Source: Candidatus Kaiserbacteria bacterium (GTDB lineage: Bacteria; Patescibacteriota; Minisyncoccia; Phycocordibacterales; UBA918). Taken from it: a DNA stretch of 64,000 bases. A program made the position numbers and the translations under genes. Below, in pieces: positions 1 through 64,000 of this stretch. The stretch is taken from contig JANPCG010000015.1 of the NCBI GenBank assembly GCA_031430855.1, positions 641 to 64,640 of the forward strand. Reading direction: 5' to 3'. The notes under the pieces were generated by a model. It was given only the letters and a program-made list of their open reading frames with translations, did not search any database and had not been told where the DNA came from. Positions within the stretch are counted from its first letter, which is position 1, and every line of letters begins with the position of its first letter.

Positions 1-668
1 GTGCCGTCACTACTCCACAGTATGGTAGCTGACTGAAATGGCACGTTGAATATCGTTCGACTAATGCGAGTAGAAGGCATGAGAGATTTTCCGATAATTC
101 CCTCAGTCGAAAGCTCACTAAAGAGAAGTTCATTATTGTATGAAAAAGCAAAATCTTTCATCTGTGGTGCCAGATTGTAGACGATACTCTCTTCTCCTCC
201 GACTAACTCAATCAATACGACTTCATTCTGAGTTCCATACCCAGAGCGAATAGCCACATATTTTCCATTTGGGCTAAATGCGGCCGATTGCGCGTTAACA
301 ATAGTTGTTTTAGAGAGCCGTTCCTCAACTCCGGTCTGTAAATTGATTTGATACACATGTCCGGTACCCGCTTCTGCGTAGCGAACAAATCTAGGTTCAC
401 TTGTTGTCGCTTGGTAATCACGAAATCCAATCACCGGTTTGGTGGTAAGTTGTCGTAGTTTGGTGGTGAGGACATCAACGGTAGTGGGAGGCACCGACTC
501 TTCTGGGGTTTCGATAAATTCACCAGGCGTATCTGAACCTAGGCCACTAAAGTTAGTAAAAACGTCAGTCAGTTGTTTTGGGGTGCCATAAAACAACAAA
601 TATAACCAAATGGTAAACAGAACAACGACCGCTGCAATTCCAATGAGAATAAGGGTTGATTTTTTCAT
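1..668 (-). CDS. Partial CDS (N-terminal part; continues past window start). N-terminal membrane anchor followed by PD40/TolB-like beta-propeller repeats (FSPNGKYVAI-type motif).
   Basis: Minus-strand ATG at 668 (MKKSTLILIGIAAVVVLF...). Frame stays open to position 1. PD40-like repeat motif seen by eye. Not in the ORF track because it is truncated. Confidence 0.5.
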   Translation of the reverse strand, partial: MKKSTLILIGIAAVVVLFTIWLYLLFYGTPKQLTDVFTNFSGLGSDTPGEFIETPEESVPPTTVDVLTTKLRQLTTKPVIGFRDYQATTSEPRFVRYAEAGTGHVYQINLQTGVEERLSKTTIVNAQSAAFSPNGKYVAIRSGYGTQNEVVLIELVGGEESIVYNLAPQMKDFAFSYNNELLFSELSTEGIIGKSLMPSTRISRTIFNVPFQSATILWSSDG

Positions 669-671
669 AGA

Positions 672-1670
672 CTAAAATTGAACACGGAATGACTCCTCGT
701 CACCCTGGAGTAATTCGGATAGATTACGAATCTTGAACCCAACTCGGGCTTCCCCGCCCCCTTCTCGTTGGATATTGATTTCAAAGGGATCTCTTGTTTC
801 GGTGTTGCTTATTTGGCTATTAATTCTCCATTCGGTAAAGAGTGAGCGTGAAATTGAACGGGTGTCTAGGTTATAGGGCACTGCTCTGATGGTGCTACTA
901 TTTCCCACAAGGGTAAGGGAATCACCAATCGCTCGCTCGGAGAGTCCGTAGAGTGTGCTGTTTTCGTAAAAAATAACGTCAACCTCTTGGATTGGAATAG
1001 ATACAACCTTACGACCAACTACCTCCCCACTTTTGCTAGTAATCGTCAGGCCAATTAAGCTGTTGCGCCCGAACGGCACCACGATCTGGGCCCGATTATT
1101 CCCCGCGCGCGGACCACCGTAAATTGACTTACCATTAAGTTGCCAATTGTAGGTATATTCCTGTGGGTTAAACATTCCGTTACTGCCTTGGATTAAGGTC
1201 GTGAGATTTATGATACTTCCATGTACTGGTAAAGCGCGACCGTGGTAAAAAACGGAAGTATAGGTTTGTGGTTCAACTACCAAATCAACGTAAAGGGGTC
1301 GAATGGTAGTTTTGGCCGAAATGGTTGGTTTGTTAGAAAAGACCAAACGCACTTCGACGGTAATAGTTTTTCCAACCGTTGGTGAAATGAGTGAAATGGT
1401 TCGTAAATTTTTAAATGTGGGAGTTTCAATACCGTCCAGGATCCACAGAATAGTAGCGCCACTACTATCGATAGAATAATCATCCAGCTCAATACTAACG
1501 AGCTCGCCAGGGCCCGGAAATTGTGGACTCAGGGTGATATTTACAGCATCTCCGATAAAGCTAGAGTCGAGTTGAGCCGACGCGTTGTTTCCGAGGCAGA
1601 AAAAACCAACCAGTAAAATTAAAACCAATATTCGCATTACTCTATTGTAGCAAATGTTTTTTGCCATCAT
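672..1670 (-). CDS. Secreted hypothetical protein with signal peptide (MRILVLILLVGFFCLGNNASA). Start may be internal at 1637.
   Basis: 332 aa ORF with an N-terminal hydrophobic signal. Same strand as the T4SS-like cluster. Confidence 0.5.
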   Translation of the reverse strand: MMAKNICYNRVMRILVLILLVGFFCLGNNASAQLDSSFIGDAVNITLSPQFPGPGELVSIELDDYSIDSSGATILWILDGIETPTFKNLRTISLISPTVGKTITVEVRLVFSNKPTISAKTTIRPLYVDLVVEPQTYTSVFYHGRALPVHGSIINLTTLIQGSNGMFNPQEYTYNWQLNGKSIYGGPRAGNNRAQIVVPFGRNSLIGLTITSKSGEVVGRKVVSIPIQEVDVIFYENSTLYGLSERAIGDSLTLVGNSSTIRAVPYNLDTRSISRSLFTEWRINSQISNTETRDPFEINIQREGGGEARVGFKIRNLSELLQGDEESFRVQF

Positions 1671-1683
1671 GTCGGTTTTACCG

Positions 1684-2421
1684 CTATTTTGGGTTAATTA
1701 CTACCGCCGCTACCCAGAGTCCTAAGAGCGGCAGCATATTAAGTAAGGGTACAAATGAACTAATTAAAATCAACAAAATGGAAATAATTTTAAATGCCGC
1801 CCCCCGACCGAACCAAGGATGGATAAAACCAATTTTAAATAACACTGTCCCGATGATGATTTGGCAGAAATAAAAAAAACAAATTAAGGCACTAAATATT
1901 AAGTAGACAAACATAAACATATCAACCGTAAAGCCTCCAATCAATTCCACGGTTGCAGCAGCAGCTTCCGCGACAAAGGAACTGTCGACTAACAATTGTG
2001 CTGCGTAGGCGAGACCAAAGAAAACACTCGCGACTACTGCTAACGGGAGCTGGATTGTTAAATACCAAGGAATAGCCCAGGCAGAAATACCGGCGGCAAT
2101 AGGAGTAGCACGGACCCGGGCTAAATTAACTAGTACTGTTTGTTTGAGTCTCTTTAGGCGACTTTTTTTCTCGCGTGGTAGGGGGGATGGAGTGGGGGCA
2201 AAGTTTTCATTAGCTGCCGCTGACGGTTCGTTGTAGCTTTGTGCGATCTCATTTTGGTATTTAACCCGGGGTCGGTTTGGCGTATTTGCTGCTCTCCCCG
2301 GCTGCACATTCCGTTGCATGGTTTGTAGTTGGGCATTCTGGACGCCCCATTGATTTTTGGGGTAATTTTCTGCCTCAAATTGAGACGCAATGTCGGGATG
2401 AAGCGGATTGGAAGCGGCCAT
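1684..2421 (-). CDS. Polytopic membrane protein, hypothetical (hydrophilic N-terminus, several C-terminal TM helices)
   Basis: 245 aa ORF with several long hydrophobic stretches. Lies next to the VirB4 gene. Confidence 0.5.
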   Translation of the reverse strand: MAASNPLHPDIASQFEAENYPKNQWGVQNAQLQTMQRNVQPGRAANTPNRPRVKYQNEIAQSYNEPSAAANENFAPTPSPLPREKKSRLKRLKQTVLVNLARVRATPIAAGISAWAIPWYLTIQLPLAVVASVFFGLAYAAQLLVDSSFVAEAAAATVELIGGFTVDMFMFVYLIFSALICFFYFCQIIIGTVLFKIGFIHPWFGRGAAFKIISILLILISSFVPLLNMLPLLGLWVAAVVINPK

Positions 2422-2436
2422 AACACCCTCAGTATA

Positions 2437-4236
2437 CTACAGCTGAGTGCCCTCTAGTTCACGCCTCGCGTTTTTTATCTGGAGGATTTGTGACGGGTCA
2501 GAGGTGATAATCTGATCCTCGGTATAGGACGCAATGACTTTAATTGCCACGTGTTTTAACCCTACAAAGAATAATCCTTCCCCCACATCGGATTCGAGCA
2601 ATAAGAATTTTTCTTCATCCGTAAGGTTGAAGGTACGTTGAATGTTATCAATCGCGGTTGGTGATTGTTTCATGAGAAATTGAAGAGAAGAGTTGGTAAT
2701 CATTGGTACGCCATAGGGGGAACGAAGAAAGTCATCCACATCTTGGGTAATGGTCGCAATCCCTAAAAAGTACTTCCGTCCTCGTTTAGCGAGACTGAAT
2801 AAAAACGATGCGGTATCTTCTGATTTCATCATCCACCACGCCTCATCAATCACCAGGAGTCGTTTAACGAGACGGCGCCTGATGGCAGACCAAATATAAT
2901 TAGTCACAATAAACATCCCAATAGTTTTGAGTTCATCTTCCATATCGCGCAGTGAAAACACCACAAATTTTTGATTTATATCAACGTTTGTTGGGTGGTT
3001 CATAAACCCAGACCAGGTTCCCGAGGTATATTTCTGTAGCCGACTGATGAGTGACCCACTCCCATTCATACCTGCCAACACCATTTCAAAATCGGATAAC
3101 AAAGGCGGCTCGAGCTCGCTAAAATTACTTTGTTCGGTAATGTCTTTTAGTGCGTAGGTCTCGCGAATTGCTTGATCGACGATCGTTTCCTCTTCGGGAC
3201 TGAGTCCGCCTAACATCAGTCGGAACAACCCAATGAGGTGCACGATTTGTGAGCGAAGGATGTCAGCCGGCTCCTCGTCTTCCCCAGGGGCTGGTAAATC
3301 AAACGGGTTAATGTGGTGTTTTGACGAAAGCGAAATATTAAAGAAACGTCCACCGGTTGCTTCAGCTAGGTATTCATATTCGCGCTCAGGGTCGATCACT
3401 ATCACTTCTGTTCCAAACATTAGGGACCGTAGAATTTCCAACTTAATACTGTATGACTTACCGGCACCAGAGGTCGCAAAGGTAACCGAGTTGTAGTTCG
3501 TGAGACCAAATCGATCAAATAGTACCAAAGATGAGTTGTGGCGGTTAATGCCGTAGAGGATTCCGGTGTCTGAGGTGAGGTCAAATGAGGTAAAGGGAAA
3601 AAAGCTCGAAAGGGGTGAAGAATTAAATTTACTATGGACCATTAATTCATCAGTACCGGTTGGAAAAATACTTCGTACCCCTTGTTCTTGCTGAAACAAA
3701 GCCGGTTTAATATAAATTAACTTAGAGTCAAGTGAACCTTTGATGTCATTTTCGACCTTATTCAAGGCTGTTTCGGTGTCACCATAGACGGCAATATAAA
3801 GCCCTACATCAAATAACTTTTCCTCAGCCTGTTGAAGTTTGTCACGCAGCTCTTCGAGATTGCGGTAGGCTGCTTCGAGCTGCGGGTCACGCACTTCCCC
3901 ACGATTGGCACGGATGTTAATTTGACTCTGTACCTCGGCTACTTTTTTTTGGAATTTTTTTAGGGTTTCTGCCGTACTGATAGGGTGAATTACAATCGTG
4001 ACATCAAGTTCCTTCTCGAGGTTAAGAATTGGTTCAAGCCACCCATCATTTAAATAGCGCGGGTAGGACACTGCGTAGAACACACGAGCTTGCGTTCCGC
4101 TAATGTTAATACTCCGGGGATTGATATTAATTGCTGACGGTGCAATCACATCAGTCAAGGTCAAGAGACTTTCACTAATCGCGTCCTGGCTCGGAGTTGT
4201 TTTAGGTTTAGGTTTTAAGTTGTCGAATAATCCCAT
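2437..4236 (-). CDS. VirB4/TraC/PrgJ-family type IV secretion / conjugation ATPase (C-terminal ATPase portion or complete short form)
   Basis: Walker A FATSGAGKSYS, Walker B VIDEAWWMM (DEAW) and a downstream ITQD motif. The N-terminus has a YPRYL-type motif seen in Gram-positive VirB4 proteins. Confidence 0.8.
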   Translation of the reverse strand: MGLFDNLKPKPKTTPSQDAISESLLTLTDVIAPSAININPRSINISGTQARVFYAVSYPRYLNDGWLEPILNLEKELDVTIVIHPISTAETLKKFQKKVAEVQSQINIRANRGEVRDPQLEAAYRNLEELRDKLQQAEEKLFDVGLYIAVYGDTETALNKVENDIKGSLDSKLIYIKPALFQQEQGVRSIFPTGTDELMVHSKFNSSPLSSFFPFTSFDLTSDTGILYGINRHNSSLVLFDRFGLTNYNSVTFATSGAGKSYSIKLEILRSLMFGTEVIVIDPEREYEYLAEATGGRFFNISLSSKHHINPFDLPAPGEDEEPADILRSQIVHLIGLFRLMLGGLSPEEETIVDQAIRETYALKDITEQSNFSELEPPLLSDFEMVLAGMNGSGSLISRLQKYTSGTWSGFMNHPTNVDINQKFVVFSLRDMEDELKTIGMFIVTNYIWSAIRRRLVKRLLVIDEAWWMMKSEDTASFLFSLAKRGRKYFLGIATITQDVDDFLRSPYGVPMITNSSLQFLMKQSPTAIDNIQRTFNLTDEEKFLLLESDVGEGLFFVGLKHVAIKVIASYTEDQIITSDPSQILQIKNARRELEGTQL

Positions 4237-4242
4237 GTTGTT

Positions 4243-4872
4243 CTATTGTATCGTAGGTGCGCTCCCGGTGATATCACCCGGATTGTATATGTGGTAAAAG
4301 AGTTCAACTAATTCATCGGTCTGGAGTGCAATCGTGCGGACTCCGATTCGGTTGAGTCCCTGTTCAACAATTGCTTGGCGTTGCTCGAGCTGGAGGCGCT
4401 GCTCTTCGATGGTCATATCATTTTGGATACTCATGCGGCCTTGAGAAATGATACTCCCAAAGCTTTTCGTGAGGTTTACCTTGGCGGCTGTGTAGGGAAC
4501 CACAACAAAAAAGTTTTTACTCATCACATCCACATCAGCCACAAAAGAGCGAATAAACTCAATGTATTCACGCAGCTGGATTCGCATTAAGTCGTTATCT
4601 TGATCGACGTTTCGCTCGTTAAGCATCGCTAAATACGGCTCAATATTAAGACGTCTTGATTGGACGTAAATCTGCAGTGAGAAATCAAGCGTGTTGAGGA
4701 AGTTTTGAAACTGAAACAGAATGGCTCGTTGTTCATCTTGAGATTTGAGCGCAAAGTTAACCGAAGAAGCTAAAAGAATCTTGCACAACTGACCACTTTT
4801 CAGTATGACAATATCATCGCGAATATCACGAATGGCAACAAATTCTTGGGTGGCTGCATTAGGGGTTGGCAT
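4243..4872 (-). CDS. VirB4 N-terminal-domain-like ORF. It is in frame with the downstream ATPase and separated only by TAG plus two codons.
   Basis: 209 aa, hydrophilic. The architecture (IRDIRDDIVILKSGQL...) resembles VirB4 N-domains. The stop TAG at 4243-4245 is in frame with the ATG at 4236. Confidence 0.45.
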   Translation of the reverse strand: MPTPNAATQEFVAIRDIRDDIVILKSGQLCKILLASSVNFALKSQDEQRAILFQFQNFLNTLDFSLQIYVQSRRLNIEPYLAMLNERNVDQDNDLMRIQLREYIEFIRSFVADVDVMSKNFFVVVPYTAAKVNLTKSFGSIISQGRMSIQNDMTIEEQRLQLEQRQAIVEQGLNRIGVRTIALQTDELVELFYHIYNPGDITGSAPTIQ

Positions 4873-4875
4873 AGA

Positions 4876-5307
4876 TTATTTTTTTTGAAGAGCTTGCAAT
4901 TCGAGACGCCTGGCGAGCGAGGTGATATCTTTTTTTGGACTACTCGCGGCGGGTATATAGCCAGGATTACGAATGGTTGTCGTGGGTAAGAAGCTTTGCT
5001 TGTGAATTATTTCTCGTTGTTGCTGCCAGAGATAGAGACGGTGTCGCCTAAAGTAATTATAAATAGCTTCTATAAAGTACGAAAAAGGTCGATTGTTGAT
5101 AGGGTAAAAAGAGAGCGCTCCCGCGAGAATTCCAAGTGGCAATCCAATGAGTATAAACACAATAAACGGAGCGGTGAGAAACAGTACGACCGCCATTCCG
5201 GCTCCCCCACCGAGATAGAGAAATTGCCGCCAAGTAAACGGGCCAAAAATTTTATCTTCAATTTCGATGAACTGCGGCACTTCAAATTGCATACCCGTAT
5301 TATACAC
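4876..5307 (-). CDS. PrgI/VirB3-like small membrane protein of conjugation systems
   Basis: 143 aa with two N-terminal TM helices (FTWRQFLYLGGGAGMAVVLFLTAPFIVFILIGLPLGIL). Sits directly upstream of VirB4, as in Gram-positive T4SS loci. Confidence 0.5.
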   Translation of the reverse strand: MYNTGMQFEVPQFIEIEDKIFGPFTWRQFLYLGGGAGMAVVLFLTAPFIVFILIGLPLGILAGALSFYPINNRPFSYFIEAIYNYFRRHRLYLWQQQREIIHKQSFLPTTTIRNPGYIPAASSPKKDITSLARRLELQALQKK

Positions 5308-5356
5308 GCACGAGGCAGTGTGACGAGAGCACTATCCCAAAATGTATTTCAGTTTA

Positions 5357-6037
5357 TTAGGCGCCCCAGCGTGGTGTTTCAATTGATGTCGCAGGCGGTG
5401 TCGTTGGTTTGGCGTCAGGGGTAGAGGTGTATGCCGGCAGGTCAGAGAGTGGGGTGCGCACTGGCGGTTGCTCCGAGGTATAGACCGGTGTTTCAACGTC
5501 AGCGATTGGTTCATAACTGGTTCGCTCTGGTGACCGCGCCATATCACTCGCCATAGTACGGATTTCAGGCATATGCGGTACTTCTTCAGTCGGAATGGGT
5601 GTAGCGCCGGTGACGGGAATACTCACGCTTGATGGTGGAATATAGAAGGTTGCACTAGAATGAGTGCTGGGGGCAGGTATAGGTGTAGACACTATGGTTT
5701 CTTCGGTTTCCGCATCTTCCTCTTCTGGTACAACAAAAGTTGGGTCAGAGAGTGGCGCCAAGAACTCGAGCACATCTGCCCCTAGTAATCCCGCGGTCGT
5801 CGCGTCTAGCCCAAGCTCTTGTTGGAGGAGTGGGACGGTGTCTTCAGTTCGGTAGAAGCCGAGGATGATGTCCCCCAGAGTTAATATTAAATCTACGTAT
5901 ATTTTTTCAAGGTGGTATTTTGTACTCATCATGATGCTAAGCTCAACAAGTCTTTTGTTGTAAAAGAACTGAATTTTTTCTGAAGACTGTTCGAGCACCT
6001 GTAGTCTTGAGTTGTGAGTTGTGTAGTTATGGTCCAT
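5357..6037 (-). CDS. Hypothetical protein with a Pro/Thr-rich C-terminal tail
   Basis: 226 aa ORF. Low-complexity PT-rich end. Overlaps the upstream gene by 11 nt. Confidence 0.4.
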   Translation of the reverse strand: MDHNYTTHNSRLQVLEQSSEKIQFFYNKRLVELSIMMSTKYHLEKIYVDLILTLGDIILGFYRTEDTVPLLQQELGLDATTAGLLGADVLEFLAPLSDPTFVVPEEEDAETEETIVSTPIPAPSTHSSATFYIPPSSVSIPVTGATPIPTEEVPHMPEIRTMASDMARSPERTSYEPIADVETPVYTSEQPPVRTPLSDLPAYTSTPDAKPTTPPATSIETPRWGA

Positions 6038-8327
6038 ATTTCTTTTTTCCTTCTTCGCTTCTGAAGTACGCTAATACACCTGGCTGAATTCCCCACCGAG
6101 CTGCATTAAATTCAAACACCTGACGAAGTTGAAATCGCTGCGCTTGATCAAGCGTCCCTTCTTTTGCGATTTCTTCAAGTATACCAGAGGATATTTTTGG
6201 ATATGCGGAAGAGTATGAAGCGTCGAGGAAAACCTCTTTCGGTAGTTGGATAAATTCCTTAGGCTTTTTGGCAAGCTCTGTAAGTATTGCGTCCGCACCA
6301 CCTCCAGGACTCTGAATAAGATCCAATATACGAGATTTCTTGTTTTGTTTAATTGAGTCATTAAGTTCAGGGGTGGTTTTCTTAGAATTCTTTGTCCAGT
6401 CATCCAACTGAGTAGCTGATAGTAAATGGCTGTTGGTGGATACCCATTCAACCCCAAGTGTGTCGAGCTCGTCTCGTGTGAGCTTTGAGGTTTTGCTTGG
6501 TGAAGGGGTTGCAATGCCTCCAATTTTATTACCAACGGCAGTTTTTCTTGCGCCAGCAATACCACCCTTTTCACTGGAAGAGATCTTTTCGCTGTCCATT
6601 AGTTTTGAGGTTTGATCAGTAGTAAAGGAAGAAGCGTATTTTGCTCGTGTTTTAGAATCAAGATCTTCGATATCACTTTTTGAAAGACCTGTAATGTATT
6701 GTTTGGCTTTAGCCTCTTCTCCCTCCAGTGATACGAGTTTACTTCTATCGTCTGCTGACATACCAGCGTATGTTGCTGGATTAGCGGCAAGAGAACGGAG
6801 ACGTTCCAATTCAGGTCGATTTTTATCGGTATCTTTGACTGCAGCCCGGCCTTTCTTGGTGTCCTTAATTCCCTGCATTCTTGAACGGTTTTTTGTTACG
6901 TCAGCCTTTTCTGATTCGATTTCACTACGTGTTTTAGCTAGACCGGTTCCGCCGGCGCCGTACTCGTAACCAGACTTAAGTCCGTTACGTAAAGATCGAG
7001 TTCCCGGCAAATTTGACATGCCAGTTCGGTCCATTATGTTCAGACCAAGCTTTGATGCTCTTCCGCCTGTGTTTCTGTAGAGAACACCTTGGGTATTTTT
7101 ACGCAACGTATTTCCCATCGAAATTGCCGTTGAGGCACCAACTGCTCCCATACTACGCGCAACAGACAGTGACATAACCAAGAACACCATTGCCATAATA
7201 AAGAACGGCAAAACAGCCAGCGCACTCTGACTGGTCGCCGGGTCGGGAGAAAACATCGCGGCGTAACTTTGTGCCCCTGGGCGAGTACTGTAGGCGTAAA
7301 GGACGCGGAACGAAAGGTACAACATCAGTAAATAGGCAGGAGCAAAAAATGCTTGTTTAAGAAATCCAGTCCAAAACTTACTCGAAGTCCCGGAGAAGGC
7401 AGGAAACACCCACCCGAGGAACATAACCGGTGAAAACACCATATAGACATTAAGCGCAATAAATCGAATGATAAGTAAGATACCCCCTGCAGCAAACACA
7501 AAAGTGGCAGTTGCAAGGAATATCATTAAACCGAATATATACGCTAATGCCCCACCATTCCCAAATGCCGTTATCTGGCCTTGAGAAATCTCGAGGGTTG
7601 TCTCAAGGTTAAGAATGTTTATGAAGGCATTTGCAATGTCACCGCGCGCTTCACCAAAACCGTCAGCGATTACCGATGATGCCACGTGGGAGAGATCAAT
7701 GATAAATTTGGTAATAAAAAGACTAAAATTTACCAAGAGGGCCGCTCCGATTAAAGACACGAGCATGCTGCGTGCGCGTGAGTCACTCGAATCAAGAATC
7801 ATCTTAAAGCCTATGTATACTAACCCAAAGATAAAGGTGAGGTTAAAGAGGTCTCGAATGATTCGCCACACTTCTTCTACTGCAAAGCCAATCCCGTCAT
7901 TGTAGTAGCGGTCACCAAACCCGAGAAGGAAAGAATTAATACCAAATGTCATCAAATATCCAGCAAAGGAAAAGAGTGTTGTAAACACTGAGTAGACGAA
8001 TTCATAGAGCCATTGGTAGAGTGGGTTGGCAAACTGAACGGTTGGTACTTCAGTGGTTTGGGTCTGAGTTTCTTCGGGTGCAGCCGCGCCCCCGCCAGTA
8101 GTGCCGCCGCCATAGGTGCCAGTTACGGGGTCATATGTTGGAGCAAAGCCGGGTCGGTTAAATTGATCAGAATAGAAACCGCGATCAATAGGGTCTGTCA
8201 CTACCGGCGGTCTCGGACCAAGGTCTCCGGCGTAAGCAGTTTGACTTATAAGAAGAAATCCAAACAGTAACAAACTACCGATCAGTATCGCTATAAAGCT
8301 CTGCATTTTTGTTACCTGTCTAATCAT
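6027..8327 (-). CDS. Large polytopic membrane protein, putative VirB6/TrbL-like T4SS channel component with a hydrophilic Lys-rich C-terminal domain
   Basis: 766 aa. Signal/TM at the N-terminus, a Gly-rich linker, at least six predicted TM helices, then about 350 aa of hydrophilic tail. Position in the cluster fits. Confidence 0.4.
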   Translation of the reverse strand: MIRQVTKMQSFIAILIGSLLLFGFLLISQTAYAGDLGPRPPVVTDPIDRGFYSDQFNRPGFAPTYDPVTGTYGGGTTGGGAAAPEETQTQTTEVPTVQFANPLYQWLYEFVYSVFTTLFSFAGYLMTFGINSFLLGFGDRYYNDGIGFAVEEVWRIIRDLFNLTFIFGLVYIGFKMILDSSDSRARSMLVSLIGAALLVNFSLFITKFIIDLSHVASSVIADGFGEARGDIANAFINILNLETTLEISQGQITAFGNGGALAYIFGLMIFLATATFVFAAGGILLIIRFIALNVYMVFSPVMFLGWVFPAFSGTSSKFWTGFLKQAFFAPAYLLMLYLSFRVLYAYSTRPGAQSYAAMFSPDPATSQSALAVLPFFIMAMVFLVMSLSVARSMGAVGASTAISMGNTLRKNTQGVLYRNTGGRASKLGLNIMDRTGMSNLPGTRSLRNGLKSGYEYGAGGTGLAKTRSEIESEKADVTKNRSRMQGIKDTKKGRAAVKDTDKNRPELERLRSLAANPATYAGMSADDRSKLVSLEGEEAKAKQYITGLSKSDIEDLDSKTRAKYASSFTTDQTSKLMDSEKISSSEKGGIAGARKTAVGNKIGGIATPSPSKTSKLTRDELDTLGVEWVSTNSHLLSATQLDDWTKNSKKTTPELNDSIKQNKKSRILDLIQSPGGGADAILTELAKKPKEFIQLPKEVFLDASYSSAYPKISSGILEEIAKEGTLDQAQRFQLRQVFEFNAARWGIQPGVLAYFRSEEGKKKYGP

Positions 8328-8387
8328 TTCGTTTTTACTCCAATCTCTCCGTTATTCTAACACCCCTCCCTTAATTCCGTGCAGAAA

Positions 8388-9863
8388 TTATGGGAGTATA
8401 CGACGCCACTCATTCACTCGCTGGGAAATTTCACTCGCTGAGGTAAGGGTGCCATTGGCAGTGAGGTCAATAAAATCAACTGCGACGTCCTGCCTAATCG
8501 CTCCAACCGGCTGCTGAGTCGTGGCGGTAGAACTTGCCGTGTCGTGACGGGTAATCATGGTGGTGAGGGTGGTTACATTGGTTTGTACGCCAACTCGAAT
8601 CGTAGTGGCGCTACTAATGAGGCTCACCAATTGGGAACTTGGTGGTGTAGTGTCAGAAGAGACGGTAGAGGTGCCGGCCGGCAGACTGGCTCCGGTAGGG
8701 CTCAAACCACGAGACCTCAGTTCAGCAGTAGCTCGAGCAATGTAGTTGTCAATAATGGCCAAGAAATTTTGTTCATTTTGGAGAGCGGTATTTATCTGAG
8801 TCCTAATCGTTGAGGTGTCAATAAAAATCCTATCGTTTTCTTCGCGAGCAGCATCTATATATGAACTGGTACCATTACTACCAAAACTATTATCCGCATA
8901 CGCTGAGTTTCCACCCAAGCCTAAGAGTCCGTTAATACCACGCATCGCCTGGAGCGTGAGTTGACTAATCAGGGCACCAATAATTTCATTAATTTCGTCT
9001 GCTTCAATTAAGGTTCGCTGTCCGGTTGAGAGCTGGAATGTTAAGGCTTCACTAATTACCTTGCCCGGTGTGGTTATTTTACAATTAGCTCCTTTTCCAG
9101 CCGGTTTACCTTCAATGGCTTCACAAACACGTTTTGAGAGGAAACCATCACTCCAGCTCGCTATTTCAATTTCTTGACCAGCTTCATTTTTGAGTCGAAT
9201 GTCGAGTTTTGCTTCAGCTTCTAGGTAAGCTCCATACGGGGTGTTTTGGGGGTTGCTACTCATTTCAAGCCATTCTTCCCAACCCCCATTACTGACGCCG
9301 CTCAAGAAACCCTCGATATTGTTTTGAATATCGGAAAGTCGACAAGCCGGTGCTGTTGGTCCAGACGGCATGCCGCTCCGCGCCTGCTGGTAGTTAATTG
9401 CCAAAGCGGCCTGGACATCAAGTCGGAATGGTGAACAAATAAATTCACCAATTCCTCCCAGACTACGAATATATTCACCGGCGGCAGTATCAAGTGCATC
9501 AAGTAAAAAACCATTTAAGTCTGTAATAAACGCTGGGCTACCTTGAAATCCAGAGTTAATCCAGTTAACGAGACTCTGGGTCATTTGACTCATAATTTGT
9601 TTGGCAATGGCCCAACCAATTCCATCAAGGAGCTCTTTATTTAAAAGACCGGCCGTAGACACCGCTGTGATACCGGTATTAGCAGCAGTGAGCGTGTTTT
9701 GTACCGCTGAAACAGCTAATTCTGCCTGTTGGGTAATCTGCATTCCTAATGTAGCGTTTCCTCCAGCGGCACGGGTATAAGGAGTTGTTGCAGTAGTGAT
9801 AGTAACTACGAGCACTACCGCAAGGAAGCTCGTACCAAATTTTTGTAGTAAAGAACGTGTCAT
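8388..9863 (-). CDS. Secreted hypothetical protein (signal peptide FLAVVLVVTITTATT), T4SS-cluster associated
   Basis: ORF track 8388..9971. The likely true ATG at 9863 gives MTRSLLQKFGTSFLAVVL... Confidence 0.5.
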   Translation of the reverse strand: MTRSLLQKFGTSFLAVVLVVTITTATTPYTRAAGGNATLGMQITQQAELAVSAVQNTLTAANTGITAVSTAGLLNKELLDGIGWAIAKQIMSQMTQSLVNWINSGFQGSPAFITDLNGFLLDALDTAAGEYIRSLGGIGEFICSPFRLDVQAALAINYQQARSGMPSGPTAPACRLSDIQNNIEGFLSGVSNGGWEEWLEMSSNPQNTPYGAYLEAEAKLDIRLKNEAGQEIEIASWSDGFLSKRVCEAIEGKPAGKGANCKITTPGKVISEALTFQLSTGQRTLIEADEINEIIGALISQLTLQAMRGINGLLGLGGNSAYADNSFGSNGTSSYIDAAREENDRIFIDTSTIRTQINTALQNEQNFLAIIDNYIARATAELRSRGLSPTGASLPAGTSTVSSDTTPPSSQLVSLISSATTIRVGVQTNVTTLTTMITRHDTASSTATTQQPVGAIRQDVAVDFIDLTANGTLTSASEISQRVNEWRRILP

Positions 9864-9873
9864 AATAATTATG

Positions 9874-10791
9874 TTATTGCGGACTAAAGGCAACAAATAC
9901 ATATACCGGATCGTTTTGATTAAACACTTTGACATGTGGAATGAGTACGTTGTATATATTTTGAAGAGCAAAGGCGAGGCCGGTGGCGTCGTCCTGATAA
10001 CGCTTCACGCGCAACAAGGAAACCACCGGATCTTTAAAGGCAAGTTTTAATCCATCTAAACTTGCAAACATAGCTTGATATACATTAATGAGATCGAGGT
10101 GCTGCTTCTCAAAACCGCGTGGTACGGGGGTAGCAAGTGCGTCATCGCGCAGGGCTTTGTACATGGCAATTAGTGGTTCAAGTTTCTCTAATTCAGCGGG
10201 GTTTTCGGTCTTCATCGCGCGATCAATAATCACCAGCTCTCCTTCTGAATTAGGAACATTCCGCGCTGAGAGGCTACTGCCGAGACTGTTCCCCCAGGCG
10301 CGAATTGCTTCCGGGGTGTTTTCTACAACAGTAATCATACTTCCATTATAGATAGTGTCACGAATGACGGTATTTCTGAGGATGTCGGTCGTTTCGGCAA
10401 CGACTTGTTCCGGAGTAGGTCCCACATTCCCCCGCCCTTTTGCCCTTAGGACGGATTGAAAGAGTTGAATACTCATTTGATCAGTAACCGTATTTGGCAC
10501 TTCGTAGACTGATGCGCTTTGGGGCTCAATATCAATTTGGAGTGGTGTTTGGGGGGCAAATTCTTCTTGCCAATCCTCAATTCCGTTTTGATCGCTGTCA
10601 ACCACTTCAATGAATGAACGCTCAGGTGCTGTGGCGGCAACGGTATACACCGATGGGTCTGCTGTTGGTGGAGTGAGGGTCGTCGGTCGAGTTAGGCTAC
10701 TGATAGTATATGAACCACCAACGAGCGCCAAACCAACCACAAACGCGCCGAGAATTTTTGGGTTAGGTTGCATACCCAATAAGTATAACAA
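9874..10791 (-). CDS. Membrane-anchored hypothetical protein
   Basis: 305 aa. N-terminal TM helix (ILGAFVVGLALVGG) then a hydrophilic domain. Confidence 0.5.
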   Translation of the reverse strand: MLYLLGMQPNPKILGAFVVGLALVGGSYTISSLTRPTTLTPPTADPSVYTVAATAPERSFIEVVDSDQNGIEDWQEEFAPQTPLQIDIEPQSASVYEVPNTVTDQMSIQLFQSVLRAKGRGNVGPTPEQVVAETTDILRNTVIRDTIYNGSMITVVENTPEAIRAWGNSLGSSLSARNVPNSEGELVIIDRAMKTENPAELEKLEPLIAMYKALRDDALATPVPRGFEKQHLDLINVYQAMFASLDGLKLAFKDPVVSLLRVKRYQDDATGLAFALQNIYNVLIPHVKVFNQNDPVYVFVAFSPQ

Positions 10792-10849
10792 GGTAGATGC
10801 TATAAAATTGATACAGCGTGTATAACATGTGCTTAACGTGGGGAATACG

Positions 10850-11764
10850 TTAGATGATTGGTTGGGGAAAACGTTGGGGATAGGTGGAGAGGTCTTTAAA
10901 AAGAATCAACCATTTTTCTAAAGGCACTACTTCAGCCCGTACATCAAGCAGTAGATTATTTTTTTGAAAAAGGTCTTGCAGGTACCTTCGATCGTATTGA
11001 TGACTTAGGTTAGAGAGTAATTGTTTCCGTTTTTGTCCAAAGCCGAGGTGTAAAAGGTTGAAAAATATAGCCATTTCGTCTAAATCAGTAAAATGTGTTC
11101 GATTGATGTGGCTAACCTGGAGAATGGCTGAGTCAACCTTTGGGACCGGATTAAAGTGTCCTCGACCAACCGTTTTAAGGTACCGGGGTATTCCAAAAAC
11201 TTTTACCGATAAAGAAAGGAGTGATTCTTTAGGGTCGCGAGCGATTCGCTCCACGACTTCTTTTTGCATTAAAAATACTAGTGTTGTTGGTTGAACTGGT
11301 CCTTCTAAGAGGGTACGCAAAAGATATCCAGAGAGGTAGTACGGAATGTTAGCCACTACTTTAAAGGAGTGGTCGACTAATCCTAGGATGGACATATTCA
11401 GTTCGCGGGCATCCCCGTGGTGAAGCATGAGTTTGGATGATGCAATTTCTTCCGTAAATTCAGTCTCTAATATAGTAATTACCCGCACATCAGCTTCGAC
11501 CGCAATCACTCGCGCGCCTGTTGCTAAAAGGGCTCGGGTGAGTGCACCGGTACCGGGGCCAATTTCTAGTATGGTATCGTCCGCCGTAACCTCTCCTGCG
11601 GCCACGAGCCACCCAGGGACAATAGCACTCGTGAGGAAGTTTTGTCCAAGAGACTTTTTATGTTGAAATCGTTCAGTTGACTCATTGGTGTCAGACTGCC
11701 TTCCTGCTCTGTGTCGTGGCTTCATGCATCGAGCATACCTATATATGTATGTGGGCGCAAGCAA
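10850..11764 (-). CDS. rsmA: 16S rRNA (adenine1518/1519-N6)-dimethyltransferase RsmA/KsgA. True start may be internal (MKPRH...).
   Basis: SLGQNFL and GPGTGALT SAM-binding motifs. Confidence 0.85.
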   Translation of the reverse strand: MLAPTYIYRYARCMKPRHRAGRQSDTNESTERFQHKKSLGQNFLTSAIVPGWLVAAGEVTADDTILEIGPGTGALTRALLATGARVIAVEADVRVITILETEFTEEIASSKLMLHHGDARELNMSILGLVDHSFKVVANIPYYLSGYLLRTLLEGPVQPTTLVFLMQKEVVERIARDPKESLLSLSVKVFGIPRYLKTVGRGHFNPVPKVDSAILQVSHINRTHFTDLDEMAIFFNLLHLGFGQKRKQLLSNLSHQYDRRYLQDLFQKNNLLLDVRAEVVPLEKWLILFKDLSTYPQRFPQPII

Positions 11765-11773
11765 GGTTGATTG

Positions 11774-13735
11774 TTAGTCTAGAAAAATAGTTGTTTCGTA
11801 GCCAGAACTGGTATTTCCCCATCCCTTTGGATTACTGCTCTCAATATAATCAGTACTAATGTCATTTAAAAAGGATGACGGCACATTCACTCGCTGACTG
11901 CCGTAAATAGTACGCATGTGCGCGTAGGTAAGGTACACCTTTTTCTCAGCTCTCGTGAGGGCCACATAAAACAGTCGGCGCTCCTCTTCGTGGTCAATTC
12001 CCGCATCATCAAGTCGTTCATGAGGAAACAGACCTTGCTCCAATCCACAAATGAATACATACGGAAACTCAAGACCTTTCGCTGAGTGTACCGTCATTAA
12101 ACGGACAGCGTCTTGTTCTTCTTTGGCTTTTAGTTCATCTTGATCACTTTGCAGTGCTGCATTCTCGAGGAGAGCCTCGACCGCGGCTTCTGGCTCGAGC
12201 TCGTCATAACGAATTGCCAAGGTGACTAATTCCCGCAAATTCTCCAATCGTGACAGATCATCTTCGGTGCCATTTTTTTTCAACTCAGTTTCTATTCCGG
12301 TTCGTTTAATAATAAATTTAAGGGTCTCGGAGAGCGGTTTGGTCCGTGCTTCATCAGCAATATCCATCATGATTTGATCAAATCGCTCAACTTTCTCAAG
12401 GGTTGCCCCTTTCAGTTCGCCCCGCTTCCCTTCCATAACTTTAAGCATCGTAACTTTCCCAATACCGCGCACTGGCTCATTGATAACTCGAGCGAGGTCA
12501 GCCGTACTGCCGGGATTTAAAGCGAGACGCAAATACGAAAGAACATCCTTTACCTCTTTTCGTTCAAAGAATTTGGTGCCCAATAATTGGTACGGTACAT
12601 TAAAGTTAAGAAACGCTTCTTCTAAAACTCGTGATTGAAAGTTCGTTCGATATAAGACGGCAATCGCGGACGGGGCGATGCCGGTAGCGACTAGTTTCTG
12701 TGCTGTGTGGGCAATGTATTCCGCTTCATCAATCCCGGTCATTGCAGCGTAGAGACTTATTTTTTCTCCTTCACTATTGGTAGTAAACACCTCCTTCGCG
12801 ACCCGGTTTTTATTTTTTTCTATCACATCATTAGACGCTCCGATGATATTTTTGGTTGAACGATAGTTTTCTTCGAGGAGAATCGTTTTGGTGGTTGGAA
12901 AATAACGTTCAAACTGTAAAACATTTTTAATATCTGCCCCCCGCCAGGAATAGATATTTTGATCAATATCTCCTACGACACAGAGGTTGTGTTTGGTTCC
13001 GGCGAGGAGTTGGGCAATCTCAAACTGCACCCGGTTTGTATCCTGGTACTCATCAATGTGAATATATTGAAATCGCCGCTGCAGTGTTTCGCGAATATGT
13101 GGGTAATTCTCCAGCAGTCGTAACGTTTTAATAAGGAGGTCATCAAAATCAAGTGCATGCTCTACTTTCATAATCTCTTCATAGGTAGCCCATACTTCAG
13201 CTGTCACCCGATCAGGGTATGATGAAGCGGCTTCTTTAAAGGCGGCAGGGGTTTTGGCATCACCCTTAGCGCGTGAGATTTTCCCAATAATTTTTCGTGG
13301 TTCAAATTCTTTGGGGTTATACCCACCGCGCTCCAGGGCAGTTTTTATCGCTCGAATGCTATCCGCACGGTCATAAATGGTAAAGTGCCGACGGAGTCCA
13401 AGGGTTTCGTGATGTTCACGCAAAATCCGTACCCCGAGCGCGTGAAAAGTAGTAACGGTCGGCAGAGAATCAAGCGCAGCTCGATTCGTCGGAGGAAACT
13501 CACGAATTAACTTTTCGACCCGTTCACGCATTTCTTTAGCTGCTTTATTCGTGAATGTCACCGCTAAAATATTGTGTGGGGCTACCCCCTCGTGAATTAA
13601 ATGGACAATCCGATGAGTAATAACACGGGTTTTTCCAGAACCGGCTCCGGCGAGAATAAGCAAAGGTCCTTCCGTGTAGAGGACGGCTTCTTTTTGGGGA
13701 GGATTTAGTCCTTGGAGGTATATTCGATCATTCAT
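11774..13735 (-). CDS. pcrA: ATP-dependent DNA helicase UvrD/PcrA family
   Basis: GAGSGKT Walker A; full 653 aa UvrD-like architecture. Confidence 0.9.
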   Translation of the reverse strand: MNDRIYLQGLNPPQKEAVLYTEGPLLILAGAGSGKTRVITHRIVHLIHEGVAPHNILAVTFTNKAAKEMRERVEKLIREFPPTNRAALDSLPTVTTFHALGVRILREHHETLGLRRHFTIYDRADSIRAIKTALERGGYNPKEFEPRKIIGKISRAKGDAKTPAAFKEAASSYPDRVTAEVWATYEEIMKVEHALDFDDLLIKTLRLLENYPHIRETLQRRFQYIHIDEYQDTNRVQFEIAQLLAGTKHNLCVVGDIDQNIYSWRGADIKNVLQFERYFPTTKTILLEENYRSTKNIIGASNDVIEKNKNRVAKEVFTTNSEGEKISLYAAMTGIDEAEYIAHTAQKLVATGIAPSAIAVLYRTNFQSRVLEEAFLNFNVPYQLLGTKFFERKEVKDVLSYLRLALNPGSTADLARVINEPVRGIGKVTMLKVMEGKRGELKGATLEKVERFDQIMMDIADEARTKPLSETLKFIIKRTGIETELKKNGTEDDLSRLENLRELVTLAIRYDELEPEAAVEALLENAALQSDQDELKAKEEQDAVRLMTVHSAKGLEFPYVFICGLEQGLFPHERLDDAGIDHEEERRLFYVALTRAEKKVYLTYAHMRTIYGSQRVNVPSSFLNDISTDYIESSNPKGWGNTSSGYETTIFLD

Positions 13736-13967
13736 GTCGCCGACTACTATACCATAGTGTCTGATAAATTTATGAAACGCATTTAATAAAAAGTCAATGT
13801 AATAAAAAACGGCCTACCCTAGGGTTCATTTTGGAGGTATCGACGCCAAAACGTTAAAAGTGCACTTCGTCAATTGTACTCTCGCGACAGTCTAGTAGAA
13901 TTGTCGACATACCAATGGTGGTATGAAAAAGCGAACTTCGCTTTTTTATTTCTGAAAATTTTCTGTA

Positions 13968-15083
13968 ATGGTTGTACTGCGGCGTGTCCATAACTCATTT
14001 CATATTCAACCTCAATCAAAAAATTCTGACGTAACCTATACTAAGAGTCCTCTGCGACAGAACCCATATACGGCAACCCACTATACGCTTGAGCTAGTTT
14101 TATTAGTGCTTGCTATTGTTGTTCCGTTCTCTGTGCAGGCCGGTGTTTTTCAAAATATCATGAGTAATGATAGAGGTGAGGTTGTTGTAGAAACAGCTCT
14201 TCTGTCTGATTTACCAGTTGATGCTCCCGTTTTGGTAGCGGCGGCAAATCCTGATCCAAACAATGCTCGTGGTGGGGCTGAGGTAACTGCCCAAGATGGT
14301 GTCCTCATTTCTACCGGTCCCGTTGGTAAAGATATAATTTCAGCTGCCCGAAGTAATAGTGGAGAGATTAGTGTCTACACCGTACGACCAGGTGATTCCC
14401 TTTCGCAAATTGCTGAAATGTTTGATGTTACCTCTAACACTATCCTCTGGGCTAATGACCTCCCCCGCGCCTCAGCGATTAAGCCCGGCGATGCACTCGT
14501 AATCTTGCCTGTTGCGGGAGTGCGGCATGTTGTTCGCTCGGGTGATTCGATTGCGGTTATTGCAAAAAAATACGAAGGCAATGCTGAAGAAATCATTTCC
14601 TATAATCAGCTTGATAACGAAAGTGATTTACGTGTCGGTGAGACCTTGGTGATTCCGGGAGGAGCGATTCATACCTCGCCCGTAAAAGCTCAGTCGAAAG
14701 CTGCACCAACCAAGTCATCAGGTTCAGTCGGAGGAGCGATTGGTTCCTTTATAAATCCGGTGCCAGGCGCTATCAAGACCCAAGGACTTCATGGCTACAA
14801 CGCCGTAGATTTTGGTGGAGCGATTGGCAGTCCTATTAGAGCTGCGCAGAGTGGAGTGGTCCTGGTGGCCAAAAGTGGTGGTTGGAATGGCGGGTATGGA
14901 AACTATATCGTTATCAAACATAAGAACGGTACGCAGACACTCTACGCACACCTTTCTCGAGTTGATGTAGGCGTGGGAGCTACGGTCGCTCAGGGTACTA
15001 CTATCGGCGCTCTCGGAAATACGGGCAAGTCGACGGGGCCACATCTACACTTTGAAGTTCGAGGCGGAAAGAATCCATTTTAG
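13968..15083 (+). CDS. LysM-domain M23 family metallopeptidase (peptidoglycan hydrolase)
   Basis: LysM repeats (YTVRPGDSLSQIA, HVVRSGDSIAVIA) and an M23 HxH motif (GPHLHFEV). Confidence 0.85.
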   Translation: MVVLRRVHNSFHIQPQSKNSDVTYTKSPLRQNPYTATHYTLELVLLVLAIVVPFSVQAGVFQNIMSNDRGEVVVETALLSDLPVDAPVLVAAANPDPNNARGGAEVTAQDGVLISTGPVGKDIISAARSNSGEISVYTVRPGDSLSQIAEMFDVTSNTILWANDLPRASAIKPGDALVILPVAGVRHVVRSGDSIAVIAKKYEGNAEEIISYNQLDNESDLRVGETLVIPGGAIHTSPVKAQSKAAPTKSSGSVGGAIGSFINPVPGAIKTQGLHGYNAVDFGGAIGSPIRAAQSGVVLVAKSGGWNGGYGNYIVIKHKNGTQTLYAHLSRVDVGVGATVAQGTTIGALGNTGKSTGPHLHFEVRGGKNPF

Positions 15084-15196
15084 GTGAAACGTCCAAAACG
15101 GACGAATCTCTGCGTTAGATAGTAAAAAATGACAGTCAACGTACATGCGTACGCCTCCTGTCATTTTTTACTATCTGCCTTGACCTTCATTCCTTT

Positions 15197-15919
15197 TTGA
15201 ACGTTTCGCAACTTCATGCGTATGTATCGTTGATCATCTTATGTGATGGTAAACTTATGCAAGTGAAATACCTAAGAACTACTTTTTCATTTTTTTGGAG
15301 CGCGCAAATTTATTTACTTGTGGGAGGATTTTTATTTTGGTTCCCAGATGATATAAATTCTTTATTTGGGTATCTTGCCAGTTTCGTATTTACTTCACTC
15401 GGTGCGTGTTTAGTAGTGCTCTCATTTAGAAGTACGTTGCGCCCCGTGGAGTTGTTACTCCCGCTGATACTTTTTTCGGGAATCACCTACTTATTTATTA
15501 AGTATTTTTACATGTCTGAGCGCACAGAAATGTTTGTTCTCGGAATGTATTCTATGGGTTTCACTATGGTAGAAACAGGACGGTTTCTTTATAACAATAG
15601 TAGTATTTCCGATAAACTACATGTCTTCCCTCTCAGTAGCCATTTAGTGGCTAGTACCCTTTCATTAGGAGTTTGGTTTTTTAGTGTTGACTTTTTGCCA
15701 TGGCAGTCGGAAGTTACAATACTAAAAAGTATATTGATTACCTATATTTTGATTGGTGTTAGTATCGTTTTCCTCCAAACATGCGAAAAATATCATGTTA
15801 TATCAATACAAACACTTAAAAAACTTTTCACCTATATTTTTGTATCCGTATTCATTATAACGACCATAAGCCTCTTTTCTTCTTTTGTAGTATTTGAACT
15901 CTCAAATACTAAATTTTAA
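15197..15919 (+). CDS. AT-rich polytopic membrane protein, hypothetical (start uncertain)
   Basis: 240 aa hydrophobic ORF. Local AT content is higher than in neighbouring genes. Confidence 0.4.
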   Translation: MNVSQLHAYVSLIILCDGKLMQVKYLRTTFSFFWSAQIYLLVGGFLFWFPDDINSLFGYLASFVFTSLGACLVVLSFRSTLRPVELLLPLILFSGITYLFIKYFYMSERTEMFVLGMYSMGFTMVETGRFLYNNSSISDKLHVFPLSSHLVASTLSLGVWFFSVDFLPWQSEVTILKSILITYILIGVSIVFLQTCEKYHVISIQTLKKLFTYIFVSVFIITTISLFSSFVVFELSNTKF

Positions 15920-17426
15920 CCCGATATTGAAGCGCCTCCAAAACATGTGTGATTCCTATTTGCTCTGATTGATCGAGGTCAGCAATCGTCCGAGCGACCT
16001 TGATAACTCGATGGTAACTGCGCGGAGAGAGTCTTAATTTTTGTGATGATTGCTTGAGGAGGTCTTTTACTTCAGGCGAAAGTACGATGATGTCATCAAT
16101 ATCACGAGCGGTCATGCTTGCGTTCGTGCTAATCCCCCGCCCATGCAGTCGCTCGTGTTGTGTGGCTCGTGCTTGTGCAATAACGGTGCGGGCCATTTCT
16201 GTCTCGCGTTCGTTTCGATTGACATTGACGAGTGTTTCGTATGCAACATGGGGAACCTCAATCCATAAATCAATCCGATCAAGGATTGGTCCTGAAATTT
16301 TTCCTTTATATGTTTCTTGCATTGCTCTAGCTAAATCAGTTGTTCCGTCATAGTTACCTCGATAGGGATTCATTGCGGCAATTAAAATAAAGTCAGCTGG
16401 AAATTGAGCAGTCCCTTGCACTCGAGCAATGCTCACGACGCGATCTTCAAGCGGTTGTCTGAGAGCATCAAGTGCCCGTCTATCAAATTCGGGAAATTCA
16501 TCCATAAAGAGAACTCCTTTATGGGCTAAAGTAACCTCTCCTGGTTTCGGGTTTGTACCACCGCCAACGAGTGCCGTGTATGACGCTGTATGGTGAGGAG
16601 TCCGAAATGGTGGTGCCGTAGTGATGACACTTTCATTATTTCCTACGAGTGAATGGATTGCTGAAACCGACAGTGCGTCGTCGCGCGTAAGGGGTGGGAG
16701 GATTCCTTGAAAAGCGCGAGCCAGCATGGTTTTCCCTGTTCCAGGCGGTCCCACTAAAAGTACATTGTGTCTTCCGGCAGCGGCAATGATGAGTGCCCGT
16801 TTTGCACTCTCTTGTCCTTTGATATCTTCCAGCTTAGTCTTTGAGTCGTGCCAATCATTTTCGATGGTAGTAATTTTTTGAACAGGAAGCGGTGCGTGTT
16901 GTGGGTTTTGTGGATCAATATGACGAATGATTGCTGTTAAATTTGTTGCTGAAATAATATTGATACCTTCGATTAAGGCTGCTTCTTTCGCATTTTCTTT
17001 CGGGACGATAACTTCAGTAAAGCCAGCTTCTTTCGCTGCAACTACAGCTGCTAAAACTCCGCGGACCGGACGAAGGGTGCCGTCGAGCGCCAGTTCGCCT
17101 ACGTAAATCCTCCGGGTTTTGTCGACGGTAATACACTCAGCAGCCAACAGATAGGCAATTGCAATTGGGACATCAAAGAGCGGTCCCTCTTTTTTGAGGT
17201 CGCTTGGTGCTAATGAAATGACTATTTTATAGTTCTGACTTTTAGGTGATTCAAATCCAGAGTACTTGATGGCAGCACTCACCCGGTCTTTAGCTTCGAG
17301 GGTAGCTTTGCCCGCGAGCCCGACAATGGAAAATGAATGCAGACCCCGCGAGAGGTCTGCTTCAATACTGACTATAGTGCCGGAGAGAACATGAGGTTGG
17401 ACAGTGTAGATTTGAGTAACGCTCAT
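15909..17426 (-). CDS. comM: Mg-chelatase-like AAA+ ATPase YifB/ComM family
   Basis: VGPPGTGKTMLA Walker A. N-terminal Lon-like domain. Likely ATG at 17426 (MSVTQIYTVQ...). Confidence 0.85.
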   Translation of the reverse strand: MSVTQIYTVQPHVLSGTIVSIEADLSRGLHSFSIVGLAGKATLEAKDRVSAAIKYSGFESPKSQNYKIVISLAPSDLKKEGPLFDVPIAIAYLLAAECITVDKTRRIYVGELALDGTLRPVRGVLAAVVAAKEAGFTEVIVPKENAKEAALIEGINIISATNLTAIIRHIDPQNPQHAPLPVQKITTIENDWHDSKTKLEDIKGQESAKRALIIAAAGRHNVLLVGPPGTGKTMLARAFQGILPPLTRDDALSVSAIHSLVGNNESVITTAPPFRTPHHTASYTALVGGGTNPKPGEVTLAHKGVLFMDEFPEFDRRALDALRQPLEDRVVSIARVQGTAQFPADFILIAAMNPYRGNYDGTTDLARAMQETYKGKISGPILDRIDLWIEVPHVAYETLVNVNRNERETEMARTVIAQARATQHERLHGRGISTNASMTARDIDDIIVLSPEVKDLLKQSSQKLRLSPRSYHRVIKVARTIADLDQSEQIGITHVLEALQYRVKI

Positions 17427-17440
17427 GATAGGTGCCGATA

Positions 17441-17815
17441 TTAAAGGTGTACGCGGTACTCTTCTTCCCGGTGCAAAATACACGTCCGGGCGGCAGGGTT
17501 TATCTGCAGGCGCTCTGTTTCGATTACGTTTGTACATACTTCGCAGGTACCAAAGGTTCCGGTTTTTATTTTATCAAGAGCGTGAACAATCGCGTGGTAT
17601 CGGTTTTCTAACTCAGCTAATATACTGACTCGTTCATCAGCCTCTTCCGCAGCATCTGCCAATAGGTCAGTATCAGCTTCAGGGTTGGCTGTATCCGCAG
17701 TCGACACTTCCCAATCATCAGTTTTGGGGTTACGCACAGCAATTTCTCGTAATTCATTTTCAATTTCAAATAGCATGGCGTCTAACTTTTTTCGTTGTTC
17801 AGGTAATTGTTCCAT
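17441..17815 (-). CDS. DksA/TraR-family C4 zinc-finger protein
   Basis: CxxC...CxxC near the C-terminus (CEVCTNVIETERLQINPAARTCILH); coiled-coil N-terminus. Confidence 0.7.
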   Translation of the reverse strand: MEQLPEQRKKLDAMLFEIENELREIAVRNPKTDDWEVSTADTANPEADTDLLADAAEEADERVSILAELENRYHAIVHALDKIKTGTFGTCEVCTNVIETERLQINPAARTCILHREEEYRVHL

Positions 17816-17846
17816 AATTATATTCTATCACGTGAAAGAACCATTG

Positions 17847-19622
17847 CTATTCTGGGAGGTTTTGTTGCAGGTTGAGAAAGGCGTTTTCACTCGTAGTAAT
17901 AACGATAATATTAGGACGAATAAATCCGTATACGATGACTATCGCACCGCTCGCGTTTCGAAGGACACGAACATCAGTCGACGCAATAGATTCATCACGA
18001 AAAGCGCTTGTTTCAATATTGGTGCCAAACCACGAAATCAAATCTTGATTCATTCGTTTTTCCCAATTAAGCATACCGCCGAGAGCCGTTGCTTCATTGA
18101 CTACTAAGAGCGCAAGGAAAGGTTCATTGCGGTAAGCTCCTGGAGTTACTACATTTATCGCTGCGGTAAAGGCAATTGATTCATCAATTTCTAGTTGCGT
18201 AAAGAACTCGGTCGGTGTGATCAAGTTGGTGGTGCTTGCGGCAAAGAGTTCTAGTTCGAGTAATGGCTCTGAAGACTGTGTCGTTTCGCGTAGTCGTTTC
18301 ATTATTTCTTCGCGGGTCAATCCAGAAATGGATAACTGCTGTTGAACACTGGTGGCAAAAAGTGGCGCCCGTACGGCTGGTCCATCTGTGGCATTAGGGA
18401 ATAAGATTGGAGTTACCATATTTACTGTACCCCACAACATAAGTAATCCAATCATAACGACAGCTCCCCCGAGTACAATTCGATTTGTATCAGCAAACCA
18501 AGATTCGAGAGTTGGATTTGTTTTTACTACTTTAGGTATGGTTGGAATAATAGCAGGGGTCCGTGGTTCTGGTGCTGCTTGGGGGGTAACAACCGGTACT
18601 ACAATTGGTTGGGGCATTGTAGGAATGGCTACAACTATTTCTACCTGGGGCACTGGTACGGATGGTAAAACTGCGGGTAGAACCGGAGTTGGGGGAGGGG
18701 TGTGTGGTTGCGGGTTAGGTTCAATATGAACAGGTACGGTTGAAATATGCGCTGCCGGTAGAATCGGTTCTTTGATGATTTCCGGGGTGCTGTGTGCATG
18801 GTTCCTTTCGGGGATTTGGTAGGCATGCGCGACTACTGATTTCGTCGGTACGCTCGGGAAAGATATAGGAGTGTGTGATTCTTCTTTGTGTGTGGTAGAA
18901 GATTCACCCTCCCAGCTCGGTGCGGTTGATTTTGGTTCTATTACTGCAGGTACTGCTGTTGCAACTGCAGGATTCTTTTTATTGTGACGCAGTCGTTCCA
19001 ATACTTGGGCATGGTCTGCCACTGAGGCTCGCCCAGTCAGTGAGGTAGCTTTCTGAATCACTCCTTTACGCCTGTCGGCTTGGGGAACTGAATACTTTGG
19101 TTTCTTTTTTCCGGTTACAATATCTTTTTTATCTTCAAACCACGACGTAATTTTTTTAGTAATGGAACTTCCAAGAGAAAACTGTCGGTATTTGGTATCT
19201 GTGATAATAGTAGCTGTTTGTGATTCCTTCTCCGCGTCTCCAACTAATACACCATGAGAAGGTGTCGTGAGTATTGATGTGCGCTGCTTACTTGCAATAG
19301 CGGTTAGTACCGCCGCATCGATAATGGGACCTTCTTCTTTAATGTGCACAATGGGTGCTTTTCGCGGTCCGGGTTTTTGAAACGCATGAAATGGAGGAAT
19401 TTGAGTAGATGGTGCGTTACTCGTAAGTGGTTTTGATTTTTCTTCAGGCATTGGCTGTTCAGCTTTGAGCGGCATCTTTTTTTCAGTAACAGCTTTGGCC
19501 GCTACTTTTGCTATAACTTTAGATTTTGCACTGACGGCAGGGGTTGGTTGATTGGCAGCTAAATCAGCCGCAAAGGTCCGCACTGCAAATGCCTTTTTTT
19601 GATCCTTTGAGGAGTCACTCAT
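17847..19622 (-). CDS. Hypothetical protein: Pro-rich linker, single TM helix, extracytoplasmic C-terminal domain
   Basis: 591 aa ORF. PxxP-rich middle region. TM helix IVLGGAVVMIGLLMLWG. Confidence 0.5.
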   Translation of the reverse strand: MSDSSKDQKKAFAVRTFAADLAANQPTPAVSAKSKVIAKVAAKAVTEKKMPLKAEQPMPEEKSKPLTSNAPSTQIPPFHAFQKPGPRKAPIVHIKEEGPIIDAAVLTAIASKQRTSILTTPSHGVLVGDAEKESQTATIITDTKYRQFSLGSSITKKITSWFEDKKDIVTGKKKPKYSVPQADRRKGVIQKATSLTGRASVADHAQVLERLRHNKKNPAVATAVPAVIEPKSTAPSWEGESSTTHKEESHTPISFPSVPTKSVVAHAYQIPERNHAHSTPEIIKEPILPAAHISTVPVHIEPNPQPHTPPPTPVLPAVLPSVPVPQVEIVVAIPTMPQPIVVPVVTPQAAPEPRTPAIIPTIPKVVKTNPTLESWFADTNRIVLGGAVVMIGLLMLWGTVNMVTPILFPNATDGPAVRAPLFATSVQQQLSISGLTREEIMKRLRETTQSSEPLLELELFAASTTNLITPTEFFTQLEIDESIAFTAAINVVTPGAYRNEPFLALLVVNEATALGGMLNWEKRMNQDLISWFGTNIETSAFRDESIASTDVRVLRNASGAIVIVYGFIRPNIIVITTSENAFLNLQQNLPE

Positions 19623-19723
19623 ATCTACTAGTATCTCATGTTTTTATTCTTTTTTGGCGTGTGGTTGGGTATGGTAAAAAACAGCAACCCCGTTAGGGGT
19701 CGCTAGTATTTATCGTCTCTCTA

Positions 19724-21841
19724 TCACGCAGTCTTCAGACCTTTCCGTTCTGCAAAATCTTGATCTATCCGTTTAATGGAAAGTCCAATTTTTCCTTCGT
19801 CATTTTTTATAACAACTACCGTCAGCGCCTCTCCTTCTGTGAGAACACCATCCAGAGTCTCAAGTCGAAACGGAGCGACTTCAGAAATATGAATTAATCC
19901 TTCGTGATGTTTATCAAGTTGGGCAAACGCTCCAAAGGGTGTGATGCGTGTAACGGTAGCACATACAACCTCTCCTACTTGATATTGTTTGGTAAGCGCA
20001 GCAATTTCCTCAGCCGCTTTCTGGGCATTTTGTTTGGTGCCGGTAATATAAACCGCTCCAGAATCTTCAATCGTAATTTCAGTAACCCCGCTCTCTTGTT
20101 TTATCTTATTAATTGTTTTTCCACCACTTCCGATAACGAGACCAATCTGCTCGCGAGTAATAGTAAGCGTAATAATTTCTGGAGCTCGGGCTGAAATATT
20201 TGGGCGCGGACAATCGATAGCTTCTTTCATAACAGCGAGGATATGGAGTCGAGCGAGGCGAGTTTTGAAGAGGGCTTCGTTTAGTATCAATAATGTGACC
20301 CCGTGTACTTTGACGTCCATTTGGATGGCCGTTATTCCAACCGAGGTGCCGGCTACCTTAAAGTCCATATCTCCATATTCATCTTCTGGTCCTTGTATAT
20401 CCGTCAGAACAGCGTACTCCTCTCCTCGAATCATTACCCCCGAAGCAATACCAGCAACGGGACGAGTAATCGGAACTCCTCCATCCATGAGAGCGAGTGT
20501 GCTTGCGCACACTGCGCCCATGGAGCTCGAACCGTTACTGGAGAGAGTTTCTGATACGACTCGGATGGTGTATGGAAACTGAGTTTCAGGGGGAATTACC
20601 GGCAGAAGCGCTTTTTCAGCGAGCGCTCCATGTCCAATCATGCGGCGATTAAACCCACCTACTCTCCCCGTTTCCCCGACTGAATAAGGGGGAAAGTTGT
20701 AGTGGTGAATAAATCGTTTCGTGCCACTCTGTTCTTCGATGGTATCAATTGTTTGGGCCGACTCTTTACCGCCGAGTGTGAGTACTGCCACCATGTGCGT
20801 TTCACCCCGATAAAACGTACCACTCCCGTGAAGTACAGGACTAATTCCTCCAACACCAGCATACAGTGGACGTACTTCATCGAAGGTTCGACCGTCAGCT
20901 CGTTCATGCCGATCGAGGGCACCGCGGTGGATTTCTTCATTTACCTGTTCGTCAAAAAGTTCACCCGCGCCCTCAGGAGAAATGTTTGCTTCAGTAAGTG
21001 TTTGGAGCCACTCTTTCTTGAGGGCAGAGATATGACTTTTCCCCGTCTGCTTTGAAAATAGCGTGGCACAGAGAGTGGATGAGAAGGAACTCTTAAACAA
21101 CGCTAGTAATTGGGGGTCTGTCGGTCGCGTTTCTATGTGTCGTTTGGGCTTTCCAATTTTTTTGATGATTTCGCACTGAAAGTCTTCCAGGCGTGCGTGT
21201 AAAACACTTGCCGCTTCGAGAACAGCAGCAATGTCTTCTTCTGTCACCTCTTTCGCTGCTGCCTCAATCATAGTGATGAGTCCATGTTTGCCGCAGGCCA
21301 GTACTTCAAAAGCATGTTCTCCCGTCTCTTGCTTCGCATGACCGGGATTGATGACAATTGCTCCTGAGTCGCTACTTTGGGCAATTCTGACAGCCGCCAC
21401 AGGACCGTTAAACGGAATATCAGAAATACCTAATGCGAGCGAGGCGCCGATGATTCCTAAAACATCTGGATTGTCTTCTCCCACTGCGAGAACGGTCGCT
21501 ACAATCTGGATATCATGACGGAGAGTGTGGTCAAAGAGCGGGCGAATTGTTCTATCTATCATCCGTGCTGAGAGGATAGCTTGGTCACTTGGTTTACCTT
21601 CACGGCGCATGAAACGACTACCAAGGATGGCACCCGCCGCGTAGAACTTCTCTTCGAACTCTACAGACAGGGGTAGGTAGGGTAGGGACTGATTTGCGCG
21701 GTCACTCATAACGGCAGTAACTAATACAACCGTCTCTCCATATCTCAGTGTAATCGATCCATTTGCTTGAATTGCCCAGTCGTTCCACTCTGCAGTTAGG
21801 ATTTTTCCACCGAGGTCGAGACTAAATGTTTGAGTCGTCAT
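19724..21841 (-). CDS. pnp: Polyribonucleotide nucleotidyltransferase (PNPase)
   Basis: 705 aa with two RNase PH domains, KH and S1 domains; typical N-terminus. Confidence 0.95.
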   Translation of the reverse strand: MTTQTFSLDLGGKILTAEWNDWAIQANGSITLRYGETVVLVTAVMSDRANQSLPYLPLSVEFEEKFYAAGAILGSRFMRREGKPSDQAILSARMIDRTIRPLFDHTLRHDIQIVATVLAVGEDNPDVLGIIGASLALGISDIPFNGPVAAVRIAQSSDSGAIVINPGHAKQETGEHAFEVLACGKHGLITMIEAAAKEVTEEDIAAVLEAASVLHARLEDFQCEIIKKIGKPKRHIETRPTDPQLLALFKSSFSSTLCATLFSKQTGKSHISALKKEWLQTLTEANISPEGAGELFDEQVNEEIHRGALDRHERADGRTFDEVRPLYAGVGGISPVLHGSGTFYRGETHMVAVLTLGGKESAQTIDTIEEQSGTKRFIHHYNFPPYSVGETGRVGGFNRRMIGHGALAEKALLPVIPPETQFPYTIRVVSETLSSNGSSSMGAVCASTLALMDGGVPITRPVAGIASGVMIRGEEYAVLTDIQGPEDEYGDMDFKVAGTSVGITAIQMDVKVHGVTLLILNEALFKTRLARLHILAVMKEAIDCPRPNISARAPEIITLTITREQIGLVIGSGGKTINKIKQESGVTEITIEDSGAVYITGTKQNAQKAAEEIAALTKQYQVGEVVCATVTRITPFGAFAQLDKHHEGLIHISEVAPFRLETLDGVLTEGEALTVVVIKNDEGKIGLSIKRIDQDFAERKGLKTA

Positions 21842-21944
21842 AGTGTGTGTATGTTATGAAGTGGTGAATTGAGCAGTGCGTTGATTGCGTTGTATACCCG
21901 TCATGTGTATATTTTGCTCTTGAATAAATACGCCTGAGTATAAC

Positions 21945-21988
21945 AAAAACACCCCTCCGACGCATGTTGCGTCGGAGGGGTGTTTTAT
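21945..21988. terminator. Bidirectional rho-independent terminator hairpin between pnp and the NYN gene
   Basis: AAAAACACCCCTCCGACGC-atgt-TGCGTCGGAGGGGTGTTTT. Confidence 0.7.
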
Positions 21989-21997
21989 TAATTCTCA

Positions 21998-22591
21998 TTA
22001 GAGATTATCGGTATCGGTACCGACAACTTTCTTAAGAGTTTTTCGGAGCGCGTTGGTGTTGTTATTCCGCTTGTGGCCGCCACCTTTATACCCGATCAAA
22101 AATTCGTGCGGGTTTTCATCCATGTCGATGAAGTCATCAACGGTCTCACGTAACTTGCCTGAAGCTGATCGTCCAAAGGTTATGACTTCAACCTGACAGC
22201 CCTGACTTTTAACATACTCTGCGAGTGGAATAAAATCTCCGTCCCCTGTTGCTAATACAATTGCGTCAACTTTGTGGGCGAGCTTAATTGCGTCAACCGC
22301 CATCCCGACATCCCAGTCAGCTTTTTTTGCGCCACCGTAAAAAATCTGTAGGTCCTTCGTTTTGATTTCAATACCAATCTTTTCAAGTGCTCCAAAAAAA
22401 GCGTTCTCTTCCCCGCTTTCAGTATTTACGACGTATGAGAGGGCGCGAATTAATTTTCGATTTCCGAGTGCGGCATGAACAACTGCTCCAAAATTCACTT
22501 TTGACTTGTAGAGATTTTTTGCGCTGTGATATAGATTTTGTGTGTCGATTAAAATGGCCACTCGTTGTTCGTCGTGTCTGATGACTCCCAT
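21998..22591 (-). CDS. NYN-domain (LabA-like) protein
   Basis: N-terminal RVAILIDTQNLYHSAK motif typical of NYN/LabA. Confidence 0.7.
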   Translation of the reverse strand: MGVIRHDEQRVAILIDTQNLYHSAKNLYKSKVNFGAVVHAALGNRKLIRALSYVVNTESGEENAFFGALEKIGIEIKTKDLQIFYGGAKKADWDVGMAVDAIKLAHKVDAIVLATGDGDFIPLAEYVKSQGCQVEVITFGRSASGKLRETVDDFIDMDENPHEFLIGYKGGGHKRNNNTNALRKTLKKVVGTDTDNL

Positions 22592-22663
22592 ATAAAAATT
22601 ATTAGTGTTCTATTATTAAAAATGTTCCCTTAACTCACCTCGTTTTACTATACGCCAAAAAAT

Positions 22664-22694
22664 AAAAAAGCTCCAGGGTAGTGGAGCTTTTTTA
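22664..22694. terminator. Rho-independent terminator downstream of rpsO
   Basis: AAAAAAGCTCCA-gggtag-TGGAGCTTTTTT. Confidence 0.7.
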
Positions 22695-22695
22695 T

Positions 22696-22962
22696 TTAGC
22701 GCTTGAGTCCAAGCTTCTTGATAAGAGCTTCGTAGGCTGTTGCGCTCTTTCGTTCAAGATATTTCAGGTGAGCTCGACGGTCGGCAACAAGTTGCAAGAG
22801 ACCGCGGCGTGAGTGAAAATCTTTTTTGTGTTTACGCAGGTGCGTAGAGAGGTCCTCAATCTGACGAGTGAGTAATGATACCTGAGCTTCTGGAGAACCA
22901 GTGTCGGTGTCATGACGTTTTGTTGTCTTGAGAACATTTTCTTTTACTCGTTTTGTTAACAT
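22696..22962 (-). CDS. rpsO: 30S ribosomal protein S15
   Basis: 88 aa with the characteristic S15 sequence (TGSPEAQVSLLTRQI...HSRRGLL). Confidence 0.95.
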   Translation of the reverse strand: MLTKRVKENVLKTTKRHDTDTGSPEAQVSLLTRQIEDLSTHLRKHKKDFHSRRGLLQLVADRRAHLKYLERKSATAYEALIKKLGLKR

Positions 22963-23216
22963 AAATATAAATATTGTGGTGATAAAGATATATTAGATAC
23001 CTGTAGAGTTACAGACTATACCGCTACCTCCATTTAATAACCTGCGAAGGTGACTTATATTATAGCATATCCTTCAAAAAATGCAAGTATACACCCTATC
23101 ATTCTGGCTTTGTCAAAAAAGTGAGTCGGTAGGTATGCATACGCGAAGATTGGTTAATCATAAAAAGAAACCGACCCCAGGGGGGTCGGCGACAGTGAGT
23201 CGAGGTGGTGACCATG

Positions 23217-23534
23217 TTAGCGATATTGCGCTTTGATGATGTTTTGGTATTCATCATAGCTCGAGAAAGGAATTGGCTGATTTCCTATTCCCGTAATCAT
23301 GCCTGACAGTGAGTGTCGGACGTTGTGCGTACGCCACGCTTCCTTGCATCGGTGGTCACAAAAGTAGAGACCACCGAGTACTGCGTCAGCGATATAGGCA
23401 TGTGAACCGTCCCCTTTGATGGAGATGTTGGTTTCGCAGTGGCGACATTGTGTGTGCATGACAATCCCCGGTTGATAATCCTGCACTAAGATGTCATAGC
23501 TCGCACAATGAGTCAAGCGAGTATGTGTCCGCAT
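23217..23534 (-). CDS. Small Cys/His-rich hypothetical protein, candidate toxin partner of the upstream HTH-Panacea gene
   Basis: 105 aa with CRHC...CDHRC, consistent with a zinc ribbon. Start is 4 nt after the upstream stop. Terminator hairpin follows at 23162-23189. Confidence 0.45.
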   Translation of the reverse strand: MRTHTRLTHCASYDILVQDYQPGIVMHTQCRHCETNISIKGDGSHAYIADAVLGGLYFCDHRCKEAWRTHNVRHSLSGMITGIGNQPIPFSSYDEYQNIIKAQYR

Positions 23535-23537
23535 TAT

Positions 23538-24236
23538 TTAAAAGATCATGTGGGATGCTTCGTCGCGAATCGAAGCGTAGGAAATAATTTCATTTGGAAT
23601 TGCAGTTTGAAAAGGGTTTTGTTCTACGGTAAATTTTACAATTTCTGCGGTAGAGGCTCCGGCCCAAGCAAGCCAAATTTTTTCTATGTGTTTCAATTCT
23701 TTAGCACTCAAAAGAGAGAGAGATTTTTTGTTCGAGCCTCTCGTTTCTTCAATCTCGTACATATGATAATCATCACGATAGATTTGTTTGATGGTGATAG
23801 TTCCGTTTTGCTCCAAGTCATCAAGGAGGCGAAAGTACACATCCGCGACCGGTCCAAATTCACCGCGTCGGTACTGTATGCCACTCATGCTTTTGTTCGT
23901 CAGGTAGTACCATGAAAAATCCGCGATATATAATAATTTTGCCAACTTGGTTTTTTTAATTGACTGTTTGGATTTTTTAGCTTCTCGCAAATATGCGAGG
24001 AGCATTTGTTGATACCGAGCTATGTTTGGCGCCTCAGTTTCAAGTAGGGCGTCAAGCGTAATCCCGAATAATTTTGTCAGGCTGGACGCCTCGGCCAAAG
24101 TAAGTTCTTTGGTTCCCTTTTCAACTGCGACATAGGAAGCGCGGGACATGTTGGTATGTTTCGCTACCTGGACTTGCGCGAGGTTTCGTTCATCTCGAAG
24201 AAATTTAATCAGGTGTGCATATGAAGTTTTTTTCAT
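23538..24236 (-). CDS. HTH-XRE DNA-binding domain fused to a Panacea/DUF4065-like domain; putative antitoxin or regulator
   Basis: N-terminal XRE HTH (LAQVQVAKHTNMSRASYVAVEKG). C-terminal KLAKLLYIADF...GEFGPVADVY resembles the Panacea core; this is from memory and not searched. Confidence 0.5.
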   Translation of the reverse strand: MKKTSYAHLIKFLRDERNLAQVQVAKHTNMSRASYVAVEKGTKELTLAEASSLTKLFGITLDALLETEAPNIARYQQMLLAYLREAKKSKQSIKKTKLAKLLYIADFSWYYLTNKSMSGIQYRRGEFGPVADVYFRLLDDLEQNGTITIKQIYRDDYHMYEIEETRGSNKKSLSLLSAKELKHIEKIWLAWAGASTAEIVKFTVEQNPFQTAIPNEIISYASIRDEASHMIF

Positions 24237-24321
24237 AGAAATACAGAGGAAGTTACTTCCATAGTGTACCGTAACAAAGAAGAATATGTGTCAATTTTAT
24301 TAACACCATGTGTCACTTTTG

Positions 24322-26739
24322 TTACCTCTTTATATCACTTAGTCCGAGTGTAATTACGTCCCCGCTTTTGATAGTTCCTGAAATAATACGTGAAGCGATA
24401 GCATCTTCAATCGTGTCTTGAATCACCCGTCCCATAGCGCGAGCACCAAATTGTTCATCATAACCCGCTTCTGATATATGAGAAATTAGTTCCGGTTCAA
24501 TTTCCAAGGTGTAGCCTTCCTTGGCTACACGTGCAGTGAGGTCACGGAGTAAGAGAGCGGCAATTTTTTCTTGTTCAGGGCGTGTGAGCGATTCAAAAAT
24601 TATTGTGTTATCAAACCGATTAATTAATTCCGGTCTAAAAATTCCGGCTTTAATAATTCCGGCAATAATTTCAATCTCGAGAGCTGGTGCTGCTCCTCGA
24701 TTATTTTTGGTTCGGGCAATCAGATCACTTCCTGCGTTACTGGTAGCAATCAGTATTGTGTTGCGTACATTAACGCGCTCTCCTCGGTGGCTGGTGAAAA
24801 AACCCTCGTCAAGAATTTGGAGAAACAAGTCATGAACCATCTGATGTGCTTTTTCAAACTCATCAAACAGAACAACGGCATACGGATGTTCATGAAACGC
24901 ATCAGTCAGTACCCCGCTGTTTTGGTCGTCACCAATCAGATGTGCGAGAGCTGTTTCATTGCTATATTCAGACATGTCAAATCGAACAAGGGCCGTCTCA
25001 TCACCAAAAAATACATACGCAAGCGCTTTCGCTGTTTCTGTCTTTCCAACACCCGTTGGTCCGAGAAAGAGAAATGAACCAATTGGTTTATCTGCTCGTT
25101 CAATCGAGACGCGAGCGCGGCGCATGGTTTTTGCTAACGCCGTAATGGCTGCACCTTGTCCAACGATGCGGGTGTGTAACACGTCTTCAAGGTGGAGTAA
25201 CTGATCACGTTCGGTGTCAGTGACAGGGCCGGTTGGGATTCCCGTCTTGTCCCCCAAGAGCTGGCCCACATACGTTTCAGTAATAGTTTTTGTGTTGCTT
25301 CGTGCTCCTATTTCTGCTACCTCTGATAAAAATTGAATTGCACGTTCAGGCATGTCGCCTACGGTAAGGTACCGCTCAGAGCCGCTCGCGATTTTTGCTA
25401 TTGCTGCGTAGGTAAATCGAATACCATAGTAGGCTTCCTTTTTAATCACCAATGGTTCAAGGATAGTGATGGTTTCCTCGACACTGGCTGGTTCAATCAA
25501 GATTTCTTCGAATCTTCTAATAAAGAGCGCATTATTTTCCAAGTGTTGGTGATAAGTGTCAGGCGAGTCGGTCGCCAAAAGGTGAAGTGTCGGAAGGGTC
25601 AAATAAGAATCCAATAAGGTGGTCATATCTACTCCTCGGGCTTTGGTTGCTAAGAGGACCTGGCTCAGGTTAGGAATAATAATTGCATGGTTCCCCGCTC
25701 GTGCAGCCCCACTGAGTATCCGATGGAGCATTAATTCAAATTGGGTGGCTTCGGGGAGTTTTGCCATTAGTCGTTCAATATCAAGAACACTAAAATGGAG
25801 TGACCGAAGCGCATTTAATCCACCACCTCGCGTTATTTTTTTAGCAGCGTGCGCAATAATTCCTAAAGTACCTACCCCTGGGTTGCCAATAAGGAGTACG
25901 TTGGCTGCTCGACTGCGGGCCAAAGCAACTTCAATTTTTTCAATAGCAGCTTTTTGTTCAGTTGAGGTACCTCCCGTTTCAGTGTCCGCAGGTAACCGAG
26001 AAAGTGGCTTTGAAAATTCTTGTAGTTCGTATGGAATACCCTCGGATAACGCACTACCAAGTGCGCCGAGTCGTGACAGCTGATCTCTTCCCCACCAGCG
26101 CTGCTTTCGTACACTATGTTCGTGTGTCTTGGTAACAAAGCGGGTCGTGGCGAGAAACATTGTTTCATCGCAGCCAGCCTGGGTGCATACTGTGCGAAAA
26201 CCAGAATCATATATATATATGTATGTTGCAATATCTACAACGGTAGTCATTCGCTCGGACTGCAGTGGGACTTCGGTAGCCGCTAATTTCATACGGGCAG
26301 CAGTGAGGTAGGCACTGATTGCTTCGGGAGTAATTTCGCAACGCTCAATTATTTCTTTACCCATAGCGGTTCCCCAAAAACCACTCACGATATCACTTTT
26401 ATTCGAGAGGAGAATCAAGGCCGCTCTGTAGGTTAGTCCGGTGTAGATTTTATTAGCGCTGTTTCTAATTGAATCAAATCCGCGAAAATAAAAACTATTA
26501 TGGTAACAATATAAAAGAACCTGCTCTAGCCAGAGCCCAAAAAACAATAATGAAATTCCAAACCAGAGCGGGAGCGGTAGTGCTAATGAAAATATAAACG
26601 TTGCTAAAAATGTCGTGATAGAAATTAAAAATACACAGAAAAATACGATGCGGAGTCTCTGCATCACGCTACGGGGGAGAATACGACTGAGTCTGATAAT
26701 GGGTTCGAAGCTCTGCAATTCTGAGTTAATAGTTTTCAT
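24322..26739 (-). CDS. Membrane-anchored Clp/Hsp100-family AAA+ ATPase. NBD1 has lost both its Walker A lysine and its Walker B acidic pair; NBD2 is intact.
   Basis: Likely ATG at 26739 with an ATGA overlap on the upstream gene. Two N-terminal TM helices. NBD1 reads GNPGVGTLGIIAHAA (no Lys) and its Walker B reads IIIPNLS. NBD2 has GPTGVGKTETAKALA and VVLFDEFEKAH. Confidence 0.75.
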   Translation of the reverse strand: MKTINSELQSFEPIIRLSRILPRSVMQRLRIVFFCVFLISITTFLATFIFSLALPLPLWFGISLLFFGLWLEQVLLYCYHNSFYFRGFDSIRNSANKIYTGLTYRAALILLSNKSDIVSGFWGTAMGKEIIERCEITPEAISAYLTAARMKLAATEVPLQSERMTTVVDIATYIYIYDSGFRTVCTQAGCDETMFLATTRFVTKTHEHSVRKQRWWGRDQLSRLGALGSALSEGIPYELQEFSKPLSRLPADTETGGTSTEQKAAIEKIEVALARSRAANVLLIGNPGVGTLGIIAHAAKKITRGGGLNALRSLHFSVLDIERLMAKLPEATQFELMLHRILSGAARAGNHAIIIPNLSQVLLATKARGVDMTTLLDSYLTLPTLHLLATDSPDTYHQHLENNALFIRRFEEILIEPASVEETITILEPLVIKKEAYYGIRFTYAAIAKIASGSERYLTVGDMPERAIQFLSEVAEIGARSNTKTITETYVGQLLGDKTGIPTGPVTDTERDQLLHLEDVLHTRIVGQGAAITALAKTMRRARVSIERADKPIGSFLFLGPTGVGKTETAKALAYVFFGDETALVRFDMSEYSNETALAHLIGDDQNSGVLTDAFHEHPYAVVLFDEFEKAHQMVHDLFLQILDEGFFTSHRGERVNVRNTILIATSNAGSDLIARTKNNRGAAPALEIEIIAGIIKAGIFRPELINRFDNTIIFESLTRPEQEKIAALLLRDLTARVAKEGYTLEIEPELISHISEAGYDEQFGARAMGRVIQDTIEDAIASRIISGTIKSGDVITLGLSDIKR

Positions 26740-27134
26740 AGTAGTGATGTAATGCAGATATATCCACCACTCACGAGAGCACCAAAAGACACAATCGGAG
26801 CAATCAGCCAAAAAGCATACCCAGTGAGACTTACAAACGTAAGTAGAGATAGGGTTGTGACACCACAGAGTAAAAGGCTGGCTCGAATACATGCGCCAAG
26901 AATACGAGAGAGTGTATTGATAATAAACGCGCTTGACCAGGCAGCAATATCAAATATACGACTCGGCGGTTCGGTGATTCGGCGAAAGGGAGAAAAAAGA
27001 GTCCTGACTAATGTCGACATAGAGAAAAACTCCGTCACGAACCAGGCGAGGTTTCGATAAATCCGCACGTACAGTACTAACGCGTACCCATAGTGCCACA
27101 ACAGATAATGTTGAAGAACACTTACGAAGAACAT
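26736..27134 (-). CDS. Small polytopic membrane protein, translationally coupled to the Clp-like ATPase
   Basis: 132 aa with four hydrophobic helices. Its stop overlaps the downstream ATG (ATGA). Confidence 0.5.
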   Translation of the reverse strand: MFFVSVLQHYLLWHYGYALVLYVRIYRNLAWFVTEFFSMSTLVRTLFSPFRRITEPPSRIFDIAAWSSAFIINTLSRILGACIRASLLLCGVTTLSLLTFVSLTGYAFWLIAPIVSFGALVSGGYICITSLL

Positions 27135-27249
27135 AATGTGTGGTATTAGTATACCGCATCAACATGCCAGAAATTATAGTTTCGTGGATACATATATACA
27201 AAAACAACCTGCGGCTTGCCGCAGGTTGTTTTTGTTCTACGTGAGTAGA

Positions 27250-27450
27250 TTATGCACGACGTACGTTAGTAGCCGCTGGTCCTTTTGGACCGTCTTCGAG
27301 ATCAAAAGTGATTTTGTCACCTTCGTTAAGCTCATCGTAGATGTTATCAACTACTGATTGTGCGTGGAAGAAAACATCCTTTCCGCCATCATCTGGAGTG
27401 ATGAAGCCGTATCCGTTATCTTTCTTCATTCGTGCGATTGTTCCTGTCAT
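27250..27450 (-). CDS. cspA: Cold-shock protein CspA family
   Basis: GTIARMKKDNGYGFI and VFFHAQS RNP motifs. Confidence 0.9.
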   Translation of the reverse strand: MTGTIARMKKDNGYGFITPDDGGKDVFFHAQSVVDNIYDELNEGDKITFDLEDGPKGPAATNVRRA

Positions 27451-27588
27451 TTTGTTTGGTTTATTTTATTAACACAAAACTTCACTACGCCTGACCACTC
27501 GTTACCTTGCTTTGAGGGAGTTATTGTTTCGCTAGTAGTATTAAAGCACATTCATAAAAAAGCACAAGCAAATTCCCCGCTCAAGCGA

Positions 27589-27855
27589 CTAAAGTTTTTC
27601 TATCTCCTTTAAATCATGGTCTGGCAAATACAGAATCAAAAAACCCATCACAATACAGATTACCCCAATTAACCAGTTCGTAGCGTCGCCGAAGAACATA
27701 ATACTCACGGTGTCGATTAAGGCCCAAATACCACGCCAAATCAGTACAATCCCAACAATTATCCCAAAATTCTTTACAAAATAACGTAACGTATGATGAG
27801 CGTGTGAATGGGATAGATTCATATATAAGCAGCGTACCATAAAAATACCATTCAA
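27589..27855 (-). CDS. Small membrane protein, hypothetical
   Basis: 88 aa ORF with two hydrophobic helices. Confidence 0.3.
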   Translation of the reverse strand: MNGIFMVRCLYMNLSHSHAHHTLRYFVKNFGIIVGIVLIWRGIWALIDTVSIMFFGDATNWLIGVICIVMGFLILYLPDHDLKEIEKL

Positions 27856-27901
27856 TCTGATGATTCTTCAACACCTGTACCCTACATGCTAGTATAAAGG
27901 A

Positions 27902-28699
27902 ATGAAAATTTACTCCTGGAACGTTAACGGTATCCGAGCGGTTCACAAAAAGGGTGATTTACAACGTTTCTTGAATACCCATGCACCTGACATTCTTTGC
28001 CTTCAGGAAACCAAAGCACATCGTGAACAGACCGACATCGATATGGGGGAGTATGAGGAATATTGGTGTTCAGCAGATAAAAAGGGCTATTCTGGGACGG
28101 CAATTTTCACTAAAATAAGCCCAGAAGAGGTGTTCTACGGTTTACCGGAGCATATTATGACAAAATATGCCTTGCTAGATGGTTATGGTGACACTACTAA
28201 AGAAGGTCGTGTAACCACCCTAGAATTTGAAAACTTCTTTGTTTCAACCGTATATACCCCGAATGCCAAGGATGATCTGTCTCGAATTCCCATGCGTCAG
28301 GCCTGGGACCCAGCCTACCTTGAATACATGCAGGAACTTGAGACGGTGAAACCGGTGATTTTTTGTGGTGATTTTAACGTGGCACACACAGAAATCGATT
28401 TAGCGCGTCCTAAGGAAAATAGTGGTAAGAAAGGTTTTACCGCAGAAGAAAGATTAGGTTTTGATGCCATGATACAGGCGGGGTTTGTTGATACACTCCG
28501 ACATCTTTATCCCACTGAGTCAGGTCTCTACACCTGGTGGTCACATTTCGGGGGAGCGCGTGAACGTAATGTTGGCTGGCGGATTGATTACGTTATGACA
28601 TCAGAAAGTCTTGTCCCGTTAGTCACCCACGCCCGGATTCATCCTGAGGTATTTGGGTCAGATCATTGCCCAGTTTCTATTGAAATATTGTTGGGTTAA
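27902..28699 (+). CDS. xthA: Exodeoxyribonuclease III (AP endonuclease)
   Basis: MKIYSWNVNGIRA N-terminus; EEP-fold motifs; 265 aa. Confidence 0.9.
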   Translation: MKIYSWNVNGIRAVHKKGDLQRFLNTHAPDILCLQETKAHREQTDIDMGEYEEYWCSADKKGYSGTAIFTKISPEEVFYGLPEHIMTKYALLDGYGDTTKEGRVTTLEFENFFVSTVYTPNAKDDLSRIPMRQAWDPAYLEYMQELETVKPVIFCGDFNVAHTEIDLARPKENSGKKGFTAEERLGFDAMIQAGFVDTLRHLYPTESGLYTWWSHFGGARERNVGWRIDYVMTSESLVPLVTHARIHPEVFGSDHCPVSIEILLG

Positions 28700-28899
28700 T
28701 AAGTGAACCAAGGAGGTATTTTGAGAAGTAAATTTAATTAAAAAAGTAAGGTTTGGGATTTTCAATAAGCACACGATTCATAAAAATGTCAACTCACACG
28801 AAAGGGTGGCAAATATATGGCTATAAATATGGATAATTTTACCTTATAAAAATATTCAAAGCAGCTGTCTTTTATAAAAGACATTCGTAAATGAGTTAT

Positions 28900-29350
28900 T
28901 CACAGTTATCCACTATGATGTCCTTTACACACATCTCTATAGGACATACTATAGTTGTAGGCCCAGAGAGGGCGCGCAGGTAGCTCCCAGAGTTCCGCAC
29001 TAAAGTTTCTTTAGTTCAGAACCCTGGGGGAAACCCCGTAAAGAGTACATTCAAAATTAAAAGTTTTTACCTCCAAAAACTCTAACGTTCACAGAACAAA
29101 GAACCCACTAGAAGAAAGGATCGAAGTGAAATCTTCTTACAAGATTAACCAAGGTGCAGAGACGAACCAGACCTTCGTAGATATTTGCAAGCAAAATCGA
29201 TTTCAACAAAAAACATATGAGCAATAAACTAGGGACCGCTCCACCATAACGGAGCCCCACATTGAGACTACGTCTCACCAAAGAGTAACGCTCAGACGTA
29301 AAAGCCCGTAGGGATTAGCAGCCAATCATATCGATTAGCTCCTGATTCCT
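28900..29350 (+). ncRNA. Candidate structured ncRNA in a 0.9 kb gene-free gap (possibly a reduced RNase P RNA). It ends with a long imperfect hairpin plus a U-tract.
   Basis: GC-rich segment GGGCGCGCAGGTAGCTCCCAGAG...GGGGGAAACCCCGTAAAGAGTACA...ACAGAAC with weak similarity to RNase P conserved regions. Hairpin AAAAGCCCGTAGGG...CCTACGGGCTTTT followed by TTTTCTATTTTC. Confidence 0.2.
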
Positions 29351-29609
29351 ACGGGCTTTTCTATTTTCTTGCCCATATTTTCTTTGGATAGCTGTGTAAA
29401 CTGATAGTTTTATTCCTGCGTCGTATATCTAATCGCCTTAGTCATAAAACTAGCAGTTTCCTTCGCTCTTCTTTGAAAATCTGACTGAGACCAATCCAGA
29501 AATAGTTTCAAGCTACAAAAATCCTACGCAAAAATCTAGCCAATTCCCTGTTTTTGACTAAATGTAATGCTAAAATGACTCAGATCAACCTTTTGTGTCA
29601 CCCGTTCCC

Positions 29610-31082
29610 CTACCCAACCCTGTGTTCCTTGGCGATTTCTTTAAGCGCGGCAGCCTCTTCCTCCGCCAATTTATCCTTCCCTGCTTCAGCCATTGATAAT
29701 AACGCCGCTTCCGGCATGACCAAAAGCTCTAGAACCCTTGATTCTAAATAGTTTTCAATATTTTTCCCCGGGTCTACCAACACCTCTTCCAACAGTGCAT
29801 GCAGTATATATCCGAGCCTTTTCCCCGGCTTTTCCCCAGAAATAGTCATAATCCGGTCGCCGTTTATTTTGAGAAGTTTAACCGAAATTGGGTCACGTAA
29901 AGCCTCGTCAACCATGGCTTTGTACTTTCGAAAGCGAAACGGCTGTTCTTTCGGTCGGCCGGTACCAATTCGGTCGCACACCCGCAAATTAAGCAGGTTT
30001 TCAATGTTGTCTTCACCAATCCGTACGATTGTTCGTCGGACTGCACTGAGAGTTATTTCATCTGGATCGGAGAAAAACATATGCCAACGCACCAGTTTCT
30101 CCACTTCGAGGGTGGTTTCGCGGGGCAGCTTGAGTCGCTCGAGGATAATTTTGGTCATTCGTGCCCCGACGACCTCGTGGCCAAAGAAGGTGTAGTGTTT
30201 ATTTTTACCTCCCGTTCGTCTCGTGGCTGGTTTACCAATGTCATGGAGTAAGGCTGCTATACGAAGATTAGTTGAATGTCCTTTATCAGCTGCTGCTTGT
30301 AGGGTGCGCAAGAGATGTTCGTATACATCGTACGCATGGATGCCGCCTTGCTCACAGCCAATTGAAGCTTTAATTTCAGGTAAAATATAATCAATCATCC
30401 CTAATTTCTCAAGCATCACCATGCCTGCCATTGGGGTGTCTGAGTTTATCAATTTTATAAATTCAGCCGCAATTCGCTCAATGGCAATATGCGACAAGAG
30501 TGCATGATTAGCCATAATTCCAGCCATGGTATCGGCATCAATCATAAAATCGAGTTCGGCCGCCAGTCGAACCGCTCTCATCATCCGTAACGCGTCTTCG
30601 CTAAAGCGGGCACCAGCTTCCCCAACCGTTTTTAACCGTTTATCTCGAATGTCTGCAATTCCATCATATAAGTCAACGGTTTCGTGAGTAGCCAAGCGGT
30701 ATGCAATGGCGTTAATAGTGAAGTCCCGGCGCGCTAAATCTTCTGCCAGACTGACCCCAAAAGTAACAGAATCAGGTCGTCGTTTATCGGTATATTCCCC
30801 TTCCGCGCGGTACGGGGTTACTTCAATTATTCGCAGTCGTTCATCTTCGGTTTCGCTATTCTTTACTCCGACGGTACCGTAGTCATTATTACAAAAACTA
30901 TCTGGGAAAAGAGCTTGAATCTGGTCCGGATGAGCATTGGTCGTAAAGTCCCAGTCTTTCGGGGTGCGTCCTACGACCAGGTCGCGAACGCAGCCCCCCA
31001 CTAAATACGCCTCATAGCCAGCGCTCTCAAGTGTTTGTGCTACTTGTTTTACTTCGAGGGGAACTGAAGTAAGGGATATCAT
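29610..31082 (-). CDS. cca: CCA-adding tRNA nucleotidyltransferase / poly(A) polymerase family with a C-terminal HD domain
   Basis: GGCVRDLVVGRTPKDWDFTT head-domain motif; HD motif LLHDIGKP. Confidence 0.85.
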   Translation of the reverse strand: MISLTSVPLEVKQVAQTLESAGYEAYLVGGCVRDLVVGRTPKDWDFTTNAHPDQIQALFPDSFCNNDYGTVGVKNSETEDERLRIIEVTPYRAEGEYTDKRRPDSVTFGVSLAEDLARRDFTINAIAYRLATHETVDLYDGIADIRDKRLKTVGEAGARFSEDALRMMRAVRLAAELDFMIDADTMAGIMANHALLSHIAIERIAAEFIKLINSDTPMAGMVMLEKLGMIDYILPEIKASIGCEQGGIHAYDVYEHLLRTLQAAADKGHSTNLRIAALLHDIGKPATRRTGGKNKHYTFFGHEVVGARMTKIILERLKLPRETTLEVEKLVRWHMFFSDPDEITLSAVRRTIVRIGEDNIENLLNLRVCDRIGTGRPKEQPFRFRKYKAMVDEALRDPISVKLLKINGDRIMTISGEKPGKRLGYILHALLEEVLVDPGKNIENYLESRVLELLVMPEAALLSMAEAGKDKLAEEEAAALKEIAKEHRVG

Positions 31083-31170
31083 AATCTCGTCATTGTACCA
31101 GAATTACATTGCTTTTTCGCCTCAGTGCGCGTATTATTTCAACCACTACATTGGCTTCGCTTAATGTACT

Positions 31171-31242
31171 GCACCCGTGGTGAAGTGGATATCATTACTG
31201 ACTTCGGATCAGTCGTCGGGGGTTCGAGTCCCTCCGGGTGCA
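31171..31242 (+). tRNA. tRNA-Arg(TCG), no encoded CCA
   Basis: Manual cloverleaf: acceptor GCACCCG/CGGGTGC; anticodon stem ACTGA/TCAGT with loop CTTCGGA; T-arm GGGGG-TTCGAGT-CCCTC. Confidence 0.85.
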
Positions 31243-31291
31243 CAAATTGGCCGACCCTAATGCGCAAGCATTGGGGTCGTTGCCATTTGTC

Positions 31292-31412
31292 GCGACCGGA
31301 GGGACTCGAAAAGACGCAGCGGGGCCCCTCTGGGCCGCGGCGTCTGGGGTCGAGCGAATGAGGTAATTTATGAACGAAGTGAAATAAATTACCCATGAGA
31401 GTGACCGAGTCC
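31292..31412 (+). repeat. Structured repeat element Y (family 1). It begins with an inverted copy of the tRNA-Arg T-arm/acceptor, then a GC-clamp hairpin, then a hairpin with loop GAACGAAGTGAA, and ends ...CATGAGAGTGACCGAGTCC.
   Basis: Paralogous to 31547..31617 and, in reverse orientation, to 43409..43533. The stems differ but remain complementary. Confidence 0.6.
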
Positions 31413-31451
31413 TTTTGAAAAGCGTTACGCGACTCGAAACCCGATTGAGTT

Positions 31452-31524
31452 GGATTAGGAGCGAAGCGAACTAATCCAACCAATTGGGATACTGAACCTG
31501 TAAGGTTCGAGTCCCCTGTCCCAG
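31452..31524 (+). repeat. Structured repeat element A (family 2): hairpin with loop GAGCGAAGCGAA, then CCAATTGGGATACTGAACCTGTAAGGTTCGAGTCCCCT
   Basis: Paralogous to 32859..32929. The 5-bp stem GAACC/GGTTC co-varies with GAACT/AGTTT in the other copy. Confidence 0.55.
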
Positions 31525-31546
31525 GAGAGGTGTGTTTAATGCTACT

Positions 31547-31617
31547 TCTGGGGTCGAGCGAATGAGCTTTATTGCAAACGAAGTGTAGCAATAAAGCCAT
31601 GAGAGAGACCGAGTCCC
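31547..31617 (+). repeat. Structured repeat element (family 1, partial copy lacking the GC clamp): TCTGGGGTCGAGCGAATGAG-hairpin(loop AAACGAAGTGTA)-CCATGAGAGAGACCGAGTCC
   Basis: Flanks identical to element Y. The stem sequence is entirely different but complementary, which is compensatory change. Confidence 0.6.
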
Positions 31618-31772
31618 TCCAAAAGCATTTCTACACTCAAAAGGTTGCCAGCTATTTTAAAAATTACGATTCAATTCATCTTAATTTCCACCACCTTCCT
31701 TCTTTTAGTTGACTCCCCCTTTATTTTTGCTACTCTTTTGCCATATCTTGTTCCAATCAAGAGGTTTACGTA

Positions 31773-31927
31773 TGGCAAGTGCTAATGGCAGCGGTAGGCT
31801 CACTCCCGCACAGCTCGCCCGTGAAGACAAAAAGCGCTTGCAGAAGGCAAAACGTCTCGCTCGCAAAAAGGCAGTGGCTGAATCTGCAAAGGTTGTCCCC
31901 CGCTCGGGCGCGCGCACCCTCTATTGA
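31773..31927 (+). CDS. Small basic protein (51 aa), possibly bS21-like; good RBS (AAGAGG)
   Basis: MASANGSGRLTPAQLAREDKKRLQKAKRLARKKAVAESAKVVPRSGARTLY. Lys/Arg-rich with a C-terminal ...LY, as in S21-type proteins. Confidence 0.4.
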
Positions 31928-32028
31928 TGTCGCGAAATGAACATCTAACCGCCCGGATAATATCCGGGCGTTCTGTTTATTACCATAAAATGAACACTGG
32001 TCTTAGTATATAATATACACACTTTGTT

Positions 32029-32709
32029 ATGCCAAAAGTTGCTCACTATAAAGAGGAAGCCTATCAACAAGCCCTCTCCTTTCGACGTCGCGGTTTTACC
32101 TATCGTGAAATAGCGAAGATTTGCAACGTTTCTGTGAGTACATTAAGTAATTGGTTAGCGCACGAACCGTTCTCTACTGAGGTTGCTAAAGATAATATAC
32201 GCAAAGCAACGAATGAAAACACCAAACGTCTCGTGCTAATAAACAAGGCTCGTATCTCAGAGCGTAAACTTCAATACAGTGAAGTGGTCCGTCAGGCTGT
32301 TGTTGAGTATCAGAATTATCATACCAATCCCCTGTTTATTGCGGGGATAATGGTTTATGCGAGTCAGGGAGATGTACATAATGAGAAAGTGATTCGTCTT
32401 TCAAACAGTCGAACTGACCAGCATCGTATCTTTATACGCTTCCTAACAACGTATTTAGGGGTTGAGAAGGCAAAAATTAGGATATGGCTGCTGCTTTATC
32501 CAGATCACGATGAAATTGCGTGTATGAAGCATTGGTGCAAGAAAACAGGCATATCAGTCGCCCAGTTTTATAAAAACCAAGTAATTACAAGTCGTAGCCA
32601 CAAACCAACATTGCATTTTGGGGTCGGTAATACTATAATCGGCAGTACTCTTTTGAAGAAGAAGCTTAAGAAGTGGATGGAGCTAATGTCAAAAGAGCTT
32701 GAGAAATAA
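32029..32709 (+). CDS. HTH-domain protein of unknown function (N-terminal resolvase- or transposase-like HTH; no recognisable catalytic domain)
   Basis: GFTYREIAKICNVSVSTLSNWL helix-turn-helix. 226 aa. Lies between two tRNA genes and is surrounded by repeat elements. Confidence 0.5.
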   Translation: MPKVAHYKEEAYQQALSFRRRGFTYREIAKICNVSVSTLSNWLAHEPFSTEVAKDNIRKATNENTKRLVLINKARISERKLQYSEVVRQAVVEYQNYHTNPLFIAGIMVYASQGDVHNEKVIRLSNSRTDQHRIFIRFLTTYLGVEKAKIRIWLLLYPDHDEIACMKHWCKKTGISVAQFYKNQVITSRSHKPTLHFGVGNTIIGSTLLKKKLKKWMELMSKELEK

Positions 32710-32714
32710 AAGCT

Positions 32715-32785
32715 GCGGCCATGGTTAAGTGGTATAATGAGTCCTTGCCAAGGATTAGTCGGGGTTTCGATTACCCCTGGCCGCA
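32715..32785 (+). tRNA. tRNA-Gly(GCC), no encoded CCA
   Basis: Acceptor GCGGCCA/TGGCCGC; anticodon stem AGTCC/GGATT with loop TTGCCAA; T-arm GGGGT-TTCGATT-ACCCC. Confidence 0.85.
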
Positions 32786-32792
32786 CAAATCT

Positions 32793-32825
32793 AAAAAGAC
32801 CCGAGCTTCTGCTCGGGTCTTTTTA
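32793..32825 (+). terminator. Rho-independent terminator immediately after tRNA-Gly
   Basis: AAAAAGACCCGAGC-ttct-GCTCGGGTCTTTTT. Confidence 0.75.
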
Positions 32826-32858
32826 GATTTTGCTTGGGTAATCGAAAGACCAATAGAG

Positions 32859-32929
32859 CCAGATTTGAAGCGAAGCGCACCAATCTGGCCAATTGGGTTA
32901 CTGAACTCGTAGAGTTTCGACTACCCCTT
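32859..32929 (+). repeat. Structured repeat element B (family 2). It is preceded at 32835-32848 by an inverted copy of the tRNA-Gly T-loop (GGGTAATCGAAA).
   Basis: CCAGATT-tgaagcgaagcgcac-CAATCTGG, then CCAATTGGGTTACTGAACTCGTAGAGTTTCGACTACCCCT. Paralog of element A. Confidence 0.55.
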
Positions 32930-33402
32930 AAGTTAGTAGCAGGTTGCGTGGCAATCGAAAGAACTTGTCTGCTATTTTTTAAGTAAAAACGAGAAAGTTG
33001 CGACAAGGTGTGCTGCTCCAGTAAGTAGTCGATTACCTATGTCTGGTTTGCAACTAAAAGTAAGTAAATGAACTACTGACCGTCAGTTTCAATCACTACA
33101 AACATTACCCTACGTTCTCTGTCCTCTAAAATTACGAAATATAAAAGCACTCGCACCTGTGCACAACTTGTCTAACATGTGTATAAAGGACAGTCGTAAA
33201 AGACACATATCTTTGAATAGTACGGCCCGATATATAGCTTTCGGGATTAATTCTGTGTATAATTATAAAATTTTGTGTACCACGTGAAACGTGTTACGTA
33301 CACCTGTAATTATAGCCTTATATAAAAAAGTTACACATGAAACCAACGTATTCTAAAAAAAATTATCAAAAAGGCTGAATCTGGCTGCTATACTAGTTCC
33401 AT

Positions 33403-33816
33403 ATGGAACAAAAAGAGAAGTTAAAACTTAAAACTAAAGAAACTGGGAATAAAGGAGAGTTAATTTGTGCCCGGTACCTTAAAAGTGAGGGATTTACTCT
33501 AATTGCAATGAATTATCAAAAAAAGTGGGGTGAAATTGATGTTATTGTGCAAAAAGCCAATAAAATTCACTTTGTTGAAGTAAAAACAGTTTCATATGAA
33601 ACGAAGGACGATCTTGATTATGCAGTTGCACATGGAACGTGGCGGCCAGAAGATAATGTTCATCAAAATAAATTAATTAAACTATCTCGAGTAATTCAGA
33701 CCTGGATTATCGAACACAAGTGGTCTGGCGACTTTCAAATTGACGTTGCGGCGATAAGAATTGTACCACGTGAAACGTATGCACGTATTAATATCATTGA
33801 AAATATTATTCTGTAA
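33403..33816 (+). CDS. yraN: YraN-family (UPF0102) endonuclease-like protein
   Basis: GELICARYLKSEGFTLIAMNYQKKWGEIDVI core. The start codon sits inside a GTTCCATATGGAAC palindrome. Confidence 0.7.
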   Translation: MEQKEKLKLKTKETGNKGELICARYLKSEGFTLIAMNYQKKWGEIDVIVQKANKIHFVEVKTVSYETKDDLDYAVAHGTWRPEDNVHQNKLIKLSRVIQTWIIEHKWSGDFQIDVAAIRIVPRETYARINIIENIIL

Positions 33817-33877
33817 TGATTTCACGTGAAATGGTTTCATATGGAACTTTAAATTTTATTACTTATACAATCCAAAC

Positions 33878-34266
33878 ATGAAATTTCTCGTTACAGGAAG
33901 ATCAACTAGAATCCCTGAAGTGATTGATGTTATGGAAAGGATAAAACACCTAGGATATAAGATTAGCTTTGACTGGCCAGTACTTCCAATGGTAAAGCCA
34001 TATGAAGATAATCAAGAAAAAGCTGCGTAATTCGCAGAATCGGCAATTAATGGGATTATATCGGCAGACGTTTATGTTTTGTTTGCCCATGGAGATGGAG
34101 CCGGTGTTTTTGCAGAATTAGGTGCTGCTCTAGGTGTTGCGCAGTTACATGGGAAACTGAAAATTTATTCTTTTTCAAACTCAATTCCTCCTGCTATATT
34201 CCACTAACACCCTTAATTTGCTGGGTTAACAGTCTTGATGAAGTGTTTATTGATTTAGTTAAGTAA
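33878..34266 (+). pseudogene. Nucleoside 2-deoxyribosyltransferase-like gene disrupted by an in-frame TAA and a -1 frameshift
   Basis: MKFLVTGRST...ISADVYVLFAHGDGAGVFAELGAAL...ICWVNSLDEVFIDLVK is recovered only by joining three frames. Confidence 0.5.
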
Positions 34267-34286
34267 ATTGATTTAGAAAACAATAA

Positions 34287-34320
34287 GAAAATCACTAGTT
34301 TCATATGAAACTAGTGATTT
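34287..34320. terminator. Perfect 34-nt palindrome AAAATCACTAGTTTCATATGAAACTAGTGATTTT. Bidirectional terminator between the pseudogene and tRNA-Pro; carries the GTTTCATATGAAAC motif.
   Basis: Seen directly. U-tracts on both sides. Confidence 0.6.
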
Positions 34321-34328
34321 TCTTATTG

Positions 34329-34399
34329 TCGGGGAGCAGGGAATCGAACCCTGACCATCCGGTCCCAAACCGGATACACTACCACTATGCTACACCCCG
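34329..34399 (-). tRNA. tRNA-Pro(TGG), no encoded CCA; C1-G72 as in bacterial tRNA-Pro; one T-T mismatch in the acceptor stem
   Basis: T-arm CAGGG-TTCGATT-CCCTG; anticodon stem TCCGG/CCGGA with loop TTTGGGA. Confidence 0.8.
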
Positions 34400-34429
34400 A
34401 TGTAGCGAGAGAAGTGTGCGGGCTTTAGT

Positions 34430-34491
34430 ACATAATTCTGTATTACAGAAAATCAAAGTTCACTTTTATTTTCTGTAATACAGAATTATGT
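34430..34491. repeat. Perfect 24-bp inverted repeat with a 14-nt spacer, between divergent tRNA-Pro and the NUDIX gene
   Basis: ACATAATTCTGTATTACAGAAAAT-caaagttcactttt-ATTTTCTGTAATACAGAATTATGT. Confidence 0.8.
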
Positions 34492-34685
34492 TGCAAGCTA
34501 TGCTTGCGCCAGCACATTTCCGAGCAAAGAGGGATGTATCGAAGATACAACCCGTGAGCTGTATTTCTCTCTTACAACCCGTAGTTTTTTGCTCTCAAAC
34601 CAAAGTTTCTCCTGATTTGTAACGAGAATCCTACCATGGTGTAGTAAAAAATGCGAGTAAAGTTGGTTATGATATTATCAAGAAT

Positions 34686-35117
34686 ATGGCTAATGCAACC
34701 GAGGTCCATTTTGAGGGGAAAATTGCGCAAAAGGTGATTATTGAAAAGGAAAATAAGGTTCTCTTGATGAGGGATCCCCGTGAAAAACAAATAATTTGGG
34801 AAATTCCTGGCGGTCGAATGAATATCAATGAAGAGCCGCGGGAAGCTGTTGTACGTGAAATCTTGGAGGAGTTAGGTGTAGAAATTAACGTTGGTGAAGT
34901 TGTCTACATGGAGCAGTTCATACATGTTAATGAAGGAAAGCGAGCATTTGTTATTGTGTATAAGGCAACCTTGGTTGATGAAACCAAGGATTTTGCTCTA
35001 TCTGAGGAAGAGGTTTGTGAAATTGCTTGGGTAAGCGCAGAAGAATTAGCAAAATATGAGCTATTTCCAGAATATCAACGGGCAATTGATTGTTATTTTG
35101 CAAACTATCATAAATAG
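34686..35117 (+). CDS. NUDIX hydrolase
   Basis: Nudix box GGRMNINEEPREAVVREILEELGV. Confidence 0.8.
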   Translation: MANATEVHFEGKIAQKVIIEKENKVLLMRDPREKQIIWEIPGGRMNINEEPREAVVREILEELGVEINVGEVVYMEQFIHVNEGKRAFVIVYKATLVDETKDFALSEEEVCEIAWVSAEELAKYELFPEYQRAIDCYFANYHK

Positions 35118-35133
35118 GGCACAATAGGGCCCT

Positions 35134-36057
35134 ATGATTACGTACTATTTCCGAACGGTTAAAGATGACTCCCTGAAACAAGTTGAAACCATACGCACGG
35201 GTATCTGGGTCCACGTTGTGGCGCCAACTGAAGAAGAAATAGCCCAATTAATAAAGGATTTTGTACTTGATGAAGATATTATGGAGGATGCGCAGGACTT
35301 TTTTGAGGTGCCGCGACTAGAACGGTCCCAAGGCGCGTCATATTTCTTTACTCGTTATCCATATACGGACCAAAAAGAAGGAACTGATACCGCGCCACTC
35401 CTGATAGTTATGGGAGAGTCGTTTGTGCTCACGCTTGCACTCCGTGATGTCCCCCCATTTAAAAAGCTGCTTGAGGGCACAGAAATAGTAATTACAACCC
35501 AAAAAGCTAAGCTTTTTATTCAGATTATGGACGCCATTACCCATGCCTATGACACAGAGTCAATGCGTTTACGTAAGGCGGTGCAAAAAGATCGAGTTAG
35601 GTTGCGTAAAATCGGACCCCGAGAAATAGAGCGTTTAGTTGGCTATGAAACCAAACTAAATACCATGGTAGACGCACTAACGCCAACAAATACCTGGCTC
35701 CAACAGGTCCCAAAAGGGAATTACATGCAGCTTTTTTCTGAAGATATTGAAATGATGGAGGACTTGGTGATTGCTAATAACCAGGTGGTTAATTCAGCAC
35801 GTTCAATTTTAAAGACAATTCAGAATATTCGGAGCTCAATTGAGGCAATTATGACCAGTCGTCTCAACAACTCGCTGCGGATGTTGACGATTGTTACTAT
35901 TTTACTTACTGTCCCAATGGTAATTGCCTCGTTATTTGGTATGAATGTACCTTTGCCTTTTCAGGACGAACCGCTTGCCTTTGTGGGGATTTTAGGAGGA
36001 AGTCTCCTCGTTGTGAGTCTTGTAGTGTTGTTTTTTAAGAAAAATGACTGGTTTTAG
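35134..36057 (+). CDS. corA: CorA-family Mg2+/Co2+ transporter
   Basis: C-terminal TM helices with a GMN signature (LFGMNVPLPF); 307 aa. Confidence 0.8.
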   Translation: MITYYFRTVKDDSLKQVETIRTGIWVHVVAPTEEEIAQLIKDFVLDEDIMEDAQDFFEVPRLERSQGASYFFTRYPYTDQKEGTDTAPLLIVMGESFVLTLALRDVPPFKKLLEGTEIVITTQKAKLFIQIMDAITHAYDTESMRLRKAVQKDRVRLRKIGPREIERLVGYETKLNTMVDALTPTNTWLQQVPKGNYMQLFSEDIEMMEDLVIANNQVVNSARSILKTIQNIRSSIEAIMTSRLNNSLRMLTIVTILLTVPMVIASLFGMNVPLPFQDEPLAFVGILGGSLLVVSLVVLFFKKNDWF

Positions 36058-36140
36058 GAAAGAAACTACTCTCTTCGAGACTGTGGATAAGTTGGTAAGA
36101 ATTAGCCTGTCGCCCCGTCTACATATATAATGGTTTCCAC

Positions 36141-36722
36141 ATGTCGAGTCCACATGAGACAAATCCTAGCGGAAGCCACGAAGAACGTTTTTTGAAGGCT
36201 TTTGAAGAATATAGTGATGCGCTATTTCGGCATGCCACGCTGCGTATTAGTGATCGGGAACGAGCCATTGACTTGGTTCACGATACCTACACCAAAGTGT
36301 GGACATACATCCGTAGTGGTCACGATATTGAAAACTTCCGACCCTTTCTTTACAAGGTCCTCAATAATTTGATTATTGATGAATATCGTAAACAGAAAGA
36401 ATCATCCCTCGATGCACTGTTTGAAAGGGATGGGGTAGATGAAGGGAGTTTCCCTGAGCTGTCGGAAAGTACCGTCGAGGCTTTGGCGGCGACGATAGAT
36501 GGAAAACAAGCCTTTGGTCTGATTTCTCGATTGCCTGATGTGTACCGAGAGGTGTTAATCATGCGATTTGTTGATGGCCTCGGTCCGCGTGAGATGAGTA
36601 CGCTGATTGAAGAGTCAGAGAATGTCATCTCAGTACGAATCCATCGTGGTCTAAAGCTTCTTCGAGACATTATTGAAGGAGAAATAACTGCTCGTGAAAA
36701 CAACCGGATAAAACCAAAATAA
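36141..36722 (+). CDS. ECF-type RNA polymerase sigma-70 factor
   Basis: Sigma-70 region 2 (DLVHDTYTKVWTYI) and region 4 HTH (REVLIMRFVDGLGPREMSTLI). Confidence 0.8.
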   Translation: MSSPHETNPSGSHEERFLKAFEEYSDALFRHATLRISDRERAIDLVHDTYTKVWTYIRSGHDIENFRPFLYKVLNNLIIDEYRKQKESSLDALFERDGVDEGSFPELSESTVEALAATIDGKQAFGLISRLPDVYREVLIMRFVDGLGPREMSTLIEESENVISVRIHRGLKLLRDIIEGEITARENNRIKPK

Positions 36723-36730
36723 TTTATATA

Positions 36731-38083
36731 ATGAAACGCTTTAGCGAACAACTCAAAAAGAAATCAGACTCAGTTATTTTATCTGTGTCAGAAAAGCGGG
36801 CGCTCGAAGCGAGAATAGTCTCGTTTATGGAGTACCATCCACTTCCAGTTACGTTAAAACGGTCAACCGTAAAACGAATGGTGACTGAACCAGGAATTTT
36901 CGTCGCTCTATCCTCACGGTATGTTAAAGCCTTTGCAGGAGCTTTCGCTCTTATCCTTATTGTTGGAGTGCCAGCCTTGGCAGAAAACACTGTTCCGGGA
37001 GATATTTTATATCCAGTTAAAGTACAAGTGACCGAAGAAATTCGTAGTTCACTGAATCGGGGATCATACGAAAAAGTTGTTTGGGAAACGACGCGTCTCG
37101 AGCGGCGTCTCTCCGAAGCCCGACAGTTGGCTGAAGCGGGACTGTTGACGCCAGAAGTTGAAGCGGGAGTAGTAAAAGCTGTTCAGACACATAAAGACGC
37201 AGCAGAACAACAAATTGCTTCTCTGCGCACTACTGATGCAGAAGGGGCAACCTTGGCACAGATGACCTTTGCTGCCGTACTTGATGTCCAGTCGGCTGTG
37301 CTTAAGGCTAACGACACGGCAAGTACCACTGAAGGGATGTCGATGGTCGCTCTGACTCAAATGCTTGATGCTGGCCGCGGGAAGGTGGGCACGGCTGATA
37401 ACTTAGATGTTCTTACGATTGACCGCCTAAAGGCGCAGTTAGAAATTGAGACCACTCGCAGTTACGAACTGCTCAAAAATATCTCTCCCGTTGCAACAGA
37501 GAAAGAGCAAAAAGATATCGAACGCCGACTGGGAGATGTATCACATAAAATGGAAAAAGCTCTTGCAGAAAGTAATCAAAATCCAGTTGCTGCAAAAGAA
37601 AACCTCATAACGGCTTGGAGTGATGTGCAGAAATTGATCTCGTTTATGACTGACATTGATGTGCGAGCTTCTTTGGCTATTGAAACATTAGTACCCGTTG
37701 TGCTTACTGATGCAGAGCGTCGTAATATACTGGATCAAACATATGCGCTAATCACCAGCAATCTCGCCCGAATTACCACTGGTCTCGAAGGAATTACCGA
37801 TGAAGGAATTACTGAGAAAATTAACCTTACACTCCCTCTCATTAGCGAGCTTCTTGTTAATGCAAGTTCCACACTTGAGACTGATCTCAGTGGAGCAGAA
37901 ACCGCGATAGCAGAGGCTAATGCGCTTACAGAATCTATTCTGGGCCTGAGTGATTTTCCATCAAGTTCTGAAGTGATTGTGGCTGAGCCGGCTGCGTCCA
38001 CAACTCTGTCTCTCCCTGAAGCGGTAGCAACCTCAACCGTGTCTGAAGCAGCTACTACCACCAAAACAGAAGTAATTGAATAA
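36731..38083 (+). CDS. Membrane protein co-transcribed with the ECF sigma factor; putative anti-sigma or DUF5667-like
   Basis: Starts 9 nt after the sigma stop. Single TM (AFALILIVGVPALA). Long helical extracytoplasmic domain. Confidence 0.45.
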   Translation: MKRFSEQLKKKSDSVILSVSEKRALEARIVSFMEYHPLPVTLKRSTVKRMVTEPGIFVALSSRYVKAFAGAFALILIVGVPALAENTVPGDILYPVKVQVTEEIRSSLNRGSYEKVVWETTRLERRLSEARQLAEAGLLTPEVEAGVVKAVQTHKDAAEQQIASLRTTDAEGATLAQMTFAAVLDVQSAVLKANDTASTTEGMSMVALTQMLDAGRGKVGTADNLDVLTIDRLKAQLEIETTRSYELLKNISPVATEKEQKDIERRLGDVSHKMEKALAESNQNPVAAKENLITAWSDVQKLISFMTDIDVRASLAIETLVPVVLTDAERRNILDQTYALITSNLARITTGLEGITDEGITEKINLTLPLISELLVNASSTLETDLSGAETAIAEANALTESILGLSDFPSSSEVIVAEPAASTTLSLPEAVATSTVSEAATTTKTEVIE

Positions 38084-38270
38084 TTTTCTCTCTACAAATC
38101 CCCCGTACTCACTTTGTACGGGGGATTTGTTATTTACTCATTTACGTTTACAATACGCGTATATGTTGCCGACCCTTCTTCTTATTCAGTTTAGGAAAAA
38201 TGTAAAGGCGGCTGAATTAGAAGCGACAAGTGTAGAGAGAGAATGTTGTGGTGTGGCAGAGGTTGTGTGT

Positions 38271-38915
38271 ATGTCCGCGCTTGATTGTAAGATTCCTTGG
38301 CATCATCCAGAAAAAGTATTGGCTTCGCATCAGGGAATAATTTTTGGTGGTTCTGGAGACTTTGATTTTGATGGTGGACGACACCGTGCCGATGAGGCGG
38401 TCATTACTTCTTACGCATTCCTCGAACAATTACGACCGTTGCTCAGTTATATTTTTTTACATGATGTTCGCACGTTGGGGATTTGTTTTGGTCATCAGTT
38501 GTTGGGCGTTTTTGCTGGAGCCGAAGTAATTCATGATACAGAGCAAAAAAAGACCCGCTCCCACCCGGTCACACTCCACACTGCTCCGACGGAACATGCG
38601 CTTCTCAATGGCCTCCCGCAGACGTTTGAGGCTCATTATGTCCATAAGGACTCACTTGACCGTGTACCTCCTGGGGCCGCATTGCTCATGAGCGGCGGCA
38701 GAGAGTGTCGTTTTTCTGCCTTGCAGTATGGGCATAATATTTACTCCACGCAGTTTCATCCGGAACTTACCTTTGAAGACCTACTGGCACGAATAGACTT
38801 ATTTCCTGGATACTTAGATGAGGGAGTAACTCCAGAATCAGTGTTTTCTCAAAATACTGAATCCAACACGATTTTACGAAATTTTGCTCAGTTAGTTGGA
38901 AAGACTAAAACGTAG
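38271..38915 (+). CDS. Class I glutamine amidotransferase-like protein
   Basis: GICFGHQLL catalytic Cys motif and downstream His. ORF track begins at 38076; ATG at 38271 preferred. Confidence 0.65.
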   Translation: MSALDCKIPWHHPEKVLASHQGIIFGGSGDFDFDGGRHRADEAVITSYAFLEQLRPLLSYIFLHDVRTLGICFGHQLLGVFAGAEVIHDTEQKKTRSHPVTLHTAPTEHALLNGLPQTFEAHYVHKDSLDRVPPGAALLMSGGRECRFSALQYGHNIYSTQFHPELTFEDLLARIDLFPGYLDEGVTPESVFSQNTESNTILRNFAQLVGKTKT

Positions 38916-38944
38916 CACAAATAGTGTGTGAGTAGTATTGTCGT

Positions 38945-40033
38945 CTACTCCAGTTCGCCCGTTAATAGGTTCGTGAGAAATGGTGACATAGTATCGGCAA
39001 AGACCTTGGCTCGATAGGGGATGTCGCCGCTGACATTATTCCGTAGCGAAGTGCCCGTTTCTTCTGTAATGGTGCGGTCGACATGAGAGAGTGTAATAGC
39101 ACGCAAACTGCCGGCTCCGTCTCGTTCGTCGTTTCCGCGAGTGGTAATCATTCCAATGACGCGAGCATCAGTGGTCAAGATTGGACCGCCTGAAGATCCT
39201 TGTTCGCCCACTGCGCTTCCTCGTAAGCCGATTACGTCAGCAAAATTAGAAGTGAAAGTATAGAGCTGGGATACGGTTGTTGTCGCCCGTTTAGGGAAGA
39301 GTCCAATATTGGTACCTTGCGAAAACAGGGCGCCGGCCGGGTATGCCGCAGCTATTACCGTTGAATCGGTGGTATCGCGCGGGACGAGTGTCGTATTGAA
39401 CGCTAACGCAGGGAATATTTTCGGTAATGGGCTCCCATCAACGGTACGGGTAACGTACAACAGCGCGTAATCCCGTTCCCCTGTGCCCAGGGGCGCTGCT
39501 GCATCAATCAGGGATGCGTTGGCCTGCACCCATGCTGGAGAAATGTATAAAAGTTCTGCTGTATAGCGTGGCGAAGCCGGGTTGCCGTTTCGTATAACAC
39601 AATCCGTTTTTCCTAGTGCATTGGTTTTTTCAAGAAGTAGAAACTGGGCGACATGAGCATTCGTTAAAATAATCCCCGACTGATCGATAAAAAACCCAGT
39701 CCCTGTCGTAGTACGAATATTTTTAGAGGTAATGAATGTGCAGTAGACATTCACAAGGGCGGCAAGAGGGTCTGTGGTAGTGATTTTAGGAACTGTTTCA
39801 CTTTCAATCACAATTGCACTTTGATAACGAGCACTTTTCAGTAATACGTTGGGAATAACGTCTATGGAATAGGCGGAGGGAAGGGGAGTAGGATTTTGGT
39901 TACTGAGCGCAGAAGATGAAACGGTTGTTGTTTCTTCAAGTGTAAAAAGGCTGCTTATCTGACTGCCGAGGAAATTAGTAAATGCAAGGTAGCCCATTAA
40001 AATTACCGTTATTCCATCAAGTATAGGTTGCAT
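38945..40033 (-). CDS. Trypsin-like (S1 family) serine protease with an N-terminal membrane anchor
   Basis: TNAHV His motif and GSSGGP Ser motif. Confidence 0.75.
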   Translation of the reverse strand: MQPILDGITVILMGYLAFTNFLGSQISSLFTLEETTTVSSSALSNQNPTPLPSAYSIDVIPNVLLKSARYQSAIVIESETVPKITTTDPLAALVNVYCTFITSKNIRTTTGTGFFIDQSGIILTNAHVAQFLLLEKTNALGKTDCVIRNGNPASPRYTAELLYISPAWVQANASLIDAAAPLGTGERDYALLYVTRTVDGSPLPKIFPALAFNTTLVPRDTTDSTVIAAAYPAGALFSQGTNIGLFPKRATTTVSQLYTFTSNFADVIGLRGSAVGEQGSSGGPILTTDARVIGMITTRGNDERDGAGSLRAITLSHVDRTITEETGTSLRNNVSGDIPYRAKVFADTMSPFLTNLLTGELE

Positions 40034-40149
40034 GGTATGTAGTATAGCATTATGTGCGTGGGCGTCAGAAAAGCGTTCCCTAAGGACGTTCCTGTATGTT
40101 GGGTATAGGGGTTTAGGTCGACGTTCGAACTTTTTATATACAATGCGAC

Positions 40150-41628
40150 TTACAAAAGTGAAATTGCTTCATCGATTGATCCCCATACACGAATAAGGGT
40201 CTTTTTTGCTACCACCAGAATAATCAAATCATGTATTGCCTCAAGGAACGATCTGTCATGTGTTACGCAAAGCACTGTTCCGTCAAACTCTCCTAGTAAC
40301 TCTACGAGAAATTGCCAGTTAACCGGATCGAGGTTGTTGGTTGGTTCATCGAGAATAATAAAGTCAGGTTTTGCATAAAACATGAGCGCGAGGCGTAGTC
40401 GTTGCTTTTGACCACCCGATAAGCGTTCTACCACCATATCCATTTCTGCTATAGTAAACAAGAGTCGCGTTAAAATAGATCGGGCTAAATCTTTCGTAAT
40501 ACCTATTATTGCAAACAATTCAAAGGCGGTGTGTTGTGCTGGCAATTCACTATGCTGACTAAATACAACGGTTTTAATGTTCACGCCGGTCTGTACTTCC
40601 CCCGCCTGTGGCTTAATGGCACCAGTAATGAGTCCGAGCAGGGTCGTCTTTCCCGTGCCGTTTCGGCCGAGAATACAGAGCTTCTGCCCAAAGCGAATAT
40701 CGAGATTAACTTTTGAAAATAATGTTATCGCACTGTATCCACCACTAACTTCGTTAAGTTTCACGATGAGCTTACCCTGTTTCTGTTCAATCTCCGCCGC
40801 TCGTATTTCAGGTCTGCGTATATCAGGTCGTACCATGGTCTCTACAAGCTCTTTTTCTACCGCCAGCTGACGTTTCTTCATTTGGTAGGTTTTTGCTTTG
40901 CTGTCACTAAAAGTGGTCTGTCGTTTTAGCTCAGTGACGAGGTTGGCCATTTTCGTCAATTTTCGTTTCGCTATCCGATAGTCGTGCTGCATCAGGTTTT
41001 GTTGTTTCAAGCGCTCTTCCACTAATTCTTCATAAGTTAGATTTGTCGTCACTGTTACCGCTTCGTGCTCTACCAAAACAATTTTCTTGGTGAGGGCATT
41101 AATTAGTGTATGGTCGTGCGACACCATAATGACGGCGCCCCAATAGTCCCGTAACAATTCCGTCAAAATATGGCACACTTTTATATCAAGATGGTTTTCT
41201 GGCTCATCGATACACAGAAACATCGGACCACGTGACAATGTTGCAGCGATTTCAAGTACCCGCAACTGTCCACCGGAAAGTTCCGATAGCACTCCGTTTT
41301 CCAGCAACTGCGGACTTATGATGCCAAACCTTTTTATAATTGCATGAATGCTAGGTGTACTCTTTTGCTGTGCTAAATACTCGTTGACCGAGAGTGACCG
41401 ATCTCCACCAAACTCCTGTGCTATGTAAGAAATTGATTGATCAACGCGCACTTCACCTTCATCAGCCGTCTCGATACCGGCCATAATCTTCAACAAGGTA
41501 CTTTTCCCAGCTCCGTTATTGCCAATAATAGCAACTCGATCACCTTGTGAGACAGCAAGTGAGACGCCAGTAAAAAGCGTTTTTTGTGCTAGGGATTTAC
41601 TGACATTTTTTAAAATAATTGTTTTCAT
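40150..41628 (-). CDS. ABC-F family ATPase (two tandem ABC domains, no TMD)
   Basis: GNNGAGKST and GRNGTGKTT Walker A motifs; two LSGGQ signatures. Confidence 0.8.
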   Translation of the reverse strand: MKTIILKNVSKSLAQKTLFTGVSLAVSQGDRVAIIGNNGAGKSTLLKIMAGIETADEGEVRVDQSISYIAQEFGGDRSLSVNEYLAQQKSTPSIHAIIKRFGIISPQLLENGVLSELSGGQLRVLEIAATLSRGPMFLCIDEPENHLDIKVCHILTELLRDYWGAVIMVSHDHTLINALTKKIVLVEHEAVTVTTNLTYEELVEERLKQQNLMQHDYRIAKRKLTKMANLVTELKRQTTFSDSKAKTYQMKKRQLAVEKELVETMVRPDIRRPEIRAAEIEQKQGKLIVKLNEVSGGYSAITLFSKVNLDIRFGQKLCILGRNGTGKTTLLGLITGAIKPQAGEVQTGVNIKTVVFSQHSELPAQHTAFELFAIIGITKDLARSILTRLLFTIAEMDMVVERLSGGQKQRLRLALMFYAKPDFIILDEPTNNLDPVNWQFLVELLGEFDGTVLCVTHDRSFLEAIHDLIILVVAKKTLIRVWGSIDEAISLL

Positions 41629-41860
41629 AAAATTTAGTTAAGAAAAAGCGCAACAAACTTAGTTGTGGCGCAGTATTTAAACAAAAAAAGTTTTTTTAAG
41701 CAGGCACCACAAAGAAGCTCAAATTTTTGCCGCCTCGAAATGTTGCATGAATGTTTGGCATGTAATGAAATACACTGTATCACAAAATTGATTGGTCACA
41801 ATATAAGTATGGAGGCCAGGTAATTTGATCACGTTATCTTAATTTAAATAACATTTGAAC

Positions 41861-42289
41861 CTATCTGTGATTCTCTGGCTTAAACTGCTCGGCAAGATCT
41901 TTTACGGTAGGAGGAACCCGCTCCAAATCTTTTAAATCATTTTTTGAAACAAACGTAATCTCAGTACATTCGTCAGAAGTTGTAAAATTGAGGCTTTCGA
42001 GTTCGGTTTCATAAACAACAATGGCAAACCAAGTTTCGGGCTCAGCAGACATTATATATCCTCCAAAAAAATATGACGGCCGCTCCGCAATATAACGTGC
42101 CGTTAACTGCATCTCTTCGTTTATTTCGCGGGCCAATCCTTTTCCTGGTGTTTCTCCCCAATCTAAGCCCCCTCCAGGCAAATCCCAAACGCCATTTTCT
42201 TTCTTAGTTAGTAAAAACTTATTTCGTTCTTCATTGAGTATCAGCGCCTTAACACTCAGTCTATAGTATTTGCTTCGTATTTCTGACAT
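41861..42289 (-). CDS. NUDIX hydrolase
   Basis: GGGLDWGETPGKGLAREINEEMQL Nudix box. Confidence 0.75.
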   Translation of the reverse strand: MSEIRSKYYRLSVKALILNEERNKFLLTKKENGVWDLPGGGLDWGETPGKGLAREINEEMQLTARYIAERPSYFFGGYIMSAEPETWFAIVVYETELESLNFTTSDECTEITFVSKNDLKDLERVPPTVKDLAEQFKPENHR

Positions 42290-42337
42290 CAGTCAAGTAT
42301 ATCAAAATCGGAGATGATAGTACGATACTTACTATGA

Positions 42338-42859
42338 TTATTTGGAGAGTGAACTAAAGTAAGTGTCTATTTCCTTAAAGCTTTTCAAAACTACCAACTT
42401 CTCTTGATATGTCTTTGAAAATTCATCTAGTTTTGCATTTTCTTTATTTCTCCATCGTCGGATGATTGTTTTTGTAAAATTAAGGTCTTGCAGCCTCGTA
42501 ATCTCCGGATGTCTGTCCGTGTCATGTAGTACTCGAAGAATATGACTCCATATTCTTTGCGGTAAAGGTCGTTTAATGAGAATGACTGTATCAGCCTTCT
42601 CCGCAATGATTGGCTGTAGTTTTGAATACGTCCCATCTATAACCCAATGCTCATTTACAGACAAAAAAGCTCGCACTTCAGACTCAATTTGTTGCGCTAT
42701 AATTTCTTTTTGCTGCGGTGCTCCATTCACGTTCCTATGACCTCCATACGTAAACCAGATCCTGTCGATTTCCAGCCTTGGAACATTAAAAGTCCGACTA
42801 ATTTTTCTAGAAAGGGTACTTTTTCCCCCGCCGCTCGAGCCAATAATTGTTAATCTCAT
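42338..42859 (-). CDS. P-loop NTPase, adenylate or nucleoside kinase-like (topology-modulation-like)
   Basis: IIGSSGGGKSTLSRKI Walker A; 173 aa. Confidence 0.55.
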   Translation of the reverse strand: MRLTIIGSSGGGKSTLSRKISRTFNVPRLEIDRIWFTYGGHRNVNGAPQQKEIIAQQIESEVRAFLSVNEHWVIDGTYSKLQPIIAEKADTVILIKRPLPQRIWSHILRVLHDTDRHPEITRLQDLNFTKTIIRRWRNKENAKLDEFSKTYQEKLVVLKSFKEIDTYFSSLSK

Positions 42860-42940
42860 TTTATAAGTATAGCAAAAATTGAATAGCGGAGACTTTTATC
42901 AAAGCGGTTAGGTAGTGTGTGTGCGGGTTGTGGGACGGTG

Positions 42941-43378
42941 TTAGAACCTATTCCTTTGATCCAAACACTCTTTTGCAAGGACGCCTGAATTAACTTCAAT
43001 TGGATATTTTTTAGAGTATCCTGCCAAATCCTTAGCCTTAATGGGGAGGGACGCTGTTATTTCTGTTTCTGCTCCATAGTAGTTAAAGGGCACTTTTGCT
43101 TTTATCATTCCAGTTAAACAAGTTGGGCAAGGTTCTGAGGTGGTATAAAATGTTGTGTTATTAAGCGACAAGGTATTTTGCTGCTTACATAGTTTACGAA
43201 TAGCATTGATTTCACCATGAGCGGTAGGGTCACACTGCTCTTTTACTCGATCATGTTCACGGCAAATAATTTCGCCAGTTGCATTATTTACTACTACGAC
43301 CCCAAACGGGGCATTGCCATCTGAAACAGCTACAGCAGCTTCTTTCATAGCTTCGCGCATAAAGTCTTCGTTTGTCAT
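42941..43378 (-). CDS. CMP/dCMP-type zinc deaminase (tRNA adenosine deaminase TadA-like)
   Basis: HGEINAI and PCPTC zinc-ligand motifs. Confidence 0.75.
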   Translation of the reverse strand: MTNEDFMREAMKEAAVAVSDGNAPFGVVVVNNATGEIICREHDRVKEQCDPTAHGEINAIRKLCKQQNTLSLNNTTFYTTSEPCPTCLTGMIKAKVPFNYYGAETEITASLPIKAKDLAGYSKKYPIEVNSGVLAKECLDQRNRF

Positions 43379-43408
43379 ATGTAAATTATACCAAATTATA
43401 CTAAATGC

Positions 43409-43533
43409 TGGTGAGAAGAATCGGTCACGAGTTACTGACTATAATTGTTCACTTCGTTCCAATTCTAGTAAGTACTCTCGACCCCAACGCGCCGGCCCAG
43501 AGGGGTCCCGGCTTGCGTCCTTCGATTCTTCAC
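43409..43533 (-). repeat. Family-1 structured repeat element X, in reverse orientation relative to the tRNA-Arg copy. Includes partial copies of the tRNA-Trp 3' end.
   Basis: Its reverse complement aligns to 31292..31412. Shared blocks are GACGCA-GC-GGG-CCCCTCTGGGCCG, TGGGGTCGAG and the GAACGAAGTGAA loop. GGTGAGAAGAATCG is shared with tRNA-Trp. Confidence 0.6.
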
Positions 43534-43616
43534 GAAATATGCTCCCAGCATATTTCTTCACTCCGCACAGCAGCAACAGAAAAACCGTCCCTAAGGACGG
43601 CTTTTCATGTTGGCTG

Positions 43617-43687
43617 TGCGGGTGAGAAGAATCGAACTCCCGACTACTGCTTGGAAGGCAGTCGTTTTACCACTAAACCACACCCGC
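43617..43687 (-). tRNA. tRNA-Trp(CCA), no encoded CCA
   Basis: Acceptor GCGGGTG/CACCCGC; anticodon stem CTGCC/GGCAG with loop TTCCAAG; T-arm GGGAG-TTCGATT-CTTCT. Confidence 0.85.
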
Positions 43688-43774
43688 AAGGTTTGATTCA
43701 TCAGTTGCAAGATTCTAGCATAATCAGCTAATTATTCAATGGAATAGATCGGGTTCTGATTTTGAAACTAAAAC

Positions 43775-43990
43775 ACCCCCGGCTAGAGGGTTTAAACAGT
43801 CGGGGTGAGAAAATGTCACTACATTTCCGCAAGACCTTTTATAAATTCATGATTTACAAAAGGTGTACCGCTTCTGTAAGAAGACTGTTTAAAACAAAAA
43901 CGCCCGGCTGATGGGTTTACACAGTCTAGTAGGCTGTGTAAAAAGGGAGTTGTCCAAAAAAGCAAAACACCCCGGCTGAGGGGTGCTCTA
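43775..43990. repeat. Three dispersed copies of an approximately 24-nt motif AAAAC-CCCGGCT(A/G)(A/G)(G/T)GGGTTTA(A/C)ACAGTC between hup and tRNA-Trp
   Basis: Copies at about 43775, 43901 and 43969. Each has a short CCC...GGG hairpin. Confidence 0.6.
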
Positions 43991-44120
43991 CTATTTGTGA
44001 TGGGAATAGCGAAGATTGCTCTTTCTTTTCCACATAGCGTTTACCTCCGCTACCTCTATATTCTAACACAAAAGCCGAGTTACCTACGTGGATAAAAATA
44101 GTCGTCGTGTATATAACAAC

Positions 44121-44158
44121 AAACGACCCCGTGCTTGCACGGGGTCGTTTGTAGTTTT
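44121..44158. terminator. Strong hairpin (13-bp stem) downstream of hup, with a T-tract on the plus side
   Basis: AAACGACCCCGTG-cttg-CACGGGGTCGTTT gtagtttt. Confidence 0.6.
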
Positions 44159-44167
44159 GTAAAGAGA

Positions 44168-44440
44168 TTACTTTACTGAATCCTTGAGTCCCTTAGCTGC
44201 GCGGAATTTTGGTACACGCATCGCTGGCACAGGAACAGTTTCACCCGTTCGTGGGTTTCGAGCCTCACGTGCAGCACGCATTTTCGCTTCGAAAATACCG
44301 AATCCAGCTACGGATACTTGCGTACCGTCTTTCATAGCTGATTCAATACTACCAAACACGGTTTCAACAGCTCGTTCTGCGTCTGCCTTGGTGGTACCAA
44401 GTACTTCGTGCACTTTTGCGATAATATCTGCTTTGTTCAT
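44168..44440 (-). CDS. hup: DNA-binding protein HU
   Basis: 90 aa with a canonical HU/IHF fold sequence (GFGIFEAKMRAAREARNPRTGE). Confidence 0.9.
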   Translation of the reverse strand: MNKADIIAKVHEVLGTTKADAERAVETVFGSIESAMKDGTQVSVAGFGIFEAKMRAAREARNPRTGETVPVPAMRVPKFRAAKGLKDSVK

Positions 44441-44631
44441 ATTCAGAAATATATACTAGGGCGATTAAATGTGTGACTGATTGTCGCTCAGACACGGTGC
44501 CTAAAATTATTGGCTTGTCATCATTATATAGCAAGCTCAATTGGCTGCAATGCCTACCGTATGGGTAATTATGTGTTGTAATAATTTACAAAATGTCGCC
44601 CACTGATGTGGGCGACATTTTGTATTTTTTG

Positions 44632-46161
44632 TTAACGAGCGTAACTAACGACACGTGTCTCACGAATAACGTGCACCTTAATTTCTCCTGGATACCGTAG
44701 CTGTGCTTCGATGTTGGTTGCAATAGTACGAGCCAGGGTGTGTGTTTCAAACTCGGTCATGTTAATAGGGTTAACGATGACTCGAATCTCACGACCGGCC
44801 GCAATCGCAAAGGCTTTTTCTACGCCGTGTAGATTCGTTGCTATTGCCTCAAGGTCAGACAATCGTTTAATATAATTTTCAATTGAATCACGTCGCGCTC
44901 CCGGTCGTGAACCAGACAGGGAATCACAGACTTGGACAATCAGAGATTCAGGAGTCTCATACGGATACTCTTCGTGATGAGCACGCATGGCGAGGATAAC
45001 CTTTTGGTCTACCCCATATTTCTCTAAAATTCTAATACCAATTTCAACGTGGGTCCCGGCCACTTCATGACTAACGGTTTTACCAATGTCATGTAAGAGG
45101 GCTCCAGCGCGCGCTACGGCCACATCCGCTCCTACTTCTTCAGCGATAATAGCAGCCATATGTGCCATTTCAACCGAGTGCCAGAGTACGTTTTGTCCGT
45201 AACTCGTACGGAAGTGAAGACGACCGATAATTGAAATCAAATCGGGATGTAGGTTCGGAACGTTCGCATCGTACGCGGCTTTTTCTCCAAATGCGCGAAC
45301 GGTCTTGGCGACTTCTTTGCGTGCTTGTTCTACCGATTCCTCAATTTTTGCTGGCTGGATGCGCCCGTCTTTCATTAATGACTCAAGTGCAACGCGGGCG
45401 ATTTCTCGTCTGATTGGGTCAAACGAAGAGAGTACTATATATCCGGGAGTTTCATCAATCAGCACATCCACGCCGGTAGCTCTCTCAAACGCGCGTACGT
45501 TACGACCTTCTTTTCCAATTACTTTACCTTTGAGGTCATCGCTTGGAATCTCTACGTTACTGGTCATGACACTCGTGGGCATAACGTTGCCGATTCGATG
45601 AATTGCAGAAAGGAGAATATTAGTTGCTTTCGCCTCAATCTGTTCATTATTAAACAGTTCAATTTTCTGAAGTCGAGCAGTAAGGTCTAGAGCGCGCTCT
45701 TTTTCAATTTTAGAACTGATCCGGACGAAAGCCTCTTCGGCCGTGACACCGGCAATTGTCTCGAGTTTCTTATCAAGTTCATCTTTTCGTTCATCCAGAC
45801 GAGCCTTGAGACTCTTCACTTCGTCAATTTTATTTTGCAGTGATTCCTTTTGTGAATCGATATCGATTTGCCGGGTGTCCAATAACTCTTCTCGTTTATC
45901 GAGACGGGCTTCTTTTTGGGCTACTTTTTCGTCGAGTACTTTTCGTTCGGTTTTTGCTTCAAGCTCTATAGTTGCTGCCTTTTCTTCCGCGTGAGCAATA
46001 ATTTTTATAGCACGCTCTTCGGCTGCAAGGAGCCGTTCTTTGATGATAATTTCAATCGAAGATTTCTTTGAGTGTGCGTGCAAGTATCGCACGTAGTATC
46101 CAGCAGCTAATCCGAGCCCAAGACTCGCCGCCAGGGCAGCGATAATCAGTAATGGGGACAT
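44632..46161 (-). CDS. rny: Ribonuclease Y
   Basis: N-terminal TM, coiled coil, KH domain (LKGKVIGKEGRNVRAFE), HD domain (HDIGK). Confidence 0.9.
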   Translation of the reverse strand: MSPLLIIAALAASLGLGLAAGYYVRYLHAHSKKSSIEIIIKERLLAAEERAIKIIAHAEEKAATIELEAKTERKVLDEKVAQKEARLDKREELLDTRQIDIDSQKESLQNKIDEVKSLKARLDERKDELDKKLETIAGVTAEEAFVRISSKIEKERALDLTARLQKIELFNNEQIEAKATNILLSAIHRIGNVMPTSVMTSNVEIPSDDLKGKVIGKEGRNVRAFERATGVDVLIDETPGYIVLSSFDPIRREIARVALESLMKDGRIQPAKIEESVEQARKEVAKTVRAFGEKAAYDANVPNLHPDLISIIGRLHFRTSYGQNVLWHSVEMAHMAAIIAEEVGADVAVARAGALLHDIGKTVSHEVAGTHVEIGIRILEKYGVDQKVILAMRAHHEEYPYETPESLIVQVCDSLSGSRPGARRDSIENYIKRLSDLEAIATNLHGVEKAFAIAAGREIRVIVNPINMTEFETHTLARTIATNIEAQLRYPGEIKVHVIRETRVVSYAR

Positions 46162-46337
46162 GTGGTGTTCGCTATCTAATAGGGAGTCTTTTCAGTCAAT
46201 TTCTGTCGGTCAGACAATCAAACTGTACCAGATAATATAACCGTCGTCCATAAAGGGTATAATCCAGTTTTCCACTTTTAATACGCAACCGCCACCCTCG
46301 TGCGTGGGTGGCGGTTGCAAACCGTGTGAAGGGAATT

Positions 46338-46937
46338 TTATTTGTAGATTTGGTCCACAATTCCGTAGTTGAGTGACTCTTCGGCGTCCATAAAGAAATC
46401 ACGGTCTACATCAGCTTCAATTTTTGAGAGCTTTTGCCCCGTCGCTTTGGCGAGCATTTTATTCAGTCGGTCTCGTGTTTTAAGGATGTGCTTGGCAGTA
46501 ATATCGATATCTGAAGCTTGACCGTAGGCGCCACCGGATGGTTGATGGATCATCACCTCAGCATTGGGCAACATAAAACGCTTACCTTTTGCCCCTTGTG
46601 AGAGGATGAGAGATCCCATTGAAGCAGCCATACCAACACACACTGTCGCAATGTCTGGTTTGATGTGGTGCATGGTGTCGATAATTGAGAGTCCCGCAGT
46701 AACACTTCCTCCAGGTGAATTGACGTAGAGGTAAATATCTTTTTTAGGATCTTCTGACTCGAGGAATAAGAGTTGTGCAACAACGAGATTTGCCATATGG
46801 TCTTCAATCCCTCCCGTAATAAAGATAATTCGTTCTTTTAAGAGTCGTGAGTAGATATCATACGCTCGTTCACCACCCTGGGTTTTTTCAATTACCATCG
46901 GAACAAGTTGGCTCGATTCAATTTCAGTGTGTTTCAT
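46338..46937 (-). CDS. clpP: ATP-dependent Clp protease proteolytic subunit
   Basis: ClpP catalytic region ([16 protein letters not shown]). Confidence 0.95.
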
Positions 46938-47018
46938 AATATATAGAGTTAATGTCGCGTGGGACGGCCAAAAAGAAAGTGCGACTACAGCATCCTAGCA
47001 AATTGATAGAGAAAAGAA

Positions 47019-47070
47019 AATGGGGCGGTGAGCTAGTCTTTCGACACTGCTCATCGCCCCACCAGCACAC
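47019..47070 (-). terminator. Strong rho-independent terminator (12-bp stem plus U-tract) about 85 nt upstream of clpP, in the tig-clpP spacer
   Basis: Minus strand: GGGGCGATGAGC-loop-GCTCACCGCCCC ATTTTCTTTTCTC. Confidence 0.6.
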
Positions 47071-47389
47071 TGCCTATTTCCCAAGTCAGAGCCTGCGTCG
47101 AGGATGGTACACAGCCTCCCTTGTGTGCTGGTTCGTCCGAGCGCCTCTGATTCGCCCTGACGTATTTGAGATCAAGCCTCAGCCTCCGCGATTTACCCAA
47201 TCATCCTGTTATCGGATTACTCGGCGAAGGTTCATTGATTGTACTGCAATTTTAGAAAAAGAAAATGGTCGCGCTAAGTCACTCTAAAACTGCTTCAGAT
47301 GCGCGAAAGACAAGAAAAAAGACCCGAGTGGGACGAAACTGTCCAGCGAGGGCCTTTTTTCGAAGTCTGCCAAAGCAGATGAAATAGTT

Positions 47390-48577
47390 TTAGAGTGACT
47401 CGAGCATCTTCATTACGGCTTCATTCGTCATCACTGAAGCAACATATACACCAACGCGATGTTTGTCTGCATCTTTGTACTGTTCTAGGAGTTGGCTTAC
47501 TTGGTTCTCGAGCTGTAGGGGATCGGGGGTAACATTTTCTACTTTAGCAATTTCATTTAATACGAGTTGGAGTTTTGCTCGTTTTTCAGCCGCCGGGGTC
47601 CATTCCTTCTTCATGTCATCCTGGGTTTTGTTGATATGTTTTAGGTAGTCTTCCATTTTAAGATTGGCGCGCTCCAGGTCTTCGTTCATTTGGGCAAACA
47701 TTTGATTTAACTCAGAATCAATCACAATTTGTGGCAGTTCCATAGTGGTAGCCTCAATAATTGTGTCAGTGATTTTTGCGCGGTGCTTGGCGGTGCCGTC
47801 ACGTTTCTTTTCAATCGTGAGATGTTCTCGGAGTTTGGCTTTAAAATCAACAATGTCGGTAAATTGTCCAGGCTGTCCAAGAGTTTGAACAAGCTCATTC
47901 GTAACTTCCGGTAATGGTAGTTTTGCAAAGTCTTCTTCTGTTTCAATCGGTGTCTCTTCAGTTGGCGGAGTATCTATTCCTTCAGCTATATTTTTGGCTG
48001 CTGCTTTTGCTTGGAGTCTATCGTACGCCATTTTTTGCCGGAGAATATCACCGATTTGTTTTTCGATGTCAGCATCAGTTACCTCCAAAGATTCCTTAGC
48101 GAGGTTGGTTGTTTTAGCAAGTTGTTTATAGTCCGGAAGAGTAATGGTAGGAAGTACGGCTACGGTGGCAGTAAATCCGAGTGGGTTGCCGGTAGCAATT
48201 TTAGTAATAGAAATTTGTGGATACCCAATCGCATCAATCGCATGAGCTTCAAGGATGTGGGGATACATATGATTGATTGCCCGCTCAGCCATTTCAGCCA
48301 AGATTCCCATCTCCCCGACGGTTTTTACAATTATCGCTTCAGGCACATGTCCTGGCCTGAATCCGTCAATTTTGAGGTTAGCTCCGAGATGGGCAATTGC
48401 ACCACTGCGTTCAATTTCTAGTTCAGAGAAAGGTATTTCGCCCGTAATTTTTACTTGAGAACCGGGTTCTTTTGTGACCGTAAAGGCAGTTTTAAAATCA
48501 ATATCGTGGTGATGGTGTGAATGTGACATAGTACGCGCTAGTGTACTTATATATAGAAGATTTGCAACCTGGTACAA
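47390..48577 (-). CDS. tig: Trigger factor (peptidyl-prolyl isomerase chaperone); His-rich N-terminus (HSHHHH)
   Basis: FRPGHVPEAIIVKTVGEM PPIase-region motif; 395 aa. Confidence 0.85.
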   Translation of the reverse strand: MYQVANLLYISTLARTMSHSHHHHDIDFKTAFTVTKEPGSQVKITGEIPFSELEIERSGAIAHLGANLKIDGFRPGHVPEAIIVKTVGEMGILAEMAERAINHMYPHILEAHAIDAIGYPQISITKIATGNPLGFTATVAVLPTITLPDYKQLAKTTNLAKESLEVTDADIEKQIGDILRQKMAYDRLQAKAAAKNIAEGIDTPPTEETPIETEEDFAKLPLPEVTNELVQTLGQPGQFTDIVDFKAKLREHLTIEKKRDGTAKHRAKITDTIIEATTMELPQIVIDSELNQMFAQMNEDLERANLKMEDYLKHINKTQDDMKKEWTPAAEKRAKLQLVLNEIAKVENVTPDPLQLENQVSQLLEQYKDADKHRVGVYVASVMTNEAVMKMLESL

Positions 48578-48620
48578 AAAATCCCGGTCAGGAGAGCGGG
48601 ATGCGTACGTTGAGGAACGT

Positions 48621-49037
48621 TTACTCTACTGCAGCTAGCGCAGCATCGAGTTCGGCCTTTATTGGGTTTACTTCAGCAGTGAGATCACCTAAATAGGTTG
48701 ATTCGAGATCGGCCTTAATAGTAGAAAGTTCGTCTGAAGTGCTCACGACATCCATTACTTCAGTACGAGCCTCGGCGGTTGTGCTCTCAGGTTCGTTATT
48801 TTGTAAGGCGGTTGGTCGAAGTTGGGCGGGAATCGCCTCTGGTTTTGCGACGAGGAGGTACCAGTAGAATAATCCAGCCAGGATAGCGACGAGAATCAAA
48901 AAGAGAAGAATTATAATTGGAGCCGAGAGCACCTTATCATTTTTTGGTACTTCAATTTTTTTACTCTTTGAAGACGTCGGCATTCTCATGGCTGCTCCTT
49001 CAAAATTCGGCTCAATAATTTTTTCGTTGTGTTGCAT
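48621..49037 (-). CDS. Membrane-anchored hypothetical protein (start set at the ATG at 49037)
   Basis: N-terminal basic region, one TM helix (IIILLFLILVAILAGLFYWYLL), acidic C-terminus. Confidence 0.4.
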   Translation of the reverse strand: MQHNEKIIEPNFEGAAMRMPTSSKSKKIEVPKNDKVLSAPIIILLFLILVAILAGLFYWYLLVAKPEAIPAQLRPTALQNNEPESTTAEARTEVMDVVSTSDELSTIKADLESTYLGDLTAEVNPIKAELDAALAAVE

Positions 49038-49047
49038 ACCTATGTAA

Positions 49048-49647
49048 TTATTCGGGTAGTGTACTCGTGGCAGTGCTGGTTGATGTCGACGATGGAAGCG
49101 ATGAGCTCTCCAATGCTTGCACACTTTCACGAAGAGCGGTGTGTGCGGTAACTACCTGTGCTCCAATCGTACCATAGATGTTTTCCAGTCGAACCCATGC
49201 CGTGAGCGGATCACTTGATCCAACAAAAGCCGCCACTTCAGCATCAATGGTTTGGAGACTAATAGTCGCTACTTGGAGTTGGGTCAATGCCTCGCGGTGA
49301 GATTTTCTCGCTTCGGTAACTATAAAACCCTCAGCCTCCATTTTACTCAAGCGCTGCTCGAGTCGGCCAGCCACGTTAGTGAGTCTTCGTACGCTGGCGT
49401 CGAGACGATTACTTAAATTGGCGGCGAGATTTGTGATGCGACTCTGAGCCACTGGTTGTAGTGCCGCTTGGCGGGAATCAACTACCGGAGGAAGGGATAG
49501 TAAAAGTGTTGAAGTACTGGTATTTTCGTTCCGCGTTTCGAGGCTCGAAGTAGTACTTGTCGTAGTTTGGGCAACGGAAAGAAACGGTAATATCACAAAA
49601 ACAGATAGAATTATGAGACGGGCTGTGCAGGATACGATACGCAACAT
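49048..49647 (-). CDS. Secreted hypothetical protein (signal peptide, Ser/Thr-rich, coiled coil)
   Basis: Start chosen at the ATG at 49647 (MLRIVSCTARLIILSVFVILPFLSVAQT). ORF track extends to 49710. Confidence 0.4.
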   Translation of the reverse strand: MLRIVSCTARLIILSVFVILPFLSVAQTTTSTTSSLETRNENTSTSTLLLSLPPVVDSRQAALQPVAQSRITNLAANLSNRLDASVRRLTNVAGRLEQRLSKMEAEGFIVTEARKSHREALTQLQVATISLQTIDAEVAAFVGSSDPLTAWVRLENIYGTIGAQVVTAHTALRESVQALESSSLPSSTSTSTATSTLPE

Positions 49648-49747
49648 ATGGCAGTAGTATAGCAGCCATGCACGGACGAGAGTAGGGCAGTCGTGTAAAA
49701 CAAAAACCACAAGCCGAGACCTATGATTTTTGTGACTTCATTTTGGA

Positions 49748-50668
49748 CTAGAGTTTTAGGACCGGAAGAATTTGTTTTTTGCGGGAGAGAATACCAGGGA
49801 GTACTTCGGTGTCGCTGGCGACTGTGACACCAAATGAATTTTGAATTACCTGCTTCGTGAGGTCATTGTAGGTTAAGACCGTGGCTTCTTCTTTAAGGAT
49901 GTCGACGATAAAAAATAATACATCATCAATATCACCTTCGGTTGCTACTAATTCAGTCATGGCGGCAACAATACCGGCTTTTCTGCTCAGAATAGTTTCT
50001 GGACTGGTAGTTTCTATGACGGAAACGCGGAAATTTTTATCGCCTACGTCATATTTTTTACTATCAAGCTTAATCAGACCGCTATCCGTAAACATAGAGA
50101 CGTCTGATTTAGCAGCGAACATTTGATCAGCGTATTCAATGATGTTTATCTTAAGTACTGCAGCGATAGATTCAGCGACGTCTTTGTCGTGAGGGGTGGT
50201 GGTGGGAGAGCGGAATGCCAAGGTGTCAGAGAGAATGCACGATAAAATCAGTCCAGCAATATCGTTTGGTAGTTCGGATGCTTCTATTTCCATTTCATCA
50301 AACATTACGGTCGCTGTACAGGCCAGCGGTCGGACGGTGATAGTGGCTGGCAATTCGGTAGTTAGTCCGCCTACGAGTTTATGGTGGTCAAGGATTGCTA
50401 TAATCGAAACTTCATTGATTGTTGGTGGTAATTCCTGTGGGTTGTTAGTGTCAACAATAATAACCTCCTCCCCGGCTATTAGTTCCGGTAGTAGTGCTGG
50501 CGTCAGGACACCAAAGTGATTTAGTACAAAAGCAGTTTCTGTATTAAGGTCACCGAGCACATACGGAGTAGCATCACTTCCCGTGTGTGTGTTCAGATAC
50601 CAGGCCCATATAATTGCCGACGCGGTCGCGTCTGTGTCCGGTGAGAGGTGTCCAAAAACTTTTATCAT
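49748..50668 (-). CDS. ppaC: DHH/DHHA2 family II (Mn-dependent) inorganic pyrophosphatase-like
   Basis: MIKVFGHLSPDTDATASAI, ETAFVLNHFGV and ILDHHK motifs parallel PpaC; 306 aa from the ATG at 50668. Confidence 0.7.
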   Translation of the reverse strand: MIKVFGHLSPDTDATASAIIWAWYLNTHTGSDATPYVLGDLNTETAFVLNHFGVLTPALLPELIAGEEVIIVDTNNPQELPPTINEVSIIAILDHHKLVGGLTTELPATITVRPLACTATVMFDEMEIEASELPNDIAGLILSCILSDTLAFRSPTTTPHDKDVAESIAAVLKINIIEYADQMFAAKSDVSMFTDSGLIKLDSKKYDVGDKNFRVSVIETTSPETILSRKAGIVAAMTELVATEGDIDDVLFFIVDILKEEATVLTYNDLTKQVIQNSFGVTVASDTEVLPGILSRKKQILPVLKL

Positions 50669-50790
50669 AGAAATAATTACGTTTACTAATTGAATCTGTA
50701 GTGTAGAACAAGAGAGAATTGCACGCAAGCGGGCTACCAAAAATCGACACGAGGACTATGTCCTCGTGTCGATTTATTGGAAGCACTCAA

Positions 50791-52200
50791 TTATTTTGCT
50801 TCTGCTTCAGTTCCTTCAAGATCTGTCATCTCCGCTTCTTCGTTAATCAGAGCTTCAGCTTCTTCAGGAGTCTCTACCTCTTCTAGCTGCTCGTCCTCGG
50901 TACTGACGTCACGGTCAGTTGTTGCTTCATCAGCCACTTCTTCGGTCGCAACGATTGATTCCGAATCTTCATTTACCAATTCGTCTTCAGCTGAAGTAGT
51001 GGGGACAGCTTTACTAACTGAGGTGCCATCCGCTTCAGCTACGGCTTCTCCTGTTTGGGCAGAAACAATATCAATTTTCCAGCCCGTTAGTTTGGCGGCT
51101 AAACGAACGTTTTGTCCGCCGCGCCCGATAGCAAGCGACTGTTGATCGGCTGCCACTTCAGCAACCGCGTGACCGCGTTCACTTCCTGATTCGTTCGGTT
51201 CAGTCACAATTTTTACCCCCATGACTTGCGCTGGGCTCAAGGCATCTTCGATAAATTCGCTCGCAACCGGTGACCACTCGATAATATCGATTTTTTCCCC
51301 ACCTAATTCACTCATAACGGTTGAGACACGAACCCCGCGTTGTCCCACCATTGAACCAACCGGATCGATATGTGAATCGTTTGCGTAGACAGCAATTTTT
51401 GATCGTGCCCCGGCCTCTCGAGCTACTGCTTTTACTTCCACGGCCCCGGTTTGTAACTCGGGTGTTTCAATGGCAAACAGTCCGGCGAGGAAATCTGGGT
51501 GAGAACGAGAGAGTTTAAGGAAAATTCCTCGAGGCGTTTCTTCTACGGCCAAGAGAATTGCGCGGATTCGTTCTCCCGGTTTGTATCGTTCGCCTGGCAT
51601 TTGTTCGTCGTACGGCATAATCGCTGTTACGCGTCCGAGGTCAACGTAGAGATTTCCTCGTTCGAATCGCTGAACAATACCAACGACAATATCACCGGCC
51701 TTTTGTCCAAACTCTGCCAAGGCCGACTCCTTCTCTGCTTCGCGGATTTTTTGAACGATAACTTGTTTTGCAGTCTGCGCCGCAATTCGGCCAAAATCAG
51801 CTTTTGATTCAAGGGGGAACATCAACTGTTCTCCTAATGTAGCTCCTTTTTTGATCATTTGAGCAACCCCAAGCATGATGTGCTTTTCTTCGTCAAAGCG
51901 CACTTTTTTGATTCCTTCCGCGTCTGGAATCACATCTTCTTCGTCGATGGTGTCTTCTTCTCCTTCAGCTGGTTCCGGTCGGAGCATGCTTTCATCTACG
52001 ACGATTTTAATCTGATTAAAATTAACGTCTCCAGTATTTAAATCAAAGTTGGCAGTAATAATTTGTCCACGCTTTCCAAATTCTTTTTTATAGGCCGTCG
52101 CTAAAGATTGCTCAATGGCGTCAATCATCTTTTCGCGCTTAATGCCGCGTTCTTCTTCCATCTCAGTCAGTACCGCGTGAATCACTTTTAAATCGAACAT
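50791..52200 (-). CDS. nusA: Transcription termination/antitermination factor NusA with an acidic C-terminal extension
   Basis: N-terminal MFDLKVIHAVLTEMEEERGI, S1 and KH domains; ATG at 52200. Confidence 0.9.
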   Translation of the reverse strand: MFDLKVIHAVLTEMEEERGIKREKMIDAIEQSLATAYKKEFGKRGQIITANFDLNTGDVNFNQIKIVVDESMLRPEPAEGEEDTIDEEDVIPDAEGIKKVRFDEEKHIMLGVAQMIKKGATLGEQLMFPLESKADFGRIAAQTAKQVIVQKIREAEKESALAEFGQKAGDIVVGIVQRFERGNLYVDLGRVTAIMPYDEQMPGERYKPGERIRAILLAVEETPRGIFLKLSRSHPDFLAGLFAIETPELQTGAVEVKAVAREAGARSKIAVYANDSHIDPVGSMVGQRGVRVSTVMSELGGEKIDIIEWSPVASEFIEDALSPAQVMGVKIVTEPNESGSERGHAVAEVAADQQSLAIGRGGQNVRLAAKLTGWKIDIVSAQTGEAVAEADGTSVSKAVPTTSAEDELVNEDSESIVATEEVADEATTDRDVSTEDEQLEEVETPEEAEALINEEAEMTDLEGTEAEAK

Positions 52201-52461
52201 ATATGTATTGTGAGGTATTCCTCTTAGTTGTAAATAATCCTTAAATTCATCACTTTTTGGACAAAGAACGCGCGGGCAAGCGCCCGCGCGGAAGTCATAT
52301 ATACTATAGCTTCCTTTTGTGTGATTGTCAAAATGATAAATCAAACGACATACTGAATTATTTTTTGTGTTTGCAAACAGTCAAAACAAAAATCTGACGG
52401 AAACGTTTGCTATACTATAAGTACGACAAGTTCTTTTGTTCGTTAATTTTTGGAGCATCAC

Positions 52462-54213
52462 ATGCGTATTGCTGATGATCAGTTAAAGCGATTTATTCTT
52501 GATTCCAACCTTGTAACCAAGGCTGATATTGCTGCTGCCGAGAAAGTCTCCAAGGACGAAAAACGAACATTAAGCGAAGCCTTGATTGCCGGAGGTCTTA
52601 TGACCGAAGATGACATGCGGCGAGTAGAGTCATATATTCTTGGGATTCCGTTTGTGTCACTCAAAGACATTAAGATTGATTTTGAAATCCTCTCGCTGAT
52701 TCCTGAGCCGGTTGCGCGGACACATAATATTATAGCGTTTAAGAAAAACGAGTTTACGCTCGAGGTAGCCATGCTTGATACCGCAGATTTACCGGCTATA
52801 GATTTCATTAAAAAAAAGGTAGGATTAAAAATCTTACCCCGCTTGACGGATACCGACTCAATGCGCGGGGCCTTGCGCCAGTATCAAAAAACCCTCAAGG
52901 ATGAATTTGGTGACATTATTATGCGTGACGCCAGCTCACTTAAAGTGGTAAGTGACGCAAATGGTGAAGAGATGTCAGAGGCTGATCTAAAGAAAATGGC
53001 AGAAGATTTGCCCGTGGTACGAATTGTCGACACCCTCCTCCGACATGCCATCATTCAAGGCGCCTCAGATATTCATATTGAACCAATGGAAGAAGAAGTG
53101 TTAGTGCGGTACCGTATCGACGGTATCTTAAATGACGCCATGAAATTGCCAAAGATTGCGGCGGGTACTATTGTCGCTCGTCTTAAGGTGCTCTCTAACC
53201 TTAAACTTGACCAAAAACGACTTCCGCAAGACGGTAGATTTAAAATGGAAATGGATGGACAAAAAGTAGCCTTTCGCGTGTCGATGCTCCCAGTTTATTA
53301 TGGAGAAAAGGTGGTCATGCGTTTATTGCGAGAAAACCGCAGCGGCTTTTCGCTCGAAGGAATTGGTTTTCATGGGAGTACGCTCGAGCGTATTCACAAA
53401 GCAACGCGAGCAACGACCGGTATCATTTTGGTAACAGGTCCAACGGGGTCAGGAAAATCAACCACGCTTTATACGGTGCTTGATCTCTTAAATACGCCGG
53501 AAGTAAATATCTCAACCGTAGAAGATCCGATTGAATATCAGATGGCCCGTGTTAATCAAACACAAGTGAAGCCTGATATTGGTTTTACGTTTGCGGCTGG
53601 CCTAAGGTCTTTGATGCGTCAAGATCCCGACATTATTATGGTGGGAGAAATTCGCGATCAAGAAACGGCCAGTCTGGCTATCAATGCAGCCTTAACCGGA
53701 CACCTGGTCTTAGCTACTGTGCACACCAATTCCTCGTCGGGTACCATTGCCCGTTTAATTGATATGGGGGTTGAATCATTTCTCTTGGTATCAACCCTGC
53801 GGGTTGCGATTGGTCAGCGTCTCGTCCGAAAATTAGCTGATGACAAAATCGCGTACACTCTTACGAAAGCAGAGCGTGACGAACTAGCACTTCATGCCAA
53901 CCTCGATTTTGTATTAGAAACACTCAAAGAAGAAAAAATTGTGAAAGATGACGCGACATGGAATGATATCCCGTTCTATCATCCCAAAGAAAAGGGAGTG
54001 ACCGAAGATGGATATCATGGTCGAATGGGAATTCATGAAGTCTTGGAAATGTCAGCGACCATTAAAAATATGGTAATGAGTAGAGAGACGGGTGATGCGC
54101 TTGAAGCACAGGCGCGCAAGGAAGGGATGCTTACGATGATGGAAGACGGAATTTACAAAGCCGCCAAGGGACTGACGAGTATTGAAGAGGTGCTTCGAGT
54201 CATTAGTGAATAA
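52462..54213 (+). CDS. pilB: Type IV pilus assembly ATPase PilB/GspE family
   Basis: Walker A GPTGSGKSTT; Asp and His boxes; tetracysteine-less variant. Confidence 0.9.
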   Translation: MRIADDQLKRFILDSNLVTKADIAAAEKVSKDEKRTLSEALIAGGLMTEDDMRRVESYILGIPFVSLKDIKIDFEILSLIPEPVARTHNIIAFKKNEFTLEVAMLDTADLPAIDFIKKKVGLKILPRLTDTDSMRGALRQYQKTLKDEFGDIIMRDASSLKVVSDANGEEMSEADLKKMAEDLPVVRIVDTLLRHAIIQGASDIHIEPMEEEVLVRYRIDGILNDAMKLPKIAAGTIVARLKVLSNLKLDQKRLPQDGRFKMEMDGQKVAFRVSMLPVYYGEKVVMRLLRENRSGFSLEGIGFHGSTLERIHKATRATTGIILVTGPTGSGKSTTLYTVLDLLNTPEVNISTVEDPIEYQMARVNQTQVKPDIGFTFAAGLRSLMRQDPDIIMVGEIRDQETASLAINAALTGHLVLATVHTNSSSGTIARLIDMGVESFLLVSTLRVAIGQRLVRKLADDKIAYTLTKAERDELALHANLDFVLETLKEEKIVKDDATWNDIPFYHPKEKGVTEDGYHGRMGIHEVLEMSATIKNMVMSRETGDALEAQARKEGMLTMMEDGIYKAAKGLTSIEEVLRVISE

Positions 54214-54218
54214 ATCCT

Positions 54219-55445
54219 ATGCCAACATTTACCTATCAGGGAGAGGATTCAGAAGGAAAAAAGGTTACTGAGACAGTAACGGCTGATGATCGGTATGCGG
54301 TGTATGACATTGCCCGGACAAATGGACATACGGTTTCGGGAATAGAAGAGCGGACAGGGATCAAACTCAAGCGCTTGTTTGACATGGAGGCTATTAATGC
54401 TCGGTTGGGACGGGTAAAACAAGACGAGCTCGTCATGGTGACACGAAATCTCGGTTCTATGTTGGTAGCGGGGCTCACTATTACAAGGGCACTCTCGGTT
54501 ATCGAACGTCAAACCACCAATGCGAAGCTTAAGGACGTGGTTCGAAAAATTATTGCACGTATTAACAAAGGTGATCAGTTTAATGAAGGCCTCAAGGATC
54601 ATCCAAAAGTTTTTTCTGATTTATATATTGCAATGGTTCGCGCTGGGGAAGAGAGTGGTAATTTAGCCCAGTCTCTCCAGACGTTAGCGATTCAAATGGA
54701 ACGAGCATCAAATCTCAAGAAGAAAATAAAAGGTGCCATGATGTACCCGTCAATCGTAATTATTGTTATGTGCATCATTGCAGTTTTAATGATGATATTT
54801 GTGATGCCAGCGATTACCGGAGTGTTTGAAGGGATGGGTAAAGATCTGCCAGCCACCACGAAAGCGTTGATTGCGGCAACCAACTTTTTTGCGAACTATA
54901 CCCTCATCGCTGTTGGGGGTATCCTTGCGTTTGTTGTTTCTATCATTTGGGTCCTAGGTACCAAGATTGGGAAACGCTGTACCTCATGGATTGTCACGCG
55001 GCTACCCGTTATCGGTACTCTCGCCAAAGAAATGAACTCTGCCCGTACCGCACGGACACTCTCATCACTCTTGGATTCTGGAGTTGATGTAATGCAGTCA
55101 TTATCGATAACCGAAGAAGTGGTGCAAAATTTCTACTACAAAAAAATTTTACAAACAGCTCGCGAGCGAGTAGAGAAGGGGACGGCGCTCTCAGAATCTT
55201 TTATTGAGCGGTCAGATTTATATCCCGTTCTCGTCGGGGAAATGATTTTGGTAGGAGAGGAAACTGGTCAAATTTCAGGCATGCTTGGTGAATTAGCGAT
55301 TTTTTATGAGACTGAAGTTGAGCGTAAGACCAAGGATCTCTCTACTATTATTGAGCCAATACTAATGGTGGTAATAGGTGCAGGAGTTGGTTTCTTTGCG
55401 CTCGCCCTCATTGCTCCAATTTATTCAATCTCAGATGGTCTCTAG
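54219..55445 (+). CDS. pilC: Type IV pilus platform protein PilC/GspF
   Basis: Two GspF repeats, three TM helices, 408 aa. Confidence 0.9.
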   Translation: MPTFTYQGEDSEGKKVTETVTADDRYAVYDIARTNGHTVSGIEERTGIKLKRLFDMEAINARLGRVKQDELVMVTRNLGSMLVAGLTITRALSVIERQTTNAKLKDVVRKIIARINKGDQFNEGLKDHPKVFSDLYIAMVRAGEESGNLAQSLQTLAIQMERASNLKKKIKGAMMYPSIVIIVMCIIAVLMMIFVMPAITGVFEGMGKDLPATTKALIAATNFFANYTLIAVGGILAFVVSIIWVLGTKIGKRCTSWIVTRLPVIGTLAKEMNSARTARTLSSLLDSGVDVMQSLSITEEVVQNFYYKKILQTARERVEKGTALSESFIERSDLYPVLVGEMILVGEETGQISGMLGELAIFYETEVERKTKDLSTIIEPILMVVIGAGVGFFALALIAPIYSISDGL

Positions 55446-57168
55446 ACATATCACAAAGAAAAATGGCTTTTCTCTCGTAGAGGTTTTGATTGTCTCAGCC
55501 ATTATGGTTATTGTATTTGGCGGTTTGATTATGGGGGTAAAGTATACACTTGATTTGATTTCAATTAGTCGAGCAAAATTAACGGCACTCACCGTCGCGA
55601 ATAATCATATGGAATATATACGCTCTCTTTCCTATAACGCAGTGGGAACGGTAGCCGGTATTCCGTCGGGCGCTATACCGCAAGTGAGTACTACCTCACT
55701 GAATCAAGTCGTCTTTACGCGCACCACTCTCGTGGAGTACATTGACGACGACGCTGACGGTAGTGGTGTCGCTGACAGTAATAGTATTACGACAGACTAC
55801 AAACAAGCAAAAGTTACTATTTCTTGGGAATATCGCGGCGTGCCGTATGAAATATTTTTAGTCAGTAATATTATTCCTCGATCGATAGAAACAAGTGTCG
55901 GTGGTGGGACGCTCCGGATTAATGTGTTTGATAAGAATGTTGCACCCTTGCCGGGAGCGACGGTGCGTTTGCTTAATACAAGTGCTACGACTACGGTTGA
56001 CGTGACGAGGATGACCGATGCGACAGGCATTGCCCTGTTTGGTGGGGCACCAGCCGGTCCTGATTATCAAGTATTTGTGAGTGCTCCAGGGTATTCATCA
56101 GATCAGACGTATGTTGCGACGACGTCACTTCCGAACCCAACTACCAGGCCGGCTACGGTATTAGAGTCAGACATTACGACGATGAATTTTTTTATCGATC
56201 GTGTTAGTGATGTTTCGATTACCACCTATGCCAGTCGTATGGAAGCATTCTCCGTCGAGGAATTTATCGATACAAGTGGTGTTGCTACTACTACTGCAGC
56301 GGTTGTTGTGGGGGGGCAGTTAGTGCTCGAGGATACTGCAGGAGTGTATCAGCCAACCGGAAGGGTACAGTTGATACCGGTGTCGCCAGGAAGTTTAGCT
56401 CATTGGGAACGTATTGTATTTGAAAGCGTCCTCCCCGGGGGAACAGGTTACCAAGTCCAGGTTTTTACGGGCACCTCATCTCCTGTTCTTATTCCTGACT
56501 CTGATTTACCAGGTAATAGTCTTGGTTTTTCTGGAGGAACTATTGATTTGGCCGCGCTTGATCCCGTACTGTACCCAGGTATCATTATTGGCATTACTCT
56601 CACTACGACAAATCCCTCAGTTACTCCACAAATTCGATCTCTCAAGACCTGGTACATAACGAGCGAGACAGTTGAGCCTAATGTTGACCTAACCCTAACT
56701 GGCGGGAAAACAATTGGAACGCGCGCGGACACGTCATTGGTTTACAAGTCAGTGATTGCAACGACGACTAATGGTTCAGGGGAGAGAACGCTCCAAAATA
56801 TCGAATGGGATGGGTATACCGTTCGGGCGAGTGGATATGATATTCGCGAAGCGTGCCCCGCGAACCCTTTGGTCGTTGAGCCTGACGATGACATTGATCT
56901 TGGGGTAGTGCTGGCTTCTAATTCTGCACATAGTCTGCGAGTAGTGGTGCTTACCGCTGGAGGCATGACGCAATCAGAGGCTGAGGTTACGCTCACGCAA
57001 GGAGCTTTTTCGAGTACTGAAACGACAGGATTATGTGGACAGGTATTTTTCAGTAGCTTAAGTTCAGCTCCTGATTATAATCTTTCGGTTACGACTCCAG
57101 GATTAGGAACTCAAGTAGTAACGGCTTTTGATATTACCGGTGATGTTGTGCAGGTAGTACAATATTAA
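55435..57168 (+). CDS. Large type IV pilin-like protein (prepilin leader plus roughly 550-aa extracellular domain)
   Basis: Class III signal MVSRHITKKNG|FSLVEVLIVSAIM with Glu at +5. Overlaps the pilC stop by 11 nt. Confidence 0.65.
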   Translation: MVSRHITKKNGFSLVEVLIVSAIMVIVFGGLIMGVKYTLDLISISRAKLTALTVANNHMEYIRSLSYNAVGTVAGIPSGAIPQVSTTSLNQVVFTRTTLVEYIDDDADGSGVADSNSITTDYKQAKVTISWEYRGVPYEIFLVSNIIPRSIETSVGGGTLRINVFDKNVAPLPGATVRLLNTSATTTVDVTRMTDATGIALFGGAPAGPDYQVFVSAPGYSSDQTYVATTSLPNPTTRPATVLESDITTMNFFIDRVSDVSITTYASRMEAFSVEEFIDTSGVATTTAAVVVGGQLVLEDTAGVYQPTGRVQLIPVSPGSLAHWERIVFESVLPGGTGYQVQVFTGTSSPVLIPDSDLPGNSLGFSGGTIDLAALDPVLYPGIIIGITLTTTNPSVTPQIRSLKTWYITSETVEPNVDLTLTGGKTIGTRADTSLVYKSVIATTTNGSGERTLQNIEWDGYTVRASGYDIREACPANPLVVEPDDDIDLGVVLASNSAHSLRVVVLTAGGMTQSEAEVTLTQGAFSSTETTGLCGQVFFSSLSSAPDYNLSVTTPGLGTQVVTAFDITGDVVQVVQY

Positions 57169-57172
57169 GCAT

Positions 57173-57805
57173 ATGGATACTCCCCTCATTAATCATTGTT
57201 GTCCTAAAGCACTGAGAGGATTTACGATTGTTGAAATGATTGTCGTCATTGCCGTTAATACCATACTCATGCTAGCGATTACTTCTACTGTTGTTTCAAT
57301 TTATCAAACAAATGCGTATTCAATTGCTCAGGCAAACGAAATTGATGCTGCCCGTCGCGGTATTGCTGTTTGGACGCAGGACGCACGAGAGATGACGCTC
57401 GCCGCAACGGGGGCCTTTCCCGCCGCCGTTTTAGAGAATAACCGAATGGGTTTTTATAGTGATATTGATAAAGATAACTTGGTGGAATACGTCGAGTACA
57501 CCCTCAGTACCACGACATTACGAAAACGAAGCTACAACCCGGTAGGTTACCCTCCGGTATATAGCACAACGACTGCAGACTCCACGGAAGTTCTCTCTGA
57601 GTATGTGCAAAATATCACTCAAGCATTACCCGTCTTCACGTATTATGATAGTAATGGAGTGGTGTTGGCTTCTCCATCAGCAATGATATCTGATGTCCGG
57701 TATATTACAATAAAATTGATTGTAAATATTGACCCAATTAGGTCGCCGGGGGAGTTCATGTTGCAGAGTAGTGCTGCGCCCCGTAACCTCAAAGATAATT
57801 TATAA
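57173..57805 (+). CDS. Type IV pilin or pseudopilin
   Basis: Prepilin motif KALRG|FTIVEMIVVIAV with Glu+5; 210 aa. Confidence 0.7.
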   Translation: MDTPLINHCCPKALRGFTIVEMIVVIAVNTILMLAITSTVVSIYQTNAYSIAQANEIDAARRGIAVWTQDAREMTLAATGAFPAAVLENNRMGFYSDIDKDNLVEYVEYTLSTTTLRKRSYNPVGYPPVYSTTTADSTEVLSEYVQNITQALPVFTYYDSNGVVLASPSAMISDVRYITIKLIVNIDPIRSPGEFMLQSSAAPRNLKDNL

Positions 57806-57808
57806 ATT

Positions 57809-59245
57809 ATGCGTCGTTCTTTCACCTCATCACAAACTCCCTCGGGTTTCTTATTGGTATTGGTATTAGTATTTGGTTCAGTGCTCTTTACTATCGCCAG
57901 TTCTTTCATTGTGTTTATCGTTACACAGAGTCGCTTAATTGAACAGAAAGTCCAGCTTGAGGGTGCTGGTCAGATTGCAGAGGCCGGCCTCAATTATTAC
58001 AAATGGTATTTAGCACACTTTCCGAATGATGTAACAAATGGTACCGGGTTACCGGGTCCGTATGTGGGAATTTACAATGATCCCGAAGGGGGAGCAATTG
58101 GAGAGTACTCACTCTCGATTGCGTCGACGTCCTACTGTGGGAGTATTTCGAGTATTGATGTGACATCTACAGGTCACACCTATGAGATGCCAGCCGTAAA
58201 ACGTCAGATTAGTGCACGGTACGCGAGACCAACAGTAGCAGAGTTCGCTTTTATACTTAATTCAAGCGTGTGGGCAGGGCCAGATAGAATCATTAATGGA
58301 CCGTATCACTCAAATGGAGGAATTCGCATGGACGGCACCCATAACTCTGTCGTAACCAGTAATGTTGCCACGTGGAATTGCGATAGCACTTTTGGGTGTA
58401 GTCCATCAGGGAATCGGAACGGCGTGTTTACCACAACCGCTAATGCGAACCCTGCCTTGTTTGAGTTCCCGTCTGCCCCCATTAATTTTGCCGGGTTAAC
58501 GGTCGATTTAGCCACTATGCAAACTCGGGCTCAGAATAATGGAGGTTTGTATATTGCTCCCTCCGGAGCCTCAGGTTACCGGGTGGTATTTAACGCGGCT
58601 GGGACGGTGAGTGTCTACCGAGTTACCTCAACGCAATTGTATTGGGGATACACTACAGAGTCAGGGTGGCAGCAGGAACGAAATGTCTACAGCGCCAACA
58701 CTCTTGTCGGTACCTATGCTATTCCGGCGACCTGCCCGCTCATTTTTGTAGAAGATAAAGTGTGGCTTGAGGGGACAGTGAGGGATCGGGTTGCGTTAGC
58801 GGCCGCCGATCTCGATACCTCAGGTGTTAATCCTTCCATAATTCTTAAAAACAACATAACGTACGTTTCGGCTACCACCTCGGCACTTCTTGCGGTGGCG
58901 GAACAAGATGTTTTGATAGGAGTTGATGTGCCTGACGATATGAATATAAATGGAATTTATATTGCTCAAAATGGGCGGTATGGACGAAATCACTACGTTA
59001 ACAGTGGAGGGTATTCACTCCCTAGTGGTCTCTTAGGCAATGTTATTAGAAATTCAGAAACTATGAATGGTACGATTGTCAGTAACGGTCGGGTTGGCAC
59101 GCAGTGGACAAGTGGTGGCATTACTATTTCAGGGTTTCGAAATCGAAACAATACCTATGATCGAAATTTGGTAGCCAACCCGCCTCCACTCGTTCCTGTT
59201 ACGTCTGACGTATTCGAATTCTCTGAGTGGAGAGACAGTAATTAG
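57809..59245 (+). CDS. Pilin-like or minor-pilin (PilX-like) protein, lacks the Glu+5
   Basis: N-terminal hydrophobic segment SGFLLVLVLVFGSVLFTIA. 478 aa. Sits in the pilus operon. Confidence 0.5.
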   Translation: MRRSFTSSQTPSGFLLVLVLVFGSVLFTIASSFIVFIVTQSRLIEQKVQLEGAGQIAEAGLNYYKWYLAHFPNDVTNGTGLPGPYVGIYNDPEGGAIGEYSLSIASTSYCGSISSIDVTSTGHTYEMPAVKRQISARYARPTVAEFAFILNSSVWAGPDRIINGPYHSNGGIRMDGTHNSVVTSNVATWNCDSTFGCSPSGNRNGVFTTTANANPALFEFPSAPINFAGLTVDLATMQTRAQNNGGLYIAPSGASGYRVVFNAAGTVSVYRVTSTQLYWGYTTESGWQQERNVYSANTLVGTYAIPATCPLIFVEDKVWLEGTVRDRVALAAADLDTSGVNPSIILKNNITYVSATTSALLAVAEQDVLIGVDVPDDMNINGIYIAQNGRYGRNHYVNSGGYSLPSGLLGNVIRNSETMNGTIVSNGRVGTQWTSGGITISGFRNRNNTYDRNLVANPPPLVPVTSDVFEFSEWRDSN

Positions 59246-59270
59246 TCATTCTTCTTCGTATGCTACAATT

Positions 59271-60041
59271 TTGCATATGAAACATACGACAACCCCATTG
59301 GTAATCGCCAATTGGAAGATGAACCCAGCTACATTAATTGAAGCTAAGACGATATTTTCAGGGACTAAAGCCGCTGCAAAAAAATATCAGCAAGTGAAGG
59401 TTGTTGCAGCTGTACCCACCCTGTATGTACTTGAATTAAAAAAATTATTAGGAAAGAGTACATTGGCGCTCGGAGTACAAAATGCCCATGAAGCTTCCTT
59501 GGGTGCGTATACAGGGGAAACGGGAATCGGAATGTTGCAAGCAGCCCGAGTCGCTTACGTTATTTTGGGTCACAGTGAACGAAGGCTGCTGGGTGAAACC
59601 GATGAAGCGATTGCTCGTAAAGTCGCTTCATTACTGAAAGCACACATCACCCCGGTTATCTGTGTTGGAGAACGAGAACGAGATTCGCAAGGAAATTTCT
59701 ATAGTGTAATAGAATCACAAATTTCTATAGCTCTCTCTCTAGTAAAAGCCACGGCCTTGAAAGATGTTGTTATTGCCTACGAACCAATCTGGGCAATTGG
59801 TACTGGTAAAACCGCCAATGTGGCAGATGTATATGAAATGCAATTGTTTATTGAAAAAATTCTCACAAAACTATTTAATCGGGCGGCTGCCCGTAAGGTC
59901 ACCATTATTTACGGTGGTTCTGTAAATGCTGAGAATGCTCAAACATTGTTCACTGAAGGAGGGGTAACCGGTTTCTTGGTTGGAGGTGCTAGTCTGAAGC
60001 CAGCTGAATTTACAAAAATAATTGCTGCCACTACGAAATAA
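59271..60041 (+). CDS. tpiA: Triosephosphate isomerase
   Basis: NWKMN, GHSERR and AYEPIWAIGTG motifs. Confidence 0.9.
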   Translation: MHMKHTTTPLVIANWKMNPATLIEAKTIFSGTKAAAKKYQQVKVVAAVPTLYVLELKKLLGKSTLALGVQNAHEASLGAYTGETGIGMLQAARVAYVILGHSERRLLGETDEAIARKVASLLKAHITPVICVGERERDSQGNFYSVIESQISIALSLVKATALKDVVIAYEPIWAIGTGKTANVADVYEMQLFIEKILTKLFNRAAARKVTIIYGGSVNAENAQTLFTEGGVTGFLVGGASLKPAEFTKIIAATTK

Positions 60042-60044
60042 ATT

Positions 60045-61160
60045 ATGAAGTCCATTAAAGACGCCGGAGAAGTGAGAGGAAAGTATGTCATGGTGCGTTC
60101 ATCGTGTAACGTTCCTTTGGTTGACGGAGCTGTTTCAAATACCTATCGCTTGAGTCGAGCTCTTCCGACATTGGCGTATCTTAAAGCTGCGGGCGCGCGC
60201 GTAATTGTCGTTGCTCACATTGGTCGAGATGAGCACGACACGTTGTTGCCTGTCCTGTCGGCTATGCAACCTTTCATTGCGGTTGCCTGGGGTGGTGTTA
60301 TAGGTTCGGAAGGATTTAGCGCAGCTCGAAGCAACCTGCAAGATGGAGATATCATTCTCGCTGAAAATTTGCGACAAGATCCGCGTGAAGTAAGTAATGA
60401 CCCAGAGTTTGCAAAGTTACTTGCGTCACTGGCTGATGTATATGTTGATGACGCTTTTGATAATATTCACCGCGATCATGCGTCGATGGTCACGTTGCCA
60501 ACACTACTTCCCGCGTATGCCGGACTCACTCTGTTGGAAGAAGTGACTGAATTACAAAAGGCAATGGAGCCTCAGTCACCATCGTTGTTGATTCTCGGCG
60601 GGGCAAAGTTTGAGACAAAAATGCCCCTGGTTGAGAAATACCTCGATCTTTACGATAATGTTTTTGTCACAGGGGCTTTAGTCAATGATATTCTCAAAGC
60701 CGAAGGTCATGAAGTGGGGCAATCGCTCGTGTCTGATATTTCGCTTGCAGGCGCATCGTTTCTCTCGAGCTCAAAACTCATCCGAGCCATTGATGTGGTG
60801 GTAACCGGACCGCGGGGATTACGGACAGCACCTATAACGGATGTGGCGCCTGATGAAAAAATTACTGATATGGGACCGCTTACGATTGCAGCCCTTGCGC
60901 CGTATATCACAAGTGCCGCCACTATTTTATGGAATGGACCATTAGGCCTTTATGAAAGTGGTGCCCCGGGGGGAACACACTCAGTGGCGAGGCTGATTGC
61001 TGACGCCGATGGCTTTAGTATTATTGGGGGAGGGGATACTGTTGCAGCGGTCGAGGAGCTGGGACTAAATGATCAATTTGGATTTGTTTCGATTGGCGGC
61101 GGAGCGATGCTGACACTCCTGGAGCATGGGTCCACACCGGCGCTGGATGTTTTAGAGTAA
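60045..61160 (+). CDS. pgk: Phosphoglycerate kinase (short form)
   Basis: PGK N- and C-domain motifs (NVPLVDG; GGGA...LPG); 371 aa. Confidence 0.85.
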   Translation: MKSIKDAGEVRGKYVMVRSSCNVPLVDGAVSNTYRLSRALPTLAYLKAAGARVIVVAHIGRDEHDTLLPVLSAMQPFIAVAWGGVIGSEGFSAARSNLQDGDIILAENLRQDPREVSNDPEFAKLLASLADVYVDDAFDNIHRDHASMVTLPTLLPAYAGLTLLEEVTELQKAMEPQSPSLLILGGAKFETKMPLVEKYLDLYDNVFVTGALVNDILKAEGHEVGQSLVSDISLAGASFLSSSKLIRAIDVVVTGPRGLRTAPITDVAPDEKITDMGPLTIAALAPYITSAATILWNGPLGLYESGAPGGTHSVARLIADADGFSIIGGGDTVAAVEELGLNDQFGFVSIGGGAMLTLLEHGSTPALDVLE

Positions 61161-61206
61161 CGTTACCATGTATAAAAGAACCACAAGGAAGTAACTCGTG
61201 GTTTTT

Positions 61207-61644
61207 TTATTGGAGTACGGTTTTGATTTTTTCCTCCAGTAGCTGTAATTCTGCATCAGACGCTTCTGCTGTCGAAGCTAAAATATGACTTAGGTTTGGG
61301 GTAGTACTCAGCATAGGATAAAGTTTGATATGAACATGCGGCACTTCGAAACCCTCAATTACAAGACAGGTACGTTCAGTCATAAATACAGTGTCCAAAG
61401 CACGGGCGATTTTTTTCGACACCATAAGGATATGTTCATAAATGTTATCCTCAAGGTCAAATATGTAGGCAGATTGCTGTTTAGGAATGACAAGAGATTG
61501 TCCGCTGATACCCGGGAATTTATCGAGTATTACAATACATGCCCCATCTTCATATACGATATGGGATGGTATTTCACGATTTATAATCCTTGTAAAAATT
61601 GAAGCTTCTGGTACTGGAGTCATGGTAAATATGGTACCATGCAC
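61207..61644 (-). CDS. HIT-family nucleotide hydrolase
   Basis: HxHxHxx motif (VPHVHIKLYP). Confidence 0.8.
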   Translation of the reverse strand: MHGTIFTMTPVPEASIFTRIINREIPSHIVYEDGACIVILDKFPGISGQSLVIPKQQSAYIFDLEDNIYEHILMVSKKIARALDTVFMTERTCLVIEGFEVPHVHIKLYPMLSTTPNLSHILASTAEASDAELQLLEEKIKTVLQ

Positions 61645-63351
61645 ACACTCCGTATGTCTCTTCCGTTTACGCTCACTCCTTTGATCACTATTTCTGCTCG
61701 CGAAGCGCTCGCCTCGTATAGTCTTGAGTTACAGCAACTGTTATTTAGTCGAGGAATTGTTACAAAAGAGGACGCCGAGGCGTTTCTTAATCCTAATTAC
61801 GAAACGCAACTCCATAGCCCGCTTTTGTTACATGATGTGGCGAAGGCAACGACCAGAATAAAGGCAGCCCTATTAGCACAAGAAAAAATTGCTATTTTTA
61901 GTGATTATGACTGTGATGGGATACCGGGAGCAGTTGTTCTGTATGATTTTTTTACTGCGATTAGCTACACAAATTTTGAAAATTATATCCCGCACCGTCA
62001 TTTCGAAGGCTTTGGATTGAGTAGCGAAGCAGTAGAAAAATTAGCCGCTAAAGGAGTCATCCTCATTATTACGATTGATTGTGGAACGAGTGATGTGGCG
62101 GCCATTGTGCGCGCGAAGGAATTAGGAGTTGACGTGATTGTGACTGATCACCATGAGCCGGGAAGTAGTTTGCCGGACGCGGTTGCGATTGTAAATCCCA
62201 AGTTGGGTAATTATCCGTTCCCCCATTTATGTGGGTCGGGGGTCATTTATAAATTAGTCCAGGCTTTGATTGCTACGGGGGATTTTAATTTACCACCCGG
62301 CCGAGAAAAATGGTGGCTCGATATGGTGGGAGTTGCGACAATTGCAGATATGGTTCCATTGGTGGGGGAGAATCGAGTGTTTGCACACTATGGACTGACG
62401 GTATTACGTAAATCACGTCGACCTGGACTACAGCAATTGCTCAGAAAAGCGAAAATGAATCAGGCGAAACTGACCGAAGAGGACATCGGATTTACGATTG
62501 GTCCCCGCATTAATGCAGCTTCACGCATGGATGCACCGGAGCATGCATTTTTGATGCTTACAACCACTGACGAAGGTGAGGCAGGTGCTCATGTTGAGCA
62601 CCTAGAAAAACTCAATAATGAACGAAAAGGAGCGGTCGCCACGATGACCAAAGAGCTGCATAAACGAATGCATGAACTTACTGATATCCCACCGGTCTTA
62701 GTAATGGGTAATCCACTATGGCGACCGGCCTTAGTTGGTTTAGCTGCTAATAAGTTGTCGGAAGAATTTAAGCGCCCAGTATTTTTATGGGGTCGTGATG
62801 GTAATGATGTTATTAAAGGTTCGTGTCGCTCGGGTGGGGGCGTGAGCGTCGTGAGGCTTATGGAGCGAGCCGCAGAATATTTCCATGAGCATGGGGGACA
62901 TCATATGTCGGGTGGATTTTCTGTCCGGGAAGAACATATATTTACACTCGGCGATGCACTTAATCAGGCGTATCAAGAACTTGGTAACGAAGCAATTATT
63001 CAAACTGAGTATGTCGTTGATGCCACCTTGTCACTGGAGGCTGTGTTTGGAGAAATGAAACGCGCCCTCGCAGTGCTATCTCCTTTTGGAACCGGAAACC
63101 CAAAACCACTTTTTGCATTTGTTCGCGTGAGCCCAAGTGCGGTTGAAGTTTTTGGTAAAGCCAAAGAGCACCTCAAACTCGTGTTTCAAACTGACCGGGG
63201 ACCGCTCGAAGCAATTGCGTTTTTTAGTGTGCCAACGGATTATGCGATGGTACCAGTGGTAGGAGAATCCCTTACATTGTTGGCCCACATTGAGAATTCA
63301 TTTTTTATGGGACGACAACAGATCAGGTTGCGGATTGTTGACATTATGTAG
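61639..63351 (+). CDS. recJ: Single-stranded-DNA-specific exonuclease RecJ
   Basis: DHH motifs (IFSDYDCDGIPG, TDHHEPG) and DHHA1 (GGHHMSGG). Start overlaps the HIT gene start divergently. Confidence 0.85.
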   Translation: MHTLRMSLPFTLTPLITISAREALASYSLELQQLLFSRGIVTKEDAEAFLNPNYETQLHSPLLLHDVAKATTRIKAALLAQEKIAIFSDYDCDGIPGAVVLYDFFTAISYTNFENYIPHRHFEGFGLSSEAVEKLAAKGVILIITIDCGTSDVAAIVRAKELGVDVIVTDHHEPGSSLPDAVAIVNPKLGNYPFPHLCGSGVIYKLVQALIATGDFNLPPGREKWWLDMVGVATIADMVPLVGENRVFAHYGLTVLRKSRRPGLQQLLRKAKMNQAKLTEEDIGFTIGPRINAASRMDAPEHAFLMLTTTDEGEAGAHVEHLEKLNNERKGAVATMTKELHKRMHELTDIPPVLVMGNPLWRPALVGLAANKLSEEFKRPVFLWGRDGNDVIKGSCRSGGGVSVVRLMERAAEYFHEHGGHHMSGGFSVREEHIFTLGDALNQAYQELGNEAIIQTEYVVDATLSLEAVFGEMKRALAVLSPFGTGNPKPLFAFVRVSPSAVEVFGKAKEHLKLVFQTDRGPLEAIAFFSVPTDYAMVPVVGESLTLLAHIENSFFMGRQQIRLRIVDIM

Positions 63352-63410
63352 AGATAGTTTAATACTAGAACGTAGTTACGTTCCCCTCCCCCGATTAGTA
63401 AGGTGCACAC

Positions 63411-63641
63411 ATGGAAATCAAGCTCGGTCTGTATGTTATCGCTGCTGGCAGCTACACATTATATCAAGACGACAGTAGTGGTCAGATCTATTACCGTACT
63501 CGTGGTGGTCAGAAAGAAGCGGTCATTCCACTGCCAAAAGGTAACGTGCAGGCCTTTGGTCAAACCTCGTTACCCATTTCCCCACCGCTTCCAAGTGAAG
63601 CACTTGCCCGCTATAAGCAACGTCGATCCGCCCAGAAATAA
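63411..63641 (+). CDS. Small hypothetical protein
   Basis: 76 aa ORF; no recognisable motif. Confidence 0.25.
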   Translation: MEIKLGLYVIAAGSYTLYQDDSSGQIYYRTRGGQKEAVIPLPKGNVQAFGQTSLPISPPLPSEALARYKQRRSAQK

Positions 63642-63684
63642 TGGGCGGTTCAACTTATTTCAATACTGTAGTACTATAAATTTA

Positions 63685-64000
63685 TGGAAACGATTATTTG
63701 CTCTGCGGCCGGAGATTCTCGTGGTAACCCTGGTCTTGGTGGGGTAGGTGTATATATTGCTGATACGGATGGTGTTATGGTGTCTGAAGAAGCTCAGACC
63801 ATTGGCAACACCACCAAGCGTTTCGCTGAATACCATGCTGTAATGCTGGCGCTGCAAACGCTCATTTCACTCTATGGTGAGCAAACCAAAACAAAACAGT
63901 TTGAAATATTGCTTGATAGTGAGTTGGTAAAAAAAGAGCTCAATGCCGAAGCGCTAATCACCGAGCCGGGAGTGGTTCCGATGTTTATTGAAATACATAA
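63685..64000 (+). CDS. rnhA: Ribonuclease HI family (partial, runs off the window end)
   Basis: ICSAAGDSRGNPGLGGVGVYI N-terminal RNase H motif. Confidence 0.7.

Follow-up and report, generated by a model that had tools for sequence, protein, structure and literature searches.

The question raised by this locus of Candidatus Kaiserbacteria is whether a gene cluster resembling the transfer apparatus of Gram-positive plasmids belongs to a conjugative element or serves the cell in another way. The window, i.e., the whole stretch of 64,000 nucleotides analysed, carries at one end ten genes (g9 to g0), described in a first-pass annotation as a compact, Gram-positive-type T4SS. With a probability of about 0.8, the region is a chromosomal, vertically inherited Patescibacteria-clade T4SS of Kaiserbacteria/Paceibacteria (Parcubacteria), derived from the MPF-FATA type, which has lost its role in conjugation. 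This type of cluster is common to most ultra-small Patescibacteria (CPR). Since it is already described in papers of 2023-2025, the T4SS assignment is correct but not new.

The ten genes share the minus strand and follow the order first annotated, with intergenic gaps of at most 64 nt or overlaps. The gene calls were cross-checked on a near-identical contig (L081). Strand and spacing support a single operon, as had been proposed, and make it probable, but promoter and terminator scans of the cluster stayed at chance level. The ATPase VirB4 is encoded by g3 (positions 2437-4236, 599 aa), which matches NCBIfam conju_CD1110 (E 6e-112; 375 bits, cut-off 325) and Pfam P-loop_TraG (E 1.3e-25), and is found by tblastn with PrgJ (7e-41) and TrsE (4e-34) as queries. 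Its Walker A (ATSGAGKS, residue 254) and Walker B (LLVIDE, residue 460) motifs are intact. The protein comprises the central and C-terminal ATPase part, aligning to positions 166-733 of the CD1110 VirB4. The N-terminal domain (positions 2-169) is encoded separately by g4 (4243-4872, 209 aa), a TrsD/TraD-like protein overlooked at first. It matches NCBIfam TrsD NF041427 (E 3.5e-6) and the precomputed Pfam family TraC-like PF26593, while pairwise BLASTP with pSK41 TrsD returned nothing. Conservation was counted in the best 80 related loci, picked by VirB4 similarity with 10-kb flanks. All of these are Patescibacteria MAGs, in keeping with the CPR context first suggested. In this set, g4 is present in 79 loci and directly preceded in 77 by g5 (4876-5292, 138 aa), a small PrgI/VirB3-like membrane protein (Pfam PrgI PF12666, E 6.4e-10, 39.9 bits, cut-off 27). 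HMM searches thus confirm the VirB4 and PrgI calls and, with VirB4 above the CD1110 (MPF-FATA) cut-off and a TrsD-like protein present, the Gram-positive type.

The polytopic g7 (6027-8327, 766 aa) has a long hydrophilic tail. It begins with a signal-like N-terminus and a G/P/T-rich linker, followed by the polytopic domain (about residues 100-400), a K/R-rich segment and a helical-repeat domain (480-766). Direct scans against HMM libraries did not confirm its VirB6-like identity, and the family showed no significant hhalign match to pCF10 PrgH. The call stands on other grounds: in fold comparison the polytopic domain resembles TrwI/VirB6, and gene position and weak matches among family members agree. 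This structural evidence is taken to override the failed scans and supports g7 as a putative VirB6-like channel or platform protein, termed extended because of its 290-residue C-terminal helical domain. The split VirB4, the PrgI/VirB3 protein and the extended VirB6-like protein form a recognizable membrane core.

Lineage-conserved envelope proteins surround this core: g9, g8, g2, the Ig-like g1 and the TolB-like g0. The bitopic g9 (9874-10773, 299 aa, or 305 aa from an alternative TTG start at 10791) is anchored by an N-terminal TM-like segment (residues 13-31) and carries a TSP3-type Ca-binding motif, DSDQNGIEDW. Ten of 36 family members match Pfam TSP3_bac (best E 2.8e-10), and homologues occupy the same position in 37 of the best 80 loci. 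Neither a PDB sequence match nor similarity to pCF10 PrgL was found. A hydrophobic, signal-like N-terminus also starts g8 (8388-9863, 491 aa), a mostly alpha-helical member of a very large unannotated family with a strongly conserved core (residues 76-316) and four invariant Cys. No VirB5 is clearly recognizable in the cluster, g8 being a tentative candidate for it. The start of g6 (5357-6037, 226 aa) overlaps the g7 stop. As first annotated, the protein is PT-rich, with P, T and S making up 45 % of residues 100-226 in its C-terminal half. It lacks a TM segment, and family-profile searches gave no match. Its sequence evolves fast and is detected in only 9 of the best 80 loci, but a soluble ORF of about 150-300 aa fills the same slot upstream of PrgI in most of them. 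Likewise, a polytopic ORF (2-5 TM) follows VirB4 in most related loci, although g2 itself (1684-2421, 245 aa; a disordered N-terminal 100 aa and 4-5 predicted TM segments) shows hardly any sequence conservation, with tblastn detecting it in 10 of the 80. This positional family has no Pfam or PDB match, and g2 shows no similarity to TrsF, which fills the slot in pSK41. In g1 (672-1637, 321 aa), a signal-like hydrophobic segment precedes three tandem Ig-like domains. The invariant W76, W176 and W281 are spaced about 100 aa apart, the family profile matches the Ig-like domains of phage T4 Hoc (3shs, E 4.8e-5), and the gene is present in 68 of the best 80 loci. Finally, g0 (1-668), cut by the window edge and 392 aa long in the near-identical contig, is an N-terminally anchored beta-propeller. 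It matches TIGR02800 TolB (E 8e-4), and the TolB-like call holds at the level of the family profile (E 3e-6 to 2e-5 against TolB structures).

The first-pass annotation reported no pilin in view. This is true of the window, whose edge excludes the pilin genes: the near-identical contig (99.4 % identity) continues past position 1, and after about 0.5 kb two VirB2-like genes begin. The cluster therefore comprises at least 12 genes, and to call it minimal is an understatement. Downstream pilin genes are conserved in 58 of the best 80 loci; of 47 members of the family, 42 match Pfam T4SS_pilin. In the pilins, a long, Cys-rich C-terminal head sits on a near-identical stem; in pilin arrays of other classes identity is only about 25 % (PMC12102498). 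The portions seen of that paper contain no discussion of such pilins or of the accessory proteins conserved in Paceibacteria (g9, the g8 family, g1 and g0). Neither a VirB8-like nor a VirB1-like component could be demonstrated. A gene at 13968-15083 on the plus strand, divergent from PcrA, encodes two LysM domains and a peptidase M23 (Pfam Peptidase_M23, E 4.7e-29). It lies upstream of PcrA in 13 loci, the 10-kb flank being too short to reveal it in a few of them. In Paceibacteria specifically, VirB1 homologues accompany virB4, and some of them carry M23/LysM domains (PMC12102498). This gene is a candidate VirB1-type cell-wall hydrolase that may belong to the system.

As first annotated, the window lacks VirD4, relaxase and integrase genes according to Pfam, which covered the ten cluster genes and 30 further ORFs, including every ORF of at least 250 aa. 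Six-frame tblastn of the window, with two references each for VirD4 and relaxase as queries, agreed. On the near-identical contig, the 7.5 kb beyond position 1 likewise held no relaxase or coupling protein, so that neither lies just outside the window on this side. The absence of all three genes from about 71 kb, by Pfam or tblastn, suggests that the cluster is non-conjugative. A coupling protein may still be encoded in another part of the genome, as VirD4 homologues lie far from virB4 in many Patescibacteria (PMC12102498).

Among known systems, the Patescibacteria-clade T4SS, including SEML1_0006-0019 of Southlakia epibionticum ML1, differs in nothing essential (Quinonero-Coronel et al. 2025, PMC12102498; Wang et al. 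2023, PMC10633639), and the locus is an ordinary member of it. Both share an MPF-FATA-derived VirB4, an adjoining TrsD-like ORF (the commonest component in the clade), PrgI/VirB3, VirB6, nearby VirB2-like pilins (in arrays in the clade), the lack of a relaxase, a chromosomal site near dnaA and KsgA and, in Paceibacteria, a nearby M23/LysM hydrolase. The pSK41/pGO1/pIP501 type (TrsC-TrsD-TrsE-TrsF), alone among the MPF-FATA subclasses in encoding TrsD separately, has the same order of VirB3-like protein, TrsD, VirB4 and polytopic membrane protein. However, pSK41 is a plasmid, pairwise similarity to it is limited to VirB4, and its VirD4 (TrsK), relaxase (Nes), CHAP hydrolase (TrsG), TopB and SSB are all missing here. 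With pCF10 Prg/Pcf of Enterococcus faecalis the locus shares the order prgH (VirB6)-prgI (VirB3)-prgJ (VirB4), the PrgI family and a CD1110-family VirB4. It has a pilin, which pCF10 lacks, but no counterparts of the hydrolase PrgK, the VirB8-like PrgL, PcfC (VirD4), the relaxase PcfG or the LPXTG adhesins. In R388 Trw and A. tumefaciens VirB (MPF-T), the stalk consists of a VirB6 pentamer, VirB5 and the VirB2 pilus. The likeness of g7 to TrwI/VirB6 and the VirB2-family pilins suggest that the pilus may be assembled on VirB6 by the same logic, although the organism is monoderm, without the outer-membrane core of VirB7, VirB9 and VirB10, and g7 has its additional C-terminal domain.

In the proposed mechanism, VirB4 would supply the energy with which a pilus or tube of VirB2 type is built, VirB6 serving as the platform. 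This structure would cross the single-membrane envelope, and the exposed pilin heads, g1, g0 and g8 would contact the host cell, the apparatus being required for the epibiotic lifestyle. T4SS and pilins are essential for epibiotic growth of Southlakia, a member of a different class, Saccharimonadia, while ComEC is dispensable (PMC10633639, PMC12857230). The host-interaction or uptake role first suggested agrees with the published reading (PMC12102498, PMC10633639, PMC12857230).

The substrate of the apparatus and the direction of transport may be read in several ways. Import of macromolecules from the host, nucleic acids in particular, is possible at somewhat under even odds: DNA or RNA would enter through the pilus or channel and feed a cell unable to make nucleotides. 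Archaeal Ced and Helicobacter pylori ComB contain VirB4, VirB6-like and VirB2-like proteins and no coupling protein or relaxase, as does this locus. Both are cited as importers in PMC12102498 and PMC11665869. The apparatus may work in a similar way, with VirB2-like subunits and a polytopic membrane protein beside an ATPase of the VirB4 type, but the likeness is one of function only and the locus is not a member of these systems: the VirB4 falls in the Patescibacteria clade, not in the archaeal or MPF-T clades (PMC12102498), and its sole CedB match is partial (E 8e-9) and confined to the P-loop region. A cultured patescibacterium takes up host RNA, and tubular structures, possibly T4SS pili, were seen where it meets its host (Katayama 2026 preprint, bioRxiv 10.64898/2026.06.21.733656); a PNAS perspective proposes T4SSs as a route of nucleotide acquisition. 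None of the cluster proteins was recognized as a nucleic-acid-binding component, and the presence of ComM, PNPase and RecJ in the same window is circumstantial. Import is a sub-hypothesis of the Patescibacteria-clade T4SS and does not contradict it.

Export of protein effectors, injected or released to manipulate or damage the host cell, is rather unlikely. Effector translocation is the role of most non-conjugative T4SSs, the option was raised by Wang 2023 (PMC10633639) and the PNAS perspective, and the cluster encodes several signal-like N-termini (g8, g1). However, such translocators hardly ever work without a coupling protein of the VirD4 type, and there is none nearby. The N-termini of g8, g1 and g0 are of Sec type, and the T4SS is therefore not needed for their export. 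Profile searches found no candidate toxin or enzyme domain in the cluster. A role in adhesion, or as a pilus only, is improbable.

A working conjugative element, such as an ICE or integrated plasmid whose relaxase, oriT and coupling protein lie in another part of the genome or past the end of the examined sequence, is very improbable. VirB4, PrgI and TrsD have homologues among the conjugation proteins of pCF10, pSK41 and CTn2-type elements. Coupling-protein genes can be distant from virB4, and 103 Patescibacteria genomes carry relaxases (PMC12102498). Against this stands, besides the gene absences, the chromosomal setting. Directly upstream and co-directional are KsgA/RsmA (10850-11725, minus strand, Pfam RrnaAD) and PcrA/UvrD (11774-13735, minus strand, Pfam UvrD), which are context and not parts of the machine; yidC, rnpA, dnaA (about 4 kb away) and dnaN come after the cluster in the near-identical contig. 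The PcrA-KsgA-cluster synteny recurs in dozens of species-level genomes, with KsgA in 47 and PcrA in 38 of the best 80 loci, counts limited by flank length. GC content shows no shift (0.453 in the cluster, 0.444 elsewhere in the window). VirB4 exceeds PcrA and KsgA in identity in 38 of 38 loci (medians 70.5 %, 55.6 % and 45.9 %), a value inflated because the loci were selected by VirB4 similarity. The published VirB4 phylogeny is congruent with classes, indicating vertical inheritance (PMC12102498). Synteny, VirB4 conservation, GC match and housekeeping neighbours suggest that the cluster is non-mobile and under selection. A decaying, functionless remnant of an ancient conjugative element, for which the missing canonical VirB8, VirB1, coupling protein and relaxase and the fast evolution of g2 and g6 might speak, appears effectively refuted by conservation: all ORFs and the Walker motifs are intact, gene order is conserved for as many as 79 of 80 species, VirB4 is 67-92 % identical over a class-level radiation, and the homologous Southlakia system is essential (PMC10633639).

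The T4SS cluster at the start of the window is an ordinary member of a system that is already known in Patescibacteria, whose existence and general make-up have been published, and it offers a clean Paceibacteria example of it. The additions of the present analysis are a check of the VirB6 fold, a group of conserved unannotated accessory families, and modular pilins. Ten minus-strand genes lie within window 1-10791, with ends that overlap or leave gaps of at most 64 nt; gene starts were adjusted using the gene calls of a near-identical public contig. In transcriptional order they are g9 (9874-10773), with a TM anchor at the N-terminus; g8 (8388-9863; 491 aa), with a signal-like N-terminal segment; g7 (6027-8327; 766 aa); the P/T/S-rich g6 (5357-6037); g5 (4876-5292), the PrgI/VirB3 gene; g4 (4243-4872), which is TrsD-like; g3 (2437-4236), encoding the VirB4 ATPase; the polytopic g2 (1684-2421); g1 (672-1637), also with a signal-like N-terminal segment, for which the database gene call begins at a later start codon; and g0 (1-668), cut off by the window edge. 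The first-pass annotation had described this cluster and read it as a minimal T4SS that may serve DNA uptake or contact with a host cell rather than conjugation. The analysis confirms the observation and supports the interpretation; the nine genes of the first-pass list were right, but g4 had been left out. The cluster is a candidate operon by gene spacing alone, since consensus promoter and terminator scans stayed at chance level and gave no operon boundaries.

The core proteins were recognized by profile searches. The g3 product is a Gram-positive VirB4 ATPase of the CD1110 family (NCBIfam E 6e-112, 375 bits where the curated cut-off lies at 325, model positions 166-733). It also matches Pfam P-loop_TraG (E 1.3e-25), and both Walker motifs are intact, ATSGAGKS (A) at residue 254 and LLVIDE (B) at residue 460. 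A PHROGs match to "terminase large subunit" was dismissed as a generic P-loop/HerA-FtsK-type resemblance, and the only link to CedB is a partial match over residues 434-503 (E 8e-9), far under the cut-off of 700. The g4 protein matches the TrsD/TraD family NF041427 (E 3.5e-6) and aligns to CD1110 positions 2-169, so that the N-terminal domain of VirB4 exists as a protein of its own, the same arrangement as in pSK41, pGO1, and pIP501. Pairwise BLASTP of g4 against pSK41 TrsD gave no match, the relationship being found by the NCBIfam profile alone. The g5 product is a PrgI/VirB3 protein (PF12666, E 6.4e-10, over the cut-off). The remaining seven cluster proteins have no Pfam, NCBIfam, or PHROGs match of their own, save a weak TolB match of g0.

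According to Quinonero-Coronel et al. (2025, PMC12102498), the VirB4 proteins of Patescibacteria form a monophyletic clade nested in MPF-FATA, present in 2,407 of 3,035 genomes. In their account, TrsD is the commonest associated component, accompanied by PrgI/VirB3 and VirB6, and VirB2-like pilin genes occur close to virB4. Relaxases are described there as almost wholly absent and T4CP homologues as seldom adjacent, and the virB4 neighbourhood of Paceibacteria as rich in DnaA, DnaN, RnpA, and KsgA. The present locus agrees with the system so described in having a separate TrsD-like ORF adjoining virB4, VirB3/PrgI and VirB6 homologues nearby, and a chromosomal position near dnaA and KsgA without a relaxase. 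By profile score and similarity ranking, its VirB4 would belong to this clade, with MPF-FATA affinity and patescibacterial closest relatives.

At least 535 confirmed relatives of this VirB4 were found among GTDB species representatives. The best 80 of the 535 all come from Patescibacteria MAGs and share 67-92 % identity; those named are Kaiser-, Pace-, Parcu-, Nomura-, Zambryskii-, Taylor-, Campbell-, and Adlerbacteria, the others being generically labelled TPA MAGs. Searching these 80 loci by tblastn with every window protein revealed the order PcrA-KsgA-g9-g8-g7-(g6)-g5-g4-g3-(g2)-g1-g0. Matches were obtained for g4 in 79 of the 80 loci, g5 in 77, g1 in 68, g7 in 62, g8 in 55, KsgA in 47, PcrA and g0 in 38 each, and g9 in 37, many of the absences stemming from short contigs or flanks; g2 and g6 are kept mainly in position and topology. 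Where VirB4, PcrA, and KsgA are all present (38 loci), their median identities are 70.5 %, 55.6 %, and 45.9 %, and VirB4 is the highest of the three in every locus, in a comparison biased towards VirB4 by the choice of loci on VirB4 similarity. This pattern of sequence conservation indicates strong purifying selection.

The pilin genes are located outside the window itself. They are visible in the ENA contig L081, which shares 99.389 % identity with window 1-14236 and continues for another 7.5 kb. It completes g0 to a full length of 392 aa, after which a pair of paralogues (294 and 280 aa) lies 0.5-2.3 kb past position 1 (L081:14737-16540). Each product combines a signal peptide and a pair of hydrophobic helices with a C-terminal domain rich in Cys, and weakly matches Pfam T4SS_pilin (E 3e-3) and TrbC/VirB2; T4SS_pilin is matched by 42 of the 47 orthologues of this pilin family (best E 4e-9). 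The earlier remark that no pilin was in view is thus a window-edge effect, as L081 carries two pilin genes just beyond. VirB2-like pilin genes near virB4 are a feature of the Patescibacteria-clade T4SS, seen here through the 99.4 % identical L081, and a pilin gene occurs downstream of VirB4 in 58 of the 80 related loci. Past the pilins, L081 continues with yidC, rnpA, dnaA, dnaN, a DciA-like gene, and a PBP gene. JAYSUO010000056.1 (GCA_043719065.1) and scaffold_952 of ENA ERZ28573538 are near-identical contigs, and the related loci L002, L018, and L053 derive from long contigs.

The two tandem pilin genes of L081 are exactly identical over 362 nt, a stretch that starts at the ATG and stops where the two-helix pilin module ends. 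Past this common stretch they diverge completely, with different Cys-rich C-terminal domains (9 vs 13 Cys). The same stem pattern is found in paralogue pairs of other species, with 99.5 % identity over 432 nt in locus L017 and 99.7 % over 391 nt in L021, and at about 90 % in L036; it is absent from the pair in L024. The pilin ORFs measure 122-580 aa, much longer than classical VirB2. These sequence patterns suggest modular pilins, in which gene conversion would maintain a constant stem below swappable heads, an assembly artefact being the alternative explanation. Such pilins, with constant stems and variable heads, could bear on host specificity.

The VirB6-like call made for g7 in the first-pass annotation failed HMM validation in the literal sense but is supported by fold, family matches, and gene slot. 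An hmmscan against Pfam, NCBIfam, and PHROGs, including the TrbL, TrbL_2, TrbL_3, and PrgH profiles, returned nothing even at E 10, and a sequence-profile search of the PDB gave low-complexity and coiled-coil noise only. The AlphaFold2 model (55 homologues) has a pLDDT of 79, with two parts above 90: the polytopic domain (about residues 100-400) and the helical domain at the C-terminus (480-766). The three highest-probability Foldseek matches are all TrwI chains (0.93, 0.89, and 0.75), with non-significant E-values and TM-scores of just 0.33-0.44, and point to a VirB6 fold of the polytopic domain. Pfam TrbL is weakly matched by 12 of the 56 family members (best E 1.5e-4), and the precomputed TrbL_3 match of g7 is "faint". 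Alignments by hhalign with single PrgH and TrsL sequences were not significant (P 0.12 and 0.24); the same invariant motif, R288...S299-P300, is aligned in both. The gene occupies the VirB6 slot of the prgH-prgI-prgJ order. Together, the fold model, the weak TrbL family matches, and the gene position identify g7 with moderate confidence as an "extended VirB6", and this structural support for an unrecognizable 766-aa protein is one useful detail of the locus. The segment that follows the final TM helix is rich in K and R (13 K+R vs 6 D+E), so that by the positive-inside rule a cytoplasmic location of the C-terminal domain is probable.

The accessory proteins are conserved and largely lack annotation. 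The g0 family profile matches TolB beta-propeller structures (E 3e-6 to 2e-5). In g1, invariant Trp residues about 100 residues apart and a profile match to the Ig-like domains of T4 Hoc (E 4.8e-5) indicate three tandem Ig-like domains. A TSP3-type Ca-binding repeat was detected in 10 of 36 members of the g9 family. A VirB8-like role was considered for g9, which has the right bitopic topology but no sequence similarity to PrgL, PDB, or Pfam entries except for the TSP3 repeat. For g2, a TrsF-like or pilin-like identity was rejected, as BLASTP, family-wide Pfam, and PDB searches gave nothing. At 50 % identity, the g8 family is represented by about 4,800 clusters; no source gives it a Pfam domain or a telling name, and among distant members, the sole informative name is that of the relative P0336 (873 aa), a fusion annotated with right-handed beta-helix repeats. 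The only hydrolase found lies outside the cluster, at 13968-15083 on the plus strand, divergent from PcrA. It has an N-terminal TM segment, two LysM domains, and a peptidase M23 domain, is syntenic in 13 related loci, and may be a VirB1-type cell-wall remodelling partner of the T4SS. According to PMC12102498, a VirB1-type hydrolase is virB4-associated in Paceibacteria. The conserved proteins that accompany the core without annotation, one of them from a secreted family that numbers thousands of members, make a defined set of targets for structural work and genetics.

Patescibacteria account for a large share of bacterial diversity and are host-dependent. Their conserved T4SS is a leading candidate for the interface through which they would extract their needs from the host, and it is essential in the sole genetically tractable species. 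In the Saccharimonadia epibiont Southlakia, the homologous cluster, pilins included, is essential in co-culture (Wang et al. 2023, PMC10633639) and is without recognizable coupling or relaxase proteins (PMC10633639). A 2025 FEMS review (PMC12857230) notes that ComEC is dispensable and speculates on the pilus as a conduit for uptake or signalling. A 2024 perspective called the T4SS function "completely unknown" and raised nucleotide acquisition, and a 2026 preprint on a cultured patescibacterium described uptake of host RNA and, where the cells meet the host, tube-like structures that may be T4SS pili.

Directly observed here are the parts list and its conservation, the chromosomal context close to dnaA, and the lack, over about 71 kb, of genes for DNA processing and coupling. 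VirB4, together with TrsD and PrgI, would energize the assembly of a VirB2-type pilus on the VirB6 platform and through the monoderm envelope; exposed proteins would mediate host contact, and the system would be required for host-dependent growth. The DNA importers Ced of archaea and ComB of Helicobacter pylori work without a coupling protein. The same lack here, together with the RNA-uptake preprint, is the reason to lean slightly, by analogy, towards import as the direction of transport; effector export and adhesion alone are the alternatives. In its fullest form, the import reading makes the Paceibacteria T4SS an organelle that taps the host. Its pilus would consist of a constant VirB2 stem with interchangeable Cys-rich C-terminal "head" domains, the stems being kept identical by gene conversion (the exact 362 nt of L081; 99.5-99.7 % in two other species), and would be built on the extended VirB6 with the g8 family as a VirB5-like adaptor and with participation of the Ig-like and TolB-like envelope proteins. 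Head swapping would set the host range, and the tube, needing no coupling protein, would bring in RNA or nucleotides from the host. With all of these parts taken jointly, the probability of this reading is put at roughly 15 %.

Conjugation fares less well. The order VirB3-like, TrsD, VirB4, membrane protein is the same in the Gram-positive conjugative plasmid pSK41, and the VirB6-VirB3-VirB4 order is shared with pCF10. In contrast to conjugative MPF-FATA T4SSs of the pCF10, pIP501, pGO1/pSK41, and CTn2 types, the locus has neither a relaxase nor a coupling protein within about 71 kb, and its constant flanks, the lack of an integrase, and the lack of a GC shift differ from a mobile-element location. 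The absence of VirD4, relaxase, and integrase inside the window, already asserted from inspection, is borne out by Pfam in the ten cluster genes and 30 further ORFs, a set of 40 that takes in every ORF of at least 250 aa and yielded housekeeping genes and a type IV pilus locus. Six-frame tblastn with PcfC and TrsK (VirD4) and with PcfG and Nes (relaxase) gave no matches either. A relaxase just beyond position 1 was looked for over the 7.5 kb of L081, and none appears in the precomputed Pfam matches of its genes; by Pfam and by tblastn with PcfC and TrsK, no VirD4/TcpA-type coupling protein is encoded within about 71 kb, though the genome may carry one elsewhere. A recently acquired mobile element is excluded by the conservation pattern and uniform composition (GC content 0.453 in the cluster vs 0.444 in the remainder of the window) and rejected likewise on synteny and integrase absence: the flanks, PcrA-KsgA on one side and pilin plus g0 on the other, are the same across species, and the cluster is chromosomal, with KsgA directly upstream and yidC, rnpA, dnaA, and dnaN downstream.

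Should oriC be situated between rnpA and dnaA, following the gene arrangement of L081 (16554-20897), transcription of the T4SS genes and of most genes in window 1-31000 would run towards the origin and meet replication head-on. The cumulative GC skew climbs steadily along the plus strand. The published gene-dosage idea of a benefit near the origin leaves this head-on orientation unaddressed.

The type IV pilus locus (52450-59245, plus strand) encodes a PilB ATPase (T2SSE, E 7e-119), PilC (T2SSF), and two proteins bearing methylation motifs at their N-termini, of which one measures 596 aa and has a CarboxypepD_reg domain. It also includes a 478-aa ORF without a match and is followed by TIM, PGK, and RecJ. 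Both T4P and T4SS are essential in Southlakia according to the literature. ComM (15909-17537) and PNPase (19724-21841) flank a region with two ORFs lacking a Pfam match, of 591 aa (17847-19622, minus strand) and 240 aa (15197-15919, plus strand). At 23217-24236 on the minus strand, an antitoxin-like protein of 232 aa with HTH_3 and SocA/Panacea domains is followed by a 105-aa ORF, a possible toxin-antitoxin pair among housekeeping genes. Rfam at the gathering threshold found four tRNAs and nothing else in the whole window. One of them, tRNA-Arg(TCG) (31171-31243, plus strand), is overlapped by a 153-aa ORF (31139-31600, minus strand) that is probably not a gene.

Follow-up and report, generated by a model that had tools for sequence, protein, structure and literature searches.

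In R388, the N-terminal domain of VirB4 anchors the ATPase to VirB3 and VirB8 at the membrane (7O41/8RTB structures). Among the Patescibacteria, homologues of TrsD have been described as the most abundant T4SS component, with 2,272 found in total, of which 1,664 are associated with and adjoin virB4, and they show remote homology to the N-terminus of VirB4 (Quinonero-Coronel et al. 2025, Microb Genom, PMC12102498). The T4SS clusters concerned usually occur without a relaxase, and the same work states for TrsD that “no function has been assigned”, without treating it explicitly as half of a split VirB4 (PMC12102498). In Ca. Southlakia epibionticum ML1, the T4SS is reported to be essential for epibiotic growth (PMC12102498), and the TrsD homologue is itself listed as essential (Wang et al. 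2023, cited in PMC12102498). The staphylococcal pSK41 (NC_005024) likewise encodes trsD (25886-26569, 227 aa) as a gene of its own, followed after a 14-nt spacer by a VirB4-like ATPase (26584-28602, 672 aa).

Here, we investigated a locus at which a VirB4-like reading frame appears to be interrupted by a single stop codon. It lies in a window of 64,000 nucleotides, by which we mean the whole stretch of DNA that was analysed. The ORF list places a 209-aa ORF at 4243..4872 and a 599-aa ORF at 2437..4236, both on the minus strand, and the minus strand across their junction reads ...ACG ATA CAA TAG AAC AAC ATG GGA TTA TTC.... This comprises the TAG stop of the 209-aa ORF (4245-4243), an intergenic spacer of 6 nt that separates the trsD-like stop from the start of virB4 (AACAAC, 4237..4242) and the ATG of the 599-aa ORF (4236-4234). 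When 4872..2437 is translated in a single frame, 812 codons with one internal stop are obtained, and the translation at the break is ...GDITGSAPTIQ, stop, NNMGLFDNLKPK.... The original prediction had given the coordinates, the lengths and the shared frame of both ORFs correctly, as judged from the sequence and the ORF list. Its proposals that both ORFs are related to VirB4, and that they jointly make up a full-length VirB4, were borne out by matches to a single 752-position VirB4 model of the CD1110 family, which the 209-aa ORF covers at positions 2-169 and the 599-aa ORF at positions 166-733. The whole of this model was not found on one polypeptide in the window; its coverage is divided over the two ORFs.

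Such a locus can be broken, misread or naturally split. We favor, with a probability of about 0.93, two intact genes, a trsD-like gene and a short virB4, that belong to a chromosomal monoderm-type (MPF-FATA-like) T4SS cluster of the Patescibacteria (Kaiserbacteria/Paceibacteria group). The figure applies to the two-gene reading as a whole, in which the 209-aa protein would be a separate chain that supplies the first ~200 residues, half of the VirB4 N-terminal domain. The layout trsD-virB4 in two genes is normal in Patescibacteria and has already been described.

The identity of the downstream gene (virB4, 2437..4236, minus strand) follows from NCBIfam, Pfam and PDB matches. With 375.3 bits (E 6e-112), the 599-aa ORF clears the curated threshold of 325 bits for NCBIfam NF045971 (CD1110-family VirB4-like conjugal transfer ATPase). 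It also matches Pfam P-loop_TraG (E 1.3e-25), the solved C-terminal domain of VirB4 in PDB 4ag5 (E 3.2e-39) and residues 446-735 of TrwK. Both nucleotide-binding motifs are intact, with Walker A (ATSGAGKS) at 3477-3454 on the minus strand (residues 254-261 of the ORF) and Walker B (LLVIDEAWW) at 2859-2833 (residues 460-468). What this ATPase lacks are the first ~170-200 residues that are present in fused VirB4 proteins.

The upstream gene (4243..4872, minus strand) is called trsD-like from its NCBIfam matches and the gene order. The 209-aa protein matches NCBIfam NF041427 (TrsD/TraD) with 27 bits (E 3.5e-6), which does not reach the curated cut-off of 200, in a collinear and full-length alignment of protein residues 9-197 with profile positions 16-200 of 201. 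On this profile match, it is a distant relative of TrsD that stands outside the narrow-sense family of NCBIfam. A direct comparison by hhalign of its family (alignment A1) with TrsD of pSK41 gave no significant match (E 0.028, probability 1.8%). The link to TrsD is drawn from the NCBIfam HMM (E 3.5e-6), from the order of the genes and from the ATPase starting at an equivalent residue. For Pfam, the local scan of the 209-aa ORF returned no family with the E-value limit raised to 10, and the precomputed database annotation of the protein gives PF26593 (TraC-like), a discrepancy that presumably reflects different Pfam versions.

Could the 209-aa protein be an unrelated accessory protein, encoded upstream of a naturally short VirB4, instead of the detached N-terminal subdomain? 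Its similarity to VirB4 N-termini is indeed weak (E 1e-8 to 3.5e-5, far below the family cut-offs), with E 3.5e-5 for positions 2-169 of the CD1110 model and E 1.4e-8 for the Mbov_0397 VirB4 model in its N-terminal part. Searches of PDB sequences with the 209-aa protein, either as a single sequence or as a profile, gave no VirB4 and only matches at chance level. Structure prediction with AlphaFold from the shallow 22-sequence alignment A1 yielded an unusable model (pLDDT 52.5), and when it was repeated with the 89-sequence alignment A2, a pLDDT of 87.7 was reached and the best match of the predicted fold was TrwK/VirB4. That TrsD is a detached piece of VirB4, namely its N-terminal domain in the first half, is indicated by this predicted fold, by the tiling of one VirB4 model and by a rare fused homologue, and we regard an unrelated accessory protein as quite improbable.

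The fused homologue, P0137, is a protein of 797 aa that is collinear with both ORFs of the window and 47% identical over the N-terminal part. At its junction (...RQG-MG-G...), the Met-Gly of the downstream start is retained. Its Pfam TraC_F_IV match extends over residues 169-394, across the junction, and the break in the window thus lies inside what is elsewhere one domain; likewise, the division point in the window falls inside the region modelled by Pfam as the TraC/VirB4 N-terminal domain. P0137 occurs on one contig of a single MAG (GCA_964615945.1), in the same prgI-virB4 context and adjoining dnaA, and may have arisen either by a secondary fusion or by faulty assembly; with it, a fused form is at least conceivable.

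Evidence for two genes comes from the boundary itself. The best 120 database homologues of the 209-aa protein (100 to 69% identity) all have a length of 206-212 aa and share the C-terminus ...GDxTGSAPTIQ. When 1.84 billion cluster representatives were searched exhaustively by HMMER, 2,150 relatives were recovered, and among the best 150 of these (down to 34% identity), 149 are short stand-alone proteins (112-445 aa) and one is fused. Homologues of the window proteins were found in MAGs of Kaiserbacteria, Paceibacteria and Parcubacteria. We further surveyed the junction in 80 species-level genomes of Kaiserbacteria, Paceibacteria, Nomurabacteria, Parcubacteria and other Patescibacteria. The trsD-like gene is located directly upstream of the VirB4-like ATPase in all 80 orthologous loci, and the boundary at which the upstream ORF ends is common to all of them, the stop codon being TAA in 66 loci and TAG in 14. 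The spacer between stop and ATG measures 1-19 nt in 72 of the loci and 42-82 nt in the other 8. On the downstream side, the ATPase alignment reaches window residue 1 in 77/80 orthologues, among which the N-terminus MG(L/I)(F/L)D is common, and of the 75 ATPase ORFs that are complete, 71 have a length of 595-607 aa. By this comparison, a conserved upstream gene has its normal stop at 4245-4243 (TAG), and the genuinely split VirB4 that the original prediction had listed as one of its options is the one upheld by the conserved boundary.

A programmed read-through of the TAG, or its reassignment, could still give a full-length VirB4 of ~810 aa instead of or beside the two proteins. The junction in the window is in frame, the spacer codons AAC AAC would be readable, and with P0137 a fused homologue exists elsewhere. 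Adjacent genes on the same strand are expected to share a frame one time in three, and frame offsets of 0, 1 and 2 between both genes occur in 23, 28 and 29 of the 80 loci (chi-square p = 0.68). Since no frame is preferred, the in-frame junction of the window is a coincidence. The potential for read-through is not conserved, as 57/80 junctions are out of frame, 66/80 orthologues use TAA and additional stops occur in 7 of the 23 spacers that are in frame. Moreover, TAG is an ordinary stop here because it terminates 16 of the 42 window genes examined, on which ground its reassignment was rejected. Read-through, also raised in the original prediction, is therefore unsupported, and we consider it highly improbable that this junction is translated in that way.

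The original prediction leaned towards gene decay, that is, a recent nonsense mutation that split a former single virB4 and left the T4SS pseudogenised, and by its own criterion this reading would fall, in favor of a natural split, if the orthologues regularly code for two separate proteins divided at one and the same place. Exactly such a split was found in 80/80 genomes and in the best 120 homologues, all of which show the stop at the same position, and gene decay is thereby refuted. The case for decay consisted of the shared frame of the ORFs, with only one stop and two sense codons between them, and of another possible small pseudogene at 33878-34266, which has no bearing on the VirB4 locus. 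The 57/80 out-of-frame junctions, the intact ATPase motifs and the conserved downstream ATG with its MG(L/I)(F/L)D N-terminus all argue against it, as does the strong purifying selection on both halves. When the window genes were compared with orthologues whose counterpart of the 209-aa protein is 72-85% identical to it in amino acids, dN amounted to 0.12-0.23 in the small gene and to 0.07-0.13 in that of the ATPase, far below dS, with synonymous sites saturated. The dN/dS ratios of 0.025-0.064 come from only three computable comparisons, all other pairs being dS-saturated. These values indicate that both genes are under strong purifying selection, and a recent nonsense mutation is hardly credible.

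A sequencing or assembly error that made a sense codon into TAG, another option in the original prediction, has nothing specific in its favor beyond the source being probably a metagenome-assembled genome, a kind that contains errors, and is so very unlikely as to be negligible given that the identical 209-aa protein, stop included, is present on 16 contigs, that the identical TAG-AACAAC-ATG junction was found at four places in four samples (two ENA, one NCBI and one Logan) and that diverged relatives have the same boundary.

The two intact genes are embedded in a compact cluster on the minus strand. A gene for a PrgI/VirB3-like small membrane protein (4876..5307; Pfam PrgI, E 6.4e-10) ends 3 nt upstream of the trsD-like start and was also called in four other assemblies. 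Further upstream lies a gene for a 226-aa protein (5357..6037) that had no match in local Pfam or NCBIfam scans and to which no family is assigned; it is found in the same position at four near-identical places in other samples, and it overlaps by 11 nt a gene for a 766-aa protein (6027..8327). The latter protein also had no match in the local Pfam or NCBIfam scans and is possibly, and only tentatively, VirB6/TrbL-like on a faint precomputed TrbL_3 match. Downstream of virB4, two genes without an assigned family follow, one for 245 aa (1684-2421) after a gap of 15 nt and one for 332 aa (672-1670) after a further 13 nt. The housekeeping neighbours of the cluster include rsmA, a UvrD-type helicase, PNPase, NusA, trigger factor, RNase Y and RecJ. 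Neither a relaxase nor a VirD4/TraG-type coupling protein was detected by Pfam among the 30 window proteins scanned, a set that does not take in all of the smaller ORFs. Elsewhere in the window, a possible small pseudogene is located at 33878-34266.

From the gene order and the gaps of 3, 6, 15 and 13 nt, the prgI-like gene, the trsD-like gene, virB4 and the next genes would be co-transcribed. Translation of the trsD-like gene and virB4 may be coupled, as their spacing suggests, or otherwise independent of Shine-Dalgarno sites, from which the genome appears to be largely free. No Shine-Dalgarno site was found upstream of virB4, which is uninformative since the motif occurs in only 3 of 42 window genes. 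The TrsD-like protein would then dock non-covalently onto the 599-aa ATPase, which would itself consist of the rest of the N-terminal domain and the RecA-like ATPase domain, and so rebuild a complete VirB4 N-terminal domain. One may speculate further that the split is functionally meaningful, with the TrsD-like protein as a dissociable half that controls the assembly or stoichiometry of ATPase anchoring to PrgI/VirB3, and that a trace read-through isoform is additionally made here, although we think this rather unlikely. The use of the present result lies mainly in annotation: a VirB4 N-terminus, a stop and a VirB4 ATPase in the same frame tempt the human or automatic reader to call a pseudogene and a decaying T4SS.

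In comparison with the T4SS clusters described from Patescibacteria (PMC12102498), the window shows no essential difference and represents one more instance: a stand-alone TrsD homologue is encoded directly upstream of virB4 with a PrgI/VirB3-like gene alongside, and the locus is chromosomal, in housekeeping surroundings, with no relaxase or coupling protein nearby. What the present analysis adds to the literature is small: TrsD is indicated to be the N-terminal domain's first half, detached from the rest of VirB4.

With respect to the single-chain VirB4 proteins (the CD1110 family of CTn2, TrwK of R388 and TraC of F), domain content and domain order are the same in the window, its ATPase domain is homologous and the fold predicted for the 209-aa protein matches that of TrwK. 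Whereas these proteins consist of one polypeptide of ~750-870 aa, the window has two chains, with the division after roughly position 169 of the CD1110 model. The gene arrangement itself is that of pGO1/pSK41 (TrsD/TraD and TrsE/TraE; MPF-FATA, pGO1 subclass), in which a small gene (in the trsC position), trsD, a short spacer and the ATPase follow one another. As a conjugative plasmid, pSK41 carries a relaxase and a VirD4-like coupling protein, neither of which is encoded near the window locus, which is chromosomal. The TrsD parts of both systems are marginally similar in sequence (27 bits with the family HMM; E 0.028 with hhalign). The ATPases align from residues 7-567 in the window to residues 6-617 in pSK41 (E 4e-35), from which it follows that the polypeptide boundary is equivalent in the two, so that VirB4 is broken at the same point in the staphylococcal plasmid pSK41 and in the Patescibacteria.

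Among the 150 best representatives matched by the 209-aa trsD-like protein, a fused trsD-virB4 gene occurs only once, in locus L086 (GCA_964615945.1, CAZTUR010000004.1), where positions 544-2937 encode a 797-aa homologue. This fused gene lies on a single contig; its neighbours dnaA, dnaN, and rnpA place it at the replication origin. It could be either a true secondary fusion or an assembly error. Across the 80 species genomes in which the trsD-virB4 junction was compared, trsD ends in TAA in 66 and in TAG in 14, and TGA is used in 0/80; within the window itself TGA stops are uncommon (2 of 42 genes). Two of these relatives carry a short virB4 ORF 3′ of trsD, of 111 aa at 4644-4977 in locus L028 and of 80 aa at 4677-4917 in locus L042, which could stem from local frameshifting, from misassembly, or from true gene decay in the two MAGs concerned.

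The original prediction of virB4 decay had also invoked a second, deoxyribosyltransferase-like pseudogene at 33878-34266 (+), adjoining a tRNA-Pro gene (34328-34399). A 50-aa ORF there ends at a TAA (34028-34030) beyond which 58 further codons stay open in the same frame. The match of the joined product to Pfam Nuc_deoxyrib_tr, which crosses this stop, is weak and below the cut-off (E 0.0087, 16.6 bits, cut-off 28.8). The region may be a small pseudogene, and it is irrelevant to virB4.

Gene starts were surveyed for upstream motifs (e.g., at 33403 +, 42859 −, 43378 −, 40033 −, and 31082 −). Of the 42 window genes, only 3 carry a Shine-Dalgarno-like sequence between −18 and −6, and a TATAAT/TATACT-like hexamer lies 6–12 nt before the ATG of many, which suggests that leaderless mRNAs are widespread.

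At 52450-55445 (+), a separate secretion or pilus cluster starts with a type IV pilus/T2SS-type assembly ATPase, which matches T2SSE at E 7e-119 and also has an MshEN domain. Roughly 2 kb past position 11764, where the run of T4SS genes has its upstream limit, a gene at 13968-15083 (+) encodes a protein with LysM and Peptidase_M23 domains. Its product may be the cell-wall hydrolase of the window's T4SS, because VirB1-like hydrolases with LysM and Peptidase_M23 domains accompany virB4 in Paceibacteria (PMC12102498).

Follow-up and report, generated by a model that had tools for sequence, protein, structure and literature searches.

Neighbouring HTH-Panacea and zinc-ribbon genes in Candidatus Kaiserbacteria: toxin–antitoxin pair or separable genes?

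Two adjacent genes on the minus strand of a Candidatus Kaiserbacteria contig (positions 23217-24236 of the window, that is, of the whole 64,000-nucleotide stretch analysed) raise the question of whether they form a toxin–antitoxin (TA) pair or are neighbours that can be kept apart. A first-pass annotation made from the sequence alone had read them as a candidate pair, in which a 232-aa protein with an XRE-type HTH and a Panacea (DUF4065)-like C-terminal segment would act as antitoxin and an adjacent 105-aa Cys/His protein could be an undescribed toxin. Kurata et al. 2022 (PMC8832971) found about half of the DUF4065 proteins in TA-like two-gene loci and about half outside them. Both ORFs are present where the first pass had placed them, and we compared them with 93 related loci, referred to below by their L-numbers.

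The first gene and the domains of its product map as follows:

23538..24236, minus strand: panA-like gene, 232 aa, XRE-type HTH at the N-terminus and Panacea (DUF4065) at the C-terminus (ORF and Pfam)
24045..24209, minus strand: HTH_3 domain of PanA, residues 10-64 (PF01381, 34.1 bits against a cut-off of 23)
23613..23945, minus strand: Panacea/SocA-like domain of PanA, residues 98-208 (PF13274)

Both domains that the first pass had proposed for PanA were borne out by profile searches, the HTH by the HTH_3 match above and the C-terminal segment by a near full-length match to SocA_Panacea (PF13274; 47.6 bits with a gathering cut-off of 25.7, E=3.6e-12) that covers positions 1-111 of the 113 in the profile. 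PanA has 295 homologues, most of them 231 aa long, and an alignment of 19 sequences with identities down to 51% retains 59 invariant columns. The AF2 model, built with 19 homologues, reaches a pLDDT of 91; it begins with five helices, in keeping with an HTH, continues through a linker helix and ends in an alpha/beta domain. In Foldseek searches, the HTH resembles the corresponding domains of HipB, C.AhdI, DdrO and SinR, and the C-terminal part weakly resembles the DarT-binding region of DarG (7yk3, TM 0.39-0.46), in agreement with a weak NCBIfam match of PanA to DarG (E=1e-4). Pfam revealed no neutralising domain besides Panacea, PADLOC returned HTH matches only, the NCBIfam SocA equivalog NF047745 stayed below threshold (13.6 bits, cut-off 190), and a search of viral contigs yielded no PanA relatives.

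Upstream of panA we located two elements of interest:

24263..24316, minus strand: putative PanA promoter/operator region with two TGACACAT repeats (24286-24293 and 24308-24315) and a -10-like TACACT (24263-24268)
24248..24260, minus strand: perfect 6-1-6 palindrome GGAAGTAACTTCC in the PanA 5' leader

The TGACACAT octamer has just two copies in the 64-kb window, 22 nt apart and both upstream of PanA, and TGTC/GACA repeats or palindromes together with a TATACT-like -10 box are kept at this place in 14 syntenic orthologues. An HTH occurs in 343 PanAs and is presumed to serve autoregulation (Kurata et al., PMC8832971). We infer that the PanA promoter is likewise autoregulated, with PanA binding the repeats, most likely as a dimeric XRE-type repressor at the TGACA-type sites of its own promoter. 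The palindrome GGAAGTAACTTCC was also considered as an operator and set aside, as it is absent as a conserved feature in the orthologues.

The second gene proved to be shorter than first thought, and the features around it are the following:

23217..23459, minus strand: small zinc-ribbon gene, here called Zn80, 80 aa, with a CxxC-x25-FCx3C-x3-W core and a C-terminal GVVxG...PF...Y beta-hairpin and helix
23460..23534, minus strand: non-coding spacer, formerly read as 25 extra N-terminal codons; not conserved as protein, holds a conserved promoter
23488..23516, minus strand: the zinc-ribbon gene's own predicted promoter, TTGACT, 14 nt, TGA, CATCTT (-35 box, 17-nt spacer, extended -10)
23465..23469, minus strand: Shine-Dalgarno-like GGGGA, 5 nt ahead of the ATG at 23459
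23170..23190, minus strand: intrinsic terminator of the panA/zinc-ribbon transcripts, ahead of the rpsO promoter; 9-bp stem with 7 GC pairs, then TTCTTTTTAT

The 105-aa reading (23217-23534) simply takes the longest available ORF. All homologues begin at a position that aligns with its residue 26 or 27, and in L005, which is the closest of the relatives that have a diverged copy, a stop codon breaks the supposed N-terminal extension. Taken together with the promoter inside that extension and the Shine-Dalgarno-like site, these observations place the gene at 23217-23459, so that its product has 80 aa and its start lies 78 nt, not 4 nt, after the PanA stop codon. GGAG/GAGG-type Shine-Dalgarno sites occupy the equivalent place in L005, L011, L019, L008, L017 and L042. 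The promoter is similarly distinctive: the pattern TTGAC-N13-TATGR occurs a single time in the 64-kb window, within the supposed 25-codon extension, and TTGACN-N14-TGN-[C/G]ANNNT is found 35-45 nt ahead of the start codon in every zinc-ribbon gene examined, including those of L014 and L092, which lack PanA. Conservation in the -10 hexamer of these promoters falls on A2 and T6, and the remaining spacer is not conserved. Zn80 would accordingly have a promoter independent of panA. The terminator that the first pass had placed after the small gene is indeed a strong one (fold of -21.4 kcal/mol, z=-3.2, U-run after the stem). No terminator separates panA from Zn80, which makes read-through from the former into the latter possible. 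An Rfam search over 22600-24500 gave nothing at threshold.

Zn80 belongs to a very rare family that the public record of this genome leaves without annotation. When 1.84 billion representatives were scanned exhaustively with HMMER, four relatives emerged, 78-81 aa long (E=2e-18 to 8e-5), and only 7 clusters among 5.8 billion clustered proteins match the Zn80 profile, two of which carry the JGI name 'YHS domain-containing protein'. Invariant in the alignment are C5, C8, C34 and C38 (the cysteines in 7 sequences) as well as G16, D17 and F33, and the family consensus reads CxxC...ITGDGS...(Y)FCxxxCxxxW...GVVxG...PF..Y. The zinc-ribbon likeness and the CxxC seen in the first pass therefore stand, but the C.H.C element described there does not, the actual pattern being CxxC-x25-CxxxC followed by W. 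In Zn80 the cysteines are spaced as C5-x2-C8-x25-C34-x3-C38, with a middle spacer of 20-25 residues across the family. TRASH domains carry the cysteine signature C-x2-C-x(19-22)-C-x3-C, and the spacer of the Zn80 family lies partly beyond that range (25 versus 19-22). No Pfam or NCBIfam model scores above threshold: the best Pfam match is DUF7576 (E=3e-4, 20.9 bits, below its cut-off of 27), with no match to YHS, zf-FCS or TRASH, and matches to L24e recur in PDB and NCBIfam searches at non-significant values (E=0.2-1). Zn80 also lacks matches in PADLOC and to toxin families. Its AF2 model is of low confidence (pLDDT 65), its predicted pI is 7.75, and it contains no hydrophobic segment. We conclude that Zn80 weakly resembles the four-cysteine zinc ribbons of the FCS/TRASH/L24e class, a likeness and not proven membership, and that it probably binds zinc.

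Public annotation of contigs identical to the window implies a different view, namely that the small ORF arose by chance in an intergenic spacer. Gene callers passed it over in L001-L007, identical contigs (including GCA_043735715.1) among them, and in L001-L004 called instead an ORF of 51 aa that lies over the terminator and is encoded on the opposite strand; a word-index homology search with the 105-aa ORF was likewise empty. However, homologues at 36-45% identity keep the invariant Cys, G, D and F residues, the start, Shine-Dalgarno site and promoter are conserved, and the gene is called in other metagenomes. These conservation data refute the chance-ORF reading, which we consider barely credible.

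We then turned to the chromosomal setting. The PanA relatives belong to Candidatus Kaiserbacteria and other Parcubacteria MAGs, and a recurrent gene order surrounds them down to 45% PanA identity: a ClpB-like AAA+ gene (805 aa), PanA, a variable spacer, rpsO, a NYN-domain gene and pnp. An M14-like peptidase gene or other genes replace the ClpB-like gene in some relatives. Optional members are a zinc-ribbon gene after PanA and then a convergent XerC-like recombinase gene before rpsO-NYN-pnp. Judged from sequence comparison, the rpsO-linked PanA is inherited vertically in the Candidatus Kaiserbacteria clade.

The slot after PanA is filled in different ways. It holds the 80-aa type in the window, L005-7, L010, L011-13, L019 and L041, and a 90-92 aa variant in L017, L042, L043 and L045. 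This variant shares the N-terminal and FCx3CxxW elements, carries an inserted second cysteine cluster and has no C-terminal tail, and L008/9 have it divided between two ORFs. Adjacency of PanA and a zinc-ribbon gene extends over at least six lineages, on the same strand, with gaps of 78 nt in the window, 65 in L010, 86 in L011, 64 in L019 and 102 in L005. The slot is empty, with 122-404 nt to rpsO, in L022, L031, L044, L046, L028, L033-35, L061, L062, L065, L070 and L072-75, and at least 15 loci have PanA without a zinc-ribbon gene. The converse also occurs. In L014 and L015, which lack PanA, an M14-like peptidase gene is followed directly by an intact zinc-ribbon homologue of 78 aa in which every conserved residue is kept. 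The peptidase is 60-66% identical to the one encoded ahead of PanA in L062 and L065, and the zinc-ribbon gene converges with a XerC-like recombinase gene whose product is 83-86% identical to that encoded downstream of PanA in L038, L082 and L085; these flanking matches identify L014 and L015 as the same neighbourhood minus PanA. A 59-aa version in L092 and L093 is also convergent with the recombinase, although only 67-87 nt of contig lie upstream, making the absence of PanA less secure there. The PanA-less cases comprise short contigs (0.6-1.5 kb) from two lineages with distant homologues (32-41% identity). Since PanA occurs without this partner and the zinc-ribbon gene without PanA, each gene is retained without the other.

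The two genes also differ in their rate of change. Between the window and L005, identity amounts to 98% for S15, 97% for NYN, 80% for PanA and 77% for the ClpB-like protein, and drops to 44% for Zn80 (PNPase is 79% identical between the window and L007, a contig of the L005 lineage). A faster 'toxin' beside a constrained, partnerless 'antitoxin' is the reverse of what we would expect of a type II pair.

A further comparison came from more distant PanAs. In a neighbour-joining tree the rpsO-linked PanA clade stands apart from a second clade, in which a conserved protein of 131-134 aa follows PanA in 7 of 11 loci, its gene overlapping that of PanA or beginning 2-40 nt after it. This is the classical antitoxin-first layout. 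The 131-134 aa family has no match in Pfam or NCBIfam, a PDB profile search gave nothing significant, and the window contains no relative of it. As a candidate for a new Panacea-associated toxin, this family is to be preferred over the small gene of the window.

Taking these lines together, we favour, with modest confidence, the reading that PanA is an orphan, autoregulated HTH-Panacea regulator that lies beside an independently transcribed, dispensable and non-toxic zinc-ribbon gene of FCS/TRASH-like appearance. The two genes would then lie next to each other yet be separable, in a slot whose content varies within a conserved neighbourhood of Candidatus Kaiserbacteria. PanA itself would be toxin-less and vertically inherited, with sister-clade relatives that still have the classical overlapping partner of 131-134 aa, and its Panacea domain may serve as a protein- or signal-binding module. 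Zn80 would have an extended -10 promoter of its own, probably supplemented by transcripts that read through from panA, and could act as a zinc-binding adaptor or metal-handling protein. We take it to be non-toxic because it is fast-evolving, dispensable and survives without PanA.

Three points run against this reading. Several subclades share the adjacency, with a gap of 64-102 nt, on the same strand and with no terminator between the genes. The cases without PanA depend on the short contigs from two lineages, and on distant homologues. Moreover, partner swapping within Panacea clades is common (PMC8832971), so that variable partners are by themselves no argument against a TA system.

How the locus fares under formal TA prediction depends on the criterion applied. 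To predict PanAT pairs, Kurata et al. [quoted passage not shown] On distance and conservation the window pair formally qualifies, and to this extent the pair proposed in the first pass stands; under reciprocity it drops out, since each family occurs without the other (L014/15 and L092/93 on one side, at least 15 PanA loci on the other). If it were a genuine PanAT pair nonetheless, the 80-aa zinc-ribbon protein would be a new small PanT toxin neutralised directly by Panacea, and PanA would additionally repress transcription. In favour of such a pair are the complete Panacea domain with an HTH and no other neutralising domain, the antitoxin-first order on one strand with a 78-nt gap and a shared terminator, and the adjacency in at least six lineages. 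Panacea partners are indeed varied, as the first pass had stated, being diverse and mostly unannotated (PMC8832971), and the fast evolution of Zn80 could reflect conflict. Yet the same neighbourhood can retain an intact zinc-ribbon homologue where PanA is absent, partnerless PanA persists across deep branches, the small gene has a conserved promoter of its own, and conservation is far lower for the supposed toxin (44%) than for the supposed antitoxin (80%). In addition, the locus is core-like, syntenic and not mobile, lacks viral relatives, shows no PADLOC or toxin-family matches, and has a sister clade in which PanA is followed by a different partner. The part of the first-pass proposal that made the small protein a toxin neutralised by PanA is therefore one we abandon, and we rate a genuine PanAT pair as distinctly unlikely.

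A functional link without toxicity is a stronger contender, if still somewhat unlikely. Here the zinc-ribbon protein would be a target, co-factor or ligand of HTH-PanA, either through binding by Panacea as a 'sensor' or through a PanA-repressed promoter, in an arrangement resembling the MqsA-type zinc-binding domain that is fused to HTH-Panacea. PanA repeatedly adjoins two variants of one zinc-ribbon family, and in the window, L005 and L011 the zinc-ribbon promoter has a -10 region that overlaps with TGACA(C)AT-like sequences, but this overlap is missing from the promoters of other zinc-ribbon loci. Precedents exist in the form of antitoxins that combine a zinc-binding domain with HTH-Panacea: the 2023 NetFlax study by Ernits et al. 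(PMC10440598) showed that in multidomain PanAs other modules, for example the MqsA-type zinc-binding domain, neutralise the toxin, and it proposed Panacea as a sensor. Against this, a comparison of the Zn80 and MqsA zinc-binding domain profiles by hhalign gave a probability of 1% (with a manually entered MqsA sequence), and we rejected Zn80 as a detached MqsA-like domain. Either gene also occurs alone, and a single ancestral insertion followed by vertical inheritance could explain the adjacency.

A bolder reading adds an evolutionary history: the Kaiserbacteria HTH-Panacea protein would have been domesticated from a TA antitoxin into a stably inherited, toxin-free sensor-regulator, with the fast-evolving zinc-ribbon protein as its non-toxic binding partner or regulated target. 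We regard this scenario as speculative and on balance unlikely. If true, it would be the first example of a non-TA role of Panacea in a minimal CPR genome. Should PanA work without a toxin, it would be a natural case in which to study the function of Panacea alone, and small CPR genomes are well suited to this, as the genes they retain are likely useful. The locus also carries a caution for adjacency-based TA prediction, in that vertical inheritance of a neighbourhood can by itself be enough to place a pair within 100 nt of each other in two or more species.

In the literature, our search returned no paper linking Kaiserbacteria with toxin–antitoxin systems, and the supplementary files of Kurata et al. 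(PMC8832971) that were searched make no mention of CPR taxa, zinc, YHS or TRASH. Set beside known systems, the locus shows a mixture of familiar and unfamiliar traits. Zn80 recalls the treble-clef ribbons of TRASH, YHS, zf-FCS and L24e, but its C-terminal tail GVVxG...PF..Y is without a recognised counterpart among them, and nothing in its context points to metal resistance. SocAB is a type VI TA system whose antitoxin SocA is a Panacea-domain proteolytic adaptor. The window PanA has the Panacea domain in common with SocA, and a Clp-family AAA+ gene stands directly upstream in many orthologous loci; in contrast to SocAB, the locus contains no SocB-like partner, and the match to the SocA equivalog is negligible. 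With the MqsA-type PanA (PMC10440598) the locus shares the association of a four-cysteine zinc module with HTH-Panacea, whereas in the window this module is a separate downstream gene and not an N-terminal fusion, and no MqsR-like toxin accompanies it. The closest likeness in architecture is to the HTH-PanA antitoxins (PMC8832971), which combine an XRE HTH with a complete Panacea domain as the window PanA does, and whose typical antitoxin-first, overlapping partner is found in the sister clade. The orthologue group of the window differs from them in occupying a fixed site by rpsO in a CPR lineage, where PanA is often solitary and its neighbour appears to have a private promoter.

In the sister clade of PanA, separate in the tree from the rpsO-linked clade of the window, the HTH-Panacea gene is overlapped or directly trailed by a conserved protein of 131–134 aa, encoded in the relative loci as follows:

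L029, 4405-4800, partner gene
L023, 4680-5084, partner gene
L039, 2158-2556, partner gene
L032, 4680-5081, partner gene
L036, 1258-1662, partner gene
L037, 4246-4641, partner gene

The partner is further present in L047, L059, L060, L068, L069, L077, L081, L083 and L084. Searches of Pfam, NCBIfam and PDB returned no match to this family (consensus ...HFIKKF.KKY...W..T...ICKTEF.IAGT..SRH.SGNRCI...VLLVYHK.D...NET..WK.). As a candidate for a Panacea-associated toxin not yet described, we rank this family above the small gene in the window.

That 80-aa zinc-ribbon gene (23217-23459, -) is left uncalled by gene callers in the ENA and NCBI contigs that are identical to this one (L001-L004, GCA_043735715.1 among them). 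Called instead is an almost certainly spurious 51-aa ORF on the opposite strand (23081-23236, +), which spans the terminator. The same slot, with the same preceding promoter, can hold a 90–92 aa variant that lacks the C-terminal tail and has a second cysteine cluster (CPCGCG...CTCxxC) inserted:

L017, 4779-5051, variant
L042, 3773-4051, variant
L045, 1316-1594, variant
L008, 4755-4910 and 4924-5097, variant in two ORFs

The break into two ORFs, found in L008 and L009, may reflect decay or a frameshift.

Between the ClpB-like gene and PanA, two related genomes have a conserved 63-aa ORF (L016, 3256-3447; L018, 3645-3836), a hint that small lineage-specific genes tend to accumulate around PanA, as in a hotspot. 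In several relatives, the variable slot that ends at rpsO and starts after PanA or, where present, the zinc-ribbon gene carries a convergent XerC/XerD-like tyrosine recombinase gene, which is not present in the window's own slot:

L038, about 4790-5485 (-), recombinase
L082, 3790-4485 (-), recombinase
L019, 5096-5743 (-), recombinase
L014, 783-1493 (-), recombinase
L092, 323-745 (-), recombinase
L085 and L080, recombinase

Beyond the slot, an NYN-domain (LabA-like) protein gene (21998-22591, -) is inserted between rpsO and pnp; its product shows 79–100% identity over all syntenic loci and is more conserved than PNPase.

On the other side of PanA lie two further features:

24248-24260 (-), perfect 6-1-6 palindrome GGAAGTAACTTCC in the PanA 5' leader
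24322-26739 (-), ClpB/ClpC-like AAA+ gene, 805 aa (AAA_2, ClpB_D2-small)

The palindrome, 12 nt upstream of the start codon, is not conserved among PanA orthologues. Synteny of the ClpB/ClpC-like gene with PanA holds down to 33% identity, and in L062/L065 a peptidase takes its place. Its longest ORF extends to 26892; the first ~150 residues of the translation look hydrophobic, as does a 132-aa protein encoded ahead of it.

The Panacea domain (23613-23945, -) is weakly similar to the antitoxin DarG both in sequence (NCBIfam NF048014, E=1e-4; PanA residues 66-179) and in structure (Foldseek 7yk3, TM 0.39-0.46), the part resembled being DarG's C-terminal, DarT-binding part. The Panacea domain's founding protein, SocA, serves as an adaptor for Clp; a functional link between PanA and the adjoining ClpB/ClpC-like gene would be hypothetical.

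What the first reader, a model, noticed from the sequence alone, without database searches (positions are those of the whole stretch)
24322..27134. Membrane-anchored Clp/Hsp100 ATPase with a dead first NBD, co-translated with a small membrane protein
The Clp-like protein starts with two TM helices ahead of a Clp-N-like repeat. Its first AAA module has lost the Walker A lysine (GNPGVGTLGIIAHAA versus the canonical GxPGVGKTAI). Its Walker B acidic pair is also gone (IIIPNLS versus DELH). NBD2 is intact (GPTGVGKTE, VVLFDEFEKAH). The upstream 132-aa four-helix membrane protein overlaps it by ATGA. This suggests a membrane-tethered disaggregase, or an unfoldase feeding a membrane protease or secretion route. 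It is an atypical arrangement compared with cytosolic ClpB/ClpC.
Basis: seen in the sequence. Interest (0 to 1): 0.5.

Follow-up and report, generated by a model that had tools for sequence, protein, structure and literature searches.

The report
Membrane-anchored half-dead Clp ATPase with partner
This is a real two-gene operon from an uncultured Patescibacteria (CPR) bacterium, encoding a small membrane protein and a membrane-anchored ClpB/ClpA-like ATPase whose first motor ring is dead and whose substrate-gripping loops are missing; the pair is conserved across this lineage and appears undescribed.

Summary

New points:
- There is no M-domain and no ClpP-docking IGF/IGL/VGF loop.
- Both canonical pore-loop tyrosines are gone. 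The NBD2 GYVG loop is shortened from 17 to 11 residues.
- The N-terminal module defines a family of 334 clusters at 50% identity. Named members are all Patescibacteria (Kaiserbacteria, Taylorbacteria, Paceibacteria).
- Across 77 representatives, NBD1 keeps GK[ST] in 2 and a Walker B DE in none, while NBD2 catalytic motifs are conserved.
- The small protein has no known family. It lies immediately upstream in 27 of 27 loci, including two with unrelated neighbours.

It is therefore not a ClpB-type disaggregase and not a ClpP partner. The likeliest reading is a protease-independent AAA+ machine driven by one active ring. It would be pinned entry-face-down on the cytoplasmic membrane together with its small partner. 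Function is inferred, not shown. I rate it a new variant of a known kind.

The parts
26736..27134 (-). Gene for the 132-aa small membrane partner. It has conserved YLxWHY, FFSxxxL and PxKRITE motifs, invariant R77 and R84, and an uncharged hydrophobic C-terminal stretch of 48 residues (85-132).
   Evidence: ORF. No Pfam, NCBIfam, PADLOC or PDB match. At least 281 homologues of about 128-133 aa. Alignment. AF2 pLDDT 86. Hydropathy and charge profile.
24322..26739 (-). Gene for the 805-aa membrane-anchored Clp/Hsp100-type ATPase. The stop codon is 24322..24324. Its ATG overlaps the TGA of the upstream gene (ATGA).
   Evidence: The same protein is called identically in GCA_043735715.1.
26488..26739 (-). 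Residues 1-84: an N-terminal basic helix (4-20), TM1 (23-50), a short outside loop, and TM2 (56-84). TM2 ends in the highly conserved juxtamembrane motif WLEQxLLYCYHNSFYFRGFDS (residues 70-90, 26470..26532).
   Evidence: Hydropathy in all members. AF2 model. Conservation. Coordinates.
26101..26439 (-). Residues 101-213: a Clp_N-fold (double-repeat) N-domain, followed by the invariant RWW[GS]RD junction motif (26083..26100).
25288..25953 (-). Residues 263-484: pseudo-ATPase NBD1. Degenerate Walker A is GNPGVGTL (25864..25887). Degenerate Walker B is AIIIPNLS (25663..25686). The pore-loop-1 region MAKLPEATQFE has no Tyr (25735..25767). The RRF Arg pair is retained (25504..25521). The AAA_lid_9 domain spans residues 419-475. 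No M-domain follows.
24325..25287 (-). Residues 485-805: active NBD2 plus the D2-small domain. Walker A is GPTGVGKT (25039..25062). Walker B is VVLFDEFEK (24850..24876). The shortened pore loop is LIGDDQNSGVL (24907..24939). Sensor-1 is at 24727..24750, the Arg finger at 24610..24627 and sensor-2 at 24427..24450. There is no ClpP loop.
   Evidence: Pfam AAA_2 3.9e-41 and ClpB_D2-small 7e-20. PDB alignment. Motif tables. Coordinates.
27148..27153 (-). A TATACT -10-like box 13 nt upstream of the small-gene ATG. It is the probable operon promoter and implies a very short or absent leader.
   Evidence: A TATACT or TATAAT box occurs close upstream of the ATG in most of the 27 loci. Coordinates. This is a consensus resemblance only; no transcript data.
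27199..27228 (-). Hairpin plus T-run that ends the upstream cold-shock (CSD) gene. It separates that gene from the operon.
   Evidence: Sequence. Terminator scan. Similar hairpins lie in the same place in many related loci.

Best explanation
A two-gene operon encodes a lineage-specific membrane AAA+ machine of Patescibacteria.

Shown:
- The large subunit is a Clp/Hsp100 class-I protein. Its order is an N-in helical hairpin anchor, a Clp_N-fold domain, a catalytically dead NBD1, and a fully competent NBD2.
- It lacks the ClpB M-domain, the ClpP-docking loop and the canonical pore-loop tyrosines.
- The small subunit is an orphan membrane protein that always sits immediately upstream.

Inferred:
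- The ATPase forms a hexamer. Its N-domain/NBD1 face is held against the cytoplasmic side of the membrane by twelve TM helices.
- The small protein, with a cytoplasmic amphipathic head and a C-terminal hairpin, is a fixed membrane partner. It probably contacts the conserved juxtamembrane motif and/or the Clp_N domain.
- NBD1 is a structural spacer and assembly ring.
- ATP hydrolysis in NBD2 alone drives remodelling or release of membrane-associated client proteins, or of the partner itself. This would not need ClpP or DnaK.
- In the window's clade it would also work without classical tyrosine-mediated threading.
For: - Domain homology and motif states come from the HMMER alignment to ClpB and ClpA structures, Pfam and NCBIfam.
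- NBD1 is decayed family-wide. GK[ST] never occurs in 39 close members. In 77 cluster representatives it occurs in 2, and a Walker B DE in none.
- In the same sequences the NBD2 Walker A and B, Arg finger and sensor-2 are conserved.
- NBD2-large mean pairwise identity is 0.51-0.66, against 0.28-0.46 for NBD1.
- There is no ClpP loop. There is no M-domain: ClpA aligns in one stretch, and the ClpB alignment skips residues 400-493.
- The TM hairpin and Clp_N fold are supported.
- The partner gene is adjacent on the same strand, with a gap of -4 to +15 nt, in 25/25 loci. It is also adjacent in two distant loci whose other neighbours are unrelated, with hmmsearch E about 1e-35.
- The family is large and old: 334 clusters at 50% identity, 213 at E<=1e-10, mostly 790-830 aa.
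- Every source name or record title that specifies a taxon is Patescibacteria/CPR; two are only '[bacterium]'.
Against: - No experiment or expression data exists, so function is inferred from architecture only.
- Hexamer formation and the contact between the two proteins were not modelled.
- 34 of 77 family representatives keep an aromatic residue (mostly GSF) in the shortened NBD2 loop. Threading may therefore be the ancestral and still-used mechanism in part of the family.
- The closer relatives keep the NBD1 Arg pair RRF, which hints at residual nucleotide-dependent contacts.
- The linker after TM2 (residues 85-100, low pLDDT) could allow orientations other than entry-face-to-membrane.
Confidence: 0.45

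Rival explanations
1. It is a classical threading dislocase or unfoldase, in the manner of FtsH or Msp1. It would pull membrane proteins out of the bilayer through its axial channel using non-canonical pore residues, then hand them to a separate protease or release them.
For: An N-terminal anchor places the Hsp100 entry face at the membrane. A Clp_N substrate/adaptor domain is kept. 34/77 family clusters retain a Phe or Tyr in the shortened NBD2 loop. The NBD2 ATPase site is strictly conserved.
Against: The window protein and its whole clade have no aromatic residue in either pore loop. The NBD2 loop is LIGDDQNSGVL, against LVGAPPGYVGYEEGGYL in ClpB. NBD1 cannot hydrolyse ATP. There is no ClpP loop and no protease domain.
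Confidence: 0.2
2. The small hairpin protein is itself the client. It would form an oligomer or polymer in or on the membrane, acting as a scaffold, channel or curvature element. The ATPase would assemble, gate or disassemble it. This is analogous in logic to Vps4 with ESCRT-III or to Torsin with LAP1.
Confidence: 0.2
3. It is a membrane-tethered ClpB-type disaggregase that stands in for cytosolic ClpB.
For: The best full-length database matches are ClpB: TIGR03346 at 8.9e-119 and PDB ClpB at 1.8e-96. The ClpP-loop region is of ClpB-like length.
Against: The score is far below the ClpB equivalog cut-off (398 against 1232). There is no M-domain for DnaK coupling. NBD1 is dead, whereas established knowledge holds that ClpB disaggregation needs both rings. 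Both pore tyrosines are missing. No CIRCE heat-shock operator was found upstream in any locus.
Confidence: 0.07
4. It is part of a mobile defence or toxin-antitoxin module, or a decaying non-functional gene.
For: PADLOC DolB and PDC-M37B models hit the NBD2 region at 3.6e-36. An HTH plus SocA_Panacea antitoxin-like gene lies directly downstream. NBD1 motifs drift freely.
Against: The PADLOC hits cover only the generic AAA_2 region (residues 504-672), and the small protein hits nothing. The Panacea gene is adjacent only in the closest relatives. The pair sits among housekeeping genes (CSD, S15, NYN, PNPase) in a syntenic core. NBD2, the juxtamembrane motif and the full length are conserved over 334 clusters, which excludes decay.
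Confidence: 0.03

Closest known systems
ClpA and ClpC (class-I Clp/Hsp100 unfoldases that partner ClpP)
   Same: Domain order is Clp_N domain, NBD1, short linker without an M-domain, NBD2, D2-small. ClpA aligns in a single stretch, query 265-801 to ClpA 194-736.
   Different: This protein has an N-terminal TM hairpin, a dead NBD1, no IGL/VGF ClpP-docking loop and no KYR or GYVG pore tyrosines. Its ClpA model score is 339 against a cut-off of 993.
ClpB and Hsp104 disaggregases
   Same: These give the highest sequence similarity, especially in NBD2 (100/228 identical to E. coli ClpB). They are also ClpP-independent, with a short loop where ClpA and ClpC carry IGL or VGF.
   Different: This protein has no coiled-coil M-domain, a dead NBD1, an NBD2 pore loop shortened by 6 residues, and a membrane anchor.
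FtsH, Msp1 and Bcs1 (N-terminally membrane-anchored AAA+ machines)
   Same: The geometry is shared: an N-terminal TM anchor holds the ring's entry face at the cytoplasmic (or matrix) side of a membrane. This is a resemblance in how it may work, drawn from established knowledge of those families.
   Different: They belong to a different AAA+ clade and have a single ATPase ring. FtsH carries an M41 protease, and FtsH and Msp1 have aromatic pore loops. No protease domain is present here.
Torsin with LAP1/LULL1
   Same: Torsin is a relative of Clp D2-type modules. It is membrane-associated, lacks aromatic pore-loop residues, and works with a dedicated small membrane cofactor (reviews PMC5425593 and PMC7175109, listed; cited from background knowledge, not read here).
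   Different: Torsin is a single-ring eukaryotic ER-lumenal protein that lacks its own Arg finger. Here the NBD2 Arg finger (NRFD) and sensor-2 are conserved. This is an analogy only.
Tandem AAA+ proteins with one inactive ring (Pex1/Pex6 D1, NSF D2)
   Same: One ring is a non-hydrolysing scaffold and the other is the motor.
   Different: Those belong to the classical AAA clade. To my knowledge a family-wide dead D1 has not been described within Clp/Hsp100. The four text searches that touched on this found nothing.

Membership tests
Clp/Hsp100 class I (two-ring) AAA+ superfamily | Two tandem AAA+ modules homologous to Clp D1 and D2, plus the D2-small domain | tested here: met
   NBD1 aligns to ClpB 193-399 and NBD2 to ClpB 494-849. 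Pfam finds AAA_lid_9, AAA_2 and ClpB_D2-small.
Clp/Hsp100 class I (two-ring) AAA+ superfamily | Clp_N double-repeat N-terminal domain | tested here: met
Clp/Hsp100 class I (two-ring) AAA+ superfamily | Functional Walker A (GK[ST]) and Walker B (DE) in both rings | tested here: not met
   NBD1 has GVGTL and IIPNLS. Across the family, GK[ST] occurs in 2/77 and DE in 0/77. NBD2 is intact.
Clp/Hsp100 class I (two-ring) AAA+ superfamily | Aromatic pore loops (KYR in D1, GYVG in D2) | tested here: not met
   D1 has AKLPEA. The D2 loop is LIGDDQNSGVL with a 6-residue deletion. Only 34/77 distant relatives carry a Phe or Tyr in the short loop.
ClpB/Hsp104 disaggregase | Coiled-coil M-domain inserted in the NBD1 small subdomain, and the equivalog score | tested here: not met
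   ClpB residues 400-493 have no counterpart. TIGR03346 scores 398 against a cut-off of 1232.
ClpA/ClpC/ClpE (ClpP-activating) | [ILV]G[FL] ClpP-docking loop between sensor-1 and the Arg finger of NBD2 | tested here: not met
   The tripeptide is absent in 39/39 members, and the region is 41 aa against 38 in ClpB. TIGR02639 scores 339 against a cut-off of 993.
ClpV/TssH (type VI secretion) | Equivalog score and T6SS gene context | tested here: not met
   TIGR03345 scores 283 against a cut-off of 885. No T6SS genes appear in any of the gene-annotated loci.
ClpK/ClpG stand-alone disaggregases | NCBIfam exception-model score | tested here: not met
   Scores are 322 and 310 against a cut-off of 1900.
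FtsH | TM anchor, a single AAA module and an M41 zinc protease domain | tested here: not met
   There is no Peptidase_M41 hit, and the architecture has two AAA+ modules.
Dodola (DolA/DolB) defence system | DolB ATPase together with DolA | tested here: not met
   The DolB model matches only the generic NBD2 core (residues 504-671). The neighbours have no PADLOC hit to DolA.
New family proposed here: TM-hairpin Clp plus small membrane partner of Patescibacteria | N-terminal TM hairpin with a WLEQxLLYxYxNSFYFxG-like motif, a Clp_N-fold domain, the RWWxRD junction, pseudo-NBD1, active NBD2 with a shortened pore loop, and the partner gene immediately upstream | tested here: met
New family proposed here: TM-hairpin Clp plus small membrane partner of Patescibacteria | Physical complex of the two proteins, and hexameric assembly at the membrane | not testable with these tools

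The most novel reading that the evidence does not exclude
The pair forms a membrane-embedded ring specific to Patescibacteria. Six ATPase hairpins plus six partner hairpins would give at least 24 TM helices. A single active Clp D2-type ring would work without tyrosine threading. This would be a bacterial, Torsin-like or Bcs1-like 'non-threading' Hsp100. It would gate, assemble or dismantle a membrane structure, or move cargo between membrane and cytoplasm, in these ultra-small and often episymbiotic cells.
Probability: 0.15. Interest if true: 0.8.

Novelty: new variant of a known kind. Interest (0 to 1): 0.55.

Why it matters
Clp/Hsp100 machines are textbook two-motor threading enzymes. This family keeps the scaffold but has silenced one motor, trimmed the gripping loops, added a membrane anchor and acquired an obligatory small membrane subunit. 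It therefore tests how much of the canonical mechanism is dispensable.

The family is also a widely conserved, apparently core gene pair of Patescibacteria. These organisms have tiny genomes, and most of their lineage-specific membrane proteins have no assigned role. Public annotation calls the ATPase 'ClpC', 'AAA family ATPase', 'hypothetical protein' or 'ATP-dependent Clp protease ATP-binding subunit'. The ClpC and Clp-protease-subunit names are misleading, because the protein has no ClpP-docking loop.

Tried and rejected
- Pfam, NCBIfam, PADLOC and the PDB profile search found nothing for the small protein. The only PDB hit, EME1 at E 0.26, is chance.
- The afdb50 Foldseek library was unavailable.
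- The genome scan with the 34-sequence small-protein alignment failed for lack of a conserved 7-10-column stretch. I repeated it with the Clp N-terminal alignment.
- A search for a CIRCE heat-shock operator upstream of the operon in all loci found none.
- The promoter and terminator scan was at or below shuffle expectation and is used only descriptively.
- Four literature searches found nothing on this family. The terms were Patescibacteria/ClpB/transmembrane, CPR/AAA+/membrane-anchored/Clp, Parcubacteria/Hsp100, and Hsp100/transmembrane/degenerate/Walker A/pore loop.
- I rejected the frameshift or misalignment explanation for NBD1. The frame is continuous and the state is shared by all homologues.
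- I rejected the longer 856-aa ORF start at 26892. No homologue or gene call supports it.
- I rejected a functional link to the HTH-Panacea gene. It is adjacent only in the closest relatives.
Full report
**1. What is at the coordinates**

On the minus strand, a 132-aa ORF (26736..27134) is followed by a long ORF that ends at 24322. The mechanical ORF list starts the long ORF at 26892 (856 aa). Every homologue and the public gene calls instead start at the ATG at 26739 (MKTINSELQ..., 805 aa).

At that ATG the sequence reads ...TCA CTA CTA TGA AAA CT... The stop codon of the small gene and the start of the large gene therefore overlap as ATGA. The identical protein and gene order occur in a public MAG, GCA_043735715.1.

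A hairpin with a T-run (27199..27228) ends the upstream cold-shock gene. A TATACT box (27148..27153) lies 13 nt before the small-gene ATG. The two genes therefore look like their own transcription unit. The downstream HTH-Panacea gene has its own TTGACA-17-TACACT site.

**2. The ATPase**

Pfam finds AAA_lid_9 (residues 419-475), AAA_2 (551-711) and ClpB_D2-small (718-797). It finds no AAA model over NBD1 and no Clp_N. NCBIfam places the protein far below every Clp equivalog cut-off:

| Model | Score | Cut-off |
|---|---|---|
| ClpB | 398 | 1232 |
| ClpA | 339 | 993 |
| ClpV | 283 | 885 |
| ClpK | 322 | 1900 |
| ClpG | 310 | 1900 |

- Walker A: LIGNPGVGTLGII against LIGEPGVGKTAIV. Both the Lys and the Thr are lost.
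- Walker B: AIIIPNLS against ILFIDELH. Both the Asp and the Glu are lost.
- NBD2 is canonical: GPTGVGKTE, LFDEFEK, sensor-1 N, NRFD and FGAR.

- ClpB residues 400-493 (the M-domain) have no counterpart, whereas ClpA aligns in one uninterrupted stretch.
- The NBD1 pore loop AGAKYRGEFE is replaced by MAKLPEATQFE, which has no Tyr.
- The NBD2 pore loop GAPPGYVGYEEGG is replaced by GDDQNSG. This is a six-residue deletion that removes GYVG.

A regex over the segment between sensor-1 and the Arg finger finds no [ILVM]G[FLM] ClpP-docking tripeptide in any of 39 family members. That segment is of ClpB-like length.

**3. The N-terminus**

Two hydrophobic segments, at about residues 29-49 and 57-78, recur in all family members. 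AlphaFold2 on residues 1-216 with a 14-sequence alignment gave mean pLDDT 87.7. The model has:
- a basic N-terminal helix (4-20);
- helices 23-50 and 56-84, joined by a loop of about 5 residues;
- a low-confidence linker (85-100);
- a compact helical domain (101-213).

The basic N-terminus and the need for cytoplasmic ATP argue for an N-in/C-in hairpin. Almost nothing would be exposed outside the cell. This is inference.

The most conserved non-catalytic elements are the juxtamembrane motif WLEQxLLYCYHNSFYFRGFDS and the RWW[GS]RD junction.

**4. The small protein**

It matches nothing in Pfam, NCBIfam, PADLOC or the PDB. It has at least 281 homologues of 124-190 aa, nearly all 128-133 aa. Invariant or near-invariant positions include Y10, W13-H14-Y15, F37-S38, P49, R52, S76-R77, R84, G91 and P113.

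**5. Is the pairing conserved?**

Yes. The evidence is as follows.
- In nine loci reached by exact-protein look-ups, the order is CSD, then the small protein, then the ~805-811-aa ATPase.
- A scan of one genome per GTDB species with two N-terminal motifs returned 16 loci. They are titled Ca. Kaiserbacteria, Paceibacteria/Paceibacterota, Parcubacteria, Patescibacteria group, 'uncultured Ca. Saccharibacteria', Ca. Elulimicrobium sp. and, for one, only 'bacterium'.
- HMM searches of all ORFs showed the small protein directly upstream on the same strand in 25/25 loci.
- Two distant family members (P0212 and P0259) sit in unrelated neighbourhoods: seryl-tRNA synthetase on one side, and glyoxalase and NUDIX on the other. 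Each still has a homologue of the small protein 3-6 nt upstream, at E about 1e-35.

The gap between the two genes ranges from -4 to +15 nt. The CSD neighbour and the HTH-Panacea neighbour are clade-level synteny only.

**6. How general are the odd features?**

A filter-free profile search with the N-terminal module found 334 clusters at 50% identity, 213 of them at E<=1e-10. Full-length members are mostly 790-830 aa.

In 39 close members, NBD1 never has GK[ST]. Seventeen keep the Lys, but it is followed by I, M, L or K. Walker B is IENLS, IPELS or IPNLS.

In 77 cluster representatives with intact NBD2:
- NBD1 GK[ST] occurs in 2.
- Walker B DE occurs in none.
- The NBD2 pore loop is 11-13 residues in 75 of the 77 (one is 14 and one 5), against 17 in ClpB.
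- 34 carry an aromatic residue in that loop (mostly G-S-F), and 43 carry none.

The window's clade carries none. Mean pairwise identity is 0.51-0.66 for NBD2-large against 0.28-0.46 for NBD1. NBD1 is therefore an old, structurally retained pseudo-ATPase domain, not a recent lesion or an alignment artefact.

**7. Interpretation**

Shown:
- This is a conserved two-subunit membrane module.
- The ATPase has one active ring (D2) and a scaffold ring (D1).
- It has a Clp_N domain tethered about 15 residues from the bilayer.
- It lacks every feature that defines ClpB function (the M-domain), ClpA/C/E function (the ClpP loop) or classical threading (the pore tyrosines).

Inferred:
- It forms a hexamer with its entry face against the cytoplasmic leaflet, as in FtsH and Msp1.
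- The small protein is a fixed partner.
- D2 hydrolysis remodels or releases membrane-associated clients, or the partner itself.

I weight the rivals as follows: classical dislocase 0.2, partner-as-client 0.2, tethered disaggregase 0.07, defence/TA module or decaying gene 0.03.

**8. Comparison and novelty**

The closest architecture is ClpA/ClpC, which also lack an M-domain. The closest sequence is ClpB NBD2. The closest working analogies are FtsH, Msp1 and Bcs1 for geometry, Torsin-LAP1 for a D2-like ring without aromatic loops plus a membrane cofactor, and Pex1/6 or NSF for one silent ring.

Membership of the Clp/Hsp100 superfamily is met by homology and fold. Membership of every named functional subfamily fails on tested defining features. 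Source annotations are generic or misleading: 'ClpC', 'AAA family ATPase', 'hypothetical protein'. Four full-text searches found no description of this family. I class it as a new variant of a known kind, with interest 0.55.

**9. Limits**

- There are no expression or biochemical data.
- No multimer model was made.
- The taxonomy of most metagenomic members is unknown.
- I could not test whether the same genomes also carry clpB, clpP or ftsH. Only 64 kb of this genome is available, and it contains no other Clp, ClpP or FtsH gene among the ORFs scanned.

Noticed in passing
window 23538..24236 (-): A 232-aa protein with an HTH_3 domain plus a SocA_Panacea domain, which is a PanA-like antitoxin architecture. 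It lies directly downstream of the ATPase and has its own TTGACA-17-TACACT promoter-like site. No obvious toxin gene is called beside it; the overlapping 105-aa ORF 23217..23534 is not called in the public records. It is adjacent to the ATPase only in the closest relatives.
   Followed up: partly
window 27148..27153 (-), and the equivalent positions in L003-L027: A conserved TATACT/TATAAT -10-like box lies roughly 6-26 nt upstream of the small-gene ATG in most loci. No Shine-Dalgarno-like spacing is evident. This suggests a leaderless or very short-leader mRNA for the operon.
   Followed up: partly
window 27250..27450 (-), with the hairpin at 27199..27228: A 66-aa cold-shock (CSD) protein gene with a strong hairpin plus T-run lies upstream of the operon. 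The CSD, small protein and ATPase trio is conserved in the Kaiserbacteria/Paceibacteria loci (9/9 gene-annotated loci L001-L009; not checked in L010-L025), but not in two distant loci (L026, L027).
   Followed up: partly
window 31139..31600 (-) and 31171..31243 (+): A 153-aa ORF is called as a gene in public assemblies but has no Pfam hit. It overlaps tRNA-Arg(tcg) on the other strand, so the protein call is probably at least partly spurious.
   Followed up: no
window 6027..8327, 8388..9971, 9874..10791, 17847..19622 (all -): Four large ORFs (766, 527, 305 and 591 aa) have no Pfam family at E<=1e-5. They lie next to a TraG-like P-loop ATPase (2437..4236). This may be a lineage-specific surface or conjugation-like cluster.
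   Followed up: no
window 52450..54213 (+), 15909..17537 (-), 47390..48577 (-), 44632..46161 (-): A PilB/T2SSE ATPase, a ComM/Mg-chelatase-like AAA+ protein with a Lon_C-like N-domain, trigger factor and RNase Y. This is typical Patescibacteria core and competence/pilus content. No ClpP, ClpX, ClpB or FtsH was found among the ORFs scanned in this window.
   Followed up: no
P0160 and P0261 (family representatives, not in the window): These are the only two of 77 family clusters that still have a canonical GK[ST] in the NBD1 Walker A (GEAGVGKSDI and GPEGSGKTDV). Both still lack the Walker B DE. They may be evolutionary intermediates.
   Followed up: no
P0280 and P0315 (921-946 aa; not in the window): Some family members carry an N-terminal extension of about 100 or more residues ahead of the TM hairpin. 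Its nature was not examined.
   Followed up: no
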